Shown: positions 1 through 64,000 of the stretch, piece by piece | Position numbering within the stretch: the first letter of the stretch is position 1 | How the letters are laid out: every line of letters begins with the position of its first letter | NCBI GenBank assembly: GCA_946965045.2 | Contig: OX337241.1 | Coordinates: forward strand, 1,054,001-1,118,000 | Length of the DNA stretch: 64,000 bases | Reading direction: 5' to 3' | DNA from: Epithemia pelagica | Lineage: Eukaryota; Protista; Bacillariophyta | The notes under the pieces: generated by a model | What the model saw: only the letters and a program-made list of their open reading frames with translations | Told to the model about the DNA's origin: nothing | The model's database searches: none | Program-made: the position numbers and the translations under genes

Positions 1-759
1 ATCGCACAACCCACCCGGAAGTGCATGGTTCGATATACTAAAGGCTTGCGAACTGGTAATTTCAACCACGGATCGAGATCGAACATGTTCGTCTGTGTAA
101 AACCTAGTAGAGAGATTTGTGAAGGAGAAATATATGGATGAGGAAAGTCACGTGAGCGAAAAGATTCTCGTTGGCTATCAGACTCCATCCTCCCTCCGAT
201 ATCACTTGCATACAATCCTTTCGTGTCTCTTTCCAGACCGCATGAAATCGCATGCTTTTTGTCACCTACCCAAATTCTACCGACTGTACCTGTCGTCGAA
301 CAATTCCATCGAGCGGGTCCGACGACGCCATGGTGATGGCTCCAAGAGAGAACACAAAATCGGAGCTTATGAATGGACGGGGAGCGAGGTGAAGAATTTG
401 AATTTCGAAATTTGAATAAATCCATCGAGGGGCTTAAGTGAAAATGAGGTCAATTTCAATCGCACAAAGCGTCTGAAAAAGCAAAAATCATTCGCAAGCA
501 AGCAAGGTCGATCACATGCTTTCTCGCAGTATTCGCACGTCGCGCACCGAGAGATCCGCCGTTAGAGGAGAGTAGGGCTGAGGGGTGGCACGCGCTTGCT
601 CTGACCTCCACGTTTTCAACTAAAACACAACAAAATCTCAAAACCCTCCTTCCTTTTCTGTCCGGTGCGCAAAAAAAAACCCACCCGACAGTCGGTTGAT
701 TCGTTTCACGATAAGAGGTCAGACCAACCAAAGAGTTCAAGACAACAAAGCAACACAAA

Positions 760-3435
760 ATGAATAAGGCTGCGCAAGAAAACCTTGAGATTCCACAGAA
801 TCAGGAACGGCAAATTGTCAATGCCGAGGACCCTTCTACAGAGGAAGCGATGAAGGAACACGCCGTTGCCAAGAAGAAGCCGTCACGCCACGCACGCCCT
901 GAGTACCCCAAGTTATCATTGATTGCTGGCGACACCGATGATTCGAGAGATGATGAGGAAATTAAGAAGGGCAAAGAAGAATGGCTGGAGAATGGGGAGG
1001 AGCAACTTAAGGAGAGACAGAAAAATGCTTTCGGTGATGATGCTCCCACTTTCTTTCGTGACTTGGACTCTGACGACAAAAAGTCAACGCGGTTTCTGAG
1101 AGCCACGGATATCTTGAAAAATATTTGGCCGGGTGGGGAAATCAATCTGGACGACATCGATACCATAATTGAGCGACTACAGAACATTCCATATCTGGGA
1201 AATGGATCCTTGAAAAACGATCTTGACCATGCCCGAGGGATTTGCAATGCCAGCGGCGACGACGACAATAATGACGGGATCAGTCCTGAATTGAAGAAAT
1301 GTTTGGCAAGCATTCCAGACGAAGGCGCTCGTAAAACTGCTTTTGCCAATGTTTTGGCGCTAGCAAAAAAAGAACAGTTGGGGGCAAAGAAAAAACAATT
1401 GTTGATAATAAGAAGCAATATTTCTGATGTCCTGGTTGAAGTCATGAGGAAGACAATGAACGTACATAACCAACTCTTATTTCTCTCTGGTTTGAACCAG
1501 GCCGAAGCGACAAAAACCACCTGTTCTCCTAGCGGTGGCGCGAATACCAACGAATCTACGGCCTCCAAGAAGCGAAAGAGGAATGAAGAAGAAGCAAAAC
1601 TCGAGGAAAGACGCGAGGTCTACCCGCTTGCAGAAGCGGAAACGATTTTTTCACCGATCTTGGAAGGTCCTGCAGACATTGAAGACGTTCTACAGGACCT
1701 TACCAAGGTTAGTCCACACGACAAAGCAGAAAAACGTCTGAGAAAGGTAATGACTGTTCTCGAAAGGTACCTTGAAGAAGCAACCTTTTTGAAGAACCAC
1801 GATAACCTGTACAGGGAAAAAGTAGAGAAAGGGCTAAAAGCCTTGCGGCACAAAATTCGTCAGACGAGCACGGAGCCTGAGGATTCTTATACCCGTGACT
1901 CTACTTCAACCAAGTCGAAAGTCGCTTCCTCTACTCCAACACCCGAAGAGAAATATGCACCCGGGGCGTTTGCCCACGAAAAAGATGGCACGCAGCCTTG
2001 GATTCGATGTCTTTTACAGTTGATCGGTGCGTGCTGGGTACCCGATTCTTCGGAGAGATCCAACCCAACACAAAATTCTGTTCTCAGAGAGGGTATGATT
2101 CCAAGTTCCCCGTATCGACGCAAACGATCGATCGATTTCATGCTCCAGAAGAAAGGGCGATTGTCAGCCGTTATTCTGGACGATAATCTGACGGTTCCGG
2201 TGGCAACAAAGCCGGGATGCCGTGGTTCTGATCAACCCGATACACTTTGGAATGAGGCCACAGATCAAGTTTTATCTCACCTTGCGAAGCATCTTGTCGT
2301 TGGCTTCAACTTCGCGGGCTGGGGTGTGCCTTGTCATATTACTGGGATTGTTGTCTCCATGGCCGCCATTCAGATTATGCAGCTCGGTTATGAAAACGTT
2401 GGTACACCTGAGGCCAAGTTGGTGTTGTATCAGTCCAAGCTGATGCCTCTTATGAAAGTTGAACACTTCCAAAAATGGGCAGACTCGGCGGGACATATCA
2501 ATCAAGAATCATTTGATCAACTCAAAACAGATCTGTACGGGACGGACGGGACAGGTGGAGTGGATGGTGTTGGACTTCCCCTGGGAGTTCGGGCGCTGTT
2601 CAATCTTATGAATCAACCCAGTGAGAAACTTTATGGCTTCTCAGTAGACAGTGAAGCCGATATCTTGGGCACTCCGATCGGGAGCGGCGGAACTTCGATA
2701 GTTTTTCGCAAAAAGGGTTACGCCGCGAGTGTGGTAAAGGTTTGTCGGTATGGTATCAAGAGGGGCATTAAGAACGAAAAGGAAATATTGAAGAAGCTGG
2801 CAGCTGGTTGCACAAACCTTCCTAAGGAAATCGCCAACACTTTGCCAGGAAACAAGTTGCAGGTCAAGCTTGGCTCTGTGGAAATGTCTTTGCCCGCCAT
2901 TGAGCTGAGTCCTGCTGGGAAAAATGCGTCTGCGTATTTGAATTCGACAAAGAAGACAAAAGTTCGGGGCTTGCGCCTCATCTTCGAGGGGATCAATTCG
3001 GCCTTGAAGTATATGCATGAAAAGAAGATTTGTCATTGTGATGTGACTCCCCCAAATATAATCATTGTTGGGGAAGAAAGTAATGCGAGAGCGGTGTTGA
3101 TTGACTTCTCGATTGCACGAAATCTCGGAGAAAGCGTCAGTGGCTTTTGGGGGACACCGGACTACACCCACCGCGAAATATTTCTGAAAAGAACTTGGAC
3201 GTCTTGTGAGGATCAAGACAAAGCAGGGCTTGGGTTCACGATGGCTTTTTTCGCAAATGACTCTATGTTACCATGGGAGTCACTTACGTCTAGCTGGGAC
3301 TTGAAATCTGCATTGGAGAATCGCCTGGAAAGAGCCCTAGAGGTCACCAAACATGTTGATTTCGAGCAAGAAATCAAGACAGAAATTGAAAAGCTTCTCG
3401 ACTGTGACAAAAAGATGAGTACTCCTAGCAAGTAA
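760..3435 (+). CDS. Crinkler (CRN)-like protein: low-complexity N-terminus, restriction-endonuclease-like domain, C-terminal protein kinase domain
   Basis: 891-aa intronless ORF. Kinase motifs: GSGGTSIV (Gly loop), VVKV, HCDVTPPNI (catalytic loop), DFS, GTPDY. An upstream SIDF..VPVATK..DQVLSHLAK segment resembles the CR-REase domains that precede kinases. Confidence 0.7.
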   Translation: MNKAAQENLEIPQNQERQIVNAEDPSTEEAMKEHAVAKKKPSRHARPEYPKLSLIAGDTDDSRDDEEIKKGKEEWLENGEEQLKERQKNAFGDDAPTFFRDLDSDDKKSTRFLRATDILKNIWPGGEINLDDIDTIIERLQNIPYLGNGSLKNDLDHARGICNASGDDDNNDGISPELKKCLASIPDEGARKTAFANVLALAKKEQLGAKKKQLLIIRSNISDVLVEVMRKTMNVHNQLLFLSGLNQAEATKTTCSPSGGANTNESTASKKRKRNEEEAKLEERREVYPLAEAETIFSPILEGPADIEDVLQDLTKVSPHDKAEKRLRKVMTVLERYLEEATFLKNHDNLYREKVEKGLKALRHKIRQTSTEPEDSYTRDSTSTKSKVASSTPTPEEKYAPGAFAHEKDGTQPWIRCLLQLIGACWVPDSSERSNPTQNSVLREGMIPSSPYRRKRSIDFMLQKKGRLSAVILDDNLTVPVATKPGCRGSDQPDTLWNEATDQVLSHLAKHLVVGFNFAGWGVPCHITGIVVSMAAIQIMQLGYENVGTPEAKLVLYQSKLMPLMKVEHFQKWADSAGHINQESFDQLKTDLYGTDGTGGVDGVGLPLGVRALFNLMNQPSEKLYGFSVDSEADILGTPIGSGGTSIVFRKKGYAASVVKVCRYGIKRGIKNEKEILKKLAAGCTNLPKEIANTLPGNKLQVKLGSVEMSLPAIELSPAGKNASAYLNSTKKTKVRGLRLIFEGINSALKYMHEKKICHCDVTPPNIIIVGEESNARAVLIDFSIARNLGESVSGFWGTPDYTHREIFLKRTWTSCEDQDKAGLGFTMAFFANDSMLPWESLTSSWDLKSALENRLERALEVTKHVDFEQEIKTEIEKLLDCDKKMSTPSK

Positions 3436-3520
3436 CTCTACCAGTTGCCTGGCCTATGCATCCCAAGAGATGTAACAAATCTCTTCTTTATAAATCAGCT
3501 ATATCAAGTCCTTTTCCTCC

Positions 3521-6500
3521 TTAGGTGTTGCTAGTTTCTGTTTCTTCTTCTTTCGTGGCATGGTCGAGATTGACCACCTGAACAGGTACGCTTCGGGGCA
3601 AGGCATAGAGCGATTGGACTCGACCAAATTCAATCGGATCGGAAAGGTAGACCGTCTTGTCCGTTTCATCGGTTCTTGTTGTTGTGGTGGTGGTGGGAAT
3701 GTCGACGCCTTGTCCAAACATTTGAATCGTAATAGACGATCCATACAACATGGCCTTATCCAGGAGACGAAGGACATCTTGCTTGGTGCTGGTCAAAATG
3801 TGTTGGGCAATTTCCGTAACGCGGGTAAAATGAAAGGTTTGATTGGTAATCAAATTCCAATGAGACGCCGACTCTTGCAGTAAATTCTTTTTGGGTTCCA
3901 TAAAGCTTTCATACAGGGATTGTCGAGTAGTTTCAAATTCCTCCTTGGACAATTGGACCAATTCGGTGCGGACCGTTTGCCAAAACTCTTGCATCCGAGA
4001 GGCCATGTAGACGGGATCTTGGACTTCTCCCTGCACCAACAAGACCAACGCCTTGATGTGATCACCCGACGTTTTGAGTTGCGAATGAACAATATAACCC
4101 AACTGTTCTTGGGTCCGCAATTGCATGTAGGCCCGTTCGGAAATCAAATGACGCAACAAGGACAGGGTGGCATTGGATGCCAAATCCATAATTCCAAAGG
4201 GAAAGTATTGCAAGGCACAATGGTTGGTATTCTCTTCGTTCCAGGATGTACCGCGGTACACAAAGTTGGTTTCGGGAGGCAACTGCACAATGCGTTGTTG
4301 CAAGGTGTGTCGTGTACCTGTCGTCGTCATCTTCTTGACGGGTGCGGCATCCTCCGTCTTGGCTTTCACCTCTGGCGACGTCGCCGACGATGATGATGAT
4401 TCTTCGGGTTGTTGTTGTCCCTGTCGCAAAATTTGCGGAATGGCTTGTCCCAGTTCCATGGCTTGGTGGGGTGTGAGATTGCCATGCACCAAAATTTGCA
4501 GCCCATGGCTGGTCAAAAATTGTTGATGATGAAAGCGAATCAAATCTGGGGCCTGCAATTGATCCAATTCCTGCATGCGTTGTTCAATGGTCCGGGGCGT
4601 CGGTACCGCTTCCAAACACTGGTCCAAACAATAAATGGCATGTTGATACACTTGGGCCATTAAAAAGGAATGATACTGATCCCGCAACTTTTGCACCAAG
4701 CGATCCCACAATTCGTCCTTCAAGGGCATTGTATCGTCGTCGTCCTTGTCCTTGTCATCCGTGTCCTGGTTTTGGGTGCTACTCGTACTGGCGTTGGTTC
4801 TAGTACTCGTACTCGCCACGGTGGTTTCCAAGAGTCGTCGACAAAAGAGAGCAGCCTTGTGCGAATACCCCGACACGTGTAATTCAATGGTGGATCGTTT
4901 GGGATTGGCCACCCATTCGCCATAGAGACCGGCCATACTGGCGGCATAGGCAAAGGTATTGGAGACTTCATTTTGCCATTCCGTCCACACGGTTGTTTCG
5001 ACCGTGGAGGCGGAATCCATCATGCCACTCGTCGTCGTTGTTCCTCCGGCAATGGGAAAGGAGATGAAAATATTCACCTTGGGCATGGAAAATTCGGTAT
5101 CGGGTTTGTACCACAATTGAATCTCGGAATCGTTCAAGAGACACACGGGTGGGGGTGGCATGTTGCTGCTTGTGGAGGATTGGCCAAAGTATTGCCGTTG
5201 GACGGCTTGTGGCAAGGAAACCAAGGCAAAGTCGGATGGCACAAATTCATTGGGTGGCGGCAAGTGCAATTGCTGGGCCAATTCTTGCACCAACGGACTG
5301 GCCTGTTCGACATTGGTCCAGCTTTCCAACACGTTGTCTGGAACCGGTTCGAGACGATATTGTGTCCCATACCACGGTGCCGTCTGCCATTCCGTCGCAT
5401 CGTTCGGTTCGGCGGCCATTTCGCCATAATCGGGTGCCCCCACGACAATCAACATGTGCTCGGGAATCAAATGACGAACAAATTCCGTTTGCAGCAAGGA
5501 TTGATTCCAGGAGGGTGCCAAATACTTGTACAGGCCCGACAAGTATTGGTGCGCACGCGGCACGTGATGCATTCCCACCGACAAGGAACTCACGGCATCG
5601 ACCGCCGACGACGGAATGCCCAAAAAGTCAAAGTGCATGTCTCCCATGAGTTTGAGTTCCTCATAAATGTGCGGAGGCAAGACATTGGGCGACGACAACA
5701 AGCGGATATAGGCGTAAACGAGGGCAATAATTTCAGGGACATGCTGCCATCCGGTTTGGGTCAATTCCAATTGCAAAATCAAGACGGAAAAGGCCGACGT
5801 CGAGCGACTCCCATCGTCGGCCGACAATTCTTGTACCCAGGGTTGTTCGTGTCGCAACACGTGCAACAAACTGCCCGGTCCTTCATCGCCCAACAAGTGC
5901 GACAAGACCCGCGTCGGTTTTTCCTCATACAAGGACATGGTTTCCCGCAACGGCCAATGCAATTCCAACGTGTAGACGGGACGAATGGGGACGACTTGGA
6001 CCCAAATGGGACCCTTCTTCTTGGTACTATTCGTGTCGTTGTTGTCGGTGGTGGAGGGTTCCACGGATACGAGGGGTGGCACGGTAGGAATGGACAAATC
6101 TACGGACGAGGCCTTGCGGCGTTCCTGCAACAAACTGGTAAAGTGTTTCCGTACCAAGGCTTCTTGCTCTTCCAAGGGCTGTGAACTCAAAACTGTCACT
6201 GTAATATTCCGCGCCAGATAATGCACATCCCAAAACTCCCACACCGCTTGACGCAAGGCTTGAATGCGTTGGCGTTTTTCGGGATCCGTCGCAGTGGTCG
6301 TGGTGGCGGCAGCGCCTGATTCCGAGTCCTGCGGTTGATCCGTCTCTGGTTCTGGGGAGGTTGCATCCTCTGTTTTGTTGTTGTCATCGTGGTTGTCAAC
6401 GAGAGGGGGGTTGTTTGGTCCGTCCTCCTCTCCAGTTTGAAAACTGTTGGGCAACAAGGAGGCCAAACATCCCGATCCAAATTGTCCATAGGGATGATCT

Positions 6501-7066
6501 GTTGTCGTCGTCGTGGCAATCTTGTCGGCCATTAATGTTTTGGACAATTGATAGGTTCTCCACATGTCTTCGGGTTTGTTCTTGGCATGTTCACTGTCCA
6601 CGGCCATGATTTCTCGTTCCACGACCGATTCGGACAAGAGAGGTTGTCGCAAGACGGCCGCCCATCGTTGCAAGGTTCCTTCCAAGGCGGCCGTCCGACA
6701 ATCCATGTAATAACAGGTCAATTCCAAATCGGTATAGGCATTGGAATTGCCGCCCTGTTGACTCAACCAATACGTCAAATCGTTTTCGTCGGGAAAGTCG
6801 GCACTGCCCAAAAAGACCAAATGTTCCAACAAATGCGCCCGACCTGGCCATTGAGGACCATCGTGCAATTGACCGGCCGGATAGACGGTCGTACTCAATG
6901 CGGCCTTGTCCGTCTGACGATCCCGAATCAACAAACAGCGCACTTGGTTGTCCGGGTCGTTGTCGTCGACGAGGGTGACGGATCGATATTCACGCAAGGG
7001 ATATTCCTCCCCCGTTTCCTCATTGCGAATCAATTTCGAATGACTGGCTGGAACCTCAATCTCCAT
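3521..7066 (-). CDS. M16A metallopeptidase (insulin-degrading enzyme/nardilysin-like)
   Basis: Inverted zinc motif HLLEH (AHLLEHLVFLGS), plus NSNAYT, EIMAVDSEH, WYKPD..F.MPK and QLRTQEQLGYIV. Likely ATG at 7066 (MEIEVPAS); the frame stays open up to 7354. Confidence 0.92.
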   Translation of the reverse strand: MEIEVPASHSKLIRNEETGEEYPLREYRSVTLVDDNDPDNQVRCLLIRDRQTDKAALSTTVYPAGQLHDGPQWPGRAHLLEHLVFLGSADFPDENDLTYWLSQQGGNSNAYTDLELTCYYMDCRTAALEGTLQRWAAVLRQPLLSESVVEREIMAVDSEHAKNKPEDMWRTYQLSKTLMADKIATTTTTDHPYGQFGSGCLASLLPNSFQTGEEDGPNNPPLVDNHDDNNKTEDATSPEPETDQPQDSESGAAATTTTATDPEKRQRIQALRQAVWEFWDVHYLARNITVTVLSSQPLEEQEALVRKHFTSLLQERRKASSVDLSIPTVPPLVSVEPSTTDNNDTNSTKKKGPIWVQVVPIRPVYTLELHWPLRETMSLYEEKPTRVLSHLLGDEGPGSLLHVLRHEQPWVQELSADDGSRSTSAFSVLILQLELTQTGWQHVPEIIALVYAYIRLLSSPNVLPPHIYEELKLMGDMHFDFLGIPSSAVDAVSSLSVGMHHVPRAHQYLSGLYKYLAPSWNQSLLQTEFVRHLIPEHMLIVVGAPDYGEMAAEPNDATEWQTAPWYGTQYRLEPVPDNVLESWTNVEQASPLVQELAQQLHLPPPNEFVPSDFALVSLPQAVQRQYFGQSSTSSNMPPPPVCLLNDSEIQLWYKPDTEFSMPKVNIFISFPIAGGTTTTSGMMDSASTVETTVWTEWQNEVSNTFAYAASMAGLYGEWVANPKRSTIELHVSGYSHKAALFCRRLLETTVASTSTRTNASTSSTQNQDTDDKDKDDDDTMPLKDELWDRLVQKLRDQYHSFLMAQVYQHAIYCLDQCLEAVPTPRTIEQRMQELDQLQAPDLIRFHHQQFLTSHGLQILVHGNLTPHQAMELGQAIPQILRQGQQQPEESSSSSATSPEVKAKTEDAAPVKKMTTTGTRHTLQQRIVQLPPETNFVYRGTSWNEENTNHCALQYFPFGIMDLASNATLSLLRHLISERAYMQLRTQEQLGYIVHSQLKTSGDHIKALVLLVQGEVQDPVYMASRMQEFWQTVRTELVQLSKEEFETTRQSLYESFMEPKKNLLQESASHWNLITNQTFHFTRVTEIAQHILTSTKQDVLRLLDKAMLYGSSITIQMFGQGVDIPTTTTTTRTDETDKTVYLSDPIEFGRVQSLYALPRSVPVQVVNLDHATKEEETETSNT

Positions 7067-7912
7067 TCTCGTTTCAGTTGGAAGAACAACAACAAAACTG
7101 CAAGAAGTGGTGTTTGTTGCCTGCTGTAGAGGAATCGCACAGAAATGGCCTCTTTGGAGTTGACACCACACAGCGAGAAAAATGAAAGTCGGTGGATTCA
7201 ACGGCTGCCACGACCGACCACAAAAAGAGGGGACGCGCCATGCCAAAAAGGGGGAGGGTACCTCGCCCTCAATTCCTTCCCCCGATTCTCCTACCAACTT
7301 GCGCGCATCGTCACCAGATTCGAAAAAGGAATCTTCGAGTCTCTTACAACTCAAGCGCTATTAATCCGATAATGTAATATTAAGATTACTTTAATTCGAC
7401 GTTTGAACCGATAGAGATTGTAGATTCAGTCGCATGCTCTTTTCTCACTATCAAGCAAAGAGTTGGTTCGGGACCCAAGAAAAAGAGGGGTTCGATGTTG
7501 GATGGAATCCAGGATTCTTGGTTACGCGCAGTCACACTCCAGAAACTTTCCAGCGCTTTCATTCCATGCATTCCGAGCAATCGCGCATCTCCCCACAACA
7601 TTCGCTCGCTGGAAGTCTTCTTCATTTGCACATTGTCCAAGTTGGTTCACGGTTCTGTGAGAACCCTGTCGTTTGGTGGGAAACGCTCGTTATCGCTCAC
7701 TTTTCCAACAACCACCGCTCTTCGTTTGGGGGGACCAATACAAAATCATCTTGCGAACAACAAACTCCAATCATCCAGCTCACAAAAAAAGAGAGGATTC
7801 TAACGAGAAACCAGCTTGTGTGTGCAGTATTCTGGATCTCGACGAATACACCAAACGAGCCATTTACCTATCTCTTGATTCGGAACGAAACCCCCACAAC
7901 CACAAACACACC

Positions 7913-10017
7913 ATGGTTCGTTTCCCCCTCCTTTGTCTCGCTACTAGTCTGGTGATGGTATCCTCCCTCACGGGTGCCAGGGCGGCCGCCGCCTCATTCT
8001 CACATCCCATGGCTCTGGTTGCTGCTCGCCAACTCGAGTTTGTTCCCAACAACCTTGCCTTGGCCGCGTGTTATGACTTGATTCAGCAATCCTATGGATC
8101 GGACCAATTGTTGAGTCAAGACGAGTACCTCGACTTTGTGTGTGTGTATTCCAATACCGAGCTGTGTTTGTCGGATTGGTGGCAATTGGACTTTGAGTTG
8201 AGCATGCTCTATTACAGTGCCTTGCCCATGACGGGTGGAGCAGAGGTGGATTTCCGGCCCGACCACAACCCTCCCGACGCCTTGCTGGCCGAACTCAAAT
8301 TTCTTTGTCCCACCATCAATTCCGTCCTTCATGCGGCCCATCCCAACGAAGTGCCCTTGCAAGATTTTGTCACCATTGTCACCCTGTCACCTACCATGTC
8401 ACCGACCGTTTCCCCCACCACATTGCCCACTACCGACATTCCGACTGCCATGCCGACAGCCGTCCCAACGGCGTTGCCGACAGCCACCCCCACAGTCTTG
8501 CCCACTGCTGCTCTTCACGAACCAGCCTTGCCCACAACAGCCGTTCCTACAGTTGTGCCCACGGCTCCTCCTCAAACACAAGATGGATTGACACAAGACG
8601 ACACTACCACCACCACCATGACGACTGTGACCATGACCTTTTCCCAAGCCAGTTTGGGGTTGCAAGCCAACCAAGTGCCACCCGAATCGGTTCCGGTGGA
8701 AATGTTGGAAGCCATTAAATTCATGACGGAAAACTATTACAACAACAATGGTCCATTGGACCATAACCGTCACAATCGTCGTCGATTGGGTGCCCATTCC
8801 AGACGCCGTCACGTGTCGTCCTCCACCACACTCGAACTTCGCGATGTGGTCCACAGCGTGTCCACGACGCTCGTGTATCATTCCAGTCGCTTGTATGCCG
8901 ATCACAACCTGGTGCAAGTGTTTTACAATCAAACCCTCACGGTGACCGTCCCCCAAAACTTTGCCTTGGACGCCCAAGACGTGGCCCTGGATCCCTTTGA
9001 TAGTCCCTCGAAACAAGGTGCGCTGTTGGCACTGTCCGCCTTTGCCGACTATCCCACCCTCTTGTGGATGTTGGAAGGACAAGACGTGTTGGCCAGTATG
9101 CTCGCAACAAAAGAACCCACAATGGCTCCCACGGGTGGAGCACAAGGAGAAGAAAAAGAAAAAGAAGATCAAGATCAACAAGACGAACCCACCAGTCTGG
9201 GTACTCCCAAGGACGACGAGGATACCCCCGAGGGCGAGGTACCCCACGCTGTCAACTCCGAGGAGGGCAAAAACTATGGACCAGGAGCCATTGTTGTCTT
9301 GGTGTTCTTGATACTGGGATTGGTGAGAGTAGTGTTTTGGTTGGCGCAACGCCAATATCGAAAGTTTGCCAACCCCATTGCGGAATCCGAAGAAAAGCCA
9401 TTGTCCAGCACAAAAACAGGAACCAACAAACTGTCCACAAGTCGAGACGAAGACAATGTCACGACAGTTTCCTATGCCAATACACAGTCCGAAGTCGGCT
9501 GGGGTGACGGAATGGGACAATCCGGGAGAAGTTTGATTGTGGAAGAAGAACGCTTGGTAGAAGTGGCGTTGCCTCCCGGAAAGTTGGGCTTGATTTTGAG
9601 CACGACTCATGCTGGAACACCCGTGGTTCGTTCCGTCAAGGAAACTTCTGCGGTAGACTTCTCAAAGTAGACGAGGTGGACGTCGAACACATGCCCGTCA
9701 CCAAGATTTGTACCCTTTTGAGTCAACGGGCCAAGAATCCGGAACGTGTCTTGACCGTGATCCGTGCCGTCCCCATCCGTGCCGTCCCCATGATGGATCA
9801 TCATGAGGATCCAGACGACGTCTCCGATAACAGAAGAGAGCGAACGTACGACGAAGAAGATCCCTGGGTGCCAGTCAAGGATCCATCGGGTCGCCGAACA
9901 TCCTTTTATAACCGGAACTCGGGTGTTGTTGCTTTGGAACAAGCAAAGGGAGAACGGAACCAAGAAGGACAAGAACTGTCCGAGAATCAGCTTTTGTCGG
10001 ATAGTTCAATGACATAG
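7913..10017 (+). CDS. Single-pass membrane protein (signal peptide, EF-hand-like domain, Thr/Pro stalk, TM, PDZ, WW), frameshifted inside the PDZ domain
   Basis: Signal peptide MVRFPLLCLATSLVMVSS at 7913; DQLLSQDEYLDFV; PT-rich repeats; TM GAIVVLVFLILGLVRVVFWLA; PDZ start LPPGKLGLIL. The PDZ end and a WW-like DPWVPVKDPSGRRTSFYN lie in another frame (about 9652-10017). Confidence 0.8.
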
Positions 10018-10931
10018 GAGACAAAGAATCCTTCACAAAGGAAACCACATCAAACTGGCAGATGTGGAGCCTCACTGTCGAGCTGTTTCCACCAAAGCCG
10101 CACCATCCACCAAGAAGACGAAGATTGCTGGTGTATGACAGGTGCTGATGCAATGTAACATAGTTGTTGTTCATAGAGAGATGCGTTCTTTTGCCCCCAA
10201 AGATGTATGCGTACCAAAGTAATGCACCACATACAGCTGGTGCCATTCGCTTGCAACGTAACGTGGGCAATTTGATACTATGATAGTAAGGTTGATGGGA
10301 TCCGACTTTCCTCCTCTAGTTGTTTAGGACGACCATGCGATTGTTGCTCTGGACACCCTGATCATACAAGGTATATCTAAGGAAAAACAGATACAGCGGG
10401 ATGTAATACGAGTACTCGTACTCGTATGTGCGCTCATGCTCGCGGCGCTCGAGAGTCGAGAGATGACCTGCGTGACACGGTGGGGGTCACTCATGTCCCA
10501 CTGACACTTATTGTTCCGTTTGGGGAGTACAATTCACGTTTATACAGGTGTGCATTTAGCCATAACTCCATGCGTTGGGTCGCCAGACGGGATACTTCCT
10601 GCTTATGCGATTGGCTTAAACACAAAGAGTACATAGAGAAAATACACTTTATAGTAGTGTAAATGGGGGACAATGTTCGCCCTTCTCAAAATTTTGGATC
10701 CGCGTTGGGTTGGATTTTTTCCTAACAACGATCCATCTTTTGCGTCTAATTTCATGTGCATCCGATCCTAAATGTACTATTGCTCCATCATGCCGTTGGA
10801 ACGTCAACGCGAGGTATTTAGATTCTGATACGTTGGTTCCAATTTGTGGGCCGAACGAATGAGGAAAACAGAAGGGTTGTGTTTCGAAGCAAGACATTGA
10901 ACGAGTTGATCAAACAGAGGTCGTTGCTGCC

Positions 10932-12371
10932 ATGGTGTGCTTGAAGACCCTTGCATGGCTAGTCGTTGCAGCCATTTGTGGAGTAGAAGGAGTAGACTCT
11001 TCCTCACGGCAAGAAAATGACGTATCGTTTCAAAGTGACCGACCAGCTTCTCATCTCTCGTTCGACAATGATGAAACGTTTGAAGGTCAAGAAATCAGAT
11101 GGAGGGAAGTCCTTGACAATGAAGAGTCTATAGCCGTGGGTGATGAAGAAAGCTACGTTGGTACAGATCGAGACCTAACGGGGGTGACATTTGACGATGA
11201 GTACATCGAAGAGTGTTATGACAACCTCCTTGATGCCGATGCTGATAACAACTCCCTTGTCGACGAAGAGGAATACGTCACGTTCATTAATACTCGATCA
11301 AATGGAATGGTGAATGCGTCCTCATTTGAATCACTTGATTGGTGGTTGGCCTACTATTTTTATTTCACAGAATGGAAGACGGATGGCAAAATTGATCTGA
11401 CGACGGGCAATGTGGCCGCCTTGAGAGCCACCGTCATTTACATTTGCACGTCCGTCCAAGACTGGTTGACTAGTAACACACAGGTACCCACTTTGTCGCC
11501 AACCGATGCATCCCTCAGTTTTGAGTCGTTGTTTGACTCACCAACGGTCCCTCCCGTCGGAACTCCATCCTATAGTCCAACCAGAGCTCCTTCGACCAAG
11601 CCGACGACGACGCCGTCGACGTCACCGTCGTCGAGCCCATCGAAAGCCCCAACTCTGGTAGTTGTCGAAGAAGAAAAACAGGCAGCAACTGTGGACGATA
11701 AAGGCGCACCTGGTGCCACCACTTCTGAAAACAGTACAAGTTTCCGGATTGGAATTCTTGCTTTGTTGTTGGTGCTCGTGATTGCAGGTGTGATCCTCCT
11801 TGTCGTCGCCATTCGCAGAAAACGACAAAAGGACAAGAATCTGCCGTATCACCTAGGCGAACTCGGAAGCGACGAAGCATCTTGTAACAGTGATGGTCGA
11901 GTGGGGGTCATGGAAAATATTGAAACTGGTGTATTGGCCGCAAGGGACGAGCGACGTGTCACCATGGTTGCCCCAGCCGGTGATTTGGGAATTGTCTTGG
12001 GTCGTGGTCAATCGACCAGTCGGAGTAATGCTTCCTCCCGTAGCCTGGGGCCCGTCGTGGTCCGTCGGGTAAATCCTTCATCACCGCTGCATGATGTCAT
12101 CCAAGTGGGAGACATTCTGGTCGAGATTGATGAGCTAAATACGTCCAATGTTTCAGCTCGGAGGGCAGGGGAGATTCTCCGATTGAAATCAGATCAACCA
12201 GAGAGATCCATCACGGTGCTCCGTCAGATTCCGATAGTGCATACACGACAAGACGAACCGATGCATGGAGACCAATGGGTGGAGTCCCGAGATCCTTTTG
12301 GTAGAATCTCGTTCTACAATGAGACCACAGGAGAAATGGCCTGGACACGTCCTCCATCTTCGAAACAATAG
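10932..12371 (+). CDS. Single-pass membrane protein: signal peptide, EF-hand-like domain, Ser/Thr/Pro stalk, TM, PDZ, WW
   Basis: Signal peptide; DADNNSLVDEEEY (EF-loop-like); TM IGILALLLVLVIAGVILLVVAI followed by RRKRQK; PDZ APAGDLGIVL...IQVGDILVEID; WW QWVESRDPFGRISFYNETTGEMAWTRP. Confidence 0.88.
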   Translation: MVCLKTLAWLVVAAICGVEGVDSSSRQENDVSFQSDRPASHLSFDNDETFEGQEIRWREVLDNEESIAVGDEESYVGTDRDLTGVTFDDEYIEECYDNLLDADADNNSLVDEEEYVTFINTRSNGMVNASSFESLDWWLAYYFYFTEWKTDGKIDLTTGNVAALRATVIYICTSVQDWLTSNTQVPTLSPTDASLSFESLFDSPTVPPVGTPSYSPTRAPSTKPTTTPSTSPSSSPSKAPTLVVVEEEKQAATVDDKGAPGATTSENSTSFRIGILALLLVLVIAGVILLVVAIRRKRQKDKNLPYHLGELGSDEASCNSDGRVGVMENIETGVLAARDERRVTMVAPAGDLGIVLGRGQSTSRSNASSRSLGPVVVRRVNPSSPLHDVIQVGDILVEIDELNTSNVSARRAGEILRLKSDQPERSITVLRQIPIVHTRQDEPMHGDQWVESRDPFGRISFYNETTGEMAWTRPPSSKQ

Positions 12372-12627
12372 AGATACCGTGTCGATAAAATAGATCTATC
12401 ATCTAGAACATCTAGAAGTGCAATATCTTCACAGCGGCGGTTGGACATAAATCCAACTTGGTGTCTCGCTTCTAGTTCTATGGCCTCGAATTTCTCATTG
12501 AGACTACAGGATCATCAGAAAACTCGTACAGGGCCGTATCGATACAACAGCTAGGTGAACAGTTCCGTTCACAGCTGAAGCTTAGTGTTGTTACGCGACG
12601 GAACAAACACACAAAGAACCAATGGTA

Positions 12628-14007
12628 CTACAAAACCGAACTACTCGACGGAGATTCTTTTGATCCTTTCCATTTCTTGAGCATAATCCAGCGGCACTTT
12701 TCCCAGTCGTAGAATTCCGGCCGATGTTCTCGGCACCCATGGTCCTCTTGCAAGTCAAGCGAGTTGTGCCATTCCATAATGTTCCGAATCATTCGATCCA
12801 GACCAACAGGTCCATTGGCAAACATGGGATCGTCCCCCATGTTTCGAACCAAAACTAGTAATTTGACACTGGATCCGAAATGAAAGCGAAACGGATGTGT
12901 TCGCTCCATTCCCATATCATTGCCGTGAACAAGGGGGTTCAAGAACAAGGTTTCGTCGTATCCATTCGGAAGCTTGAGGGCAATCACCTGAAACATGTTC
13001 GATTCGACGAGTTTGATCACCGCACTCGAAAATCTCCAAGGGACACGGCAGTCAACAATACACGGTGATGAGGGTTGGTACGACAGGGACTGAGCTGACA
13101 AGGACGGAGGAATAATGATATCGCTATCTTGATCCAATATTTGTTGTTGATACTGTGGTCCACCCCATGGTGGATCCAGAAACAAGAGGATGTCTTTGTT
13201 GGATTTTGGAGCTGAATCCCCTAGATTACCTGCAATGAAATCAATCAGGCAACCCGTTTTCACTCGGACCGTTTTTTGGACGGATGACGGTCGCTCGTGC
13301 TGCCATGTTTTCCAGAGCTCCACATTGGCCTGGAGCATGGATGCACGATCTGGATCGATTTCGACCGCCGTCACCGTATTCCAATATTTGAGAAATCCCA
13401 AGGTATTGCCTCCGATACCGGCCATGCCATCAATCACCACGTGGTCCGTCTTGCGATGAACAAAACAATGGAGTAACTTGGCTGTCCGAGTGGCTGCCCG
13501 CTCATGTGTTAGCGAGAAAACACCAACGCCATCGCATTGTATTTGACGGCGAAGATTCCATGGTAGACTTGGGAAGGCATGATCACGGACGGATCCAGCA
13601 CCAAGGCTAAACGTTGGGACAAACGCAACGAGCTGTGCGTAGTCAATGCCATTTTTGCTTTCGTCACGCAAATTCTTGTAATGAATGGGAATCTCAATCA
13701 CATGAGCAGATTCTTGAAGGGCTGTACACAAGTTAGAGACAGATTCAATGTCGACCTGGTCCGAGAAAATCACCTTGATAATTTCTCCCAGTCGCTGATG
13801 TGGATTGATGGTTACCTCGATTTTGTAGGGTCGTAGAGGCAACTTGCTGCTGCTTCGTGCCTCTCCATTGTCATCTGCAACATCTGGTGTCAGAGTCAAG
13901 AAAACCTCAAGCCTTTCTCTTACCAATTCATCAATCTGTTTGGCAACGGTGGATCGAGCCGTTCGGGGCAGCAGTGGTAGACCACCCACGAGGATGCATC
14001 GGCTCAT
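12628..14007 (-). CDS. RNA cap guanine-N2 methyltransferase (Tgs1/Tgs2 family, SAM-dependent)
   Basis: Motif I VVIDGMAGIGGNT, motif II AVEID, and the Tgs-family signature FLDPPWGGPQY. Confidence 0.82.
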   Translation of the reverse strand: MSRCILVGGLPLLPRTARSTVAKQIDELVRERLEVFLTLTPDVADDNGEARSSSKLPLRPYKIEVTINPHQRLGEIIKVIFSDQVDIESVSNLCTALQESAHVIEIPIHYKNLRDESKNGIDYAQLVAFVPTFSLGAGSVRDHAFPSLPWNLRRQIQCDGVGVFSLTHERAATRTAKLLHCFVHRKTDHVVIDGMAGIGGNTLGFLKYWNTVTAVEIDPDRASMLQANVELWKTWQHERPSSVQKTVRVKTGCLIDFIAGNLGDSAPKSNKDILLFLDPPWGGPQYQQQILDQDSDIIIPPSLSAQSLSYQPSSPCIVDCRVPWRFSSAVIKLVESNMFQVIALKLPNGYDETLFLNPLVHGNDMGMERTHPFRFHFGSSVKLLVLVRNMGDDPMFANGPVGLDRMIRNIMEWHNSLDLQEDHGCREHRPEFYDWEKCRWIMLKKWKGSKESPSSSSVL

Positions 14008-14265
14008 TGTTTGGGTGAACGGTGGGGGCAGAGATGTCAGGGCTACGGAACATTTAACTACCCAGGGGTAATGGGTCTTTTTTTAATCAAAAGAATCATT
14101 TATCTTTATGCACTCTTCCCGTTGAGATGTTGTCTCTACTCGTATGCAGAGTCCTTCTTGCCATCCCACCTACTAAATCGCCATCTGCCGTGCCAATGTA
14201 AGTGCTTTCGGGTAGGGCATCTTCGGGCATATATTGTGGCATCCGAGATCCGAGTCACCATGACC

Positions 14266-14295
14266 ATGGGATGGGATGGGATGGGATGGGATGGG
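14266..14295. repeat. (ATGGG)6 microsatellite
   Basis: Six perfect ATGGG units. Confidence 0.95.
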
Positions 14296-14378
14296 ACATA
14301 GGACCATTTCACTTTCTTGAACCAAGTATTTTCGGCCCTCCGTAACAGTTCGGACCAACACAACATTGAGAAAATACA

Positions 14379-16073
14379 GTGAGAGTGCTCAATCTCAACA
14401 AAACGAGCATGACTCCATGCCGTGGAATGCACGCGCAAAAACGACGTGAAGAACCAACTCTGGTCCACAGGAGAAAAATGAAAAAGAGCCAAAGGAGAAA
14501 TGCACTTGTGGTGATGATAACTGGTCCTTTGTTCTTTGCTCTGATAATGGCGATTGTGATTGTGTTGGTCGTACAAGGCATGTTACTTGGGACCCTTTTC
14601 CAGGCACAAATATTACCCCCGTACACAACGACACACCAACCATCATCCTTCACTACAGGAGAACAACAAGAAGAACTCCTCGTGCATAGCCTTCCAGAGT
14701 GGAAGCGGCGAGTGGTGGACCTACTTCGCCATCGCAAGAAGCAAAAGATTCCACAACTCGAGACCGAGGAGGCTTCTTTGGCGGAAACAGAATGGTTGCC
14801 ACCCCTGGAGGAGGAGGATGCGGCCCAGTGTGCGGAAACTTTGCATATTCCCTTTGTCATCATGGCGTTTCGACGCGTCGGATACATGAAACAAGCGATT
14901 GCGTCCATTCTGGCTTCGGATTTTCCTCACGAAACTGTCCCCATTGTAATTTCACACGATGGTCACGTTCCGGAAATGATGGAGTACATTCAATCTCTCC
15001 GCAACGATAGCAAACACAAGCTCGACATTATCCAACTAGTTCACCCGCATTCCTGCTATGAACATCCTCATTCTTTTCCAGGCAACGATACGAGTCTCAA
15101 CATTGGTTATGCGGGCGACAGTCAGGGCAACCCACGAAGTGCATGGGCCACGTGTTGCAAACACCATTTCACATGGATGATCAATACTGTTTTTAAAGAC
15201 GTTGAGGCCTTGCAAAAGTACGAGACCTTTTTCTTTTTGGAAGAAGATTACGTCGTTAGCCGAAGAATATACAGTTCTCTTTGCCATGGACTTGAAACCA
15301 TTGACCTCAAGGAACGTTCTATCCAAAATCGAGACAAGAAACTAGGGTCTGATTCTTTGCAAGAAAGCCATGCCGCAGAGAATGGTTTGGATGCACAAGT
15401 TTTCAAGACTGAAACCACCCTGGATGGATGGACCTTGCACCAAGCCATGACAGCACCAGAAGAAACCAACGAAAACGATATTGTCTTTTTTGGCATTGTC
15501 GGGGTGAATCCAGTCCACAAAATTAATCTCGTTTATACCAGTGGTGGTACCTTTCAATGGACCACACGAGTATTCCGGACAGGACCCATGACTTTGAGTC
15601 GATCCATGTTTCACAAGATTCAAGCGTCGTCCAACGAGTATTGCACCAAATACGATGAATACAACTGGGATTGGACCTTGCATCATCTCATGACAGATGG
15701 TCTCTTGCCCCAGGTTGTGTTGTTGCCTAAGCATTATCAGCTTGTCAAGCACATTGGTGTCGAGGGTATGCATGCATCGGAACATGTGGACCCCACACAG
15801 AAACAAGTTCATGATGAAAGTGGTTTGGACTTGTTCCTGTCGACACGGCGGACGCCAGGTCCTCCGAAGATGAATCTATTGCGAACATCGTTTCCCAGGC
15901 AGCCTGAACTCGACAAGGGGTTTGGTGGTTGGTTTCATCCCCGTGACATGGAACATTGTCTCTTAGTGTTTGGTCACAATGTATCGGAAGCGTCTCGCCT
16001 TGTACACATTGCCGAACAGGAACATGCGGAAATGGCCAAAAATCAAGAACAAGGCTTCATGAACCTGGCATAA
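14379..16073 (+). CDS. MGAT2: Beta-1,2-N-acetylglucosaminyltransferase II (GnT-II, GT16)
   Basis: Type II TM anchor; KHHFTWM, FFLEEDY, YDEYNWDWTL and GGWFHPRDMEHC match the GnT-II motifs KHHWWWK, FLEEDHY, YDDYNWDW and GGWGDIRDHELC. The exact start codon is uncertain. Confidence 0.85.
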   Translation: MRVLNLNKTSMTPCRGMHAQKRREEPTLVHRRKMKKSQRRNALVVMITGPLFFALIMAIVIVLVVQGMLLGTLFQAQILPPYTTTHQPSSFTTGEQQEELLVHSLPEWKRRVVDLLRHRKKQKIPQLETEEASLAETEWLPPLEEEDAAQCAETLHIPFVIMAFRRVGYMKQAIASILASDFPHETVPIVISHDGHVPEMMEYIQSLRNDSKHKLDIIQLVHPHSCYEHPHSFPGNDTSLNIGYAGDSQGNPRSAWATCCKHHFTWMINTVFKDVEALQKYETFFFLEEDYVVSRRIYSSLCHGLETIDLKERSIQNRDKKLGSDSLQESHAAENGLDAQVFKTETTLDGWTLHQAMTAPEETNENDIVFFGIVGVNPVHKINLVYTSGGTFQWTTRVFRTGPMTLSRSMFHKIQASSNEYCTKYDEYNWDWTLHHLMTDGLLPQVVLLPKHYQLVKHIGVEGMHASEHVDPTQKQVHDESGLDLFLSTRRTPGPPKMNLLRTSFPRQPELDKGFGGWFHPRDMEHCLLVFGHNVSEASRLVHIAEQEHAEMAKNQEQGFMNLA

Positions 16074-17326
16074 GACTAGCGGAGCCAAATGAATACACGA
16101 CCAAGGTCTACTGTACATCTAATATGCTCTCTTTTTCTGCACAAAGGGAAAGAGGAAATCAAGAGCTTTGTTTCCCATGCAGCTGACAACTGCTCCGAGA
16201 ATTTTCCAAACTTGAAGAGAAATCGAGGAGATGTCTTCTCTTGTTCTCTTGGGTACATCTTTCTTCCAAAAGATTGAATGTCCTGATGATGTACCTTTTC
16301 TTCTTTTAGATCTTTGGTGGTCCGATTGTTGTGATTGTGACTTGTCTCGACATGCAGAAAGAACCCCACAACTGCCTTGCTTGACTCACCTTCTATAACT
16401 GGTAGAAGAGTGCGGGTCGTGACCATCCCTACGATGGAGACAACGACGTACCTAAAGGGGTGTAACTCCTCTCTTCCTGTGGATAAAAGTGTCACAGAGG
16501 TGTTGGTGGTCGGTGGCAAACATTCAACGGCTCCCACCAAGATCACATTCACAAACGATCCATGGATGCCTCGTCGTTTCTTGTTGATGCGCAGCTTGTC
16601 CCTGGAAGCAGTGGCGGGAAACCAAACGGGAGATGAAAATGCTGGTTTACGCATTGTTCTATTCAAGGCCAGGGATAGAATCACAAGTGCGACAAGGTTT
16701 GGGAAGTGGCGCTGTTTTTCATTATGGTCAATTGCACTTGTTGCGAGATGGCAAATCCATGCGCAACACCGCTCAAATCTGGAATGTGCACTTAAGAATC
16801 CCGAAGAAGTAGTTGCATAATTACGTAATTGCATTCTCTTTCCCCTGCCGTGTTTGAAACCTGTTGGGGCCTCTTCACTCACGAGAATAGGACGACTGTC
16901 TTGCAGGGTTAACGGTCTCGATTCTCGATGGCAGCAACAACAAGACAACTTGCTGGTGACCTAGCCACCTGATGTTCTTCTGGTGATGAATCATGCTTTG
17001 CTTCAGCCTGCTGTTCTTCTAAATCATCGCCGCTCGTATGATTTCCAGTCGGGATCTTGTCTAACAATCCCTTGTCATCCTAAGCTACCTCTTGCTCCAT
17101 ATTCGTATGTTAGGGGGTAAGTTATCGGGTGCGCGGAGCATGGGCGGTGGGCGGAACAATGGTGAAATGCAGGAGAACAATAAATACTGGCCGTCCTCGC
17201 GCGCTCGCGCCGGCGACTCGACACCGGAGCAATCACTGTCTGTGTCTGTGCTGTCTGAGATTCGGAGAGTTTTCACACCTATTGCATCTTCATCACGTGA
17301 ACAGTGAGAGCACAAAGACTCCTAAC

Positions 17327-18736
17327 ATGATCCCCAAACCCATTCGATTCACTCTGATCGGTATGATTCTTTGCACCACCGTCTGGAGCTGGTGGATTCT
17401 CTTGAAGTTTCAAAGACAAACTCTGTCACAGGGCGCTTCTGCCGTAACACTCAGTATTGAAACTGAAGAGGTCAACAACAAGAAAGCAACGACCAACAAG
17501 TACACGGAACAGGAGATTCGTGAAAAGTGGTTAAATTTGCCTGAGAATAATCATCAAGACACGACAAGTATCCACCACAAGCAACAACGATTGGAATTGG
17601 TCCACATTCCAAAAACATCCGGATCGGCATTGGAAATTGCCGCCGCTAAAGCCGGTGTTCCCTGGTCTTTTTGCCATTTTCGGGTACGATTTCTCAACCA
17701 AGCATTGCCCTATCCCCTGCCACACAAGGTCTTTTGTCCCAACGACTCTTCCTTCTCCTCCAACACCTCGACGCAGCAGCAACACGAGTACTACTACAGG
17801 CAAATGGGTGGTAAGACGCCTTGGCATATCCCTCCCAGTTTCTTTCGGAACACAACCGACAAGCATATTTCGAACAACAGCAACAACAACACGACGATCC
17901 AGTTCTCCTTTCCTGGATCATTTTACGATCAATCTGCCTTGTTTGCCGTCGTACGGCATCCGTACGACCGCATGGTCAGTGAATTCAACTACATCCACCG
18001 ACGAGACTTGCGCGATGGAGGCAAACTGGCGAATGCTTCCGAGTCAGATCTCCGAACGGGCGTGAATGGGTGGCTGCAACAACGATTGACCCCGTATAAA
18101 GAGGAAGGATTCCTGCAGACTCTGCACACCGACACACAAAGGACCACCACCACTGCCCCTCTTAATTGGAACGGAGAAGGAAAGAGCTGCGCAACCAGTC
18201 GTCCATTCACACAAGAAAGCACCATCCATTCCCTACAGGTTGTGCCACTCGGACGGTCGTCTAGGTCCCGAGTTCCGAAAAAGTACCTGATCGACGATGG
18301 CCATTTCATTCCTCAAAGTCACTTTATCTTTCCATTGTCCATGACGATCAAAACTGACACGCGGACCACCAACGTCACTGAACCAGCCGTGAACAAGGAT
18401 ACCCATCTGTCGCAACCAGCGGAGACTCCTTGCATCACAACCACGACCACACACACAATTCAAACGGTTCGCATTCATCCAGCAACCAAGGACCCAGGTC
18501 AACGCTTGGTCCATCACGTTCTGTATCTGGAACAATTGTCGGAGGATTTGCCACGTCTCATGAACGCCTATAACTTGACGACGATTACCTTGACCAAACC
18601 ACCAACACAGAAAAAGAATTCCAAAACACAACAAGATGGACCACGTCTTTCCGCGTCCATGTTGACCACACCGACAAAACTGTTGATTCAACAAGTGTAT
18701 GCCGACGATTTTGCCGTGTTTGGTTACACACCCTGA
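17327..18736 (+). CDS. Golgi-type sulfotransferase (Sulfotransfer_2 family)
   Basis: N-terminal TM; 5'-PSB motif VHIPKTSGSALE; 3'-PB motif VVRHPYDRMVSEF; HFIPQ; C-terminal VYADDFAVFGY. Confidence 0.88.
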   Translation: MIPKPIRFTLIGMILCTTVWSWWILLKFQRQTLSQGASAVTLSIETEEVNNKKATTNKYTEQEIREKWLNLPENNHQDTTSIHHKQQRLELVHIPKTSGSALEIAAAKAGVPWSFCHFRVRFLNQALPYPLPHKVFCPNDSSFSSNTSTQQQHEYYYRQMGGKTPWHIPPSFFRNTTDKHISNNSNNNTTIQFSFPGSFYDQSALFAVVRHPYDRMVSEFNYIHRRDLRDGGKLANASESDLRTGVNGWLQQRLTPYKEEGFLQTLHTDTQRTTTTAPLNWNGEGKSCATSRPFTQESTIHSLQVVPLGRSSRSRVPKKYLIDDGHFIPQSHFIFPLSMTIKTDTRTTNVTEPAVNKDTHLSQPAETPCITTTTTHTIQTVRIHPATKDPGQRLVHHVLYLEQLSEDLPRLMNAYNLTTITLTKPPTQKKNSKTQQDGPRLSASMLTTPTKLLIQQVYADDFAVFGYTP

Positions 18737-19588
18737 AGGAGGAAAAACTGCAGAAATGATGTTGCAGTCATGAATGAACGAATGAATGAGACAGAACGCA
18801 ATCTGAAGTGACGAAAAAGATGGATCCGCTTTCTTGGGATGCCATGTGAAAGAGTTCCACAGAGACAATATCCGTACTGAAACTTATCTGGTGCACTGGT
18901 TTTCTTGTAGCAATAAAGTCGACACACGATGCCATAAACCATAAGAAGGTAGCGTTTGTAGAGGATGAAAAAGTGAGCATGTGTTTGTATATCCGTATGT
19001 TGTGAGGAGCATCAGATCGACGTCTCGCACGACTGCAGTTCCCAGTTCCAATGGCTCGTTGCTGGGGGTGTTTGGGAGACCCACGTGGCCCCTTGGGGAT
19101 ACGCCGGACCATCTGCTTCAGTCCCCTGTATTGATTCCCGAACGGTATTTCCATCTGGAATCTTTTTGCCTAGTACTCTTTTATGCACAGTACATTCCGC
19201 CTGACGGTCGTCCGCGTTGGGGAGTTTGAGGGACATTATTTTGGATTTGGGCGCACCTCTGTGCTTAAGTATTTTTGGGGAGAACGATGACGAAGGCATT
19301 CTCATTGTACCAGGTCGCGAACCGTGGAGTTGGTAGCGTACCAAATTTTTCGTCCATCCAAAAATTTAGATGCGTACGATGGCGCGTGGGCCAAACGATT
19401 CATCGCTCATTGTCATCGGACTTGAATGAGCCGCCTCCTCGAGGACCGTTGGCTACGGGGGGATGTGGACGAAAAATTTATTACCACTCTTTCTTTCCGG
19501 GCAATCGAAATCCAAACACAAAAGAAACTGTTTTTCGTTTGCTACTTGATTCGACACACCAAAAAAAGTGTGCACAGGAAGGGGGACC

Positions 19589-20827
19589 ATGAAAATGAAT
19601 CGCTTCTCTTTCGTTCTGGTTGTTTGCTGGTTGGCATTCGCCGCAGCCCATAACAAGAATGAGGAATCGTCGTCGTTGACCTCTTCCTCGGTACAGCAAG
19701 AAGAAAAAGAAGAAGAAGCATCCTGGGTGAACTTCTTTACAACCACGAGGAGTTCCCTTCCGTCTCTTTTCTCTGTCGACACACAAGCTTCGTTCGAGGA
19801 GAAGGAAACTGTTCCGGCAGTTGTCATTGGACGACAAGAAGATTCGATCGCCGCTCGCCGCCAAGCCTTGCAACTGTCAATCTTTGACAACGATGATCAT
19901 GAACAATGTTACGTAAATCTTTTGGAGGTGGATACTTCTGGAGATTCCAAAGTGTCCCAACAAGAATATTTGGATTTCATTTACGTGCAATCCAATGGCA
20001 TTATTGACAATGTCACGTATCCCTCCTTTGATACCTTGGACTTGAAATTGCGGGCCATTTATCACTTTTCCGAATGGGAGACGAATGGGCAAATTGATTT
20101 GACGACGGACGATCTGGACAAGTTGCGTGGCACTGTCATTTACATTTGCGACGCTGTGACCCTTCGCGTGACGGAATTGACGCCCACCGCGTCGCCCTCG
20201 GTCAGTGCCCTTCCTTCCCTGAGTCCCTCGTTGGCACCGTCCCCGCCGTCTGTCTCGCCCTCCCGGAATCCTTCCACCTCGCCTTCGGCCGTACCGACTC
20301 GACCGCCGACGGACGAAACGCAAGCACGCTCGTCCATTACTCAAGACGAGCCTTCGGAGGAGGACGACGACGGCAACGATTTCCCCCAGGGCTTGTTGCT
20401 GGCCATTTTGGCCATTGCCTGCGCCTTGTGTTTGATTTTGGCGCTCACGGTGCGACGCAAGCAGCAACTGATGAAGGAAGCCGCCGAAGAACAACGACGC
20501 GGCGATACCGGACACTTTCCCGTCTACAAGGCGCACCGAGATGGCGGCCTCGAAGATCCCAAGACGGAAGATTTGGAAGCCTCCCGGTACGAAGCCAGTG
20601 TGTTTGCCACCGCCGCCTCGATGATACAGGAAGAAACCAAAACGGAACCTCCCACTCCCGAGAAACGCGCTGGTCGATCGGCCCTGGCAGTAGAAGAGGT
20701 GGAGGATTGGGTGGAATCCAAAGATGCCTTTGGCAAAACAACCTACTACAACAAACAATCGGGAGAAGTGACCTGGGAACGTCCGCGTATTCTGGCCGAA
20801 TCCATTGTGCGAGGGAACTTTGACTAA
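19589..20827 (+). CDS. Single-pass membrane protein paralog (signal peptide, EF-hand-like domain, Ser/Pro stalk, TM, WW; no PDZ)
   Basis: DTSGDSKVSQQEYLDFI and WETNGQIDLTT match the 10932 paralog; TM GLLLAILAIACALCLILALTV; WW DWVESKDAFGKTTYYNKQSGEVTWERP. Confidence 0.85.
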   Translation: MKMNRFSFVLVVCWLAFAAAHNKNEESSSLTSSSVQQEEKEEEASWVNFFTTTRSSLPSLFSVDTQASFEEKETVPAVVIGRQEDSIAARRQALQLSIFDNDDHEQCYVNLLEVDTSGDSKVSQQEYLDFIYVQSNGIIDNVTYPSFDTLDLKLRAIYHFSEWETNGQIDLTTDDLDKLRGTVIYICDAVTLRVTELTPTASPSVSALPSLSPSLAPSPPSVSPSRNPSTSPSAVPTRPPTDETQARSSITQDEPSEEDDDGNDFPQGLLLAILAIACALCLILALTVRRKQQLMKEAAEEQRRGDTGHFPVYKAHRDGGLEDPKTEDLEASRYEASVFATAASMIQEETKTEPPTPEKRAGRSALAVEEVEDWVESKDAFGKTTYYNKQSGEVTWERPRILAESIVRGNFD

Positions 20828-21828
20828 CGAGTCACTCGTGAACTACCAACTACCAAGTGGTGTCGTTTGGCATACACGACAACAAGCCAACAATGTGAAA
20901 GAAGGACACCTTAGACAATGAGACTAGACATGTGGGGAGAGACAAACCAATATTACTTCGGGACGAGGGCGCTGCCAAACACTGGACGAGAGAGACGAAC
21001 GAGACCGCCAAACCAACTCTTTGTGTGCCTTTACATATCCAAACCTAGCTAATTTTGCATTACTACTCTAGAGAAAAGAGATATGATAGTATTTGTCATG
21101 GAGGCGGCATGCCGCTACCTCTGTTTCTCATGGTCGTTGGTCGTTCTTCCCCTCGTCTTTTCCTTGTACTCCCCGAAGTACACTAGCTATGAAAGGAGCC
21201 TGGTTATAGATCTTACAGAGTGTTCTATAAACAGAATTATCGCCAGATCTTTCCCGTTAAATACGAATCCGAACACCATCCGTTGAAAAATCGGTGGGCA
21301 CGACCATCAATGACCTTTACTCTGGAACAATTTGTACTAGATTTTCGCTGGACACGACACGTTGGTCATTCTGGACATAAGTAAGAACGAATGGTTCAAC
21401 CTGGTAGTATAGCGATTTGAGTACTAGGTAGGAACAGGAACTGTCACTGTTCACAAGGCTTCATGCCGTAAGTTTTTGATAGCCTCCTTCTCCTGTCATG
21501 TCCGATGTCCGATCAGACATACAACACGTCGGACAGACATATCATACGACAGACAGACGCTTGCGGACCTCGTACAGACAGATTCGTGACCCAACTCGGT
21601 ACGGGATCCCTTTTCTGCGACTCCAAGGGCGGTCATTTTGGTACGATCGCGTTTGTCACGACCGCGTCGCTGTGACTCCCCCAAAAACCTTTGCACCGTT
21701 ACGCAGATTGTAGGTAGCACAAACACACAAACGCAAACGGACACTTTTCCCCAAGTCGTTGGTCATTTTTTCTTGGCACGCACCCCACTTTTCTGTTCAA
21801 GTATGCAAATGACCGAGAGTAGGGACGA

Positions 21829-24168
21829 ATGAACGCCTTGATTGTGGATCACCAAAACAAAACAAGCGGAAGCACCAGCATCAACAACGATACCAATACA
21901 GAATCGAATCCAGCCACGAATTCGACCGAAGGAGGAGAACCATTTACCAAAGAAGAAACATCCTCCTTGAGTGACCTTCACTCGACAACGAGTGCAAAAG
22001 ACGCCACCATTCCGCCCTTGTACAAGGCAAAAGACGGAGGTAGCACCCAAAAAGGAGGAGGAGGTGGTGGAACCACGAAAACGTCCTCGTGGGATCCGGC
22101 GGAAAAATATACCAAAATGAGCAGCAAACTATCCTCCTCGTTGCTCAATGCCCTATCTCTCTTTTCGTCGTCGTCGTCCTCTTCGTCTTCGTGGACGGCA
22201 TTGACGACCGGTCCTTTGGGACCTTGGAAGGGTGGCAAGGAATTTTTGACGGCCCAAGTCCAAGTCATTGTCGTCTTGGCGGTGGCCTACATTGGCAACA
22301 ATTGGCCCTATTCCTATCCTCGCAATGCCAATCACAATCCCACCTTGTTTTGGGTCATGAATGCCGCCCTCTTGATTGCCGCTGGTCTCACATGGACGCA
22401 CAATGCCAAGGCATCGGCACGGGGAGTCCAATTGCTCAGTCGGGCGCAAACGGAAGAATGGAAGGGATGGATGCAATGGGCCTTTATCATGGTACGTGTG
22501 TCTGTGTGTGCTCCTAGAACGGGCAATAACAACACGAAAATGATTGTGTTGTGGAGGAGGCTCCCACACTCACTCACATTGTTGTGTCAATGTGTTTGAC
22601 GGTTTTCTTTTTTCTTCTTGACAGTATCACTACTACCGCATGTATGCCGTATACAACGAGATTCGGGTCTTTGTCTCAGCCTATGTTTGGTACGTCAATC
22701 GTCTTGTTGCTGGTGTTGCTCTGTCATGTCGCTGTTGTTCTTTTCCTCGCTGCAACCACGGGTGCGACCTTGAGTGTTGGTTGGGAGTTGGAAGTAGTGA
22801 TTGTGTCAATTTTGTGTCCTCTCACTCTTGTTTTCCTCGTCAACGTAAATATCGTATGTTCATGGTTGTCTGTTGTCGGTTGTTGTTTGGCTATTGTGCT
22901 CTGTGTGTTTCTGGATATTCTATCAACTATATAGGATGACGGGCTTTGGCAACTTTTTGTACTTTGACAAAACCAAGGACTTTTCTTTGGAACGTGCAGT
23001 GAGTATGTGGATTCGAATCAATTACTTTCCCCTCTTGTTGAGTACCTTTGTCAATGTCCCCTTGGAATTGTACTATGTCGTACCCTTGCATACAGTGGGC
23101 TTTTTCATTGCCATGGCCACCTGCTACGTGTCGCATGGGATTTTGCAACAAGGCAAGTTCAAATTGCCCGTCCACAAGGCCAATGGTGTGGCCATTGTCT
23201 TGTGCTTGCTCGTCCATGTCGTCTTTTATGAAACACCCTTGGTCAATTTGCTCAAGTGGTTTTCGGACGAATACCATTTCCGATTCCAATCGGACAAGTA
23301 TTCGGCTTGGGTGGGTATCTTGTCGGGCTTTGTTTGGTTCAAATTCAAGGAGTTTATGCAATGGTGTCATGGAACGGCCGAGACAAGTACCCCTTCAACG
23401 GCCCCCGCATCGTCCTCGACCGTGCCCAATGGTGGTGGTGCTGGAAGTGGAACGGATCCCTTGTTGACCTCCGTGACTCAAGAGAATGCTGCCGTCGCCA
23501 CGGCTCAAGTGATTGCCGGTCCCTTGGCTGTCTTGTTGCCCACATCGGTGGCTCACCAAAAACACATGGCACTCTGGGCTCAACGTGTGGGTGGAGTCTT
23601 GTTGATTGGACTGTGGTATGGTTTGTTTGGACACATTTCGGACAAGTACACGTACAATCCAGTCCATCCCTACGTCTTTTGGATGCCCGTAGCTGGATGG
23701 CTCATGCTGCGCAATTCGTCCAAATACTTGACGGAAGCTCATGCCGGAGCCATGGAATTTTTTGGACGCATCACCTTGGAAACCTATGTCTTGCAATTTC
23801 ATGTGTTCATGTGCAATAAGGTACAACACATTCCCATTGTCGTACCGGGAGCAGGTCCCGACGGAGCGGGGCCCATCAAATTCCTCAATATGCTAGTGTG
23901 CGGTGCCCTCTTTGTGGCATTGGCCTATTGGGCACGACAAATCACAGTGACGACACAAACCACAGGGACGGAATTGGTGGGCTTGTGTTGGAAGGGACAG
24001 TTGTGGTCCTACCTCAAGGAGCCTCATGGTGCCAGTGAATCCGAACATTTGCACAGCAGCGAACATGGAAGCAGTAGCACAAACGACAAGGACACTCCCA
24101 CAAGTGTCGCCGCCGCAGCGTCCACAACAACGACCAGTAGTTCAGGGGAAACGAAGGAATCCGTGTGA
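21829..24168 (+). CDS. CASD1: CAS1-domain multi-TM O-acetyltransferase (CASD1/RWA family); exons 21829-22491, 22625-22689, 22935-24168
   Basis: [39 protein letters not shown] and FFGRITLETYVLQFH are family signatures. The GT..AG introns at 22492-22624 and 22690-22934 join the frames. Confidence 0.9.
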
Positions 24169-24566
24169 GCCAACTTTTTATTTGGAAAATGGATGGTATA
24201 ATAGAAAAAAGTGATACTCTATCCATAACTCTGTTTTTACGGATGAAACTAAACCACATCGTCTGTCAGTTGATTTCGAACACCCACGAGAGGTTCTTAG
24301 GAGTACGTGTATAGACTGTTCCAAGAACACTGTGTCTGAGAAGTCGAGTTTTCGTCGGTTCTCTTCCCACTTTGTAGGACAATGTGGTGCTCCGACCCAT
24401 TGTGGACCACTCGACGACGAAATAGGAATGTCCTCCATGTCGCAAAATGAAAACCTTTCCATTCCATCACTAGTTAAGTGTTTTGAACGCACTTTAGGAT
24501 TGTGTCGGTAAGCCACAAAACATCGAGTCAAGATCACGACGAATCACCAGTCCCCGCACTATACTT

Positions 24567-25858
24567 TCAGAGTTTAGGAATAATTTTGGTTACCTTTCCA
24601 TCTACATGTGTGTGCCGTTCGCAACCATGCCCATTCTTCCATTGACTCGTTGTCATCGTGTGACACTCAACCGAAAAAGGTGGATAATGCAAACTGGGAG
24701 GAAGTTTGGCATTGTACGCCTCCATACTCAGATACGTTTCATTCCAGGTCAAGTTCAAAAAGGCAAACACCTCTGACATGACTTGGTTCGGATCCTGGTA
24801 GAAACGGGTCACGTTGACCACATGAATACCGTCCGGAAACAAGGTTTGTGCAGATTCAAGACTGTGCAGGAATTGTTTACGCTTTCTCTTCGTGGCTCTT
24901 TCATTCACTCCACGTCGGGCCCAGGCCTGTGCGAGTCCCTCATAGTCTCGTTCCATGACAACCACGGGAATGCCAGGAGCTCGTTGCATTACTGTGGGCA
25001 AAGTGTAGACATAACCGGGCGTCTTATCCACCAGATATGATTCATGATCGAGCTGTTGACGTCGAGAAAAGAGCGGAGACGCTTGACGCAACGTATGGTA
25101 CATTTCGGCATGACAGGATGACCCATGGACCATCTGATAACGTTGTGGTACGGTCAGATTCCATGCCCAAAAAGGATCAACCATCCATTCATAAAAAGGA
25201 TGTACGTGTTCAAAGTCTGCCGGACTTGAGCCCAGCAGTATGCCGCCTTCAAATCCACCCATGAGGGTTGGATGAGACATGACGAGTTTAGAAACAATTG
25301 TGGTTCCGGATCGTTCCATACCCGTTAAAATGACTGCAAGACCACTGGCTTCCTTGAATGAGTGCTAACTTTTTCAAAAATGGCTTCAATCTTTGTTGAT
25401 AGAGCAGAGTCCAGGGAAGGCGTGGAAGTGACCTCGATCCCGGAGTTTTGCAGCGCATGAATTGGTTCCGTGCTGTTATCTTGACTTGGGATGAGGGGAG
25501 ACTGGTTTTCCTCTTCAAGAAGCAATGGTACCATTGTGTTTTTACTGGAGATGGGTGATGCAAGTTTCAGAGGCTTTGTGTCATTGCCTTTATTGAATGC
25601 TGTAGTTTTATTTTGCTTTCCTTCGTTTGCGTTCATCTTCGTTGGAACCGGCCGAAGTGGAATGTTTTGTCTGTTCCACCACAAAAAGTGGGCAACGCAA
25701 TAAATTCCAACAATTCTCAGGAAAATAGAAATCCATTTACCTAACGGCCGTGTCTTTGTAGAGGTTTCATGTTTGAACCGAACTGTCTCTTGATTCTTTC
25801 TCGTGTGTGATCCATTTCTCGCGTTTGTTCGATTCTCAATTGCATGAGCGATAAACAT
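24567..25858 (-). pseudogene. Sulfotransferase-like gene (P-loop Sulfotransfer_3 type) with a 1-bp frameshift near 25365
   Basis: The TM/stem ORF (25325-25858) and the catalytic ORF (TGMERSGTT, LVDKTP) are in different frames. Five nt (GTTAG) replace the six nt (AGCAAG/AGTAAG) found in the paralogs at 27294 and 51645. Confidence 0.75.
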
Positions 25859-26738
25859 GACGGAGCGTACCTACCTGGTTGTTTTGCAGAGAAGGAGAAG
25901 AGGGATGTGCAACTCTGGGACACCCACGATGATTGATACCAAGCAGCATTTTCCATGGATTTATGACAACGATCTGGACGCAGCTAGGGGGGAGCAGAAG
26001 GGGAGCAAAAGGGGCATCATCGTCTTGCATGTTGGCATGGTGCTCCTCGAGTGGCCGACGCGAGAAGGTGCGCCGGGCCTGTTTCTTTTAAGTCTATTTA
26101 AGGGATAGTTGACGTTGAGAAGGTGCTACCGGCGGTCGTATTTAAGTGGTAAAATTTCCAACCGATTAATTATTCCTATGTCGATGACTGTTTTAAAAAT
26201 ATGAGAGAGGCCTGCTTGCCGGCGTACGCCGTCCTTCTGTTCACATAAATACACGGCTTGGCATCAATCGTCGTGGGCCCTTCTCGTACCCCCTAGCGGA
26301 AGCTCGAGTCCCGCTCGTGAATGGGTAGAGGTACATTCGCTCCAATCAGGAATCACTCAACCAGGACTCACCCTTCCGCTAGGGGTAGCATTCGAGGGTC
26401 ATTGGTTTCTCGCAATGGAAACAGAGATCCGTAGCGAAGAGAGGCAGGCGCGCGTACGACAATGATTGAATTGTGAATGCTCGCTACTATCAATGGTTAT
26501 ACATCCAATGTAATTTTGGAGTAAAAGTACTCGTGTAGGCTGTGAGTGTGCGAGTCTGTCTGTCTGTGTGTGTTTTCGCGAAGGGCGAGGCACGCGCATG
26601 GCGCGAGCCGTTACACCTCTACGCGCTCGTCCGCCTCCACTAACCTTTGAGCTTGCCACTTTTTTTGCATGAGCGATGTGTTGTGTGTTGTGTGTTCGAG
26701 TTTTGGGTTGAACAGAAAACAGAAACCCATCATCCGTC

Positions 26739-28058
26739 ATGTTTCTCGCTCATGCATTATGGAATCGATCAAAAACGATCAAGAATCACGAGACAGTTTG
26801 TTCGAGAAATGGAACCTCCACCACGACAGCGCCTTCTACAAAAAGGATCCATACAAAGCTACCAGCTTATCGTTACCATTCGGTTCCATCGTTTTATATT
26901 TTCGTAACCCTTGTTGGGATTTGCTGTCTTTCCCATTCCTTGTGGTGGAACCGACAATGTTATCATCCTACGATGACCTACATCGAGGGGCCCATCGCCA
27001 CCACAAACACACCTCAAAGAAAGCACGCAACATCCAACTCCACCACTACGTCCAGAAAAGACAATGATACAAATCATTCCACACTTTCATCACCACATTC
27101 CTTCATCTCGAGTACAGACACAACGTTTGCACTGGTTGTTCAGGAACACAACCATGAACACAACCATTCTGTTCTCGTCACCACTAATGACACCACGAAA
27201 CCAATTCATGCTATGTCGAACTTGAATAACGAAGCCACTGCTCTTGCTTTACCCCTTTCGGATCCGCCAACCCTGGAAACTATATGTGAAAAAAGCAAGC
27301 ACTCATTCAAGGAAGCCAGTGGTTTGGCTGTGATTGTGACTGGCATGGAACGGTCCGGAACTACCATTGTCTCTCGACTCATCATGTCTCATCCAACCCT
27401 CATGGGTGGATTTGAAGGCGGTGTACTGCTGGGCTCAAGCCCGGCAGACTTTGAACACATACATCCTTTTTATGAATGGATGACGGGTCCCCAATACATG
27501 TGGAATTTGACCTCATCCCAACGAAATGAAATGGTCCACGGGTCATCCTGTCATGCTGAAATGTACCATACGTTGCGTCAAAAGTCTCCACTCTTTTCTC
27601 AAGGTCGACAGCTCAGCAGGCACAAAATGTATCTGGTGGATAAGACGCCCCGCTATGTTTACACCTTGCCCACAATAATGGAACGAGCACCTGAAATTCC
27701 CGTAGTGGTCATGGAACGAGATTATGAGGAACTCGTAGAGGCCTGGGCCCGACGCGGAGTGAATGAAACAGCCACGCAAGAAAAGCGTAACCAATTCCGG
27801 TACAGTCTTGAATCTGCACAAACCTTGTATCCGGATCGTATTCATGTGGTCAACGTGTCCCGTTTCTACCAAGATCCGAATCACGTCATGTCAGAGGTGT
27901 TTGCCTTTTTGAACTTGACCTGGAATGAAACGTATCTGAGTATGGAGGCGTATAATGCCAAGCTTCCACGCAGCTTGCATCAACCGCCCTTTTCGAGTCA
28001 TTATTATCCTTCGTCAAAAGAGTATAAACCGGAGAATGAACATGCCCAACCACAATGA
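26739..28058 (+). CDS. Sulfotransferase-like type II membrane protein (Sulfotransfer_3 type)
   Basis: Intact 439-aa ORF; TM FYIFVTLVGICCLSHSLWW; PAPS-binding VIVTGMERSGTT; LVDKTP; VVVMERD. Confidence 0.82.
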   Translation: MFLAHALWNRSKTIKNHETVCSRNGTSTTTAPSTKRIHTKLPAYRYHSVPSFYIFVTLVGICCLSHSLWWNRQCYHPTMTYIEGPIATTNTPQRKHATSNSTTTSRKDNDTNHSTLSSPHSFISSTDTTFALVVQEHNHEHNHSVLVTTNDTTKPIHAMSNLNNEATALALPLSDPPTLETICEKSKHSFKEASGLAVIVTGMERSGTTIVSRLIMSHPTLMGGFEGGVLLGSSPADFEHIHPFYEWMTGPQYMWNLTSSQRNEMVHGSSCHAEMYHTLRQKSPLFSQGRQLSRHKMYLVDKTPRYVYTLPTIMERAPEIPVVVMERDYEELVEAWARRGVNETATQEKRNQFRYSLESAQTLYPDRIHVVNVSRFYQDPNHVMSEVFAFLNLTWNETYLSMEAYNAKLPRSLHQPPFSSHYYPSSKEYKPENEHAQPQ

Positions 28059-28299
28059 ACAAGCTGCAAGGTTTCGTGGGACGAGAATGTACATTAGAAC
28101 CAGGGCTTTAAATCGATTTTCATTGTGAAGTACTCTGGTTCTGGAATTGGAGCTAGTAGGGAATGCTGCTATCTTTGCACAAATTTACAAACTCGTGGCC
28201 CTTTATAAACTAACACCAATAACTTATAATTGATCAGTCGTCGGCAACGATCGATTATTACTTCTGATTGACACAAACATCTTCCAAATTTTGCTTTCC

Positions 28300-28723
28300 A
28301 CTACTATGCTGCTTTCTTCTCCACCCCCTTGTTCTTGACCTCGTAAACTTGCCAGTAGAGTCGGGAGATGGCTTTATCAGCTGGGGTCTCGCCAACACCA
28401 CCCACGTGCCACATCCATGCCGTCTCCATGTTCAGGGCCGAACGGAAAAAGTCCAAGTGGACTACGAGGGACTGGGGAAAGGTCAGGAAGGACAGCAGAC
28501 TCGTGAGCAAGGCAGAGGGGGCCAACGAGTGTTGCAACCAGCCATAGTGGTTTCGATTCAGGATGCTGGTCATGCGGTGGTCATGGTGGTTGTGTCTTGA
28601 AGTAGGCAGTAGGACTTGTTGTGGAGGTTCCATGTCTCGAGCAAACTGTTCGGTGATGCCATATCGTTTTTGATCGATTCCACCACATTCCATGAGCGAG
28701 AAAATGAGTGCAAAAATATGCAT
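28300..28723 (-). pseudogene. Degenerate 5' relic of the same sulfotransferase family
   Basis: The reverse complement of 28620-28685 (TGGAATCGATCAAAAACGAT..GAACCTCCAC) matches 26760-26825. The TM-like LVATLVGPLCLAH parallels FVTLVGICCLSH, but the frame contains stops. Confidence 0.6.
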
Positions 28724-29228
28724 TCGACAAAGCCAACATATCGAGTGGTGATTATACGGCTCTCCTCCTCTCGGGCTCGGGTTGCAGTCTCGTTGAGAGA
28801 TGGGTTCTGTTCTCCAGGCGAGAGATCAAAACAAGAAAGTGTCCTTGAAAAAGTGAGCGCTCGATTTCAAGGTGTGACGGCTCGTGAGTAGCGCGAGCCG
28901 ATGGATCCCGCACGCTAGCCCAGTCGGACAATGTCAACACGCAAACAAACCCAATCTCAGAAATCTTCACGGACACAAGAAAACAAATACAATGACTCCT
29001 CTTTGTAGGATGATGGCAGATTCTCTTTGCACATCATACGGAAACACAAGACTGGATAGCCAGTGTTTACTGCAACGATTGCGATTGCTACTACTACTAC
29101 AACAACGACGACGACAAGGCGTGTCGCACCCAAGACTCGGCACAAATGGTCAACGACATTGCTGCTTTGTCACCTGCAATAGTAACCCATCTTCCAATAT
29201 CCGCAGTGCGAAACATGTGCATGAACGA

Positions 29229-30368
29229 ATGACTCAATCTCCCTCGTTCAGCGCCTCTGTCCTTCGTGCGTGGGAAGCAACTGGATTGAAAGAGCTGCTA
29301 CACCACAATGAGAGAACAATGCCGTCCGATCAAGATTGTGCTGCTACCTCGTTGCTTCAAGCCCATTTGATGCAAGCATGTCATGGCGTGACGGCCGAGT
29401 TGACATTTTACGAAAAGGTTCGAGACGTTTTGGAGGCAAAAGGAAACTCGAATACCAACATGGTGCCAATGGAATCTTCACTCTTGTATGAATATGAGTC
29501 GATCCGAGCGCCTAGCTCAGCCGTGGCCTGTGTGGCCTTGTTTGGAAACTTTTTTCATACATGTCCGCTCGACCAGAGTCCTTTGCTTTCCAGCAAGACA
29601 AGGTATCACAGCGACAAGCGATTTCAAAAGCTCATGGACTTGTCTTCCTTGATTTCTGGAATTGACAACGACTTGCAATCCTACCAGAAACAAGATGATT
29701 CTGATTGGAACAGCATTACCATTCGAACCGTATTTGGAGGCAAGACGCTACGCAAAGCCTTTGATGAGGTCTGTCAACGGCACTTCGACTTGGTACAGGC
29801 CATGAGAGCACTCGGAGGGCAGCTTCAAGAGGATTATCCCACCGACTCCAACCATATTGCCGTCTGGGTGAATATCATACTCCCGAATGTCCATCGTGGC
29901 TTTGTATCTTGGCAATCCCATGTCAAGCGATACAGGAACGAAGGTGATGATGCTACGAATGGCACGTTACTAACAGACAATCTACTGGAACGGCTTTTCC
30001 CTGGAGAGCCGTATCACCAAGTTTCATCAGAGGATGGAACCTTTCCAGGCATGAATGTAGAGTTATATCATTCACTCCATTCGAGTCTCATGGAATGGGC
30101 GGCATCTTGTCGACAAATTGGATCGACAGATGCGACCAAGTATATTGCGGTTGCCAATCCCGCTTTGTTGGCCTTGTTGTTGTTTTCCTATTGCAATCGG
30201 GCAGCAACAGATCTCACACAAGAGGGCCACGACGCGCTAATAGTATTTGTCAAGTTCTTTACATTTCTGTCCATTGTGGATGACATGCTGGAGAATCCCC
30301 AACTGCACGTGCCTACCAAACAAGTCTTTCTTCAATGCATTGAGTCCATGACCATGGACCATCCATAA
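29229..30368 (+). CDS. Microbial-type class I terpene synthase-like protein with permuted motif order
   Basis: YEYESIRAPSS (pyrophosphate-sensor Arg), NDLQSYQKQ (NSE-like, 29667) and WQSHVKRY (WxxxxxRY, 29910) come first, then an N-terminal-type half ending FTFLSIVDDMLE (DDxxE, 30279). The frame is open from 28884; ATG 29229 is a guess. Confidence 0.68.
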   Translation: MTQSPSFSASVLRAWEATGLKELLHHNERTMPSDQDCAATSLLQAHLMQACHGVTAELTFYEKVRDVLEAKGNSNTNMVPMESSLLYEYESIRAPSSAVACVALFGNFFHTCPLDQSPLLSSKTRYHSDKRFQKLMDLSSLISGIDNDLQSYQKQDDSDWNSITIRTVFGGKTLRKAFDEVCQRHFDLVQAMRALGGQLQEDYPTDSNHIAVWVNIILPNVHRGFVSWQSHVKRYRNEGDDATNGTLLTDNLLERLFPGEPYHQVSSEDGTFPGMNVELYHSLHSSLMEWAASCRQIGSTDATKYIAVANPALLALLLFSYCNRAATDLTQEGHDALIVFVKFFTFLSIVDDMLENPQLHVPTKQVFLQCIESMTMDHP

Positions 30369-30562
30369 TCTACCAGAATGCAAAACATCAGGGTAGTCGA
30401 AAGAGAATCATCGGGTCGTGGATCAGTCGACATTGCTTCCCTCCAAAACCTGAGAGGCATATAACAACCGGAGATTTTATGTCAAGTTTTGGTTGGTTCT
30501 GTGCCCTTGCGCTAGAAACGCATTCGGGAGATGGTTGTTTGAATAACCACAACTTTGAGGGA

Positions 30563-31300
30563 ATGCCGTCAATCAATAAGAGTGGATCCTTCTTCTTCAA
30601 GGCAGGCCATACCGCAAGGATAAACGCTCAACCAAGCGAACCGTTTTCTGTCTTTCTGATAGGACCGTCATCAACGGGAAAGACACATCATATTCAAGAG
30701 CTTCAAGAATCTCTCCCAGCCGTCACGAAGGGCGCTGATGTGACCTTCCATTTTGGGATTGCCCGTGATTTTCTACAAAAGCGCGGTATCACAGGAAAGG
30801 ATTTGCTGAATGACAAGAAATTACACATGGAACTACAGGAGTTTTTGGTTCATAAATACAGTGTTCTTCAGCAAGACCCAGTCAAGTGTGGTAGCACCAC
30901 CACCTGCCAGAATGTGCATATGCAAGCAAGCACCAGGAATATTCGTATTTTCGACCGCTCTGCAATCGACGCCATTGTGTATGCCAAACAATATGGTACG
31001 GACCAGGATGCCATGGCGCTGCGAGCTGGGGCAAACTTTCAGTCCTGTGTAAAGCTCTATCGCAATCCGAAAAGCTCGTTGGTGGTTTTGTTTCCTGTCA
31101 TACCTCAACTCGTGAAATCCGATGGTATGCGCATCCATGGAGATGTCGCTGAACAAAACGCCTTGTTTCGGCAATATGAAAGTACCATGAAAGACCTTGG
31201 CATTCCCTTTGTCGTCTTGGGCACAGACTTGAAGCACCGAGGCAAGTGGTTGCTGTCTCGAATTTGTTCTGGAACTGGACACGATACAGGAATCCATTGA
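30563..31300 (+). CDS. AAA_28/NadR-type P-loop NTPase or nucleoside-kinase-like protein
   Basis: Walker A VFLIGPSSTGKT, IFDRSAIDAIVY and DGMR, as in AAA_28 proteins. Confidence 0.75.
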   Translation: MPSINKSGSFFFKAGHTARINAQPSEPFSVFLIGPSSTGKTHHIQELQESLPAVTKGADVTFHFGIARDFLQKRGITGKDLLNDKKLHMELQEFLVHKYSVLQQDPVKCGSTTTCQNVHMQASTRNIRIFDRSAIDAIVYAKQYGTDQDAMALRAGANFQSCVKLYRNPKSSLVVLFPVIPQLVKSDGMRIHGDVAEQNALFRQYESTMKDLGIPFVVLGTDLKHRGKWLLSRICSGTGHDTGIH

Positions 31301-31578
31301 GTATTCAACCAATGCTCGTTTCGGAAATTCTCATGACACAGGAAACCGTTGAGTATTCAATATTCAACCAATGCTTGTTTCGGAATTTCTCTATGTAGGT
31401 GGTATCTCCTGTCAACTGTCAAGGATAGCGATGGAGGCAAGACATGGACATCTATGGATACAACGATAAAAGGACTAAATGCACTGGACAATTCGAATAC
31501 TACCTAGTTTAACGATTTTGTGTTCATCTGTTCGTGCACTTTTGTGGACTGGTGATGGATTGAGAAAGAGACAAGCGT

Positions 31579-34500
31579 TTAGTGCGAACCTAAATCTGAC
31601 TTGACTGTTTTCAAAATACTGTCATCTTGTGATAGCCACTCCATCCAGAGCGAATCTCTCTGTAGCGTATCCTTGCGTCCTATGACAACTAGACCACGCT
31701 TTGCCCGTGTCCACATAACGTTCAATCGTCGGTGGTCTTTGAGGAAACCCAAGTTACTGCGGCAACGAACGGCCGAAAACAGAATGATCGTACGTTCTTG
31801 GCCTTGAAAGCCATCAACAGATCGGACATCAATCTGTGTATTCTTCAAACGATTTTGAATACATTGTACTTGACCAGAATACCCAGTGATGACTCCAATA
31901 TCTTTCGGTTCGAGGTTCTTAGAATCGAGAAGACGTGATACAATATTGACCACTTCCTCCGCTTCTACATGATTGCTCCATGTTGTTCCTATACGCTTTT
32001 CTTCTCCGTCCACGTCAACAAACGCAAGGTAATGAGTTCCGCACCATGGAGCCTCTTTGATTAGAGCAACACTCTCTAGGCTGTGGTCAGTTCGAACCTT
32101 GTCATCGTAGAACTTCAAGAAGGAGAACTTCATCAAAGAAGGATGCATACGATATTGAGTATTAAGCATCACGCAAGGAATGTTGCTGTCGTTTTTAAGA
32201 CGTTCGAACAAACTTTCTTGAAACCCAAACTCTTTGGAAGATTCATGCACTGTTGCCTGTAGCTGTTTGTCATCACCGATCAAGACAAAACGTGTCCTTG
32301 CCTTACATGTAGCAACTCGGGTATTGCAGCTCGTCAGCTGGCCTGCTTCATCGACTATCACAGTATTGAATTCGTTATCCTGGCGTAGCAAACCAACTCC
32401 CGACCCAGTCGCAGTTGAAAATACAACCCGAGCAGTGGTAATAATCTTCTTCATTTCTTTCTGCTTGCATTTTTCGTCATTTTCTTTCAGCGATTCGTGG
32501 TACTCAGGAAGAAAGCGTTGCAAAGATGGCTCCACTTGGCCCGATTCCCCGACACGCACGATCAATGACTCGACGTCCTCGCGATTCAATTTGTGCAATT
32601 CGGAAATGAGCTTAGACAGAATATTGTCCACAGCCTGGTGAGTCGTTGCTGACACAAGAATTCTTTCTTCTCTCGCAAGCAACGCAAGTATGAGACCAAC
32701 CACCGTAGAACTTTTTCCGACAGCAGGCGGTCCCCAAATGAGGCTTACTCGATGTTCGATCGCAGATTTGATAGCTTTCGTTTGGGACCCATTCAACTGG
32801 GTCCATTTCATTCCACTCCGTGTCTCATCATCATCATCAATGTCTTCTAGTGTTCCTGGTTCGACCTGCGGACGACTTGATGCTTCGAACATGACTCGGT
32901 GAGTCGTGGCGTTTCCCACCCTCCATACTTTCCAGTCCACACACTCAACCTCAAAAGGCATCAGACTCAACACCTCAATCTCTAGATGTCCTGCATCGGA
33001 AAATTGCTTGACAACGGCATGGAACGATTGGGAAGTGTAGTCTTTGTGGTTGTTCGCGGGACACATTGCACGAAAAACAAAAACATCTCCGGCACGGATT
33101 TTCTTCCAGACGACACTGTGGGAAACGTTGGGGTCAAGTGTGAGGCCAAAATTCTGTCCTTTGCGTCTCTTGACACTTGCGTAAATCATTATAGGATCTA
33201 CAGATCTCTTGCCATCCAGATCTAGGCTCTTGTAGTTCTCTTCCAGCGTACATTGCAAGTCAACATAAAGTCCCAACACCGATTTGTGTTCATCTTTGTC
33301 GAAGGAAGCAAGAACAACCTCACGAATTTCATGCACCCATTGCGAAACACATGAGGTTAGAGCTAGAAATTCAAGTGTCTCAACCCATTCGTCCGCAGAT
33401 GCTTCGATGCATTTCTTTACCAATTGAATGGGAAGTTTGGATAAGTCGGTATGGTTGTGAATAGATCTCAACAAGCATTTCTTGGATTCGGGAGTATTGG
33501 GTAAGCATTCACTTATTTGGAGTGCAGATGATAACTCGGGTAGTGCATCAATGTCGATGACAAGTCCTTGCATCTCGAGGAGCAATATCAACGAAACATC
33601 GACAGCTACACTGTGCATATGAAACTCTCTGCAGACTTGAATGAACTTGTGAAGTTGTCCGTGCTCAAGATGTGGCAATTCAGTTTCCTCGTGGGCCGTT
33701 GCAAGCCTATAGAGACAAAGCACATCTTCATATTCATCAGTTTGGAGAAAATCAGCTTCCAGTTTTACATCGTAAGACCTTGGTGACCCTCCAGCTTCCT
33801 CCACTTCCGTTGTGACCACATCTTTGGTTCCAACATTGTAGTGCCTCACTTCGGGATCCTTGTCGCAGACGACATACATCTCAACACGCTGAAGTCTCCT
33901 TTTCGTGACTAGATCAAATTGTGCCTTTGCATTGTTTCCAAGTCGGCCCAAGTCAATACTAATTCTACCAAACACTTTAGCGTTGACATCGTCCATCTCA
34001 TAGGGGCATGTCGACATCCAAACAAAAGTATTTCGTGGGTCTCCTGGACCTTTCATGGAGATCTGGAAAAGTTGGCCAGTTAATGCCAATTGATACTGTC
34101 CACCATGAAGACGACTAATGCTCCTGAACGAACCATAAGGATTCGTGGAGAACACGTGGACGTCTTTATGCAGTATGTTTCTCCCCTCATTGAACTGTTG
34201 CTCCAATTGTAGGCAGAGTGTCAGACGGTCGTCGACTTCGATAACGAGTAGTTTCCTTGTAAACTGAACCAATGATGAGATAACTGAATTACCAAATGGA
34301 GCTCGATAGTCACTCTCCGAACTGTAAACGCGCTTCCAGTTGAAGGTCTCAGCAAAACGGAAAGCATCGATGTCGTGTTTCTTGAGAATATTCGACTGTA
34401 AGATCTCATTTTTAAGCAGACAGTTCAGTTGGGGACACTCTTTCAGAGCCCACACTCTTTGTGCCTCTGTAAATCCGTGTAGATCAATATGGGCCAGCAA

Positions 34501-34641
34501 TACGCGGTCAATTTCTTCCAAGTTGTCTGAACGAGCTGTTCTCTGAATCAAACGCAGCATTTCGAATTGTGATATATTCTGGAAGCGGCTACTCGACGAC
34601 AGAAGCCAATGCAGAAGCTGTTGAAAATCGGCCTGGTCCCC
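31579..34641 (-). CDS. UPF1/DNA2/NAM7-like superfamily 1 helicase; in-frame continuation of the RdRP after one TAG
   Basis: GPPAVGKS, VIVDEAGQ, LIGDDKQL, SLFERL, LNTQYRMHP, SVDGFQGQE and RRLNVMWTRAK. The frame is open from 34641, 27 codons before the ATG at 34560. Confidence 0.9.
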   Translation of the reverse strand, partial: GDQADFQQLLHWLLSSSSRFQNISQFEMLRLIQRTARSDNLEEIDRVLLAHIDLHGFTEAQRVWALKECPQLNCLLKNEILQSNILKKHDIDAFRFAETFNWKRVYSSESDYRAPFGNSVISSLVQFTRKLLVIEVDDRLTLCLQLEQQFNEGRNILHKDVHVFSTNPYGSFRSISRLHGGQYQLALTGQLFQISMKGPGDPRNTFVWMSTCPYEMDDVNAKVFGRISIDLGRLGNNAKAQFDLVTKRRLQRVEMYVVCDKDPEVRHYNVGTKDVVTTEVEEAGGSPRSYDVKLEADFLQTDEYEDVLCLYRLATAHEETELPHLEHGQLHKFIQVCREFHMHSVAVDVSLILLLEMQGLVIDIDALPELSSALQISECLPNTPESKKCLLRSIHNHTDLSKLPIQLVKKCIEASADEWVETLEFLALTSCVSQWVHEIREVVLASFDKDEHKSVLGLYVDLQCTLEENYKSLDLDGKRSVDPIMIYASVKRRKGQNFGLTLDPNVSHSVVWKKIRAGDVFVFRAMCPANNHKDYTSQSFHAVVKQFSDAGHLEIEVLSLMPFEVECVDWKVWRVGNATTHRVMFEASSRPQVEPGTLEDIDDDDETRSGMKWTQLNGSQTKAIKSAIEHRVSLIWGPPAVGKSSTVVGLILALLAREERILVSATTHQAVDNILSKLISELHKLNREDVESLIVRVGESGQVEPSLQRFLPEYHESLKENDEKCKQKEMKKIITTARVVFSTATGSGVGLLRQDNEFNTVIVDEAGQLTSCNTRVATCKARTRFVLIGDDKQLQATVHESSKEFGFQESLFERLKNDSNIPCVMLNTQYRMHPSLMKFSFLKFYDDKVRTDHSLESVALIKEAPWCGTHYLAFVDVDGEEKRIGTTWSNHVEAEEVVNIVSRLLDSKNLEPKDIGVITGYSGQVQCIQNRLKNTQIDVRSVDGFQGQERTIILFSAVRCRSNLGFLKDHRRLNVMWTRAKRGLVVIGRKDTLQRDSLWMEWLSQDDSILKTVKSDLGSH

Positions 34642-36513
34642 CTAACGCTCAGAGTCCACACAATCATTTTCTGCTCGGAGAAAATCAGTTATCAGGTCGT
34701 TTGCAAGATTATCCGCATGACTGATAAGAACTTCAATGATTGATGGCTTGCTATCATGAGTTTCCTCTGGAAGTTTTTTAAGATCTGAATCAATCTCAAT
34801 CGGCTGTCCGTCCACACAGCGACTGAAAAGCGCATTAAGTTTGAGTGCTTCACGACAAGTCGCACCTTTTGCTTTTACCCAATCCAGGTACAAGTTCTTG
34901 ACTTGGCCAAGGGAAGCATTGTTGAACTTAGCAAAGTAGCGCACCATATCAGAACGTTCAATCGTGTGCTCGTTTTGGGGGATTTTAGCCGGTGGATATT
35001 TGCATGGCTTGAACTCCGTTGTAGGAATAAGATCGCGATCGAAGATGACCATAAATTCATCACCGTCTAGATCTCCACCTGACATCTCGTCAGCATGAGA
35101 CCGTTGCAGACCATCATTCGTCGAGAACACAACACAGTCTACTAGATGATGGAAATCTGGAACATCGACCAGTTTCAGCTTGCGCATATCCCCCGGATGT
35201 AGACAGGGGTTACGAGAAACTAGCACATACCCCTCGGTGAGAGTTAGTGGTAACCCTTCAACAGTGACACGGACGAAGATTTCATCGGTCCCAAGCTTTC
35301 TTTCAGGTTCTGCCACCCCCAAAAGGAGGCGTGATTCCGGAAGAAGAATTCGGACCTTCCGGTTATTTCTCTTGTCAAACGTTTTCTTCAGCTCTCTTTT
35401 GACGGCTCCTCGTACCTCGCATCGGGTTGCCCGGAGTCCTTTGTCCACAAGTTTATGCATAGCTGGAAACGCTTCTTGGTACGCAAGTAACTGAAACGCA
35501 GCTTCAGGGTCCGTAAAGGCCGAGCGAAGAAACTCAAAATGGTTCTCCTGTTTGGTCAAGAGCGTTTCCTGAGATATTCCCATCTCGGAAAGAAGATTGA
35601 CATACTCAGCATTCAGTGCACCAAACGAGTACGGCCTCGAAGCTTTGATAACGCCAAAAGATGTACTTGAGGATCCTTTGAATTTGCGCATGGAGGGGCG
35701 ACATTGGACCAAAACGCCTTGTGGTATGTCCTTGTGAAGTGCCAACACACCTTTGTAGCCTTGGTACCGAAATTGAATCACACTTGGGTGGTATCTTTCG
35801 CCTCGAAACACCACAGGGCTCCAAGACTCATTTTTCGGAATACGCTTCACAAGCTCTTTGGACATGAGACCACAGCCATCCGTCAGTAACTCTCCCGAGG
35901 ACGTTAGAATATCATCGATTTCTTGAACTCGATCAGCATTGACAGTGATATTGGTCTTTGTTTCAGAAAACAGGAGGGCAATCCGCTTTGTCATTTTCGC
36001 GCATGTTTTCATATCGAAATCGCCCATCGCATTGATCAAGGACGTGATCTCATCGGGGGATCGATTGAGGAGGTAAGCTTTGCCATCCTTTAAACCCGAA
36101 TTACTGCATCCATAAAAGTGGAAGTGATCAGACCCTGAGAAAAGCTGTACACCCCACTTCAGCACCCTTTCCTTGAACTGGGATTTTGCTTTGGGTCCCA
36201 TGTTCTCTCCGTCCCCAAAGCTAAGTTTGATAACTTCATGTGGTTTCAAGCCTTGAAAAGCACGGCATGAGGGCAATTCGTCGAAAAACTCAACTTTGGG
36301 AGGATCATTTGGCGCCGTTAAACTGAACGTCACGAAACGATTCTTTTGCCGTATGATGCTCAAGTCTTGTCGGCTCAACCCCTCAATCATGAATGGTGGT
36401 GGTGGTGGCTTGCGCTTTCCTTGTTTTGGGCGCCAGGAGTTGTTTCTATGAGACGATTGGTCTCTTGGATTTCGTGCCCGTGGCTTTGCGGATCGAGAGG
36501 TTGTTCGTACCAT
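34642..36513 (-). CDS. Eukaryotic cellular RNA-dependent RNA polymerase (RDR type)
   Basis: Catalytic SGGDLDGDEF; also TDGCGLMS, QFRYQGYKG, RPSMRKF, SRNPCLHPGD and DCVVFS. The N-terminus is short and there are no introns. Confidence 0.93.
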   Translation of the reverse strand: MVRTTSRSAKPRARNPRDQSSHRNNSWRPKQGKRKPPPPPFMIEGLSRQDLSIIRQKNRFVTFSLTAPNDPPKVEFFDELPSCRAFQGLKPHEVIKLSFGDGENMGPKAKSQFKERVLKWGVQLFSGSDHFHFYGCSNSGLKDGKAYLLNRSPDEITSLINAMGDFDMKTCAKMTKRIALLFSETKTNITVNADRVQEIDDILTSSGELLTDGCGLMSKELVKRIPKNESWSPVVFRGERYHPSVIQFRYQGYKGVLALHKDIPQGVLVQCRPSMRKFKGSSSTSFGVIKASRPYSFGALNAEYVNLLSEMGISQETLLTKQENHFEFLRSAFTDPEAAFQLLAYQEAFPAMHKLVDKGLRATRCEVRGAVKRELKKTFDKRNNRKVRILLPESRLLLGVAEPERKLGTDEIFVRVTVEGLPLTLTEGYVLVSRNPCLHPGDMRKLKLVDVPDFHHLVDCVVFSTNDGLQRSHADEMSGGDLDGDEFMVIFDRDLIPTTEFKPCKYPPAKIPQNEHTIERSDMVRYFAKFNNASLGQVKNLYLDWVKAKGATCREALKLNALFSRCVDGQPIEIDSDLKKLPEETHDSKPSIIEVLISHADNLANDLITDFLRAENDCVDSER

Positions 36514-36841
36514 GCTAGCAAGGGTTAATCGAGATGTTTCGTCAATGATGGTCTTGATATGGTTTGAGAAAACTGTGCCGTTGTTGGATCACCCGTCTCA
36601 TAGAAGGGAGCCCGGTTTACGTACTTGAGTTTGTGTCCAACCAAAGAACGGCATAAAATGTGGCGGATGTGTAGCGTGTCAAGATTGAAAGTTCACCGAA
36701 AAACGCGAAAAATACCACCAACCAGATGGCGAATTAAAATCATATTGAATCGATCTGCGCTCGTAGAGCTGTCACGGTTTCGATTGGATGTGACAGGAAA
36801 GATTTTTCATCCATAAGGATGAAAAGTAGAAAGCCAATACC

Positions 36842-38265
36842 ATGGTCCTGACAATCCTTTCGGCGACATGGACCAGCGCTCGAAGTGCTGTGGCATTGTC
36901 ACACGTTACAACAATCTTGGAATCTGGAATGTGCGTGTCGTTGTTCCTGCTGTGGCTGCCCTGGGCGCACCAGATCGCCTGGTTCTACTACCGCATGGTA
37001 GTGGATTCCTATCTCTTTTCCTTTCGAACCGTGTCCGAGGTTGCGGATCGAGCCTGTCAGGAAGAAACAAGCAATCAGCCCGTCATTCGATTCCCCTATG
37101 GACAACGAACCATTGTGTTTTCAAACAAGGACGACGTCGCCTACATTCTTTCCAATCCCAAGGTGAACAAAAACTACCGAACCCGATTTGCCACAAACTT
37201 TGGACTCAACATGTTGGGAATGTACAAATCTGGCTTGATCTGGAACAATGATTTGGGATCATGGCAAAGCGTCCGCCGGTGCTTTGATCATACCTTGAGT
37301 ACCAGCACTCTCAACAGGCTCCAGAGCTTTGTCCAAGATCAATTTCCAAAGATACTCGAGAAAATGCCTCGCGACGAGAATGGAGGGACCATTGACATGT
37401 TGGATGCGCTTCGATGGATGACCCTCAACATCACTCTCGATATGATGCTCGGCTTGCCTGTTGTGGATGAGTGGAACAAGGCTCAAGGAATTCTTGAAGC
37501 TATCGTTGCCTTTTTCAAAGCCTGGGAGTTCTTTTTGGTTCGTCCATATATTGTGTCCGTGCTCCGACCCGGCTACCAAAAGCATGCCATGGCAAGGTAG
37601 GTTCCTTATAGACCACGATCATGAGGTCAGCAGACAAACTGACTCACAACTATTTGTTGATTGACCTGTCGTCGGGTTTTCATTCTTGTACAGTCGCCGA
37701 TTGCATGAGATTAGTGAAGGCTTGTTGTCGGATTACGATAGACAACGCGAGCAACATCCCGAGAAAAAGTCGCCCTTGTTGGACAAGGCCATGGAAAATA
37801 CAGAACTTGCTCGAAGCGATCTCGTGCAATTGGTACTGGAATCCTTGTTGGCTGGAGTGGACACTTCCTCGGTATCGCTGTTTTACACGTTGAGTTTTTT
37901 GTCGCAAACCGAGAATCGAGATATGCTTCGACAGGCGGTGGAGGAGGTTGACACCTTTGTACACCATGGCGACAAGATTAAAGCCATGTCCTTGCCGTTC
38001 ATCCGAGCATGTATCAAGGAAGCCATGAGACTCAAACCTGTCGGACCCATTATAATGCGCAAGGCAGCCCAACAGGACAACGTAGGCACCACTATCATCC
38101 AGCCCGGCGATTCGATTATTCTGAACCTGGCCCAAATGAATCTCAAGGGTGTGGAAACCTCCTACTCGCCAAGTCGGTTCTTGAATGAGGAGGGCCAGCA
38201 TACACCCGACGCCCAGTTACCCTTTGGATACTTTCCATTTGGCGATGGTCCCAAAGGATGTGTCG
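36842..38265 (+). pseudogene. Cytochrome P450 resembling the CYP19 (aromatase) clan, truncated just after the heme Cys; intron 37597-37693
   Basis: I-helix LESLLAGVDTSSVSLF, ExxR (EAMR), and heme motif FGDGPKGC (Cys codon 38259-38261) followed by unrelated sequence. The GT..AG intron restores the frame. Confidence 0.85.
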
Positions 38266-38272
38266 TAGTTCT

Positions 38273-38477
38273 ACATCTGCTCCGCGGAGTGATCCGAGGA
38301 GTGGGGCACGACGAGGGGCGCCTAACTCCGAGAAGGGCAATAGGTCCGAGGAGTGTACTGCCCAACAAATCCGCTGTAAGCGGATTTGGGGCAGTACACG
38401 ACGAGGACCTATTGCCCGCCGAGGAGTTAGGCCCCCGAGAAGTGCCCCCGACGAGAATCACGACAAGGAGCAGATGT
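38273..38477 (+). other. ~205-nt hairpin with periodic tandem G.A mismatches
   Basis: Nested arms CATCTGCTCC/GGAGCAGATG, GTGAT/ATCAC, GGGGCAC/GTGCCCC, CCTAACTC/GAGTTAGG, GGGCAATAGGTC/GACCTATTGCCC, GTGTACTGCCC/GGGCAGTACAC and CAAATCCGCT/AGCGGATTTG around a GTA loop. Confidence 0.95.
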
Positions 38478-38551
38478 CGTGCGCTTCCGTTGCGTCCGAG
38501 GGGGGATGTATGTGTCACACAGAATTAAAATTTGTTAGGCTTTTCCTCCGT

Positions 38552-38681
38552 TGATTTTTCAAAGTCGTTGCTCTACTTAGTCTATGTAGTCACTTATTGG
38601 GGGAAATTACTTACAATGATTTTTCAAAGTCGTTGCTCTACTTAGTCTATGTAGTCACTTATTGGGGGAAATTACTTACAA
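38552..38681. repeat. Two perfect tandem copies of a 65-bp unit
   Basis: TGATTTTTCAAAGTC...ATTACTTACAA at 38552-38616 and 38617-38681. Confidence 0.95.
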
Positions 38682-38864
38682 CACTTAGGATCTCACTATT
38701 TAGGAACAGAAGATCACATAGCGTCTCACTATTTAGGGGCAAACGAAATACTTAGGTGCTACATAGGGCTGTCTTTGAAAATGTGAGAGGCATCGTTGTA
38801 GGCGTTGTTGTTGTCGTTGTCGTCGTCGTCATTTCCTCATCCATTTGATTCTTGAGTTGCCACC

Positions 38865-41719
38865 ATGACGAATCGTCCCGTGGTCAGCCCCATGCCCCGC
38901 TCCGCATCCCATCGCGGCACTGCCGCTTCTCCGATCTCGCTTGCGTCGTCCTCGTCCTCGTTGTCGTTGTCGTTGCCTTCCGATTCGTCGTCGGATGGCA
39001 TCTCCTTGATCTTCGAAGCGTATGACCCAACGGTCGACGAATGGGATGGCACCTTCGTACCAAGGATCGACGAATGCACAGGAGAGACCGATCTCCATAG
39101 CCTGCATTCCGATCCTTGGTACCTTGAGCGGCGCGACAGAATGTAAGTTGATTGTTGTTTCGTCCTTTTCGTCGTCGCCATGGTCAAAAGTCTTCCTTTC
39201 TTCCTTTTCTTCCTTTTTCTTCCTGCGCGCCTGCCCTTCCAATGCTCATTCAAATCGTCCTCGCCCTCTCTCTCTCCTCTCACTTTTCTTCCCTTTGCCA
39301 TTTCGACGACAGGAAGTTCTTGACCATGGCGACGACTCCTCCCGCCACCCGCCGCTCGAAGCGGCAAGCTGCAGCCGCAAGCAAACCGCCGAATGAAACT
39401 TCATCCTCCCCCGCCCGCAAAGTAGCCCGCCGAACAACCACCAACAAGAAGAAACAGAACCAGAACAGGAAGAAGGCTCCTCCTTGTCCTCCTCCTTCGC
39501 AATTGAACAAGGAGAACGATCCTCCTCGTTCTCTTCGCTCCTCTGCACGACAAGAAAGGTACGTTTGTTGCATTCGCTGCTACCTGTTGATTGTTGTTTC
39601 CACTCTCACTGTCTCTTCTCTCGACAGTACCAACCCTCCAAACGACGACGACGACGACGACGATCTTCCTCCCCGCCTTATTCAACCACGACGACAACCC
39701 AACAGGCAAGTGTTTGTTTCTTCCTTCTTGTTGATTGTTGACTCTTCCTTCTCTCACACCCCGCCTCTCTACAGAAACAATCAAACGAATCCGTTCGACG
39801 ATGATTCGGATGACGAAGATACGGTGTTTGATGAAATGGTGGAAGATCTCGACGCGGACGAAGATTTTGTCCCTTCCGTTTCTGTTCGAAGCCGCCGAAA
39901 TGCCCGTGCACGTGGTGTTCTTGCTCGGCGTGCCCCTCCTCCTCCTCCGTCTCCACTAGATACGAAGACGGTTGCTCGCGCAATGGTGGAACGACGACAC
40001 CTCGAAGAAAACGAGCAAGGCGAGATCGCGATTGCGGAGTATCGAACACTCCCTCTCGACGAAGCTCACGATGAGAACTGGCTCGAGTGGTACGGCGCGT
40101 TCGCAGAAGTGAGTGACGAGGTGTTTGCAGACGAGGTGGGTGATTTCGACGTTCGACTGCTTGCCGGCGTTTCGGAGTCCTACAACAAGGCAAAACAAGA
40201 CTCCGTTCAACGATTCCTAGATATCATTCGCCGCCATCGGCATTACCGCGGACTCGCGAAGCCGATTGTTGACCCCGAGCGTGATGACGGACTGAAAGTC
40301 CCCAAGTTGTTTGTCGCTTTACGCGGGGCCAAGACGGACAGAAAGTTGGGGCTACTCAACTCGTTGCTAGCCATCTTCTGTATGAACCTACGAATGGAAG
40401 GGTATGTGAAGGGGCGTGATCATCCACACGACCCCAAATTTCACTACCAGCCCAACACGACGGCGAAGATCTTGAACCACCTGTTCTCGACCTTCCACGC
40501 GAACGGCATTTGCATCGGACAAACGGACCTCAAGGGCAGAGGTTCGTACCATGCCTACTTAGAAAAGATATGGTCGAAGACGGCGAAAACACGCCCCGAA
40601 TTTGGACGGCTGCCAAAACGTGCAACTGCGATTATGGACGACGAGTACCATATTCGCAAGCTTGCTGATCCTGCTCTTATACCATTCGAGATCTTTCGCG
40701 ATTTGCTCATACTACTCTTTTACTACCTGAGCCGCGATATTAGCTTTCGATGTTTAGAGGTACGTACCGAAACGGTTGATTGTTGGGTTTTCAGACTTGT
40801 TTTCTCACCTCTGCTGATGTTTTTTCTACTTCTATTCAGATACATTTAGCAAAGATGACCGACTTTCGTTTCGTAGCTAGACTAGACAAGTCGTATGGAG
40901 AACACGCGGGAAAGCCAGCGATCATTCCTCTTGATTCTGGTCACCACAAGAACGTCAAGTTGACGTTGGCGAAGCCGACATTTCACCGAACCCACGATTA
41001 TCGTTGCAACATGATTATAGAGAACGAAAAAGACCCATGGAGTACCTACAAGTTGTTTATGCACTACATTAAAGTAGCGCACCCGCCGGGTTGGAAAGGA
41101 TTGGTTTTCTTGTACCAGGCGCCGAAGAAAGTGATCGCGGCCCGAAAATCTGGATCGAAACATCTCGGCTGGACGGATTTGGTGAAGGACCGTGCCCAAG
41201 AGAAGTTTGACCCGGTCACGGGCATGCGTCCTGGCGGCAAACTCGGATCCAACTTTGCCAATTCAAACACAAAAGAATTGGCCGCTCGTTGTAAGTTCCC
41301 CGAGGATGGAAACTTTGCGGGCCGAACGGCCCGTCGAACTGGTATCTCGAAAGTTGCGAATAGCGGCGTGCCACAAGCTTTGGCAGACAATTTTGGCCGC
41401 CACAAAAATTCAATCACCAACTACAAGTACCAAGAAATGTCGAACAAGTCAAATCTGACTGCGTCGACTGCGTGCTGGTACATTCCGTCGGACGACAAAG
41501 ACGAGCAGCCGAAGGAGAAATCACGTAAGTTTGTTGTTTGATTGTTGTTTTGTTGGTAACCAGTCTCTCACTCTTCTTCTCTTTTTTTTAGCTCCAAATC
41601 AATCGTCTGACGCTGCTGGTGCTGGTACCAAGACAACTGGATTGAGTGGTGGCGACAGCTCTCCGTCGTTTTCTCCGTTGGGATTTGATTGGGGCGACGG
41701 TGGCGGTCCTGTGGAGAAT

Positions 41720-41757
<38 letters not shown>

Positions 41758-42535
41758 GAATGACCGACCACCCTACGAGAACAACAACAACGGCAACCAC
41801 GGACGACCACCCTACGAGAACAACAACAACAACAACAACAACGGCCGACCTGCCTACGAGCGCCAAAACAACAACAACAACAATAGCAACGGCCGACCTC
41901 CCTACGAGTGGCAAAACCACAACAATAACAACAACAACCACGGACGACCACCCTACGAGAACAACAACAACAACAACAACAACGGCCGACCTCCCTACGA
42001 CAATAGCCAGTAGCACCACAACAACAATAACAACAACAACCGACCGTCATACTACGACGAACCCTCCCATCACCACAACAACAACAACCATGGATCGTGG
42101 GAGAGTGGCCACCAATGCTACCCCAACCAACACAACAACAACAGCCGTCCGTCGCACTACGACGAACGCTCCTGGCAGCGGTCTCCCCCTCCACCTTCGT
42201 CCTCTCATTACAATGGAAATGGGGCCATGGTCAATTGGAGTCCACGTCCTCCCCCCCCCCCACGCAACAACTACTATCCTCCGCGTGGACGATCTCCTCC
42301 ACCGCCACCTCCTCGCCCGTACACGCCTCCGCCACCACCTCCTCCCTCTTCTCGTCTCATTGGTGAGGCGGTGTACCGCCGCAGAGTGGAGCACTTTCAC
42401 CAATCACCGCCTCCTCCCACGTACAGTTCGTCCTACCATCACCACCGCTCCGAGGCATACTATCCTCGCGGTGATAATCGCCACCATGGTGGCGATTACT
42501 ACAACCAACACCACCATGGTGGACGATACTACTGA
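38865..42535 (+). CDS. Tyrosine recombinase with a long N/H/Y/P-rich tail; predicted exons 38865-39142, 39313-39558, 39628-39705, 39775-40759, 40840-41524, 41592-42535 (in-frame TAG at 42011-42013)
   Basis: After splicing: YLSRDISFRCLE-IHLAKMTDF (catalytic Arg I), AGRTARRTG (Arg II box) and FGRHKNSITNYKY (His, with Tyr at +9). All junctions keep the frame. Intron 39706-39774 has a GCAAGT donor. The first exon could be UTR (alternative ATG at 39326). Confidence 0.75.
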
Positions 42536-45449
42536 ACTAGGTAAGTTTTCTGTGTTTGATTGTTGTCTCGTCTTTTCTTTGTTCTCACTGCTTCCTTTTC
42601 ATTGCAGATTGTTACTTGAGCTCTTCGTGTAGATTGCTTCAATATGTAAGTGTTTTCTTCGCTCTTTTTGATTGTTGCAACCATTCCCATTATCAATGCA
42701 TCTCTAACCATTGTCTTGATTCTCTTTTCTCTCGGTCTGCTCTTTGATTCATTCTGTTTTGTTGTTGGTTATGCTTCTGTGTTTCTGTATTTGGTTGATT
42801 GTTGTTTGTTTCATTTTCGTCGTCTCTGTTTCTATTGTTGGTTCTTGCCTTTCTTGGCTTATTGCGCTGGTTTTTGCCTTTGGTTGATTGCTGCTTTGCT
42901 ATTTGTCTTGGTTGATTGTTGCATCGCTTTTGGATTCTTTGTTTGATGCTTTGCTTGTCTCTCTTGATGCTTCTGCTGTCGCTTTACCTTTGTTTTTCGC
43001 TCTGCTGTTCTGTCATGCTGCTTCTTGATGTTTGTTTCTTCTATTGCCTTGGCCGCCCTTTTTGGTTGATTGATGTTTGCTTTTCCTCGCTGTTGTGCTT
43101 ATTGCCTCGCTTGTTTGATTGTCATGTTTCTTGTTGCCTCTGTTCCTTGGTTCTTTCACTACGGTTTCTCTTGTTGTTTCGGTTGCGTTTCGATCCATTT
43201 TGTGACCCTGGTTTTACGCTCGGAATTTCCCACGACCGCTAAAATACATACGTACACTAAAATTAAAAACCGAGTACAGTACAAAATGGGCTATAGTAAA
43301 TAGGCACGTGCAGGGATCCTACATCCCTCCCGAGGACCAATGGTAGTCAACTACTATGAGCGCCAGAGAACTTGTGACAGGCGAAACGCTTGATTTTAAT
43401 CGGCACTGCCGGTTTGAGTTCGGCGAGTACGTACAATGCCATGAGGAGCATGATAATACCATGGCTCCTCGCACGGTGGGGGCACTTGCATTACGCCCAA
43501 CAGGCAATAGGCAAGGAAGTTATTACTTCCTGAGCCTCGAGAGTGGTCGTGTCATTACTCGGAACCATGCCACCAAATTACCAATGCCGAAAGAAGTGAT
43601 CCAGCGGGTGGCACAATTGGCAGCTTCCCAAGAGATGCAACCTGGTCTTGCTTTCGGAAACCGAGATAACCGAATTCTCATGTTAGATGAGGATAATCCC
43701 CTCCTGGAGGACAATGACAGTGTGTATACGCATGTGGAGGAGGAAGACGATGATCTCCGCTATGATGACGATGTGGTTGATCATGAACTGGAAGACGAGC
43801 CAGATCCGAACGGTCCACCGATGGAATGGGACCAAGATGGTGTTGAAAACCAGGAAAACCAAAAAGTGAATGACCCAGCTGGTGGTTTTGACAACGGTGA
43901 CGGTGAGATGGAACCTGTGGAACAGGGAATCATGGAGGAGCCAATGGAGGTAGAGGCAGGGAATGTGGAGGAATTGATGGAGGGGGAAATGGAACAAGAC
44001 AATAATGACAATAATGACATTGTTGTGGCCGAAGAAGACGTCCAAAACAACAACTATGAAGAAGCGATTGATATGCCGGACAACGAGGAGATGGAGATTG
44101 TCTTCGAGCCTGCAAACGACGATGGAGACACAGAAAATGACAACGAGAACCCGAATGAGGGTGACAATGACAATCAACGATACAACCTGCGCTCGAATCG
44201 TGAGCGCAGTTACGCTCATCGATTTGGTCACACATTCGCATGTGTTGACAGCCTCGAACCGAAATAGCGTTACGATGGATACCTGCTCCGCGGAGTGCTA
44301 TATCTCATTGAGGCAGAGACAAACCTAGCAACCCCACAGATGTCTATGAGGCTAGGGATCAAGATGTTTGGCAACAAAGGAAGAGAAGCCGTTAAAAAGG
44401 AAATAAAACAGCTGCATGACCGAGGGGTTTTACAAGCCGTCCACAAAGCCGACTTATCGTGGGAACAAATTAAGCAAGCACTGAATTACCTGATGTTTTT
44501 AAAACGCAAGAGATGTGGAAAAGTAAAAGGTCGGGGCTGTGCTGACGGGCGTAAACAACGAGGTTTTATCCCGAAGGAAGATGCCGCTTCACCCACCGTT
44601 TCAACAGAAGCAGTTTTCATAACGGCAGTCGTGGGCGCTGGGGAGAGGCTATGTTGTCATAGCAGATATCCCAGGCGCGTTTATGCATTCCGACATGGAT
44701 CCAAATGTCCATATGCGCATCGAGGGATTAATGGCAGAATTGCTCTTGGAAGTCGACTATGAAATGTACAGCAAATATGTGGTATACGAATACAACAAAC
44801 CGGTTATCTATGTGGAAATGTTAAAAGCTTTGTACGGCACCCTCAGGGCTGCTCGTCTCTTCTGGATCAAGCTGAGTGGGGTCCTGCAGAGTTGGGGGTA
44901 CATCATCAACCCCTACGATCACTGCGTAGCAAACAAGATCATTAACGGAAAGCAATGCACCGTAACCTGGCACATTGATGACTTGAAAATCTCACATGAG
45001 GACCCTGCGGTTGTTGAGTCGTTCTTAACCGATCTACAGGCTGAGTTCGGATCTTTGGGAGACATCTCGGTTTCCCGCGGAAAGCGCCATGATTATCTGG
45101 GGATGTTTCTAGATTTCTCCGAGGACGGGATTCTTCAAGTTGACATGCGCCCATACTTACAAACAATTTTTGCTAACATGCCATCCGAGATGGTTGGCAA
45201 AGCCCAAACGCCAGCTGCAAATCACCTGTATCATGTGAACAATGAAGCAACAAAACTCAATGAGCAGCATGCGGAGCGTTTTCACAGTATCACGATGCAG
45301 TTAGCCTACCTAGCACACCGCGGTCGGCCCGATATTCGAACTGCTGTCGCCTTCCTGTCCACCCAAGTGGCACAACCTGATGAAGACGATTATCGGAAGT
45401 TGTCACGAGTGTTGAAATATTTGCAAACCACCGTGGATTTGGTTCTTCG

Positions 45450-46223
45450 TGTTAGGATTCTCACCTTTAACTAGGTGGTGGTGGAATCTACAACACATCG
45501 ACTGATGCTAGTATTTTATGGCATCCGATGACATTTGTGTAAAAGTGAGAAAAGAATGACGGCATGCTCGCGGACCTTTAATTTTGGCCAAGGCATGCTC
45601 GCAATGCACGCGCTATCGGCGACCGCTCGGATATTGACTATGGCCCATCACGTGCGCGCCCAATATTCTCAAGCGCGCGCAATCAAGATCCGAGTGAGCA
45701 CCTCCACGACTTACCTCAACGACCTAAGTAATCAAAGCACGAATCACGATCACGCGAGACCATATTTCCATTCCCACAATTCCAAGAATGCAATCAACAA
45801 CGCGCCAAGAAAACTACCTATATCACAACAAAGCAAGAGCTGTTGGCATTGGTATATGATATACAACTGCATATACTTTCAATACAACAATGCAGGTCTA
45901 CTCCAACCATTTGAGGACCTATCACACCAGATCCATGGCCGTATACAAGAGCCAGGACCTCGACCTTCATCAAACACCTTAGTTAGTAATCATCTCACAA
46001 TCATTAATATCACCATTTTAACACTCATCTTAAGACTTACCTCTTATCAGTGGACCGACTGCCCCCACCCACGGCGGACTTCGACTTGCAACTCTTCTCT
46101 GACCCGTGGAGGATTGTTGTATCGGTTGGTGATTCGATTGTCGGCTCAGCGAGCCTTTTACCTATCCTACCTATCTGCCTATTACCCTTCTGAATTCTCA
46201 ATGAGAGTTCTGCTAGATTAACA
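45450..46223 (+). repeat. 5' LTR of the nested element (774 bp)
   Basis: TG..CA ends; near-identical to 50094-50859 (one substitution seen by eye). Confidence 0.93.
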
Positions 46224-46698
46224 GTCTCAGCGCTCATTGCCCTGCAGTTGCATTGGATACCTTACTTACCCATCTACACCCATTACAGATTGAGCTACCC
46301 CAACAAACAAGAGTTAGAGGACAAAACTACCCAACCCAACAACAGGGCCAGCCTGGCTGAGGCTAGGGTCACCAACCCTCTCCTATTCCAGGACCTCAAG
46401 CTGGACCAGGACTTTGTGCAACTACCTTCCCAATACTCACCTGACCAGTACTTTGTTGAGGACTACGAGCAAGACGAGGAAGCTACCACTATTCCTGACT
46501 CCCCGGTTCAACTCGATCACCGCAACGAGTCCGGAAGTGACCAAGGATAAGTAACTTTAAGTAGTTTCCACAACAAACCAGAGACAAAACCGAGTTCCGC
46601 ACATCCGGGTTCCCAGCACAACACACATCCGGGTACTGACATACGTGGCACACACGTGGTACATCCGGGTTCACATCACACCACACATTTAATAAACA

Positions 46699-49600
46699 AT
46701 GAACCAACCATATACTACCATGGATCCAACATACCCCAAGACACCTTCTCTTCCTTCTGACGACTCAGTACCGCCTGACATATCAGATACACAAGTGTTC
46801 AATCATATCACCCAGCATCTATTTGAATGTGATGAGGAACGAGCTCAAGCCCTTCATCAATGGATAAAACATAGTGGTTTCGAACACATTCTGAATGTCA
46901 TCGACTATCTTGCAGTCAATCCAGAAAAGAATATCAAGGACCTTGGACAATACAAGTATGGGAACAAGACGATGGACCTGAAGACGTATACAAGGCATCA
47001 ACTGAAGATCCTAGCATATTGGTCACGAGAACAAACCTCAACCCTGCAGCAGTGTGATACATCCCGTTCAACCTGGTTGAACCTCACCAAGGCCGATTAC
47101 GATCATTGGAGAATCAATGCAGCCTTCACCAAGCTTTGCCTGAACCAAGGTTGGATTTCGTCATTTCGTTTAGCAAAAAGAGAGGTGCTACGTCTTAACA
47201 ACTACATCTCCAATCTTCGTCTCGATGATTCATGGCACGGCACAACCTATCAGTTTCTTCTCCACTTTCAACACCAATTCCATCTTCTCGACAATCTGGG
47301 ATCAATGTTTGATCACATTCCTGGCCACTCCACTAGGATGACCTTCCTGATGAAAGCCGTTGAAAAGGTACCTGATTTACGACAAGTCAACATCTTGTCT
47401 GGTGCAAAGACACTTTGTTATCAATCATATTTCCGTCTTCTCCTTGATGCCGCATATGATCATGACCAAGCAACTCAAGCACCAAAGTCTAACCGACTTA
47501 AGCATACCAAGCAATGCGACTTTCAATATGATCAAGGTTTTGATATCAAAGATCTATCACCCAAAGAAAAACACCGCATGATTAAGAGAACTAACGTGAA
47601 GACCAAGAAATCATCTTCGCTTCGTCCAAAGATCAGTCTTCCAAGAGATCTGTGGAGTAAACTTAACGACAATAGTCGTCAAGTAATCATTGCGTACAAC
47701 AAGTCTACCCAGAATCCGTCATCAACAACTGCATGCATGGAACAGACGCATACTCTTGACATTGATCCGGAACCTGATCCCGACCCTGGTCGTGCATGGA
47801 TTGACGACATGATTCAAGATGATTCCCAAGACCATCAAGATAATTTCTTTGATCTGATTACCCGGTTGGTTCCACAAGTTGTGACCAATATTGATGTCAA
47901 TCATCCAACATCTGATCTTGCTAATTTGGTGTCCAATATCAAGGCAACATCCATCCCTAATGATTGTCTCGAGAACAACAACTGTAAACAGAAAGTTGAG
48001 ATATCTCGAAATCTGCTCTCTCGCATGTCTACTTTCTCCGGTGGCAATCAATTGACGGGCTATAATCATTGGTATCTTGATCCCATGCAAGATACGGCAC
48101 CTTCTTCAAGGACTGTTGAAAATGATGGCAACAATCCGCATGATGCTTTTGGGAAGTATACCAATCGTGTTGTCTGTAACCTCAACCTTCTCTTGGATTT
48201 ACCTTACGATCATGGACCTGATACGCCTTCCTTCTTCACACCCCTGCTTGGAGAATACTGTTCCAAACCATACCTCCAAGATCAGAACATGGCTGAGAAC
48301 CGTTATCAGACCGTTAAGAGGACAACATACGTCGTGACCGTTTCGGGCCATATCCCTCTTGAGATCCTCAATGGTCGCCCACCCGGCATTACCCACCCAC
48401 TTTTCTTCCTTATCTGGGACAAGGCCCCCTACTTTACCGAATCATATGCCCTCTCCCACCGTCCCTACCGTCCCTACCCTCCCTCTTTTGTCACGACACT
48501 TGGCTACTGGCTTGTTTTTGCCCCTCCTATTGGTGATACTTTGTCTCTGGACACTCAAACCCTTTGTTACTCTGCCATTCTTCATGATGCACCCACGCCA
48601 CCCAGCAACCTTTGTGTGGATACCTCTTCAGGGGAGGAGTTGCTTCCAAATAAACCCATTTTCATTTGTAGCAAAGGTGAAGATCCATCCACGCAAATGC
48701 CTATGATCAAATGTGATAACACTATTGGACAACCTTTCCTTGTTTATGATCCAGAGGAAAATGGGGAGCAACGACAACCATATAATGGGGAGCAGCCACA
48801 ACCATGTCTTATCAGATGCATCGTTGATTTAGAACAAGATGCTCTCAAGCACGAAGACTATATCAAGTACACTTTCTGCAAATCCATTTCCGACATTGAC
48901 AAGATAATTTCATACCGTCAACATATGGAATACATCAAACAGGACAACCAAGCACATGCAACTGAAGATGACGTTTTCCAGTTCAGAGACGTTGTTGCAG
49001 ATCAAGAACCGTCAAGTATTAGCAACAATCCTGACTACAAAAGAAGTCACTGTAATATACTTGTTGATTGGGAGACTGGGGCGATGATCTATGAGCCTCC
49101 GTCACTCGTGGTAAATGATGCCTATGCCAAGAAACATGATCTATTGAATGAACTTGGATGGAAACATCTCAAGCGTTTTGTCAAGACCAGTAAATGCCTT
49201 GTTCAAGCTGCCAAACAGCAGTCAAGAATCAAGCAAGTCTGTCGTTCCATCAAGTACAAGTTTGGTTATCAAGTTTCAATGACAAATGAAGAATTAGTTG
49301 TTTTGTTAGACAAGCAGCATGGTAAAAGAAAGTGGCACGACACTACTGAAGTTGAGCTCTTTCAGGCTTCACAGATCCAATCCCTCACAAAAGTCAAGGA
49401 TTGCGTTCAAGCTCAGTTCAAGAGAAGGGAAATGATAAATGCATCACCGGAAGAGTATCACAAGAACAAGATTCAAATCCATCTTGTAAAACATGATGAT
49501 AGTCGCCCAGCACTTCTCATCACAGACGAGGCTTTTACCAAAGAACCGGTTGAGGCAATCTTTTTGTGTACTACTTCCATTCACAACTTTCATACAACCA

Positions 49601-50118
49601 CCTGTCTTGGGATTCTCAATGATATGGATATATGGGGAGCAAAAGTTGGAAATGCACACGACCTGGAAGCTTTATCTGGAGAGAAGATCTTGATAGTTGC
49701 AAGACAAGAACTCAAGGAATCAGGTCACATCTTGATTACGCACAAGGCCTCAAAGGGATTAAAATCTTCAGGAGCATGTCGGCGTGACTGTTTCTTTGAC
49801 ATCCCACTTGATATGGATTTGTCACCAACTAAAGCAGATCCCAATGTTTGGATGAAGAAGGCACCTGGGGAGCATAGCTCAAAGGGCACCGACAAGACCT
49901 ACCAACTGAAGAATGATGAACTGATTACTTATTGCCTGAGATATCCCTATGAGAGCGTCCGGGATACATTGTCAGTAAGCATTGGAAATTCTCAAAAGTA
50001 TGGACCACGTTCAAGATCATATTCTTCTGGGGAGGAAACGTTCAGAAGCATGACAAGGAAAATAACAATCCTCACTCGACGAATTGTGGGGAGTGTTAGG
50101 ATTCTCACCTTTAACTAG
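46699..50118 (+). CDS. Gag plus eroded Pol single ORF (1139 aa) of the nested element
   Basis: Gag-like LRLDDSWHGT..FLMKAVEKVPDLRQV; RT relics KVGNAHDLEA, KASKGLKSSG and ADPNVWM. No YVDD, RNase H or integrase DDE core is recognisable. Confidence 0.75.
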   Translation: MNQPYTTMDPTYPKTPSLPSDDSVPPDISDTQVFNHITQHLFECDEERAQALHQWIKHSGFEHILNVIDYLAVNPEKNIKDLGQYKYGNKTMDLKTYTRHQLKILAYWSREQTSTLQQCDTSRSTWLNLTKADYDHWRINAAFTKLCLNQGWISSFRLAKREVLRLNNYISNLRLDDSWHGTTYQFLLHFQHQFHLLDNLGSMFDHIPGHSTRMTFLMKAVEKVPDLRQVNILSGAKTLCYQSYFRLLLDAAYDHDQATQAPKSNRLKHTKQCDFQYDQGFDIKDLSPKEKHRMIKRTNVKTKKSSSLRPKISLPRDLWSKLNDNSRQVIIAYNKSTQNPSSTTACMEQTHTLDIDPEPDPDPGRAWIDDMIQDDSQDHQDNFFDLITRLVPQVVTNIDVNHPTSDLANLVSNIKATSIPNDCLENNNCKQKVEISRNLLSRMSTFSGGNQLTGYNHWYLDPMQDTAPSSRTVENDGNNPHDAFGKYTNRVVCNLNLLLDLPYDHGPDTPSFFTPLLGEYCSKPYLQDQNMAENRYQTVKRTTYVVTVSGHIPLEILNGRPPGITHPLFFLIWDKAPYFTESYALSHRPYRPYPPSFVTTLGYWLVFAPPIGDTLSLDTQTLCYSAILHDAPTPPSNLCVDTSSGEELLPNKPIFICSKGEDPSTQMPMIKCDNTIGQPFLVYDPEENGEQRQPYNGEQPQPCLIRCIVDLEQDALKHEDYIKYTFCKSISDIDKIISYRQHMEYIKQDNQAHATEDDVFQFRDVVADQEPSSISNNPDYKRSHCNILVDWETGAMIYEPPSLVVNDAYAKKHDLLNELGWKHLKRFVKTSKCLVQAAKQQSRIKQVCRSIKYKFGYQVSMTNEELVVLLDKQHGKRKWHDTTEVELFQASQIQSLTKVKDCVQAQFKRREMINASPEEYHKNKIQIHLVKHDDSRPALLITDEAFTKEPVEAIFLCTTSIHNFHTTTCLGILNDMDIWGAKVGNAHDLEALSGEKILIVARQELKESGHILITHKASKGLKSSGACRRDCFFDIPLDMDLSPTKADPNVWMKKAPGEHSSKGTDKTYQLKNDELITYCLRYPYESVRDTLSVSIGNSQKYGPRSRSYSSGEETFRSMTRKITILTRRIVGSVRILTFN

Positions 50119-50859
50119 GTGGTGGTGGAATCTACAACACATCGACTGATGCTAGTATTTTATGGCATCCGATGACATTTGTGTAAAAGTGAGAAAAGAA
50201 TGACGGCATGCTCGCGGACCTTTAATTTTGGCCAAGGCATGCTCGCAATGCACGCGCTATCGGCGACCGCTCGGATATTGACTATGGCCCATCACGTGCG
50301 CGCCCAATATTCTCAAGCGCGCGCAATCAAGATCCGAGTGAGCACCTCCACGACTTACCTCAACGACCTAAGTAATCAAAGCACGAATCACGATCACGCG
50401 AGACCATATTTCCATTCCCACAATTCCAAGAATGCAATCAACAACGCGCCAAGAAAACTACCTATATCACAACAAAGCAAGAGCTGTTGGCATTGGTATA
50501 TGATATACAACTGCATATACTTTCAATACAACAATGCAGGTCTACTCCAACCATTTGAGGACCTATCACACCAGATCCATGGCCGTATACAAGAGCCAGG
50601 ACCTCGACCTTCATCAAACACCTTAGTTAGTAATCATCTCACAATCATTAATATCACCATTTTAACACTCATCTTAAGACTTACCTCTTATCAGTGGACC
50701 GACTGCCCCCACCCACGGCGGACTTCGACTTGCAACTCTTCTCTGACCCGTGGAGGATTGTTGTATCGGTTGGTGATTCGATTGTCGGCTCAGCGAGCCT
50801 TTTACCTATCCTACCTATCTGCCTATTTCCCTTCTGAATTCTCAATGAGAGTTCTGCTA
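50094..50859 (+). repeat. 3' LTR of the nested element, missing the terminal 8 nt GATTAACA
   Basis: Direct repeat of 45450-46215, followed immediately by the TSD. Confidence 0.92.
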
Positions 50860-51385
50860 CTTCGCTTGCAAGGTGCAGCTGAGTGGATCATAAGATGGTG
50901 GGTGGACGCGTCATATGCGGTACACCCCAACACCAAAGGACACACGGGTGGATTCATGAGCCTTGGAAAAGGAACAGTGATCGGCTTTTCAGCCAAACAA
51001 AAGTTAGTAGCAAGAAGTTCCACCGAATGCGAGTTAATTGGCATTCATGACGTGATGCCATCACTCATCTGGAGTAAGAAGTTTATGGAGGCCCAAGGAT
51101 TGAATGTGCAGGATGTTATACTGCATCAAGATAATCAGAGCAGCATCCTCTTAGCCAAGAACGGTCGACTGTCCAGCTCCAAACGAACGAAGCACATTGA
51201 TGTACGCTATTTCTTTGTGACGGACCGCATCAAGAACAAAGAGTTGAGTGTGGAGTTCTGTCCCACAGAACAAATGATAGCGGATTTCTTTACGAAACCA
51301 CTTCAGGGTTGCCTCTTTTACCAACTACGGGACCTGATCATGAATATTGCTCCTCACGATAAACATCATTCGTCACATAGGAGTG

Positions 51386-51596
51386 TGTTGAAGGATGTCC
51401 CGTCATCGGTCGCAGAGGCGGATGCAACTGCGACCAAGGATACGTCGCCTGGAGCACCAGATGGAGCCGAATGGGTGGAAGTTGGACGACGTGGCAAGCA
51501 ATCGAAGAAAGAGAGCCAGAGAGCTCATTCTAAGGAGAATACGTAACTTGTAATCGATTGTTGCCTTTACAGCACAGTTGTTAATAGGTTTCAACA
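51386..51596 (+). repeat. 3' LTR of the outer Copia (211 bp)
   Basis: TGTTG...TCAACA termini, preceded by CATAGGAGTG at the end of RNase H (HRSVL). Sulfotransferase sequence begins right after it. Confidence 0.8.
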
Positions 51597-51681
51597 CCAT
51601 ACCCGTTAAAATGACTGCAAGACCACTGGCTTCCTTGAATGAGTGCTTACTTTTTTCACAGATGGCTTCAATCTTTGTTGA
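51597..51681 (-). pseudogene. 85-bp internal piece of a second copy of the minus-strand sulfotransferase gene
   Basis: Matches 25316-25399 and encodes STKIEAICEKSKHSFKEASGLAVILTGM. Confidence 0.85.
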
Positions 51682-51853
51682 GATACAAACTGCATTTCAC
51701 CTCCACAGAGCCACCACGGAGGCAAACTAGTGAGGACGATAACATCCATCATGGCTACCCGCACCTCCAACCCCAGCCACACCAACGACAATGATACTAC
51801 CCACGATGCTTCCATGAGGGCGGAATCCTGCCAGAACCACCCTTCTCTCGACC

Positions 51854-52450
51854 ATGGCACTCTTCATTCAAGCCTTCAACAAAGTAAGAACGCCAAACCA
51901 GATGACCCTGTCGAAATACCTCAAGCATCCCTTTTTCGACACAACCGAAACCCTCCGGCCACTCCTCTTTCAACTACCAATTAGTCCCATGGGCGGCCTT
52001 CACTCGATTGCGGGCCCACTGCCATTTAATCTTCGTCCAAGTACACCGCAGCTTAAGACTGTTGTACTCTACCACAACGCATTCAAAGGAAAGTTGCTGT
52101 CATTGCAGAATGCAACCCAATTAGAGACACTTATTCTCCACGGTGGCAATGAATGGGCCGACAATGTTCAGCTAGAGCCATTTTGCAACAATCAAAAATT
52201 TCCGCGAATGAATCGCTTTGTGGTTCGTCCTTGTACGAACAATGCCGAGGAAAGCCACATGCTCCTTCCATACTGCTCCTGTTGTCACTGCTGTCCTGAC
52301 TCTAGTACGTCAGAGTGCCATTTGTATCATTGGTTCCCCGAAACAGACAATGCTTGGGACACGCGGTATACCAAGGATCGTTTCCGTACTCGGGAAGTCA
52401 TGCTGTCCGAGACTGACCTTTTGAAACTCTCAAACCCCAATAAAAACTAA
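51854..52450 (+). pseudogene. Leucine-rich-repeat gene fragment
   Basis: LKTVVLYHNAFKGKL..LETLILHGGN followed by Cys-rich CSCCHCC, like the C-terminus of plant-type LRR proteins; no clear start. Confidence 0.45.
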
Positions 52451-52565
52451 CGATACGAAGAATCCCACGTCGTCAGGAGGAGCTGCATGAAACTGTTCAG
52501 AGCTTTTGTCGTCAACTGCAGAAAGCGTCAACTACATAGATAAAATCATGATGGTATTTTAATTC

Positions 52566-52690
52566 TTACACATTGGGATATTCAACTCGTAAACCCTGTC
52601 TGTCAAGACTCCATATCAGAGTTGGCTGATATTCGCGACAAAAGCCAGGATCATGAGACACGGCAATTACAGCACCTCCCCAGCCACATT
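52566..52690 (-). pseudogene. C-terminal fragment of an ABCF-type ATPase
   Basis: WGGAVIAVSHDPGF resembles the ABC H-loop motif GAVIVVSHDR.F. Confidence 0.45.
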
Positions 52691-53807
52691 CAGGGTCATG
52701 GCGTGTGCAACCTTCCGACTGAGGCTTATTAATGTTTTGCCAATTGTTGGCGGACACGGCCGATTTGTGGGCCAACGACAGTCGAACATGTTGACCGGCC
52801 GACAAGGCGCGAATGGGACGCAAAATGGTATAACGTGACAATCCATAATCTCACAAATGCTGTCGTATCTGTGTTTTGGTCCGGGACGATGAGGACGTGA
52901 TGGCACTAGTATGATCATCCTTGAGTGTCATGGCTCGGAGAAAGAATTCCATGGCAGATTGAGATCCGTGGTCTCGAACCAAATCATGAAGCGCCGTCTG
53001 CGGGAAATACAAACAGCTTTGTTTGCTATTCATCGTTCGGCAATTCATTGGGAGCAACACCAGCAGTAACAGCCGCAATGGGAAAGGCTTGGGAGAAGGT
53101 GTCGGGGGAAGGACGTCGCATGAAGCGAGTAGATGAGGCATCCGATGGAATGGTGGACATGGAACTAGCTGCTTCAAGGCTCAGAAAGGTTGATGGTTCG
53201 GATTCCTCGGAGGTTCGACTTGGATGGGCCAATGGATCCTTCTGCGCCATAGGGGTTTCATAGGCTTGCGGATCGACCGTGGGAAACGAAGCGAAACGAG
53301 GCAGAGACGAAGGATTGTTGTTGCTGGTGGATGGGGTGGTGGTTTGGTTTTTGGCGATGCTTTCATCTTGGTTGTTAACAGACGCCGTCGACCTTTCGGA
53401 AACACTGTGAGCGTCAAATAGCTCCCTTACTTCCTTCTGAGTGAGGCGGTGCCGTTTGTGGGAGGAAGACGACATTAAAGAAGATGTTCTGGACCACTGC
53501 ACCTCCACCATCGTGATGAATGAGGGTGCGTTGCATGAATTTTGCATCAGAGTCGAGAGAGACCAGGTCGAGCCGTGGGGGTGAGTAGACGAATGCACGA
53601 AGTGCATTCAATCACGCGTGATTGGACTCACCCCATGCTTGGGGGTAAAATTACGGTAGCAGTGCGTGTTGGACGGATGAGAGTGGAAAGCGGTCGACAG
53701 TCCACAAGCTTTTGAGAAGGAAGATATTCGCAGTTGTTGTAGATGGGAATAGGTTGTTTGTTTGTGCAATTCATACAGGAGGGCCTATTTACTATCTGCG
53801 ATATACT

Positions 53808-55457
53808 ATGAGTCAAGTTGCGCCGCACCCTGACCCTTTGCCAAACACATTCAGCCCCTCTTCCGTCCTGTTGACGTTCCTACCACCAGAGGATCACCCC
53901 GAAGACGTCAACCAGCTTTACATCCGACTTCCTGAAAAAACGCGCAAGGGTTTTACAAAGGATGATCTAGCGGAGTATCTTGATTCACGTGATCCAAAGG
54001 CAACGCAAGACAACCTCGTTGAAGCAATAAATGAAGGGGGGCACATTCCCCCTGCCATCTTGAAAGACGCCGTGGGCAGAAGCGCCGAATCGAAACTACA
54101 GAGTATTCACAGGCTTAACATCAGTCCAAGACAAGTCGACGTCTTGATTGCACAGGTTCTGTTCGAGAACAAATACGCTCTGCCGAGACCTCTAGATCCC
54201 TACAACTATGCGACGCATGGGATCCAACAATCGTATGAAACGCTCACAACAAATGCTCTTTTCAGTACGAGATCAATCATTCGACTACAAGGCGATTCGG
54301 TTCATTTTATGATGTTTGCCTTCGGTCAATCACAAATACGATGCAAGAGATTTTCGTTTGGAGAAAATCCGGTGCTCTCTGCGTCGGGTGTCGTACAGGG
54401 CAATCCGTGCAATATCGACGAAAAGCTGTGCAATGTCTTGGGGATAGCAGATTGCCAAGATAGTCTTGGCAACCACGCCTTGCGCCTGGGGATGATTCAG
54501 CATATTGTGCAAACAGGGACTTTTGACGAGTTGGGTGTCCAGGCGTTGTTCTGCCACTGGCTAGGTGAACTCGTACGTCACTTAGATGGCATTGATGGTG
54601 ATTTGAGAGTGACAGATGTCACTGGTATGGCCTCGATGGTCGTTACAGTTGAAGTGTGTAATGAGTATTTAGCCTTGCAACACAAACCTATCAACCCCGA
54701 TGGGACTGGATTGCCTGCACAGCTCTCCATGAAGAGCGACTTCGTTGTTTGCAAGAATTCTCTACAAGGCAACACAGCCAATGCTTTTCTGTATTCGGCC
54801 TATCATGTTGAGATGAAACAAGCATTCAAGCTGAAAAACTCAGCAATGGACTGCAAGTCGCAGCTTCTAGCGGAATCACTTGCCAGATCGCTTTCTTTAC
54901 TCAACAAGGATAAGGAGTTACCTCAAGTCCTCTATTCAATGCTTTGTGATGGTCTTTGTCTCCACGTACTGGTGCATTTTCCTCGCAGCAACGTCGCCTA
55001 CCTTTCTCATCGTGAAATTGAACCAGGTCGGATGACGTGTGTCGTGACATGGCTACACAATGTCGCTGCGAGAAAGAATCTTACAGAGGCCGAGTTTCTT
55101 GAGATGGGATTACAAATCGGCGATTACTTGGACGCCGAGGTGAAAGAAACATTGCAGAAGAAACGAGAACGGAAGCCGGAACCAGGTCGCAGAAGGACCG
55201 AAGGGAAGCCCAAGAAAAATTTGGGATCAATTGCTCCCAAGAGTAAGACAATGTGCATTGATGTGGTCGCGGACGAGGAACGTGAGCGTCTGGAGGCCGA
55301 ACAAAGGGAATTTTCGGCTTTCCTAAGTTTCCAAAACCATTACCGATACGGTGACCCGTTGCCCTTGACAGAGACCATCCTAAATCACTCTGGCAACACT
55401 CACGAAGAAGCACCGTTGTCAATGGAAGAAAAGCTGTTGCGTGCAGGCTTTGTCTGA
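53808..55457 (+). CDS. PD-(D/E)xK restriction-endonuclease-fold protein (CRN/CR-REase-like), copy 1
   Basis: Intronless ORF; KSDFVV...HVEMKQ...QLLAES fits the D..ExK..Q pattern; charged C-terminal tail. Confidence 0.55.
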   Translation: MSQVAPHPDPLPNTFSPSSVLLTFLPPEDHPEDVNQLYIRLPEKTRKGFTKDDLAEYLDSRDPKATQDNLVEAINEGGHIPPAILKDAVGRSAESKLQSIHRLNISPRQVDVLIAQVLFENKYALPRPLDPYNYATHGIQQSYETLTTNALFSTRSIIRLQGDSVHFMMFAFGQSQIRCKRFSFGENPVLSASGVVQGNPCNIDEKLCNVLGIADCQDSLGNHALRLGMIQHIVQTGTFDELGVQALFCHWLGELVRHLDGIDGDLRVTDVTGMASMVVTVEVCNEYLALQHKPINPDGTGLPAQLSMKSDFVVCKNSLQGNTANAFLYSAYHVEMKQAFKLKNSAMDCKSQLLAESLARSLSLLNKDKELPQVLYSMLCDGLCLHVLVHFPRSNVAYLSHREIEPGRMTCVVTWLHNVAARKNLTEAEFLEMGLQIGDYLDAEVKETLQKKRERKPEPGRRRTEGKPKKNLGSIAPKSKTMCIDVVADEERERLEAEQREFSAFLSFQNHYRYGDPLPLTETILNHSGNTHEEAPLSMEEKLLRAGFV

Positions 55458-55627
55458 CTTTCTGTACATTGCCATGAGAAACAAAGATACACGACGGCGC
55501 ATCTCGTAATGGTGCTCGGTCTGCACCTTGCCTTGGTTTCCGATGTTGCGCTGCTACCCCCATCCTTGGATTCCTCGCTGCCTCCCGCTTTGTTCCAATC
55601 ATATTCTGGTCTCTCATCAACACCCCA

Positions 55628-56493
55628 TCAATGTAAAACTCCATACACCGTGATCCTTCCACACAGTTTCAAGAGGCTGGAGAAAGAAACACTTGCGAGT
55701 TTGTCAGGGACCGTCGGTGGACCTTGTTGTTGTTGTTGTTTCTGCAAGGCATTTAAACTACAAGTCGCCGCTTGCACTTCCAGCACCACAATGGCCAAGG
55801 CGAATGCGACATGGTAGACCGTCACACTGGAAAACCAAACCAAAAGGGTAATTTGCCACCAATCATTGGATTGGACCAAGAGTGATAGAATGCAGGTGAT
55901 CAGGGGAATTCCCAACAAGACGACAAAGGTTGGCCATTCGACTCCAATCAAGCGTTTCATAGTTGTTGCATCTGAATGACTCGATGCCACAAATCCAAAC
56001 CGGAATGGCGCAGAGTGTGCCAATGAATTTTCCAACAGACCCCGACGACGAGGCGTCGGGTTGCGCTTCCAATTCTTGGAACTGCTGTTTCAAAACGTTG
56101 CAACGCCTCTGTCAGTTCCTCTTCTGTATAGTAATCAAAGGGGTGGAACAAAGCGCACGACATCTTTTCCGGCCGCAACCAGCAACAATCCTTGATCATC
56201 ACGGTCACACACCTTTCAAGAGACCCCAGCCTCGCACAGGTCCCACCAAGGCGGGATACTTTGCGGCAATCGCCTCGAGACCGGCAGCCAATTGGTCTCC
56301 TCGGGCTTGTACATTGTCCAAGACATACTGCTCGGAAAAATAATATTGTGCCAGTACCTACGGGCAACAGAAGCAAAATCCGCAGCAAAAGCCTTCCCGT
56401 CCCTTGAGAAAACTGCAGATACGAGGTCCAACGAAAGAACAACCACCACCAAGAGAGAGAATTGTTAGAATTCGGTCCACAATCGCACCACAC
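55628..56493 (-). pseudogene. Fragmented membrane-protein gene relic (second copy at about 59509-60392)
   Basis: Several short frames with hydrophobic stretches (PTFVVLLGIPLITCILSLLV, WQITLLVWFSSVTVYHVAFALAIVVL); present in both tandem units. Confidence 0.35.
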
Positions 56494-56752
56494 TTGTTGC
56501 GTCCATCACAAACAGGAACTTACAATGGCGCCATGATAGAATGAAACTGTGTGTCGATTGGATGGATTTACGTTTGAGGTCTTGAATGATGCGACGCTGT
56601 TTTGGGGTTGTCGTCGAATCCTTCGATCTGTGAAAGAGAGGAGATCCATTCAACACAGAAAAATTCACGCGAAGAGATCAAAAAAGATCTTGGATTTTTG
56701 GCACATCAATGAGGGGGTTAACATCCCCCAAAACCCGCATACCTCATTGCTG

Positions 56753-57348
56753 CAACTTCCAGTAAATACACGTGAGTCGCATACTCTGTACCAATACCCA
56801 ACGGACGAAACCAAAAACTAGGATCGATATTATTACAAAGCACGTATTACGATTCCATAGAATATGTTTTCCCCTTCTCTCTAGTATGGAACAAACGGGA
56901 ATGTCGTTTGGTATGTCGTTTGGTATGTCGTTTGATGTTGTTTGATGTTGTTTGATGTCGTTTGATGTCGTTTCGGGCTCGCGCGGAAACATGGTTTGCT
57001 TCAAAATCCAGCGGTGCTCTTTATGGGCCTACTGTCAATAATTGACTTCTAACCGTGTGATTTCTCTTGAAGAATTCCAACTGCTGGAGAGTAAATATTC
57101 TTCTGGCGATAAAAACATCCGACATCATCCGACATCATCCGACATCATCCGACATCATCCGACATCATCCGACATCTCCCAAATCCTCCGACATCCGTGA
57201 CTCAGTATGCTTACCTCATATCTAAAGAATCTGAATCTAGTATGATCATATCGGAGTTACTACTGTAGGATAATGAAGAAGTTATATCGTGACGATACTC
57301 TGAGTAGTAGAAAGATTACCCACGTTTTGAGTCCATTACCGGAAGTTG
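56753..57348. mobile_element. 596-bp non-autonomous TIR element (MITE) with 3-bp TSD CTG
   Basis: TIR CAACTTCCAGTAA / TTACCGGAAGTTG (12 of 13); CTG at 56750-56752 and 57349-57351. The empty site CATTGCTGTATTT is present in the sister unit near 60669-60681. Confidence 0.88.
56901..57176. repeat. Two short tandem arrays in inverted orientation inside the MITE
   Basis: (ATGTYGTTTG)n-like array at 56901-56973 and (CATCCGACAT)n at 57116-57176. The reverse complement of the second unit, ATGTCGGATG, matches the first at 8 of 10 positions. Confidence 0.85.
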
Positions 57349-57688
57349 CTGTATTTGTGCTCTTATCGGCTGTTCCAATAAATAAGGTGGAGAGGCTTTT
57401 CTAAAGGGGGCTTGGGGTATCTATTGCCCCAGGGGCTTCGGGTGTGAGAATGCTCACCAGATCTGCTTCACTAATCCTCATGACTCACACCCGCTGGGGG
57501 GTAACATTTGGTGGTGCTTAACTTCCCCAAATTACGGTAGCAGTGCGTGTTGGACGGATGAGAGTGGAAAGCGGTCGACAGTCCACAAGCTTTTGAGAAG
57601 GAAGATATTCGCAGTTGTTGTAGATGGGAATAGGTTGTTTGTTTGTGCAATTCATACAGGAGGGCCTATTTACTATCTGCGATATACT

Positions 57689-59338
57689 ATGAGTCAAGTT
57701 GCGCCGCACCCTGACCCTTTGCCAAACACATTCAGCCCCTCTTCCGTCCTGTTGACGTTCCTACCACCAGAGGATCACCCCGAAGACGTCAACCAGCTTT
57801 ACATCCGACTTCCTGAAAAAACGCGCAAGGGTTTTACAAAGGATGATCTAGCGGAGTATCTTGATTCACCTCATCCAAAGGCAACGTAAGACAACCTCGT
57901 TGAAGCAATAAATGAAGGGGGGCACATTCCCCCTGCCATCTTGAAAGAACTCGTGGGAAGTAGGGCCAAATCGAAACTACAGAGTATTCACAGGCTTAAC
58001 ATCAGTCCAAGACAAGTCGACGTCTTGATTGCACAGGTTCTGTTCGAGAACAAATACGCTCTGCCGAGACCTCTAGATCCCTACAACTATGCGACGCATG
58101 GGATCCAACAATCGTATGAAACGCTCACAACAAATGCTCTTTTCAGTACGAGATCAATCAATCAACTACAAGGCGATTCGGTTCATTTTATGATGTTTGC
58201 TTTCGGTCAATCACAAATACGATGCAAGAGATTTTCGTTTGGAGAAAATCCGATGCTCTCTGCGCCGGGTGTCGTACAGGGCAATCCGTGCAATATCGAC
58301 GAAACGCTGTGCAATGTCTTGGGGATAGCAGATTACCAGGATAGTCTTGGCAACCACGCCTTGCGCCTGGGGATGATTCAGCATATTGTGCAAACAGGGA
58401 CTTTTGACGAGTTGGGTGTCCAGGCGTTGTTCTGCCACTGGCTAAGTGAACTCGTACGTCACTTAGATGGCATTGATGGTGATTTGAGAGTGACAGATGT
58501 CACTGGTATGGCCTCGATGGTCGTTACAGTTGAAGTGTGTAATGAGTATTTAGCCTTGCAACACAAACCTATCAACCCCGATGGGACTGGATTGCCTGCA
58601 CAGCTCTCCATGAAGAGCGACTTCGTTGTTTGCAAGAATTCTCTACAAGGCAACACAGCCAATGCTTTTCTGTATTCGGCCTATCATGTTGAGATGAAAC
58701 AAGCATTCAAGCTGAAAAACTCAGCAATGGACTGCAAGTCGCAGCTTCTAGCGGAATCACTTGCCAGATCGCTTTCTTTACTCAACAAGGATAAGGAGTT
58801 ACCTCAAGTCCTCTATTCAATGCTTTGTGATGGTCTTTGTCTCCACGTACTGGTGCATTTTCCTCGCAGCAACGTCGCCTACCTTTCTCATCGTGAAATT
58901 GAACCAGGTCGGATGACGTGTGTCGTGACATGGCTACACAATGTCGCTGCGAGAAAGAATCTTACAGAGGCCGAGTTTCTTGAGATGGGATTACAAATCG
59001 GCGATTACTTGGACGCCGAGGTGAAAGAAACATTGCAGAAGAAACGAGAACGGAAGCCGGAACCAGGTCGCAGAAGGACCGAAGGGAAGCCCAAGAAAAA
59101 TTTGGGATCAATTGCTCCCAAGAGTAAGACAATGTGCATTGATGTGGTCGCGGACGAGGAACGTGAGCGTCTGGAGGCCGAACAAAGGGAATTTTCGGCT
59201 TTCCTTAGTTTCCAAAACCATTACCGATACGGTGACCCGTTGCCCTTGACAGAGACCATCCTAAATCACTCTGGCAACACTCACGAAGAAGCACCGTTGT
59301 CAATGGAAGAAAAGCTGTTGCGTGCAGGCTTTGTCTGA
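57689..59338 (+). pseudogene. PD-(D/E)xK-like protein, copy 2, with a CAA-to-TAA nonsense codon at 57887-57889
   Basis: Near-identical to 53808-55457 and in one frame apart from the single TAA. Confidence 0.8.
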
Positions 59339-61037
59339 CTTTCTGTACATTGCCATGAGAAACAAAGATACACGACGGCGCATCTCGTAATGGTGCTCGG
59401 TCTGCACCTTGCCTTGGTTTCCGATGTTGCGCTGCTACCCCCATCCTTGGATTCCTCGCTGTCTCCCGCTTTGTTCCAATCATATTCTGGTCTCTCATCA
59501 ACACCCCATCAATGCAAAACTCCATACACCGTGAACCTTCCACACAGTTTCAAGAGGCTGGAGAAAAAAACGCTTGCGAGTTTGTCAGGGACCGTCGGCG
59601 GACCTTGTTGTTGTTGTTGTTGTTTCTGCAAGGCCTTTAAAATACAAGCCGCCGCTGGCACTTCCAGCACCACAATGGCCAAGGCGAATGCGACATGGAA
59701 GACCGTCACACTGGAAAACCAAACCAAGAGGGTGATTTGCCACCAATCATCGGATTGGACCAAGAGTGACAGAATGCAGGTGATCAGGGGAAATTCCCAA
59801 CAAGATGACAAAGGTTGGCCATTCGACTCCAATCAAGCGTTTTATATTTGTTGCATCTGAATGACTCGATGCCACAAATTGCCCCACGAGGAACTCAAGC
59901 CACAAACCCAAACCAGAATGGCGCAGAGTGTGCCAATGAATTTTCCAACAGACCCCGACGACGAGGCGTCAGGTTGCGCTTCCAATTCTTTAACTATTTT
60001 TTGAACTGCTGTTTCAAAACGTTGCAACGCCTCTGTCCGTTCCTCGTGTGTAGTAATAAAAGGGGTGGAACAAAGCGCACGACATCTTTCCCGGCCGCAA
60101 CCAGCAACAATCCTTGATCATCACGGTCACACCTTTCAAGAGACCCCAGCCTCGCACAGGTCCCACCAAGGCGGGATACTTTGCGGCAATCGCCTCGAGA
60201 CCGGGCAGCCAATTGGTCTCCTCGGGCTTGTACATTGTCCAAGACATACTGCTCGGAAAAATAATATTGTGCCAGTACCTACGGACAACAGAAGCAAAAC
60301 CCGCAACAAATGCCTTCCCGTCCCTTGAGAAAACTGCAGATACAAGGTCCAACGAAAGAACAACACCAACCACCAAGAGACAGAATTGTTAGAATTCGTT
60401 CCACAAGCGCACCACACTGTAGTTAATCCAGTTGCGTCCATCACAAACAGGAACTTACAATGGCGCCATGATAGAATGAAACTGTGTGTCGATTGGATGG
60501 ATTTACGTTTGTATAGAGGTCTTGAATGATGCGACGCTGTTTGGGTGTTATAGTCGAATCCTTCGCTTCTTCTCGAAGACGAGAGGGGGAGATCCGATAT
60601 ATCCAAAAAGATCTTGGATTTTTGGCACATCAATGAGGGGCTTAACATTCCCCAAAACCCGCATGCCTCATTGCTGTATTTATGCTCTTATCGGCTGTGC
60701 CAATAAATAAGGTGGAGAGGCTTTTCGAAAACGAAAGAGTGAGGGGGCTTGGGGTCACTATTGCCCCAGTGGCTTGGGGTCTGTGGTGCTCTCGTGACAT
60801 GAGAACACCACACGTTCCGAATGGACCATCAAAGGTTCGTTCCGACGGCCATGGCAACCGCTACGACCGATCGAGACAGTACAAACACGTTTCTACCTTT
60901 CGAGACTTTATCGTTACAAGGATCCATTAGTATACAGTGGTAAGAGAGAGATCGAGACAGAGAGATCGATGATAATAACGACATTGTAGTTGTTTTGTCG
61001 GGTTTACTCGGCACCAGTCTCGTTTCCTCCATTGCCG

Positions 61038-61495
61038 AGAGCAGAGTCCAGGGAAGGCGTGGAAGTGACCTTGTTCCCGGAGTTTTGCAGCGCATGAATT
61101 GGTTCCGTGCTGTTATCATGACTTGGGATGAGGGGAGACTGGTTTTCCTCTTCAAGAAGCAATGGTACCATTGTGTTTTTACTGGAGATGGGTGATGCAA
61201 GTTTCAAAGGCTTTGTGTCATTGCCTTTATTGAATGCTGTAGTTTTATTTTGCTTTCCTTCGTTTGCGTTCATCTTGGTTGGAACCGGCCGAAGTGGAAT
61301 GTTTTGTCTGTTCCACCACAAAAAGTGGGCAACGCAATAAATTCCAAGAATTCTCAGGAAAATAGAAATCCATTTACCTAACGGCCGTGTCTTTGTAGAG
61401 GTTTCATGTTTGAACCGAACTGTCTCTTCATTTTTCTCGTGTGTGATCCATTTCTCGCGTTTGTTCGATTCTCAATTGCATGAGCGATAAACATG
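61038..61495 (-). pseudogene. 5' half of the second minus-strand sulfotransferase copy
   Basis: Homologous to 25401-25858; truncated by the 9.4 kb insertion, with a small indel near 61430. Confidence 0.75.
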
Positions 61496-62307
61496 ACGGA
61501 GCGTACCTACCTGGTTGTTTTGCGAAGAAGGAGAAGAGGGATGTACAACTCTGGGACACCCACGATGATTGATGCCAAGCAGCATTTTCCATGGATTTAT
61601 GACAACGATCTGGACGCCCGACGCGAGAAGGTGCGCCGGGCCCGTTTCTTTAAAGTCTATTTAAGGGATAGTTGACGTTGAGAAGGTGCTGCCGGCGGTC
61701 GTATTTAAGTGGTAAAATTTTCAGCCGATTAATTATTCCTATGTCGATGACTGTTTTAAGAATATGAGAGAGGCCTGCTTGCCGGCGTACGCCGTCCTTC
61801 TGTTCACATAAATACACGGCTTGGCATCAATCGTCGTGGTCGTGGGCCCTTCTCGTACCCCCTAGCGGAATCTCGAGTCCCGCTCGTGAATGGGTAGAGG
61901 TACATTCGCTCCAATCAGGAATCACTCAACCAGGACTCACCCTTCCGCTAGGGGTGGCATTCGAGGGTCATTGGTTTCTCGCAATGGAAACAGAGATCCG
62001 TAGCGAAGAGAGGCAGGCGCGCGTACGACAATGATTCAATTGTGAATGCCCGCTACTATCTATGGTTATACATCCAATGTAATTTTGGAGTAAAAGTACT
62101 CGTGTAGGCTGTGAGTGTGCGAGTCTGTCTGTCTGTGTGTGTTTTCGCGAAGGGCGAGGCACGCGCATGGCGCGAGCCGTCACACCTCTACGCGCTCGTC
62201 GGCCTCCACTAACCTTTGAGCTTGCCACTTTTTTTGCATGAGCGATGTGTTGTGTGTTGTGTGTTCGAGTTTTGGGTTGAACAGAAAACAGAAACCCATC
62301 ATCCGTC

Positions 62308-63627
62308 ATGTTTCTCGCTTATGCATTATGGAATCGATCAAAAACGATCAAGAATCACGAGACAGTTTGTTCGAGAAATGGAACCTCCACCACGACAGCG
62401 CCTTCTACAAAAAGGATCCATACAAAGCTACCAGCTTATCGTTACCATTCGGTTCCATCGTTTTATATTTTCGTAACCCTTGTTGGGATTTGCTGTCTTT
62501 CCCATTCCTTGTGGTGGAACCGACAATGTTATCATCCTACGATGACCTACATCGAGGGGCCCATCGCCACCACAAACACACCTCAAAGAAAGCACGCAAC
62601 ATCCAACTCCACCACTACGTCCAGAAAAGACAATGATACAAATCATTCCACACTTTCATCACCACATTTTTTCATCTCGAGTACAGACACAACGTTTGCA
62701 CTGGTTGTTCAGGAACACAACCATGAACACAACCATTCTGTTCTCGTCACCACTAATGACACCACGAAACCAATTCATGCTATGTCGAACTTGAATAACG
62801 AAGCCACTGCTCTTGCTTTACCCCTTTCGGATCCGCCAACCCTGGAAACTATATGTGAAAAAAGCAAGCACTCATTCAAGGAAGCCAGTGGTTTGGCTGT
62901 GATTGTGACTGGCATGGAACGGTCCGGAACTACCATTGTCTCTCGACTCATCATGTCTCATCCAACCCTCATGGGTGGATTTGAAGGCGGTGTACTGCTG
63001 GGCTCAAGCCCGGCAGACTTTGAACACATACATCCTTTTTATGAATGGATGACGGGTCCCCAATACATGTGGAATTTGACCTCATCCCAACGAAATGAAA
63101 TGGTCCACGGGTCATCCTGTCATGCTGAAATGTACCATACGTTGCGTCAAAAGTCTCCACTCTTTTCTCAAGGTCGACAGCTCAGCAGGCACAAAATGTA
63201 TCTGGTGGATAAGACGCCCCGCTATGTTTACACCTTGCCCACAATAATGGAACGAGCACCTGAAATTCCCGTAGTGGTCATGGAACGAGATTATGAGGAA
63301 CTCGTAGAGGCCTGGGCCCGGCGCGGAGTGAATGAAACAGCCACGCAAGAAAAGCGTAACCAATTCCGGTATAATCTTGAATCTGCACAAACCTTGTATC
63401 CGGATCGTATTCATGTGGTCAACGTGACCCGTTTCTACCAAGATCCGAATCAAGTCATGTCAGAGGTGTTTACCTTTTTGAACTTGACCTGGAATGAAAC
63501 GTATCTGGGTATGGAGGCGTATAATGCCAAGCTTCCACGCAGCTTGCATCAACCGCCCTTTTCGAGTCATTATTATCCTTCGTCAAAAGAGTATAAACCG
63601 GAGAATGAACATGCCCAACCACAATGA
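62308..63627 (+). CDS. Sulfotransferase-like protein, duplicate of 26739-28058
   Basis: Intact 439-aa ORF differing from copy 1 at only a handful of residues. Confidence 0.82.
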   Translation: MFLAYALWNRSKTIKNHETVCSRNGTSTTTAPSTKRIHTKLPAYRYHSVPSFYIFVTLVGICCLSHSLWWNRQCYHPTMTYIEGPIATTNTPQRKHATSNSTTTSRKDNDTNHSTLSSPHFFISSTDTTFALVVQEHNHEHNHSVLVTTNDTTKPIHAMSNLNNEATALALPLSDPPTLETICEKSKHSFKEASGLAVIVTGMERSGTTIVSRLIMSHPTLMGGFEGGVLLGSSPADFEHIHPFYEWMTGPQYMWNLTSSQRNEMVHGSSCHAEMYHTLRQKSPLFSQGRQLSRHKMYLVDKTPRYVYTLPTIMERAPEIPVVVMERDYEELVEAWARRGVNETATQEKRNQFRYNLESAQTLYPDRIHVVNVTRFYQDPNQVMSEVFTFLNLTWNETYLGMEAYNAKLPRSLHQPPFSSHYYPSSKEYKPENEHAQPQ

Positions 63628-64000
63628 ACAAGCTGCAAGGTTTCGTGGGACGAGAATGTACATTAGAACCAGGGCTTTAAATCGATTTTCATTGTGAAGT
63701 ACTCTGGTTCTGGAATTGGAGCTAGTAGGGAATGCTGCTATCTTTGCACAAATTTACAAACTCGTGGCCCTTTATAAACTAACACCAATAACTTATAATT
63801 GATCAGTCGTCGGCAACGATCGATTATTACTTCTGATTGACACAAACATCTTCCAAATTTTGCTTTCCACTACTATGCTGCTTTCTTCTCCACCCCCTTG
63901 TTCTTGACCTCCTAAACTTGCCAGTGGAGTCGGGAGATGGCTTTATCAGCTGGGATCTCGCCAACACCACCCACGTGCCACATCCATGCCGTCTCCATGT

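Follow-up and report, generated by a model that had tools for sequence, protein, structure and literature searches.

A diatom gene for a predicted circularly permuted class I terpene synthase

Gene content and motif order at the locus

The stretch analyzed here (the window) comprises 64,000 nucleotides of contig OX337241.1 of the diatom Epithemia pelagica, has about 47% G+C and contains long, mostly uninterrupted ORFs. One of these is a single-exon gene for a protein of 379 residues whose motif order differs from that of class I terpene synthases of the canonical kind (Table 1). The frame is open for 345 nt upstream of the ATG and an alternative in-frame ATG lies within this extension; however, conservation among relatives starts only about 7 aa after the assigned start codon, and the upstream open frame is low-complexity and has no synthase similarity. 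Upstream is an unexpressed stretch with an unassignable minus-strand ORF, while 111 nt downstream of the stop codon, in another frame, is an AAA_28 P-loop gene.

A preliminary description, made from the sequence alone, had proposed that this gene encodes a natural circular permutant in which the sensor Arg, NSE and WxxxxxRY motifs precede a typical N-terminal half, as expected from tandem duplication, fusion and trimming. We were able to confirm the position of each of these motifs in one open frame. From the N-terminus, the protein carries the diphosphate-sensor segment YEYESIR, the NSE-type motif NDLQSYQKQ and the WQSHVKRY motif, and then a junction with LFPGEP, which is followed in turn by EWA, NPALLALLL, FFTFLSIVDDMLE and finally DDMLE, 24 residues from the C-terminus.

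Table 1. Features of the synthase locus and its surroundings (window positions unless marked L001, a contig carrying the second copy).
Feature	Position	Strand	Residues	Remarks
Single-exon synthase gene	29229-30368	+	1-379	stop codon (TAA) 30366-30368; frame open from 28884; alternative ATG at 29010
N-part	29229-29933	+	1-235	canonical helices after the Asp-rich helix through to the C-terminal RY pair
YxxxR diphosphate-sensor segment	29493-29507	+	Y89, R93
NSE-type motif NDLQSYQKQ	29667-29693	+	N147-Q155	N147, D148, S151, K154; last ligand position Gln155, followed by Asp-Asp
WxxxxxRY motif (WQSHVKRY)	29910-29933	+	W228-Y235	canonical C-terminal end of the fold
Junction or linker	29934-30056	+	236-276	acidic stretch, then LFPGEP..EDGTFPG; LFPGEP onward from about 29994
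C-part helices	30057-30365	+	277-379	canonical N-terminal helices up to and just past the Asp-rich helix
Aspartate-rich motif DDMLE	30279-30293	+	D351-E355	C-terminal end of helix 331-354
AAA_28 (PF13521) P-loop gene	30479-31300; L001:11645-12406 and L001:18783-20171	+ (window)		in copy 2 the same domain is fused to the C-terminal half of a P450
Segmental duplication, copy 1	26055-38265			98.7% identical to L001:7166-19362
Segmental duplication, copy 2	from 61618 past the window end			61618-64000 is 98.7% identical to 26055-28431
Duplication with its wider limits	25401-38265 and 61038-64000 (continues; L001:6586-19362)			about 12 kb, about 35.5 kb apart
Inverted copy (81%) of the first 90 nt of the sulfotransferase ORF	28618-28707 and 26737-26824 (also 62306-62393)			upstream of the synthase
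Inverted partial copy (86%) of the sulfotransferase gene	24672-25374 and 27290-27995			just upstream of the duplicated block
(CTA)n(CAA)n(CGA)n run	29088-29119			in the upstream open frame
4-nt insertion (GATC)	behind 30584			in contigs of run X2
Direct repeat of 2.35 kb (98.2%)	53648-55994 and 57529-59879; L001:3077-5427			present only once in L001

The gene lies within a segmental duplication of about 12 kb, as determined by blastn, the second copy of which runs beyond the end of the window and is represented by L001, from an ENA assembly contig of 1.36 Mb. The duplicated block carries a sulfotransferase, the synthase, the AAA_28 gene, an RdRP-helicase gene and the start of a P450 gene. The product of the second synthase copy, P0001, is 97% identical and has the same layout. 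Homology between the two copies ends inside the P450 gene and the P450 copy of the window therefore appears truncated or interrupted. In copy 2, by comparison, the C-terminal half of the P450 (p450 profile positions 222-438) is followed by an AAA_28 domain. It is feasible that these genes represent a small terpenoid gene cluster, but when we looked for a conserved cluster around the relatives on three contigs that could be read (L002, L003 and L004) none of these neighbors was found. Of the repeats near the gene, the 90-nt inverted segment may be a shared promoter or 5' module, or a repeat fragment. The direct repeat is a structural difference between haplotypes or assemblies.

Sequence similarity and predicted structure of the two parts

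Pfam recognized only half a domain in the protein, as residues 86-189 matched positions 100-197 of the 199-position Terpene_syn_C_2 profile (PF19086) at 32.5 bits, above the gathering score of 23.7. Searches of Pfam and of PDB sequences with the last 125-144 residues as a single sequence identified nothing, and consequently the case for a circular permutant rests on a profile of only ten sequences. An exhaustive phmmer scan of 1.84 billion representative proteins produced only 12 hits (none of them a canonical synthase at E 1e-3) that, apart from some fragments, aligned collinearly over nearly the whole query (e.g., query 45-373 on residues 45-358 of the relative P0002). Word-seeded searches with the family alignment and with the relative P0009 added only one fragment. 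Eight of the ten family members match PF19086.

The profile of the back part alone hit residues 46-123 of 10-epi-cubebol synthase (7ZRN) at E 6e-6, with the DDxxE aligned column for column on the DDVCE of that enzyme, and most of its other hits were N-terminal regions of terpene synthases, including T-muurolol synthase (24-84), the N-domain of geosmin synthase (25-95, weakly), aristolochene synthase (52-94) and caryolanol synthase. Conversely, the profile of the front part hit the C-terminal halves of 40-odd solved synthases, with the sensor segment on the corresponding Y..R segment, the NSE-type motif on the NDxxSxxKE of 4OKM, and the RY pair on the terminal RY of 8GR5 and 4OKM. Notably, the whole-family profile hit 7ZRN with two stretches in swapped order at an overall E of 2.8e-11: profile 248-330 matched chain 46-123 with the DDxxE aligned, and profile 115-215 matched chain 235-339 with the ND..S and RY aligned. 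This is far beyond chance and is the sequence signature of a circular permutation.

AlphaFold provided no useful model from the single sequence (pLDDT 35). With the ten-sequence alignment, however, AlphaFold2 predicted an all-helical single domain with a mean pLDDT of 82.2 and a pTM of 0.86, in which only residues 112-122 and the acidic stretch 235-247 (pLDDT below 50) were of low confidence; the C-part helices had a pLDDT of 86-96. In the model the DDxxE is at the C-terminal end of its helix and N147 is at the C-terminal end of helix 130-151, as the two metal motifs are in canonical enzymes. VIA-align placed model residues ~3-236 on residues ~112-340 of class I terpene-synthase-fold enzymes in all 50 top rows, with Z 11.9-16.9 and an rmsd of about 3 A over 170-215 residues; two of these are the N-prenyltransferases DabA and KabA. 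The packing of residues 277-372 against the NSE helix is supported only by the pTM. No sequential full-length match was found in the PDB (Foldseek E at least 0.08, TM at most 0.43), in 2.3 million AFDB fold clusters or in the ESM Atlas representatives, where the matches were partial or meaningless. We interpret this as a consequence of the sequential alignment of a permuted chain and not as evidence against the fold.

In 7ZRN the structural alignment runs from model residue 14 on chain residue 146, while the back part, by the profile alignment, ends near chain residue 135. We infer that the two parts add up to one domain with neither a gap nor an overlap of more than a few residues, although the residue numbering of the entry may differ slightly from the sequence index. 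The junction is also consistent with this inference, as there are 54 residues between Y235 and W290 and about 61 in 7ZRN (counting the tail after RY plus the lead before the equivalent Trp), which is what a nearly direct head-to-tail fusion of two copies predicts.

Conservation, constraint and read evidence

The collinear relatives, about ten in number and 22-39% identical, come from diatom or marine eukaryote data. They include P0002-P0006, P0009 and P0012, one being from Attheya sp. CCMP212 (EukProt) and one set from MMETSP transcripts, with others from marine metagenome or transcriptome contigs. In the alignment of ten sequences the only invariant residues are H185, L199, W228, Q229 and the D351, D352 and E355 of the aspartate-rich motif, whereas Y89, R93, N147, D148, K154 and R234 are invariant or nearly so, and L256 and F257 of the junction are nearly invariant. 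The preliminary description had noted that the terminal Glu of the NSE motif is a Gln, which is correct for this gene and its paralogue; at this position most relatives have Asp and P0002 has Ser. All relatives end 20-45 aa after the DDxxE. One relative, on L005, a 1.58-kb transcript contig, is a complete ORF of 402 aa of the same order with an in-frame TGA two codons before its ATG, which excludes a missing upstream N-terminal half.

The two copies of the gene differ at 25 codons, by 14 synonymous and 12 non-synonymous changes, corresponding to a dN/dS of 0.24 (binomial p 4e-4). The value is 0.19 in the front part and 0.285 in the back part (p 0.024), indicating a significant excess of synonymous changes in both parts.

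Four public sequencing runs (X1-X4) hold the stretch, and contigs of all four carry the junction, as does the second copy in another assembly. Although returned by a search for RNA runs, X1, X2 and X4 behave like genomic DNA, with flat depth and, in X1 and X4, contigs of 0.4-0.5 Mb. Run X3 behaves like RNA, a presumption based on its depth profile: its depth is zero over 28000-28937, 7-30 over the gene and 265 over the neighboring helicase gene. The X3 contigs cover 29002-30387 without a splice joint and carry the variants of both copies, and no splice joints were seen in any of the four runs. The insertion in the X2 contigs, which occurs at about two thirds of the depth, lies inside the AAA_28 coding region and is a frameshifting allele or copy difference. 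Contigs of three runs branch off into unrelated sequence at the trinucleotide run, so this repeat occurs elsewhere in the genome.

Interpretation and comparison with known systems

Based on these data, the interpretation in the preliminary description is supported, and we consider it likely that the gene encodes a genuine, expressed and selectively maintained circular permutant of the class I (ionisation-dependent, bacterial/fungal-type) terpene synthase alpha-domain. The permutation itself we regard as highly likely. The chain begins about 25 residues after the Asp-rich helix of the canonical fold, runs through to the terminal WxxxxxRY, and continues through a linker of about 40 residues into what is normally the N-terminal third. 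We infer that, when folded, the two parts should rebuild one helical bundle in which the DDxxE and NDxxSxxK(Q/D) face each other across the active-site mouth and, together with R93 and R234/Y235, would bind three Mg2+ and the diphosphate of a prenyl diphosphate, ionise it and let the carbocation cyclise. Activity as a terpene synthase is more likely than not, but remains an inference, and the Gln at the last NSE position may alter binding of Mg2+ (metal B). The most likely origin is the head-to-tail fusion of two tandem copies, or a two-domain ancestor, followed by trimming of the outer parts.

An alternative is that the permuted fold is real but the protein has been repurposed, for instance as a prenyltransferase like DabA and KabA or as a diphosphate-binding protein with weakened metal binding. 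The variable NSE ligand, the presence of DabA (6VKZ) and KabA (9M1W) among the structural matches (Z 12.5-12.7) and the AAA_28 kinase-like gene and P450-AAA_28 fusion nearby, which hint at an unusual pathway, are consistent with this possibility, and a changed reaction such as prenyl transfer cannot be excluded. We nevertheless consider it unlikely because the DDxxE, sensor Arg, ND..S..K and RY are all kept as in true cyclases, the profiles of the two parts do not hit the DabA or KabA sequences even at E 10, bacterial and fungal cyclases score higher structurally, and the gene neighborhood is not conserved in the three relatives whose contigs could be read.

That the gene is a functionless relic of tandem synthase genes which happens to keep an open frame is very doubtful. 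Its location in a repeat-rich, transposon-laden region inside a recent segmental duplication and the replaced NSE Glu could be taken to suggest this; however, the retention of the same order and of invariant catalytic motifs in distant relatives, the dN/dS, transcription in the RNA-like run, the complete homologous transcript and the confident model largely refute it. Least likely is a gene-model or assembly artefact, in which a normal N-terminal half lies in an upstream exon and the C-part begins a second domain completed downstream, or in which a tandem repeat was collapsed. The genome is eukaryotic with introns elsewhere and the frame is open upstream, but the flanking sequences hold no further synthase sequence, the downstream ORF is in another frame (a splice to it was considered, but no joint is seen and relatives end at the same place), and the read, second-copy and L005 evidence above argue against it.

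Full-text searches of about 8.4 million papers and preprints identified no description of a permuted terpene synthase and no survey of diatom terpene synthases, although most of the subscription-journal literature lay outside these searches. It is possible, if tentative and somewhat less likely than not, that diatoms carry a lineage-specific family of catalytically active permutants, the first natural ones of this fold, and that in this genome the enzyme works with the AAA_28 kinase-like protein and the P450-AAA_28 fusion to make an undescribed diatom terpenoid. Class I terpene synthases are among the most studied enzyme folds and their motif order is used as a defining feature in genome mining; as Pfam sees only half a domain, this family is easily overlooked. 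A natural circular permutant shows that the fold tolerates new termini next to the Asp-rich helix, offers a natural experiment on how the N-terminal strand and the J-K loop, which cap the active site, work when joined to each other, and would give enzyme engineering a validated cut site. It also points to terpene cyclase chemistry in diatoms.

Of the known systems, DabA and KabA, the N-prenyltransferases of diatoms and red algae (bioRxiv 10.1101/2020.03.31.014811), likewise have a terpene-synthase fold, DabA and KabA matching over the same C-terminal region of the fold. They have the canonical order, however, the family profiles find no sequence similarity to them, and the genes neighboring the permuted synthase are not the dab set. 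The bacterial and fungal single-domain class I synthases, such as 10-epi-cubebol synthase (7ZRN), selinadiene synthase (4OKM) and Cop4 (8GR5), share the alpha-helical fold of residues 3-236, the DDxxE, sensor Arg, NDxxSxxK and WxxxxxRY, and a total length of about one domain. They differ from the diatom protein in chain order, which in this protein and in all full-length relatives is permuted, with the cut about 25 residues after the Asp-rich motif and the old termini joined by the linker; in addition, the terminal NSE Glu is Asp, Gln or Ser and sequence identity is very low. The two-domain (alpha-alpha) germacradienol/geosmin synthase has two complete domains, whereas only one DDxxE and one NSE/RY set are present in the 379 aa, and no first N-terminal half or second C-terminal half is present in the ORF, its flanks or its homologues. 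Interestingly, the succession of a C-terminal half of one domain, a linker and the N-terminal half of the next is what the middle of such a protein looks like; it is a plausible kind of ancestor.

Follow-up and report, generated by a model that had tools for sequence, protein, structure and literature searches.

The stretch of the Epithemia pelagica genome analysed here (the window: 64,000 nucleotides of contig OX337241.1) carries what is very probably a recently disabled duplicate of a genuine single-ORF gene, one encoding, in order, an RdRP, a TLDc-fold domain with a helical region on either side of it, and a UPF1-like SF1 helicase preceded by a stalk and beta-barrel. In the window copy the RdRP and the helicase do not lie in one uninterrupted ORF, being parted by a single amber codon, while a paralog 35.5 kb away holds both in an intact ORF of 1,643 aa. 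The architecture itself is not new: the diatom gene joins a known family of fungal proteins of the FgRdrp5 type.

The reading frame and its intact paralog

ORF calling returns two minus-strand ORFs of the same frame in the window copy, that of the RdRP followed by that of the UPF1-like SF1 helicase (Table 1). The start methionine falls at the Met-1 position of all homologs in the family alignment (28/28), the frame beyond the TAG stays open for 27 codons up to its first ATG (34558–34560), and the continuation terminates at the stop at 31579–31581, giving a total span of 1,644 codons including the TAG. By our own estimate, chance alone would place two neighbouring ORFs in one frame, joined by 27 open codons, about 1 time in 10. 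The two halves are nevertheless one gene, because the paralog has this same sequence unbroken, its codon 624 being GAG. A preliminary description of the locus had proposed just this, a frame of about 1640 aa split by a single TAG with 27 open codons after it, and the ORFs and the intact paralog confirm it.

The paralog (L009:3137-8068(-)) is an open ORF of 1,643 codons on the same chromosome, 35,558 bp from the window copy, to which it is 99.6% identical, the two differing by 18 substitutions and an indel of one codon; its codon 624 encodes Glu-624. A third version, a haplotig allele of the paralog (L012), likewise has GAG at codon 624 and carries a 1-bp deletion inside a T4 run. In a second diatom species the ortholog has a frameshift, at another place than the TAG of the window copy. 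Lesions of this frequency mean either that the gene is often lost or that some of them are assembly errors.

Table 1. Features of the window copy and its surroundings, in window positions
Feature	Position	Strand	Remarks
RdRP part	34645..36513	-	623 codons from ATG; Pfam PF05183, E 2.4e-105
RdRP catalytic motif DLDGD (DbDGD loop)	35059..35073	-	Present in window copy and paralog; invariant in family
Amber codon TAG	34642..34644	-	Plus-strand CTA; derived; GAG in paralog and haplotig allele
In-frame continuation	31579..34641	-	1,020 codons and stop; middle domains and helicase
TLDc-fold domain, residues ~702-883	33865..34410	-	Predicted structure and fold match
Stalk helices and beta-barrel, residues ~1039-1236	32806..33399	-	Sen1, SETX, ZNFX1 and UPF1 cores, Z 8-10
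UPF1-like SF1 helicase core	31666..32799	-	C-terminal AAA_11 (E 1e-37) and AAA_12 (E 2e-51)
Walker A GPPAVGKS	32710..32733	-	Helicase motif
DEAGQ	32338..32352	-	Helicase motif
Codon 1465, Ser to Phe (S1465F)	32119..32121	-	Private to window copy; Ser in paralog, allele and 27/28 relatives
Motif VI	31702..31731	-	Helicase motif
Head-to-head partner gene P450-AAA_28, truncated	36842..38265	+	Homology to the paralog's intact partner ends at 38265
Second AAA_28 gene, convergent with the fusion gene's 3' end	30479..31300	+	Pfam PF13521, E 1e-14
Duplicated block holding the window copy, ~12.9 kb	25401..38265		Twin: window 61038-64000 and the next 9,814 bases

Divergence is unevenly spread along the duplicated block. 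The gene itself differs between the copies by 0.36%, against 1.75–2.9% for the flanking genes (Fisher p = 4e-15), and the two copies have therefore been homogenised recently. The TAG is absent from the paralog within the homogenised tract and is therefore younger than the homogenisation.

The meaning of the amber codon

Because the paralog and the allelic version both carry GAG, the TAG is a young derived nonsense change. A single G to T substitution turned the GAG of Glu-624 into TAG, after which the window copy could yield at most a 623-aa RdRP-only stub and translation of the 1,020 downstream codons from its mRNA would be lost; judging by its sequence, the paralog would then be the working copy. 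The preliminary description had offered fresh inactivation and readthrough as alternatives, and it is the former that fits: neither the paralog nor the allele has the stop, codon 624 encodes sense residues in 28/28 aligned relatives, and the tract that holds the stop has diverged so little. On the branch of the window copy we count 9 missense, 1 nonsense and 3 synonymous changes, a dN/dS of ~0.96 from counts too few to separate neutral decay from constraint. All the helicase motifs that were checked are still intact, and the part downstream of the TAG has hardly decayed.

This good state of preservation might also be read as gene fission or subfunctionalisation underway, in which the duplicate is kept for the use of its 623-aa RdRP-only product, or of a product with the helicase alone, expressed from an internal promoter and starting at the ATG at 34558–34560. 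The RdRP domain finishes at residue ~586, before the TAG, so that the stub has a complete catalytic domain, and the downstream ORF starts with an ATG, keeps all helicase motifs and is called as a separate 993-aa protein by the gene caller. The break is, however, private to the window copy, the paralog being unbroken and both L012 and the second species being broken at other sites; the word search turns up the middle piece in no stand-alone protein; and the window copy has both S1465F at a near-invariant helicase position and a truncated partner gene. We regard fission as unlikely.

A sequencing or assembly error, with G as the real base and both copies intact fusions, would need only a one-base difference, and we hold it to be very unlikely. 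Long-read consensus seldom contains substitution errors, and the 17 further differences between window copy and paralog indicate that the copies were resolved, not collapsed. The same base is found in the contig-level and the chromosome-level assemblies, although the identical TAG in contig ctg1346l of ENA ERZ21939226 probably comes from the same reads and hence gives no independent confirmation.

Programmed readthrough, by which the window copy would make both an RdRP-only and a full-length protein, is a most improbable account of the TAG, even if the frame is open through it and for 1,020 codons beyond. The stop is not conserved, for neither the paralog nor the allele nor any relative has it; its surroundings of ~35 nt equal those in the paralog except for the G/T base, so that no context has evolved for readthrough; and S1465F lies downstream. 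Tobamovirus replicases have a similar two-product design. Here the TAG is followed by a G, and termination is generally favoured by a purine at +4. The full-length protein would, from its sequence, already be supplied by the intact paralog. A variant genetic code that reads TAG as sense has nothing specific in its favour and is effectively refuted, since gene calling with TAG as stop yields long unbroken genes both in the window and genome-wide, among them the 1,643-codon paralog and the silicon-transporter genes, which have no internal stops, and the homologous codon of the paralog is GAG.

Domain architecture and the fungal family

The two pieces of the window copy were searched separately, and full-length comparisons used the intact paralog. 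The RdRP of the window copy matches PF05183 at 353.9 bits (cut-off 23.8) over profile positions 26–547 of 582, with plant RDR2 (E ~1e-36) and QDE-1 as the nearest solved chains, and D483, G484 and D485 of its catalytic loop are invariant in the family alignment. The helicase part has both RecA halves and the Walker A, DExx, III, V and VI motifs. Its nearest solved chain is NAM7/UPF1 (E 3.5e-51), followed by Sen1, SETX, IGHMBP2, DNA2 and ZNFX1, and ZNFX1, Sen1 and UPF1 are its nearest matches in structure and sequence.

The region between the two enzymes, a linker of ~500 aa left unassigned in the preliminary description, is now largely assigned, as a helical region (residues ~630–701), the TLDc fold, a second helical region (residues ~926–1038) and a Sen1/UPF1-type stalk and barrel. 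Structure prediction of this region, which had been recommended there, is what revealed the TLDc fold and the stalk and barrel. Model residues 485–746 superpose on Sen1, SETX, ZNFX1 and UPF1 with the Z-scores of Table 1 at a high rmsd of 6–8 Å. The TLDc stretch of the predicted model has block pLDDT values mostly of 72–94, with one block at 57, and matches the TLDc domain of NCOA7-AS (7obp_A; VIA Z 14.8, rmsd 2.7 Å, 151/165 residues) and OXR2 (4acj; Z 14.2); by Foldseek the domain is matched at E 2e-4. Across the TLDc proteins OXR1/2, NCOA7, TBC1D24 and mEAK7 nearly the whole domain is matched (Z 12–15, rmsd 2.7–3.1 Å). Membership in TLDc rests on the fold, because Pfam TLD (PF07534) has no hit in the protein at E<=1, in 29 members at E<=0.01 or at the locus in the genome scan, and the hhalign match to the TLD profile is weak (E 0.026), though in register on a W-x-x-Y-S motif. 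Sequence searches of the middle region against the PDB gave chance matches only, and a word search with the middle piece found only the protein from the same genome and that of the second diatom, with no stand-alone form within the sensitivity of the tool. The region has invariant columns in the family alignment (N702, L755, S852, L855 and E878). TLDc proteins bind V-ATPase; in our literature search no fusion of one to an RdRP or a helicase is reported, and the combination of TLDc, RdRP and helicase returned nothing relevant.

The preliminary description took cellular RdRPs to work with UPF1-like helicases as separate proteins. As a general rule that premise does not hold, for FgRdrp5 (FGSG_09076) of Fusarium graminearum has been described as an RdRP fused to a C-terminal helicase/AAA region (PMC4515635, PMC11237814), and the search for fusions of RdRP with AAA_11/AAA_12 that it had called for finds a family widespread in fungi. 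At least 35 proteins of 1,468–1,783 aa contain RdRP, AAA_11 and AAA_12, alignable over up to 92–96% of the query (92–96% in P0003, P0004 and P0006), and all the catalytic motifs are present in the family. The diatom protein falls inside the family clade in trees and is homologous over its full length, middle region included, with 28–32% identity to members from Dikarya and 42–43% to a chytrid protein and P0003. What ties the family to FgRdrp5 itself is where its domains have been reported to lie (PMC11237814), together with the members from F. poae and F. longipes. Its fungal relatives, of ~1,650–1,750 aa and mostly annotated as RdRP-domain-containing or hypothetical, share with the diatom gene the N-terminal PF05183 RdRP, the C-terminal AAA_11/AAA_12 and an alignable middle, as well as, in Fusarium poae, Fonsecaea and Laetiporus, a head-to-head AAA_28 neighbour; the diatom gene differs in its host, in being intronless and in that the window copy is broken. 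The literature on FgRdrp5 covers RdRP, helicase and AAA domains only, with no mention of the TLDc-fold domain or the conserved neighbour.

Helicases are joined to cellular RdRPs elsewhere as well. Fusions of a Dicer-type DEAD-box helicase to an RdRP occur in Dictyostelium, peronosporomycete oomycetes, Hydra and Nematostella (PMC4791657), and they resemble the diatom gene in uniting both enzymes in a single polypeptide, with a stramenopile lineage among their hosts. There, however, the helicase is an N-terminal SF2 enzyme (Dicer-like DEAD/helicase-C), whereas in the diatom it is C-terminal, SF1B and UPF1-like; the fusions are independent. In S. pombe (Rdp1-Hrr1), Neurospora (SAD-1/SAD-3), C. 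elegans (EGO-1/ZNFX-1) and Arabidopsis (RDR6/SDE3) the same two activities reside in separate proteins that are thought to cooperate in the making of silencing RNA (PMC11237814 cites such roles for Hrr1 and SAD-3), whereas the diatom sequence predicts their covalent joining through a TLDc-containing linker. By analogy with the Rdp1-Hrr1, EGO-1/ZNFX-1 and RDR6/SDE3 pairs, we infer that the intact protein may work in a similar manner: a 5'->3' helicase would clear or feed template RNA, from which the polymerase tethered to it would make double-stranded or small RNA. Regulatory or partner modules are probably what the TLDc domain and the conserved neighbouring AAA_28 P-loop protein provide. Such a silencing role fits the deletion of FgRdrp5, reported to have the same layout, which lowers ex-siRNA levels and also reduces ascospore discharge (PMC11237814).

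The AAA_28 neighbour and the chytrid relationship

In every identified genome that was checked, an AAA_28 (NadR-kinase-like) gene lies head-to-head upstream of the fusion gene. The pair is found in Ascomycota, Basidiomycota and Chytridiomycota. A second clade also has an AAA_28 gene upstream, and in a rotifer protein the two domains of the pair are fused. Our literature search for AAA_28 together with RdRP returned nothing relevant. In the diatom and the chytrid alike, P450 and AAA_28 are fused in the partner (P450-AAA_28), and in this the diatom differs from the other FgRdrp5 relatives. Next to the window copy only the N-terminal P450 part of this partner is left, the AAA_28 domain being missing where the gene is cut at the end of the duplicated block; orf252 and a 462-aa piece correspond, taken together, to a single P450-AAA_28 gene of the chytrid. 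The second AAA_28 gene of the window has a syntenic counterpart in the second diatom species.

The diatom genes group with the chytrid gene (AU p = 7e-36, in a test on 15 taxa under LG+F+G4 in IQ-TREE whose constraint also excluded two probably fungal rows, at a slight added likelihood cost) and share its P450-AAA_28 neighbour. At the level of sequence, the grouping and the shared neighbour together suggest a transfer of both genes. A wider reading, which we hold with about as much confidence as doubt, is that the RdRP-TLDc-helicase gene and its AAA_28 neighbour are an ancient coupled silencing or defence cassette that entered diatoms from a chytrid-like fungus in its P450-AAA_28 form and is now duplicating, converting and being repeatedly knocked out. 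On that reading the pattern of the diatom cassette would resemble that of accessory immune genes.

The amber codon is thus a young null mutation of an ordinary kind, sitting in a duplicate, and no recoding signal, and the gene that it interrupts places an FgRdrp5-type RdRP hard-wired to a UPF1-like helicase in diatoms also, whose RNA-silencing machinery is, to our knowledge, poorly known. What is new, being in no paper that we found, is the TLDc-fold domain between the two enzymes, the lasting head-to-head AAA_28 gene and the link between chytrid and diatom through that neighbour. Such a transfer would connect a parasite lineage with the group that it parasitises. Eukaryotes have few bidirectional gene pairs that are conserved, and the head-to-head pair leads to a testable hypothesis, that the AAA_28 protein may be a missing cofactor of the FgRdrp5-type class of RdRPs.

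The amber codon and its sense-codon counterparts

Re-reading of the open frames in the window (C17:1,054,001-1,118,000 of a 60.5-Mb genome in 23 contigs, which also holds at least 11 full-length silicon-transporter genes, E ~1e-226 or lower-scoring, as fits a diatom) bore out the coordinates, quoted residues and total of ~1,640 codons of the preliminary description. Between the TAG that closes the RdRP frame and an ATG at 34558-34560 lie 27 open codons in the same frame, which runs on to 31579 with AAA_11 and AAA_12 at its far end. That RdRP and helicase are one gene, as had been proposed, is confirmed by a second RdRP locus found on the same contig in a genome-wide RdRP scan, inside a 1,668-codon open frame. 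This paralog, open over all 1,643 codons, differs from the window copy by 18 substitutions and one codon indel over 4,935 nt and reads GAG rather than TAG at codon 624, with no second difference in the ~35 nt around that codon. Both copies are present base for base in the contig-level ENA assembly, and a 123-kb haplotig holds a third version, which its flanking genes mark as an allele of the paralog and which again has GAG at codon 624. The GAG in the paralog and its allele and the ordinary residues that fill this column in 28 aligned relatives show that the TAG is a single derived G->T change.

Of the options first raised for the stop, recent inactivation is thus the one that stands, with the window copy most probably a null or stub allele. 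It is unlikely that the window copy yields a useful RdRP-only or helicase-only product, and very unlikely that the TAG is a base-calling error. Programmed readthrough giving two forms, the other option initially entertained, is highly improbable, given a stop that lacks conservation and surroundings identical to those of the sense-codon paralog; a variant genetic code can be dismissed. Of four sequenced diatom copies a single one is intact; the other three have different lesions, which points either to frequent loss or, in part, to errors of assembly.

Features of the RdRP-helicase gene, its copies and its AAA_28 neighbours (L009, paralog; L012, haplotig; L013, second diatom assembly)
Feature	Location	Strand or orientation	Remarks
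RdRP ORF, 623 codons	window 36513->34645	minus	eukaryotic-type; PF05183 match, E 2.4e-105
DLDGD motif	window 35059-35073	minus	within RdRP ORF
TAG closing RdRP ORF	window 34642-34644	minus	codon 624
Duplicated block, ~12.9 kb	window 25401-38265 vs 61038-64000 + next 9.8 kb		
Paralog ORF, ATG to stop	L009:3137-8068	minus	1,643 codons; 35,558 bp from window copy
Haplotig allele of paralog	L012:3761-8691		1-bp deletion in T4 run, codon 124
Second-diatom ortholog, frameshift	L013:11176-11207		near residue 1066; one base replaces a codon
Head-to-head arrangement with AAA_28 gene (window: spacer)	window 36514-36841; L021, L022, L023, L024, L013, L015	divergent	
AAA_28 neighbour, Fusarium poae		divergent	288 bp from fusion gene
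AAA_28 neighbour, Fonsecaea		divergent	259 bp from fusion gene
AAA_28 neighbour, Laetiporus		divergent	322 bp from fusion gene
AAA_28 neighbour, chytrid		divergent	610-aa P450-AAA_28 fusion; spacer ~0.5-0.6 kb
AAA_28 neighbour, both diatoms		divergent	fused to P450

The duplicated block and damage to the window copy

The duplicated block carries sulfotransferase, permuted terpene synthase, AAA_28, RdRP-helicase and P450 genes, its two copies being separated by a ~22.8-kb spacer. The two copies diverge by 1.75-2.9% in the terpene-synthase and P450 segments on the flanks, against 0.24-0.36% across AAA_28 and RdRP-helicase (Fisher p 4e-15), a ~6-fold lower divergence for this central ~6-kb tract; synonymous divergence in the RdRP-helicase gene is just 0.45%. 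Such unevenness suggests recent gene conversion, in which case the stop would be younger still than that event. The window-copy branch has 9 missense, one nonsense and 3 synonymous changes (dN/dS ~0.96, a value without statistical power), and S1465F on this branch alters a Ser kept in 27 of the 28 relatives. The ORF at 36842-38265 represents the N-terminal portion of a P450-AAA_28 gene, the divergently transcribed partner, whose AAA_28 half is removed by the block end at 38265. With the stop in the fusion gene, both genes of the window cassette are therefore damaged; around the paralog the context is complete.

The copies are also set apart by a 10-bp indel at window 30519, close to the 5' end of the downstream AAA_28 gene, whose ORF is 273 aa in the window copy and starts later in the paralog version (253-265 aa). 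Window ~20000-38000 and the L010 and L011 flanks hold a terpene synthase, P450s, two sulfotransferases, an FGE-sulfatase, a short-chain dehydrogenase and Cas1-type acyltransferases, a neighbourhood that looks like a biosynthetic cluster.

The fused family, its partner gene and its origin

Fusions of RdRP with AAA_11/AAA_12, for which a search had been suggested at the outset, were found by full-length word search in at least 35 single proteins of 1,468-1,783 aa. Their sources are Ascomycota and Basidiomycota, metagenomes and the chytrid Nowakowskiella (39% identity at 92% coverage). These proteins align end to end, Met-1 through C-terminus, and each of the three regions has invariant positions. 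A second diatom has an ortholog with 57-62% identity and matching neighbours, likewise one continuous coding region apart from its frameshift. The architecture is already known, since the literature describes FgRdrp5 (FGSG_09076) of Fusarium graminearum as an RdRP in which a helicase spans 1277-1478 and an AAA domain 1475-1677; it occupies its own branch, and its deletion reduces ascospore discharge and ex-siRNA accumulation (PMC4515635, PMC11237814) and leaves tandem-repeat-induced sexual silencing unaffected (PMC12366691). From its layout and from members in the same genus, we infer that FgRdrp5 belongs to the family of the diatom gene. A different fusion, in oomycetes, Dictyostelium and cnidarians, joins an N-terminal Dicer-like SF2 helicase to the RdRP (PMC4791657), unlike the C-terminal AAA_11/AAA_12 of the diatom protein. 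In a second abundant RdRP clade (P0185-P0217, ~960-1,050 aa; 844 member sequences in one cluster), AAA_11/AAA_12 pieces follow ~3 kb downstream in the same orientation (L015, ENA ERZ26692669), probably the same fusion with introns in a eukaryote group; a member with such downstream pieces is preceded, ~2.7 kb upstream, by an AAA_28 gene on the opposite strand.

In all named genomes examined, a divergent gene with AAA_28 (PF13521), a domain resembling the NadR kinase-like C-terminal domain, lies just upstream of the fusion gene, the spacer being 259-328 bp across three Dikarya fungi and the diatom (window 36514-36841). The rotifer protein P0221 has RdRP fused to AAA_28, and metagenomic contig L016 is the sole one among those checked with no AAA_28 neighbour. 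Among the diatoms, a 252-aa ORF and a 462-aa piece jointly match the single P450-AAA_28 gene (610 aa) of the chytrid at 39-41% identity; beside the paralog these two pieces, probably split by a ~85-bp intron, make up the full form of the partner gene.

Trees of the RdRP domain and of the full length both group the diatom sequences with a Logan protein and the chytrid (SH-aLRT 100) as sister to all Dikarya members, and place the remaining RdRPs of the diatom in the outgroup; a constraint uniting the named fungi lowers the log-likelihood by 349 units (AU p 7e-36). The diatoms and the chytrid have in common a Walker A variant, GPPAVGK[ST], and the P450-AAA_28 neighbour, and a word search, within its sensitivity, returned no further diatom or MMETSP homolog. 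We read this as transfer of a two-gene block from a chytrid-like fungus into a diatom lineage, predating the divergence of the two species sampled, a fungus-to-diatom direction suggested by a tree with one chytrid. Diatom contamination as the source of the chytrid sequence is ruled out by its 34% GC contig and intron-bearing fusion gene.

The middle region and the intact protein

The linker, previously left unassigned, was modelled with AlphaFold over residues 555-1300 from the family alignment (mean pLDDT 76.6), giving, from N to C, a helical region, a beta-rich domain (~702-883), a second helical region, and stalk helices with a beta-barrel leading into RecA1. The beta-rich domain matches TLDc folds (NCOA7, Z 14.8, rmsd 2.7 A, 151/165 residues; OXR2, Z 14.2; also mEAK7 and TBC1D24; Foldseek E-value 2e-4), and the stalk/barrel end matches the helicase cores of Sen1, SETX, ZNFX1 and UPF1 (Z 8-10). 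Pfam TLD has no sequence-level match in the family, the TLDc profile-profile match being weak, though in register, and our literature search found no paper on a combination of TLDc, RdRP and helicase. By analogy with Rdp1-Hrr1 and similar RdRP/helicase silencing pairs, and with the FgRdrp5 phenotype, the intact diatom protein would most likely act as a self-contained RdRP/helicase silencing module.

Follow-up and report, generated by a model that had tools for sequence, protein, structure and literature searches.

A probable Crypton-like tyrosine recombinase transposon with a conserved structured end in the diatom Epithemia pelagica

A 64,000-nucleotide stretch of Epithemia pelagica DNA (contig OX337241.1, positions 1,054,001 to 1,118,000; hereafter the window) carries a tyrosine recombinase (YR) gene next to a long hairpin with G·A mismatches, which raises the question of whether this locus is a mobile element and, if so, by which route it moves. 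The original prediction was a transposon of a possibly new type, with one YR gene and without an RT or HUH gene, TIR or LTR. This gene content was confirmed by ORF lists and Pfam scans: the YR, encoded by six exons, is the sole gene of the window element, no RT, HUH or DDE transposase gene was detected in the window element, in two divergent lineages or in long database relatives, and no TIR or LTR was found in the window element. The element and its surroundings comprise the following features.

36842-38265, + strand: left flank, P450 gene fragment (Pfam p450, E 1.3e-26)
38262-43347, + strand: autonomous YR DNA transposon copy (probable; 5,086 bp), recognised by its gene and shared ends
38262-38266, + strand: left hybrid core GTCGT, with target-derived G-T-C, apparent crossover at G38265 and element-derived T
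38552-38681, + strand: perfect tandem duplication (2 x 65 bp) upstream of the gene (TRF score 260)
43343-43347, + strand: right hybrid core GTAGT, with element-derived G-T-A followed by target-derived bases
43348-44267, + strand: right flank, internal fragment of a copia-like repeat (97% identical copies at at least 5 loci)

About seven close long copies of the window element were found in the genome, and copies C16 and C3, which occupy different loci, are 99.2% identical. Only the element ends are retained in four 1.6-kb non-coding derivatives and in a 385-bp non-coding derivative present in at least 21 copies, and the family mobilises the derivatives of both sizes. At least 38 recombinase genes belong to the family and have their termini in common, and dN/dS for the recombinase amounts to 0.08-0.14 between subfamilies. 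The family is therefore multi-copy and under purifying selection, and the near-identity of C16 and C3 at different loci together with the low dN/dS values shows that it was recently mobile. In this respect the predicted mobile YR-only element is borne out by the shared ends and the non-autonomous derivatives.

Collecting the genomic copies, as had been proposed for defining ends and target preference, revealed 5-bp cores in 26-27 insertions. The left junction reads GT-N-G-T in 27 copies and the right junction reads G-T-A-G-N, with an A at position 3 in 26 of 26 copies and a variable position 5. Evidence for the empty sites came from both sides, as an intact P450 paralogue has GTCGG at the place of the left junction and intact copia-like copies have GTTGT followed by CAACTAC at that of the right junction. 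The junction patterns in these independent insertions indicate a 5-bp core, GTAGT, with a crossover at about G4 and GTNGN as targets. Crypton ends are characterised by the absence of TIRs or LTRs and by 4-6-bp direct repeats at both termini, which are the recombination substrates, and the hybrid cores and the two empty-site sequences agree with this description. GTAGT had been predicted at both junctions and does occur at 38265-38269 and 43343-43347, but the conserved left core is located at 38262-38266, 3 bp away, and the GTAGT at 38265-38269 is an overlap peculiar to the sub-lineage of the window copy. Also, in three copies of a lineage with 47% protein identity (the 47% lineage), the right end, GTAGT and the left end follow each other head-to-tail.

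The two flanks of the window copy do not belong together. On the left, the P450 gene is cut two codons past its heme-binding Cys, and a paralogue with 96.6% identity runs uninterrupted through the element site; the 3' part of the left-flank P450 copy is absent from the assembly. On the right, the copia-like copies extend leftwards into unrelated sequence. Neither reciprocal junction (copia-left with element-left, or element-right with the P450 3' part) was found in the assembly, which ruled out a simple exchange between two insertions in which both products were kept. Since its flanks, as assembled, come from a P450 gene on one side and a copia-like repeat on the other, the window copy is a deletion or rearrangement product between two insertions and not one clean insertion. 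The 65-bp tandem repeat that the original prediction had listed is present at 38552-38681, but the unit is doubled in no copies other than the window copy and C9, is single in C8, C16 and C3, and is absent elsewhere. It was rejected as a family feature and is lineage-specific.

The recombinase gene and the region downstream of it were interpreted as follows.

38865-42013, + strand: tyrosine recombinase gene (ORFs and reading frames)
38865-39142, 39313-39558 and 39628-39705, + strand: exons 1-3
39775-40759, + strand: exon 4, with the N-terminal/core-binding part and the box I Arg
40840-41524, + strand: exon 5, with K, RxxR, RH and Y
41592-42010, + strand: exon 6, followed by TAG
39143-39312, 39559-39627, 39706-39774 (GC-AG), 40760-40839 and 41525-41591, + strand: introns 1-5, predicted from the frames
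41700-42535, + strand: low-complexity C-terminal tail, rich in Asn, Pro, Tyr and His, with NNNNNNGRPPYE-like repeats
42536-43244, + strand: T-rich 3' region with candidate UTR introns and repeated TTGATTGTTG-type motifs

The five predicted coding-region introns fit the reading frames, and full-length homologues, which are contiguous at this place, lend support to intron 4. Introns 2 and 3 contain no stop codon and preserve the frame, and could thus be retained. The introns are kept in every copy down to 65% identity, and those on the sense strand hold conserved positions across dS > 1. Being intron-rich did not hold as a trait of the family, since a metagenomic relative has an uninterrupted ORF of 935 aa. 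Apparent joints in three public runs (short DNA contigs ending at repeat borders) were considered as splice or excision junctions and discarded, as they sit in low-complexity repeats. The analysis turned up neither a circle junction nor an excision footprint, a polymorphic empty site or a transcript of the element. The tail is Asn-rich as predicted (37% N over the first 139 residues, ahead of the TAG), but the term prion-like describes its composition only. In the window copy an in-frame TAG at 42011-42013 interrupts the tail and the frame runs on to 42535; the tail of copy C16 is open, without a stop, and the tails of relatives are rich in Q, P and M.

Searches were made with single exons of the window copy or with natural full-length relatives. 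Pfam gave no match to the exon translations, so that the identity of the protein was drawn from family profiles and structure. Word-based homology searches recovered only ORF fragments of its own family with exon 4 and only the diatom homologue P0029 itself with P0029. Weak Phage_integrase matches were obtained for 9 of 32 family members, and a profile search of PDB sequences gave XerA as a match that is suggestive only (E 0.21-0.44). An AF2 model of full-length P0029 (P0029:250-745; pLDDT 83.6) matched Cre in a Foldseek search of the PDB with an E value of 4.9e-4 and a probability of 1.0. The matches listed for this model (E up to 0.3), among them Cre, XerH, Flp and IntI, are all YRs, apart from QRICH1 (DUF3504) as fold match number 11, and YR clusters rank first in the atlas search. 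According to this model, the recombinase is a YR of two-domain fold, with a core-binding and a catalytic domain. It shares this fold with Cre, its best match, and with Flp, but sequence identity to these is only about 10-12%, the core is not visibly flanked by symmetric 13-bp inverted binding elements, and the protein is much larger, with long disordered N- and C-terminal regions.

Conserved throughout the family are K37, R162, R165, R187-H188 and Y197. Arg I is conserved in the FRCLE motif of exon 4, Arg II corresponds to R165 and His/Trp III to H188. The canonical R-H-R-Y tetrad is incomplete, as His II of HxxR is replaced by a nearly invariant Arg (R162) across the 32 members. These residues make up a variant active site of putative catalytic competence.

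Three further features concern the ends of the element.

38264-38491, + strand: left-terminal hairpin of about 230 nt (fold and compensatory changes)
38487-38511, + strand: post-hairpin segment complementary to the right terminus (duplex energy)
43245-43342, + strand: right terminal segment, also found in the 1.6-kb non-autonomous derivatives; the final ~25 nt (about 43318-43342) are complementary to 38487-38511

The GA-hairpin foreseen at the left end was recovered with a folding energy of -78.7 kcal/mol (z = -11). Between its stems lie CGAGGAG, CGACGAG or CGAGAAG motifs, which oppose one another so that G-C pairs border tandem G·A/A·G mismatches, and its mismatch positions are almost exclusively G·A/A·G. 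Compensatory changes affect 15 of the 74 pairs, which was reached by 0 of 500 shuffles. The hairpin is kept in the 1.6-kb and 385-bp derivatives, and an equivalent design occurs in lineages with only 31-47% protein identity, including the 47% and 42% lineages, and in a metagenomic relative. A structured end is thus supported as a conserved hallmark that is retained in cis. Across 8 lineages, CGAGGAG-type motifs number 6-12 on the sense strand versus 0-1 on the antisense strand; the folding advantage of the sense strand is small (2-6 kcal/mol in the nearest-neighbour model). The compensatory changes stem from few independent lineages, and an inverted-repeat homogenising process of any kind could equally maintain them.

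The 25-40 nt that follow the hairpin pair with the right end, and both termini therefore face one internal segment, with 38487-38511 and 38465-38491 opposing the two element ends side by side in an ICR-like manner. The end duplex has an energy of -18 to -23 kcal/mol, a value reached by none of 26-113 other sequence windows per lineage. The 65% subfamily has this pairing too, and in the 42% lineage a right-end duplex of -32.7 kcal/mol is formed by unrelated sequence; for the 47% lineage the test of the pairing gave no significant result, and in the 385-bp family the pairing is weak. An internal region complementary to both adjacent termini, as in DIRS-type elements, was accordingly found in the window lineage, the 65% subfamily and the 42% lineage.

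Bacterial YRs recombine folded single strands, as IntI does with integron attC and XerCD with CTX-phage attP(+). Like those sites, the joined ends of the element would form an imperfect, strand-specific hairpin with the crossover site in its stem, and the junctions are compatible with a single crossover point. Unlike them, the element is eukaryotic, as is its host; its hairpin greatly exceeds theirs in length and carries a regular series of tandem G·A mismatches instead of extrahelical bases, and its use as a single strand is putative. In the mechanism that we propose, the two flanking cores would recombine with a crossover at G4, so that a circle is excised and the donor site restored. The circle junction would again be GTAGT, and a single crossover of the same kind would integrate the circle at GTNGN sites. 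Once the ends are joined, the core, together with the right end and the left ~230 nt, would form one long imperfect palindrome with tandem G·A pairs as mismatches, on the sense strand only. This palindrome may act as an attP-like organiser of the recombination site and would most likely be used as an extruded or single-stranded sense-strand hairpin, like attC and attP(+). From the strand-specific G·A mismatches and the end-to-end pairing we infer that transposition may proceed through folded single-stranded DNA. The combination of a single, asymmetric crossover point with strand-specific G·A mismatches gives indirect support to a folded substrate of one strand. Introns kept down to 65% identity and the lack of an RT in any lineage argue for a DNA intermediate. 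We consider it probable that 38262-43347 is an autonomous diatom YR DNA transposon which is Crypton-like in operation, the model of a circle with a folded palindrome included.

It is possible, though we rate it as distinctly less likely, that the element is an ordinary Crypton which moves solely as a double-stranded circle and whose palindrome never folds. The direct CGAGGAG-type motifs would then, as part of the same doubtful account, be arm-type sites in duplex DNA, bound by the recombinase or by a host factor, and duplication would have given rise to the inverted spacers. The motifs are in fact direct repeats, spaced by ~16-21 bp and invariant while the stems vary, and published Crypton models assume a double-stranded circle. 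However, the complementarity of the stems has survived 15 both-sided changes and a complete turnover of sequence between lineages, and binding-site arrays need no complementarity. The near-restriction of mismatches to G·A/A·G and the pairing of the right end with the segment adjoining the hairpin base in distant lineages also speak against an unfolded palindrome.

In DIRS-1, the ICR is essential for retrotransposition through single-stranded cDNA (PMC7192593). As in DIRS-1-type elements, a YR is accompanied here by an internal segment complementary to the outer left and right termini side by side (PMC7192593), and a short species-specific sequence is found at the circle junction and flanks integrated copies. 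The window element might thus be a DIRS-like derivative that lost its RT and is copied via RNA and single-stranded cDNA by an RT acting in trans; its adjacent segments complementary to both termini fit the DIRS-1 definition of an ICR, which would then be a true one. We regard this origin as very improbable, as neither RT nor RNase H was found in five lineages or in database relatives, and the sense-strand introns persist over distances at which repeated passage through spliced RNA should have deleted them. The RT and RNase H (and gag) that accompany the YR in DIRS elements are lacking, as are a methyltransferase and inverted LTRs. Moreover, the complementary segment, which adjoins the left end, serves as the base of a long hairpin, and this hairpin starts 3 nt from the element end, leaving no room for an internal promoter of a full-length transcript. 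The chance that the locus is a domesticated, single-copy host gene derived from a recombinase, with an unrelated adjoining repeat or foreign MITE as its hairpin, is practically nil: the atypical active site (Arg for His) and the non-matching flanks of the window copy would suit it, but the copy number, the common termini, the non-autonomous derivatives, the 99% identical copies at different loci and a hairpin at the same end and in the same orientation in every lineage rule out both the domesticated gene without shared termini, against which the original prediction had been set, and the foreign MITE.

Cryptons are YR-only eukaryotic DNA transposons, with CryptonS in oomycetes and the diatom Phaeodactylum (Kojima and Jurka, 2011, PMC3212892; Goodwin et al., 2003). 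The family resembles them in having a YR as its only enzyme, no TIR or LTR, 5-bp direct repeats at the ends as recombination substrates, introns, low to moderate copy number and non-autonomous derivatives, and it shares a stramenopile host with CryptonS. In contrast, its core is GTAGT instead of TATGG (most CryptonS) or CTGTAAG (CryptonS-1_PTri), its motif series is RxxR...RH...Y where, by eye from the published alignment, CryptonS-1_PTri has HSxKR...GW...Y, and neither DUF3504 nor DUF3435 was matched in Pfam scans of the window copy and divergent relatives. The Crypton literature searched describes Cryptons without terminal structure and yielded no terminal hairpin that compares with the ~230-nt G·A-mismatch hairpin and the palindrome over the joined ends. 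Starship elements are large, carry cargo and have a DUF3435 YR as captain at their 5' end; they also differ, given the lack of a DUF3435 match and of cargo here and element sizes of 4-5.4 kb. The new YR transposon type originally proposed is thus correct in that structured end and motifs depart from the published diatom Crypton, but it is better put as an apparently new, structurally distinct group within or next to the Cryptons, set apart by motifs, core and ends.

To our knowledge, no other class of eukaryotic DNA transposons is as poorly understood as the Cryptons; defining their ends is difficult and we know of no cis-acting structure, so that their mechanism rests on analogy. The present family offers precisely defined ends, a 5-bp core in which the crossover point is mapped, recent insertions by the dozen, minimal cis sequences delimited by small non-autonomous partners, and a conserved strand-specific folded structure across the joined ends, which makes the mechanism (double-stranded circle, cruciform or single strand) directly testable. 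A bolder reading, which we put forward tentatively and with more doubt than belief, is that of a distinct, undescribed eukaryotic YR class whose recombination site is one strand of the joined ends, folded as a G·A-zipped hairpin and equivalent, in eukaryotes, to attC/attP(+), with the internal segment as an RT-less precursor or relative of the DIRS ICR. If this were true, the internal segment facing both termini would link Cryptons to YR retrotransposons. Structurally, the family forms a concrete link to DIRS retroelements as well as to folded-strand recombination in bacteria, and its compact recombinase, 5-bp core and defined accessory structure may make it an attractive tool in diatom genetics.

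The genomic copies were collected, as the original prediction had advised for defining the ends, and revealed a multi-copy element with exact common ends. In a search of the organism's own eukaryotic assembly (60.5 Mb, 23 contigs), a long copy on contig C8 was 87-94% identical to the window copy (window 38262-43347), three copies on C9 were 93-96% identical, the copies on C16 and C3 78-79%, and a subfamily on C1, C5, C6 and C8 64-66%. The three C9 copies, ~42 kb apart and with identical flanks, are a segmental duplication. The terminal bases are identical in all long copies and the flanks are unrelated. C16 and C3 are 99.2% identical to each other across 4,994 bp in different flanks and therefore stem from recent transposition. 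Shorter derivatives also occur: four 1.6-kb elements match the autonomous copy in just 244 bp at the left end and ~103 bp at the right, and a 385-bp family of at least 21 copies (96-98% identical among themselves) carries the hairpin at its start and a related right terminus at its end. These derivatives define the ends required in cis.

In the window (C17:1054001-1118000), a P450 reading frame is followed by a structured non-coding leader, a multi-exon gene on the forward strand and a T-rich 3' region (37900-43700 read, open reading frames listed). The main features are:

36842-38265, left flank: P450 gene fragment (Pfam p450, E 1.3e-26)
38865-39142, 39313-39558, 39628-39705, 39775-40759, 40840-41524 and 41592 onward, forward strand: exons of the tyrosine recombinase (YR) gene, with fitting frames
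42011-42013: in-frame TAG splitting the tail of the protein, the frame then being open for 174 more codons
43348-44267 (core from 43343), right flank: internal part of a copia-like retrotransposon, with 97% identical copies at five loci or more

The P450 similarity ends at 38265, two codons past the heme-binding Cys, and an intact, 96.6% identical paralogue 35 kb downstream (L023/L052, C17:1126149-1130048) is uninterrupted across the insertion site. Neither the 3' part of the window's P450 copy nor reciprocal junctions of the two flanks were found in the assembly, and public reads bridged neither flank junction. The window copy is thus rearranged, with P450 on the left and the copia-like repeat on the right, and these chimeric flanks arose most likely when the sequence between two insertions in direct orientation was deleted through homologous or recombinase-mediated exchange. 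An acidic reading frame of the copia-like fragment at 43348-44267 runs on downstream.

Junctions were compared for 26-27 independent insertions. The left junction reads GT-N-G-T (position 3: A 14, C 6, T 4, G 3; position 5: T in 26/27), and the right junction G-T-A-G-N (position 3: A in 26/26; position 5: A 10, T 8, C 8). Independently of these junctions, the P450 paralogue, representing the empty site, has GTCGG versus GTCGT at the window's left junction, and intact copia-like copies have GTTGT versus GTAGT at its right one. GTAGT had been noted at both junctions, and it is indeed present at 38265-38269 and 43343-43347, but the true left core lies three bases leftward, at 38262-38266. The pattern points to an element core GTAGT, targets of the type GTNGN and a crossover at about G4. 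If the two hybrid cores recombined, a circle would again carry GTAGT and the target would be left exactly as before the insertion, and this regeneration would account for the constancy of the core. That the left and right patterns always differ in this way is compatible with a very short overlap region as well as with a single strand exchange. Cores of the GTAGT type likewise occur in two further lineages, here called the 47% and the 42% lineage. In three copies of the 47% lineage (L054:8820-9154, L055 and L056, reverse strand), the right end of a full element passes through one GTAGT into a second left end of ~315 bp. This head-to-tail junction is identical to the predicted circle junction and could result from self-targeted insertion or multimer integration.

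The expectation of a structured left end was borne out, as the left ~250 nt fold at -78.7 kcal/mol (z = -11). When 13 left ends of five sublineages were aligned, they gave one common rod of 74 predicted pairs, starting at element base 3. A standard pair is formed in 97.8% of the cells, versus 37-49% in slid registers, and 15 pairs show changes on both sides, compared to 8.7 ± 1.4 in shuffles (0/500 reach 15) and 1-4 in slid registers. The apparent loops are invariant CGAGGAG, CGACGAG or CGAGAAG motifs, which face each other with G-C pairs around tandem G·A/A·G mismatches. Across eight lineages, the sense strand holds 6-12 of these motifs and the antisense strand 0-1, and the sense fold is more stable in all eight, by 2-6 kcal/mol. 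The 47% and 42% lineages possess the same kind of hairpin with different stem sequences, and a G·A-punctuated hairpin lies upstream of the gene in an intronless metagenomic relative whose catalytic part is ~31% identical; such a distribution marks the design as ancient and conserved. The 65-bp tandem repeat is present as a perfect 2 x 65 bp at 38552-38681, but the duplication is not conserved.

Both ends also pair with one internal segment. In the window lineage, the 1.6-kb family and the 65% subfamily, element positions 222-256 (lineage-dependent) pair with the last ~25 nt of the right end at -18 to -23 kcal/mol, reached by 0/26-113 other windows of the same element. In the 42% lineage, 41 nt of unrelated sequence directly after the hairpin do so at -32.7 kcal/mol (0/89 other windows; best -13.9). 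The pairing of the 47% lineage (-14.0 kcal/mol) is not significant versus other windows, and that of the 385-bp family is weak (about -9 kcal/mol). The stretch just before, at element ~204-230, is complementary to the left terminus, so that one complementary strand would hold the two termini next to each other. Once joined, the ends are predicted to make up one long palindrome in which the core occupies a weakly paired stretch. IntI and XerCD act on folded substrates, which this arrangement resembles. A single internal segment facing both termini defines the internal complementary region of DIRS-1 (PMC7192593); the arrangement is alike, whereas reverse transcriptase (RT) is absent here.

A search with exon 5 among 1.84 billion representative proteins yielded 83 relatives at E up to 0.001. 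Named relatives of the protein are from the diatoms Amphiprora and Cylindrotheca, and the protein searches used single exons or natural relatives as queries. In an alignment of 32 of the 83 relatives, K37, R162, R165, R187-H188 and Y197 are fully or almost fully conserved, and 9/32 members give weak Phage_integrase matches. The sole meaningful PDB profile match was XerA, with RxxR aligned to HxxR and Tyr to Tyr. An AF2 model of the full-length relative P0029 (residues 250-745; pLDDT 83.6) matched Cre best (E 4.9e-4, probability 1.0), followed among the matches listed by XerH, Flp, Tn1549 Int, XerA, IntI and human QRICH1, the last with a DUF3504 domain of Crypton origin. In the atlas search, YR clusters rank first. 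Conserved residues, XerA and Phage_integrase matches and the Cre-like fold therefore identify the protein as a YR, in which Arg takes the place of the canonical His II; its residues depart from the canonical catalytic tetrad.

The C-terminal 310 residues are of low complexity, with 37% Asn ahead of the in-frame TAG. The tail of C16 is open at this position, C3 and C9b have one stop each further downstream, and the tails of relatives are Q/P/M-rich. The proposed prion-like character refers to composition alone.

The six-exon frames agree with the five coding introns predicted. Intron 3 (39706-39774) would have a GC donor (GCAAGT; GC-AG type), and introns 2 and 3 keep the frame, are multiples of three and contain no stop, so that some transcripts may retain either of them. 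The full-length relatives P0036 and P0029, the latter a diatom transcript, align unbroken over the exon 4/5 boundary, which lends support to intron 4 and locates the box I Arg within ...FRCLE. The dN/dS of exons 4 and 5 was 0.08-0.10 versus C16 and C3 and 0.14 versus the 65% subfamily. Introns are present in all copies and, as anticipated, neither RT nor any other domain was found in the window lineage and two other lineages, which argues that the intermediate is DNA and not RNA. Intron richness describes the window copy but not the whole family, since the metagenomic relative (L061/L062 scaffolds) has an uninterrupted 935-aa reading frame. The motif TTGATTGTTG occurs nine times inside the element (39148, 39587, 39731, 40776, 41538, 42556, 42668, 42795 and 42912) and once in the remaining 59 kb of the window (0.47 expected). 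One copy lies 5-25 nt downstream of each predicted 5' splice site, with further copies in the 3' region; it is kept in C8, C9, C16 and C3 and thins out in more distant lineages. An intronic signal specific to the element or a relic of intron duplication could explain it.

Recombinase genes of this family occupy at least 38 places in the genome and form about five lineages, whose identities to exon 5 of the window copy are 83-100%, 63-66%, 50%, 44-47% and 37-43%. In the 47% lineage (5.36 kb), copies are 98-99.5% identical, and in the 42% lineage (4.15 kb) 99.8%. Such near-identity in several lineages indicates that they were recently active side by side. Cryptons have 4-6-bp direct repeats, TATGG in most CryptonS and CTGTAAG in the one diatom element, which has canonical HSxKR...GW...Y motifs (PMC3212892). 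In contrast, His II is Arg here, and the hairpin has no counterpart in the Crypton literature consulted, which describes no terminal structure, in line with the original prediction; hairpin-ended YR DNA transposons of diatoms were not found in the literature either. We therefore file the window element as one that works like a Crypton, yet is a new and structurally distinct variant.

Follow-up and report, generated by a model that had tools for sequence, protein, structure and literature searches.

Organisation of the locus

The window, by which we mean the whole 64,000-nucleotide stretch of DNA that was analysed, contains a Crypton-like mobile element which borders on P450 sequence at its left end and on Copia sequence at its right end, and which carries a tyrosine-recombinase gene together with a long hairpin close to its left terminus (Table 1). 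The parts of the element follow one another in the order terminus, hairpin, left subterminal inverted repeat (IR-L), gene, right-end inverted repeat (IR-R) and terminus. In BLAST comparisons, homology to other copies was found to begin at 38260-38262 and to stop at 43346-43348; the flanking DNA differs in each copy and the ends are conserved. At the left boundary, read contigs with the empty P450 allele diverge from the window after 38265, the last P450 base. The P450 continuation in these contigs completes the haem-binding loop C-V-G-K-H-F-A-M-W-E-M-Q, and they therefore represent an uninterrupted allele or paralogue. This agrees with the initial annotation of the sequence, in which the hairpin was placed 8 nt from the P450 breakpoint. 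At the right boundary, position 43346 is where contigs from an intact Copia element meet the window. With the boundaries of the element thus fixed, the hairpin begins 7 nt inside the left end.

Table 1. Features of the element in the window, and hairpins found with related elements at other loci
Feature	Position or loci	Strand	Basis
Whole mobile element, Crypton-like, 5.08 kb, with tyrosine-recombinase gene on +	38266..43346	+	BLAST against other copies, empty sites
Left terminus TAGTTCT	38266..38272	+	Junction alignment, 5 copies
Rod hairpin, 205 nt	38273..38477	+	Folding, arm alignment, conservation in all lineages
Left subterminal inverted repeat IR-L, pairs with right terminus	38484..38512	+	Duplex-partner search
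ORF, catalytic C-terminal part of tyrosine recombinase, RxxRR-TG then RH-x8-Y	40780..41541	+	Homologue alignment A2
Right-end inverted repeat IR-R and right terminus, final letters ...CAATGGTAG	43318..43346	+	Junction alignment, pairing
Window-type hairpin, 205 nt	L001, L004, L132, L133	coding strand
L003-type hairpin, 197 nt	L002, L003	coding strand
L005-type hairpin, 235 nt	L005	coding strand
L006-type hairpin, 136 nt	L006, L134	coding strand
Truncated hairpin-bearing copy	L131	coding strand
L010-type hairpin, 163 nt, about 100 nt upstream of start codon	L009, L010	coding strand

A Pfam search of the long ORFs of the element detected no reverse transcriptase, RNase H or integrase domain and no replication protein; the RVT_2 matches obtained with Pfam sit in neighbouring Copia fragments, outside 38266-43346. 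The public runs, which are direction-less Logan contigs of unspecified kind, showed neither a splice-like joint nor an end-to-start circle joint. The window as a whole is crowded with nested elements.

The tyrosine recombinase

Upstream exons of the recombinase lie within ORFs between about 38865 and 40849. A representative library yielded 143 relatives, and the succession RxxRR-TG, then RH-x8-Y, is nearly invariant across 66 relatives; in the window the catalytic motif is this C-terminal RxxRR-TG/RH-x8-Y, the first catalytic Arg not having been located in the window's own spliced gene. Since Pfam gave nothing, with no DUF3504 or integrase domain recognised in the element's ORFs or in full-length homologues, the assignment was made by profile comparison with PDB sequences and by fold search. 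The family profile matched tyrosine recombinases only, although these matches were weak (best XerA, E 0.011). The AlphaFold model (pLDDT 86.6) gave as its top Foldseek matches Tn1549 Int, Cre/Tre, XerH, XerA, Flp and IntI, with probabilities up to 0.99 and E-values of 0.01 or weaker. The fold matches include the IntI-attC structure (2a3v) and QRICH1, the latter a protein which we take to carry a Crypton-derived DUF3504 domain. Judging from the predicted fold and the catalytic motif, the protein of the element is a tyrosine recombinase and, as Pfam finds no reverse transcriptase, the element is regarded as a Crypton-like DNA element.

Fold and mismatches of the hairpin

The region 38273-38477 folds as a single hairpin in which seven Watson-Crick stems are separated by 5x5 loops. 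Using DNA parameters, the folding energy is -73.1 kcal/mol for the + strand and -70.0 kcal/mol for the - strand, against shuffle means of about -29 to -30 (z of -13.7 and -14.5, respectively), and none of 200 shuffles matched the fold energy of the hairpin. Using RNA parameters, a set which contains measured tandem-GA loops, the values are -146.4 (+) and -135.5 (-) kcal/mol (z -20), so that the + strand is better by 11 kcal/mol. Folding both strands, as had been proposed in the initial annotation, hence favoured the + strand by both parameter sets.

Because the minimum free energy fold of the window copy makes an alternative local pairing at the base, mismatches were counted in an arm-against-arm alignment, for which the right arm was reverse-complemented. 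This alignment comprises 78 Watson-Crick pairs, 21 mismatched juxtapositions and 4 gap columns. Seventeen of the 21 mismatches are G·A or A·G, the remaining ones being C·A (twice), A·A and A·C; the composition-adjusted binomial tail for at least 17 G·A among 21 mismatches is 3e-8. Seven tandem 5'-GA/3'-AG steps were counted, all of them with the purines on the + strand, which reproduces both the number of tandems and the strand that had been described from the letters alone for a single hairpin of ~205 nt. As an example, GAGGA stands opposite GACGA, giving G·A, A·G, G-C, G·A and A·G. No G·T pairs occur in the Watson-Crick stems of the window-type (78 pairs) or the L003-type (73 pairs) hairpin. 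The apex is CCGC-TGTAA-GCGG, and a scan of 38000-43600 against Rfam, with E-values up to 1, matched no family.

Both arms bear the 7-nt word C-GA-N-GA-G in the identical 5'-to-3' sense, and the partner words of the two arms differ only at the centre (G versus C), so this position can pair. In folded single-stranded DNA the motif would meet itself across the arms as C-G, G·A, A·G, N-N', G·A, A·G and G-C, so that sheared tandem G·A pairs would zip the rod together. In the complementary strand, weak T·C and C·T mismatches would stand at the corresponding places. Nine occurrences of CGASRAG were counted within 173 nt of the hairpin, every one on the + strand, compared with about 0.09 occurrences expected from the window's own background (Poisson 7e-16), and the purine·purine mismatches are on the + strand in every hairpin lineage. 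Tandem GA-AG steps in DNA are reported to have unusually strong stacking, and C·T mismatches are very weak (PMC8163305). The size of the strand asymmetry rests on such literature values for tandem G·A, since the DNA nearest-neighbour model gives a difference of only 3 kcal/mol between the strands.

Conservation of the hairpin among related elements

Homologues of the ORF at 40780-41541 were fetched with their genomic loci and the hairpin was looked for upstream. The count takes in loci with enough upstream DNA (L007, L008 and L135, too short upstream, were left out), and all but one of the elements examined belong to a single genome assembly. An equivalent coding-strand hairpin is present in 10 of the 10 further assembly loci that have a recombinase homologue and enough upstream DNA. 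Counting the window, all 11 assembly loci have it on the coding strand, at a distance of 2.0-2.6 kb upstream from the catalytic exon. A distantly related intronless element with a 935-residue recombinase, represented by the two metagenome contigs L009 and L010, carries a hairpin as well. Among the copies, the start of the hairpin is 0-7 nt from the left terminus, and in the L006 lineage it falls within a few bases of the element's first nucleotide. The hairpin is present in each lineage, down to 45% recombinase identity.

The predominance of G·A is shared by these hairpins, the fraction of G·A among the mismatches being 19/20 in the L003-type (nine tandems), 21/35 in the L005-type, 15/23 in the L006-type and 8/22 in the L010-type, and the G·A enrichment reaches p of 3e-8 to 1e-11. 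Rods of the window- and L003-types have 7-9 tandem G·A steps each. The loop motif CGA[G/C][G/A]AG is invariant in alignments A1 and A3, which cover three lineages, and the stems vary. For three lineages RNAalifold reports 73 pairs, 9 of which (9/73) are changed on both sides with pairing kept; examples of such compensation are found in the outer stem and in GCCTAAC/GTTAGGC, where C-G has become G-C, and in GTGTAC/GTACAC, where T-A has become G-C. The hairpins of L006/L134 and L010 have stem sequences unrelated to those of the window type and retain the loop motif, following a plan of GC-rich stems of 4-12 bp with GACGAG-type loops between them. Between window- and L003-type, identity is about 80.6% over the hairpin and the next 30 nt (IR-L), 79.5-80.5% over the right end (43226-43348) and about 65.5% over the recombinase coding DNA.

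Given the covariation of the stems and the invariance of the loop motif, the hairpin is a selected structure and not a decayed palindrome, and the latter is ruled out by the G·A enrichment, the compensatory changes and the invariant loops. Two features are under joint selection, namely the pairing of the arms and the strand-specific word at each loop. The initial annotation had preferred a selected structure from the window alone, and had named three findings that would speak against it: other copies lacking the hairpin, random mismatches in them, or membership of an unrelated repeat family. The copies gave a different picture on each point, with the hairpin carried by all ten assembly loci and by the intronless metagenome element, with G·A prevailing among the mismatches of the L003-, L005- and L006-types, and with every hairpin in the window and in the loci retrieved by recombinase homology accompanied by the element. 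The proposed covariation check likewise found the stem changes to be compensatory while the GA/GA loops are kept. A metagenome scan with the recombinase alignment yielded no matches, and a scan with the 15-mer CGAGAAGGGCAATAG yielded chance matches only, none of them hairpin-like beyond 21-25 nt.

Pairing between the two ends

On searching several kb downstream for the best duplex partner of the 60 nt lying 3' of the hairpin, the right terminus was obtained in 5 of the 7 window- and L003-type copies; in L132 and L133 an internal site near-ties with the right terminus (-21.4 versus -21.0 and -21.5 kcal/mol). The pairing in the window joins 43318-43346 with 38484-38512, 29 nt on each side, and includes one CGAG/CGAG tandem G·A and one T·G wobble. 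Pairing of IR-L with the right terminus is found in four lineages, in which the repeat sequences differ and extend over 29-39 bp, and each of the four end pairings has a single tandem G·A, set in a Py-GA-Pu context. The L003-type retains the pairing through pairing-preserving changes, and the L006/L134-type has a different 39-bp repeat that covaries between its two copies. Some of the other mismatches in the end pairings are G·T, a favourable combination on the + strand, and most of the remainder are T·T, T·C and C·T, with one C·A and A·A.

Since IR-L can pair with the right end, the two ends can make one long rod on a single strand, with the junction in an internal loop. When the right 60 nt were joined to the left end and folded as one strand, a single continuous rod was obtained in 5/5 copies, consisting of the end-pairing stem, a small internal loop with the terminus, and then the G·A hairpin. 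According to these models, the cis sequences of the + strand can all fold into one structure.

Comparison with known systems

Cryptons have been described without terminal inverted repeats or long repeats, their only repeats being direct ones of 4-6 bp (PMC3212892; PMC13465315). Like them, the present element has one large tyrosine-recombinase gene, no reverse transcriptase and a length of about 5 kb. Very short repeated bases (TAG/GTAG) are present at the ends of window-type copies but not of the L003-type. The host also appears to be a stramenopile alga, as for CryptonS, known from oomycetes and the diatom Phaeodactylum (PMC3212892). Hairpins or palindromes are not mentioned in PMC3212892 or PMC13465315, and the searchable literature on Cryptons yielded no account of a recombinase transposon with a G·A-zipped hairpin. 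The element differs from Cryptons in its terminal hairpin of 136-235 nt and, against their lack of terminal inverted repeats, in its inverted repeat of 29-39 bp, the left copy of which is just interior to the hairpin. The element thus has a Crypton's type of enzyme and lacks reverse transcriptase, yet has terminal inverted repeats.

The sites attC, recombined by IntI, and CTX attP(+), recombined by XerCD, are bacterial sequences of about 60-150 nt which are recombined as folded single strands, the choice of strand being made by extrahelical bases in attC and by an unpaired central region in CTX. The hairpin described here resembles them in being an imperfect palindrome whose fold is favoured on one strand (the bacterial sites are functional on one strand only), in having non-canonical stem features that hold strand information, in its association with a tyrosine recombinase, and in the conservation of structure over stem sequence. 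In the folded junction model the recombination point would also lie within the structure, as in attC and CTX attP. It departs from both in size, in belonging to a eukaryotic transposon and in forming a periodic rod with 7-9 tandem G·A steps as putative strand marks. A recognisable pair of recombinase-binding boxes surrounds the cut in attC and CTX attP; none was identified here.

Resemblances to other systems are more partial. In DIRS elements the termini are complementary to an internal region, an arrangement that probably unites the ends of a single-stranded intermediate. The present element is likewise a eukaryotic recombinase element with a terminal sequence complementary to an internal region. 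However, DIRS encode reverse transcriptase and RNase H, their single strand is a cDNA and no G·A rod has been described in them, whereas Pfam detects no reverse transcriptase here. Parvovirus terminal hairpins and the fold-backs of Streptomyces telomeres, of about 100-250 nt, contain bubbles or purine·purine mismatches with a role in strand-specific processing; they terminate linear replicons, are acted on by HUH or terminal proteins, and show flip/flop inversion. An end of this parvovirus-like or telomeric kind was rejected for the present hairpin, as the element is integrated, flanked left and right by host DNA, and all copies share one orientation, without flip/flop. In Vibrio, SE elements have several recombinase genes, and a circular copy is made from one specific strand (PMC9345347). 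These elements, too, use tyrosine recombinases and have imperfect inverted repeats at their ends. They are bacterial, hairpins are not mentioned for them (PMC9345347), and no attC-like structure was found in the SE att sites.

A folded single strand as the proposed recombination site

The reading that we prefer is that the hairpin serves as a folded-DNA recombination site on the + strand of a Crypton-like tyrosine-recombinase transposon, in the manner of attC and CTX attP, and we would give it a probability of about 0.45. It takes up the structure and its strand asymmetry, the conservation with covariation, the fixed place and orientation, the end pairing and the recombinase fold; we infer in addition that the DNA is at some stage single-stranded, that the recombinase binds it, and where it is cut. 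The hairpin would be a cis-acting end module acting as folded single-stranded DNA of the + (coding) strand. A single strand may arise at a replication fork or on excision of one strand of the element, and the ends would then make one rod, in which the end-pairing stem and the G·A hairpin are separated by an internal loop, the candidate crossover point. The recombinase would recognise and cut the folded site, and the G·A pattern would decide which strand is used. This reading gains in weight because the right end pairs with the left subterminal sequence, and a precedent is provided by the Vibrio SE elements, whose tyrosine recombinases circularise one strand only (PMC9345347). The conserved hairpin end-piece suggests that there are eukaryotic elements which, like some bacterial ones, are recombined as folded single strands. 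More tentatively, the whole transposon family may move by way of single-stranded DNA, its ends forming an attC-like rod made strand-specific by periodic sheared tandem G·A.

The same motif array could instead function in duplex DNA, as an accessory site at which CGASRAG words in one orientation are bound by the DNA-binding part of the recombinase or by a host protein, comparable to lambda att arm sites or Tn3 res sites, with the palindrome either permitting cruciform extrusion or having arisen by inverted duplication. We consider this rather unlikely, even though the motif is the most conserved feature, is present in 8-12 copies strictly in one orientation and has its CGAG core reappearing in IR-L and IR-R, and even though canonical tyrosine recombinases, among them the closest folds to the model, act on duplex DNA. 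An array of this kind accounts for the loop word but not for the pairing of the arms. The stems covary, lineages with unrelated stems keep complementary arms that a duplex array does not need, and the partner motifs differ at their centre so as to pair. A cruciform, moreover, requires both strands to fold, yet the - strand has T·C/C·T at each loop, mismatches of the weak class (PMC8163305). Another candidate is an RNA rod: within a transcript the hairpin might form a structured leader, might serve as a signal when RNA reads through or spans the junction, or might, as a long hairpin, either supply small-RNA silencing or escape it. In keeping with a role in RNA, tandem G·A in a CGAG context is stable there too, the RNA fold is strong and biased to one strand by the energies given above, the strand with the purine loops is the recombinase sense strand in each copy, and several apical loops are GNRA/GNNA-like. 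We nevertheless hold an RNA function to be unlikely. With the hairpin 0-7 nt from the end of the element, no element-borne promoter can cover it in a sense transcript of an integrated copy, and a leader of -146 kcal/mol would stop scanning ribosomes. The stems of 78 and 73 pairs contain no G·U, a pair that RNA helices under selection usually include. Rfam offers no match, and the element lacks a reverse transcriptase.

Strand specificity, the size of about 140-235 nt and the terminal position would equally fit a single-strand replication signal, such as a priming site for the complementary strand like the single-strand origins of rolling-circle plasmids, or a cap protecting the end. The L010-type apex, GCGAAGC, adds to this a resemblance to what we take to be an exceptionally stable DNA mini-hairpin found at phage origins. 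A replication signal, however, leaves without explanation the pairing of the right terminus with the hairpin-adjacent sequence and the position of the junction inside the rod, and the element encodes no replication protein that Pfam detects in its long ORFs; it is thus quite unlikely in our judgement. That the hairpin is a functionless passenger, a foldback or MITE-like palindrome inserted by chance at the end of an element and with its G·A mismatches a mutational by-product, might be thought of because foldback repeats are common in genomes rich in transposable elements and many nested elements occur in this window. It is already almost refuted by the presence of the hairpin in every lineage and in the intronless relative, by its better conservation compared with the coding DNA, by the p values of the G·A enrichment and the compensatory changes, and by the lack of free-standing copies in the window and the fetched loci. 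As to a MITE or foldback proper, the flanks of the hairpin, TAGTTCT and CGTGCGC, are not duplications, the hairpin travels with the 5-kb element and no solo copy was seen in the same loci, so this candidate was rejected.

Implications

To our knowledge, no experiment has yet shown by what route Cryptons or the other tyrosine-recombinase DNA transposons of eukaryotes move, nor has the transposition of a Crypton been reconstituted; we also know of no eukaryotic tyrosine-recombinase transposon that uses single-stranded DNA. In the current picture a double-stranded circle recombines through repeats of 4-6 bp and the ends are unstructured. With a defined and conserved cis element of 136-235 nt that is specific to one strand, and a partner repeat at the opposite end, this family opens the mechanism to direct tests. 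If the folded recombination site is real, it would be the first one known outside bacteria and their phages; the principle of attC and CTX would extend to eukaryotes, and transposition would be tied to replication or to other sources of single-stranded DNA. It would also be the first site at which G·A zippers, and not extrahelical bases, decide the strand, and would show, in compact and natural form, how tandem G·A steps of almost designed appearance stabilise a long rod of nucleic acid. Should the structural part alone hold, the hairpin would provide a sharp annotation marker for a family of elements in algal genomes that is invisible to Pfam.

Terminal bases and target sites

In window-type copies TAG is present at both termini, or GTAG at each once the target G is included, and the L003-type ends, TAA... 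and ...TCG, are not repeats of each other. The terminal TAGs were considered as a 4-bp target duplication; the empty P450 (GTCG^GGAA) and Copia (GTTG^TCAA) sites are without TAG, and the TAGs are therefore no target duplication. The target bases before the element read GTnG in all five junction-aligned copies. In the window, the target G at 38265 and the left terminus give GTAG, which together with the first bases of the hairpin makes a small palindrome, GTAG-TT-CTAC, and this terminal palindrome covaries in the L003-type, where it reads GTAA-TA-TTAC.

Target sequences and flanks of the element

The four bases preceding the Crypton-like tyrosine-recombinase element were found to be GTnG in 7/7 copies, with GTCG in the window copy and L001, GTAG in L004 and L133, GTTG in L132 and L003 and GTGG in L002 (L002 and L003 being L003-type copies and the others window-type). 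GTTG is likewise present at the end of the Copia empty site. The GTnG motif suggests either that the element prefers a short target sequence or that a crossover sequence is shared with its ...ATGG end.

In the window, the two flanks of the element do not match, the left one being P450 sequence and the right one the mid-part of a Copia element, for which intact contigs read ...ATGAGTTG^TCAACT. The P450 is interrupted immediately past the haem-binding Cys-Val, which in the uninterrupted version seen in read contigs is followed by G-K-H-F-A-M-W-E-M-Q, and the rest of it beyond the break is absent from the 64-kb window. The mismatched flanks and the missing remainder suggest that two copies of the element have recombined, that sequence has been deleted, or that the assembly was joined across the repeat.

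Positions of junction, repeat and hairpin features
Feature	Sequence	Positions
Left flank, P450	window	38256-38265
Right flank, Copia	window	43346-43360
Tandem 65-nt unit, two copies	window	38553-38682
First ATG of recombinase gene	window	38865
3' part with excess depth	window	41179-42861
AAC-rich array, periods 39-48 nt	window	41700-42180
Hairpin apex	L010	160-200
Hairpin with enclosing repeat	L134	5690-5870
Replaced left end	L131	3460-3700

Coverage and internal repeats

Contig depth in the sequencing run X3 reaches 10,000-41,000 towards the 3' end of the element, as against about 1,000 over its remainder and about 500 in the other two runs. The X3 library alone thus shows a huge over-representation of the N-rich repeat region and of a portion of the recombinase exon, which may reflect either a transcript or another amplified copy.

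The AAC-rich tandem array, located 3' of the catalytic exon, is in coding frame and encodes poly-Asn blocks and a repeated GRPPYE motif. The 65-nt unit, located between the hairpin with its adjoining inverted repeat IR-L and the recombinase gene, may represent a promoter-region duplication.

Variation of the hairpin

In the intronless metagenomic relative, the hairpin apex is GGGC-GAA-GCCC, identical in both contigs (L009 and L010), and contains GCGAAGC, a heptamer forming an exceptionally stable DNA mini-hairpin. Apices with G...A loops occur in L003 (C-GTCA-G) and L005 (C-GTAA-G).

In L134, the hairpin is enclosed by an additional 15-bp inverted repeat (GAACTCCCTATGTCT... / ...GGCATAGGGAGTTC), which extends partly into the left flank and is missing in the sister copy L006. 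L131 is a 5'-truncated copy of the window-type element, having unrelated sequence in place of the left hairpin arm and left terminus.
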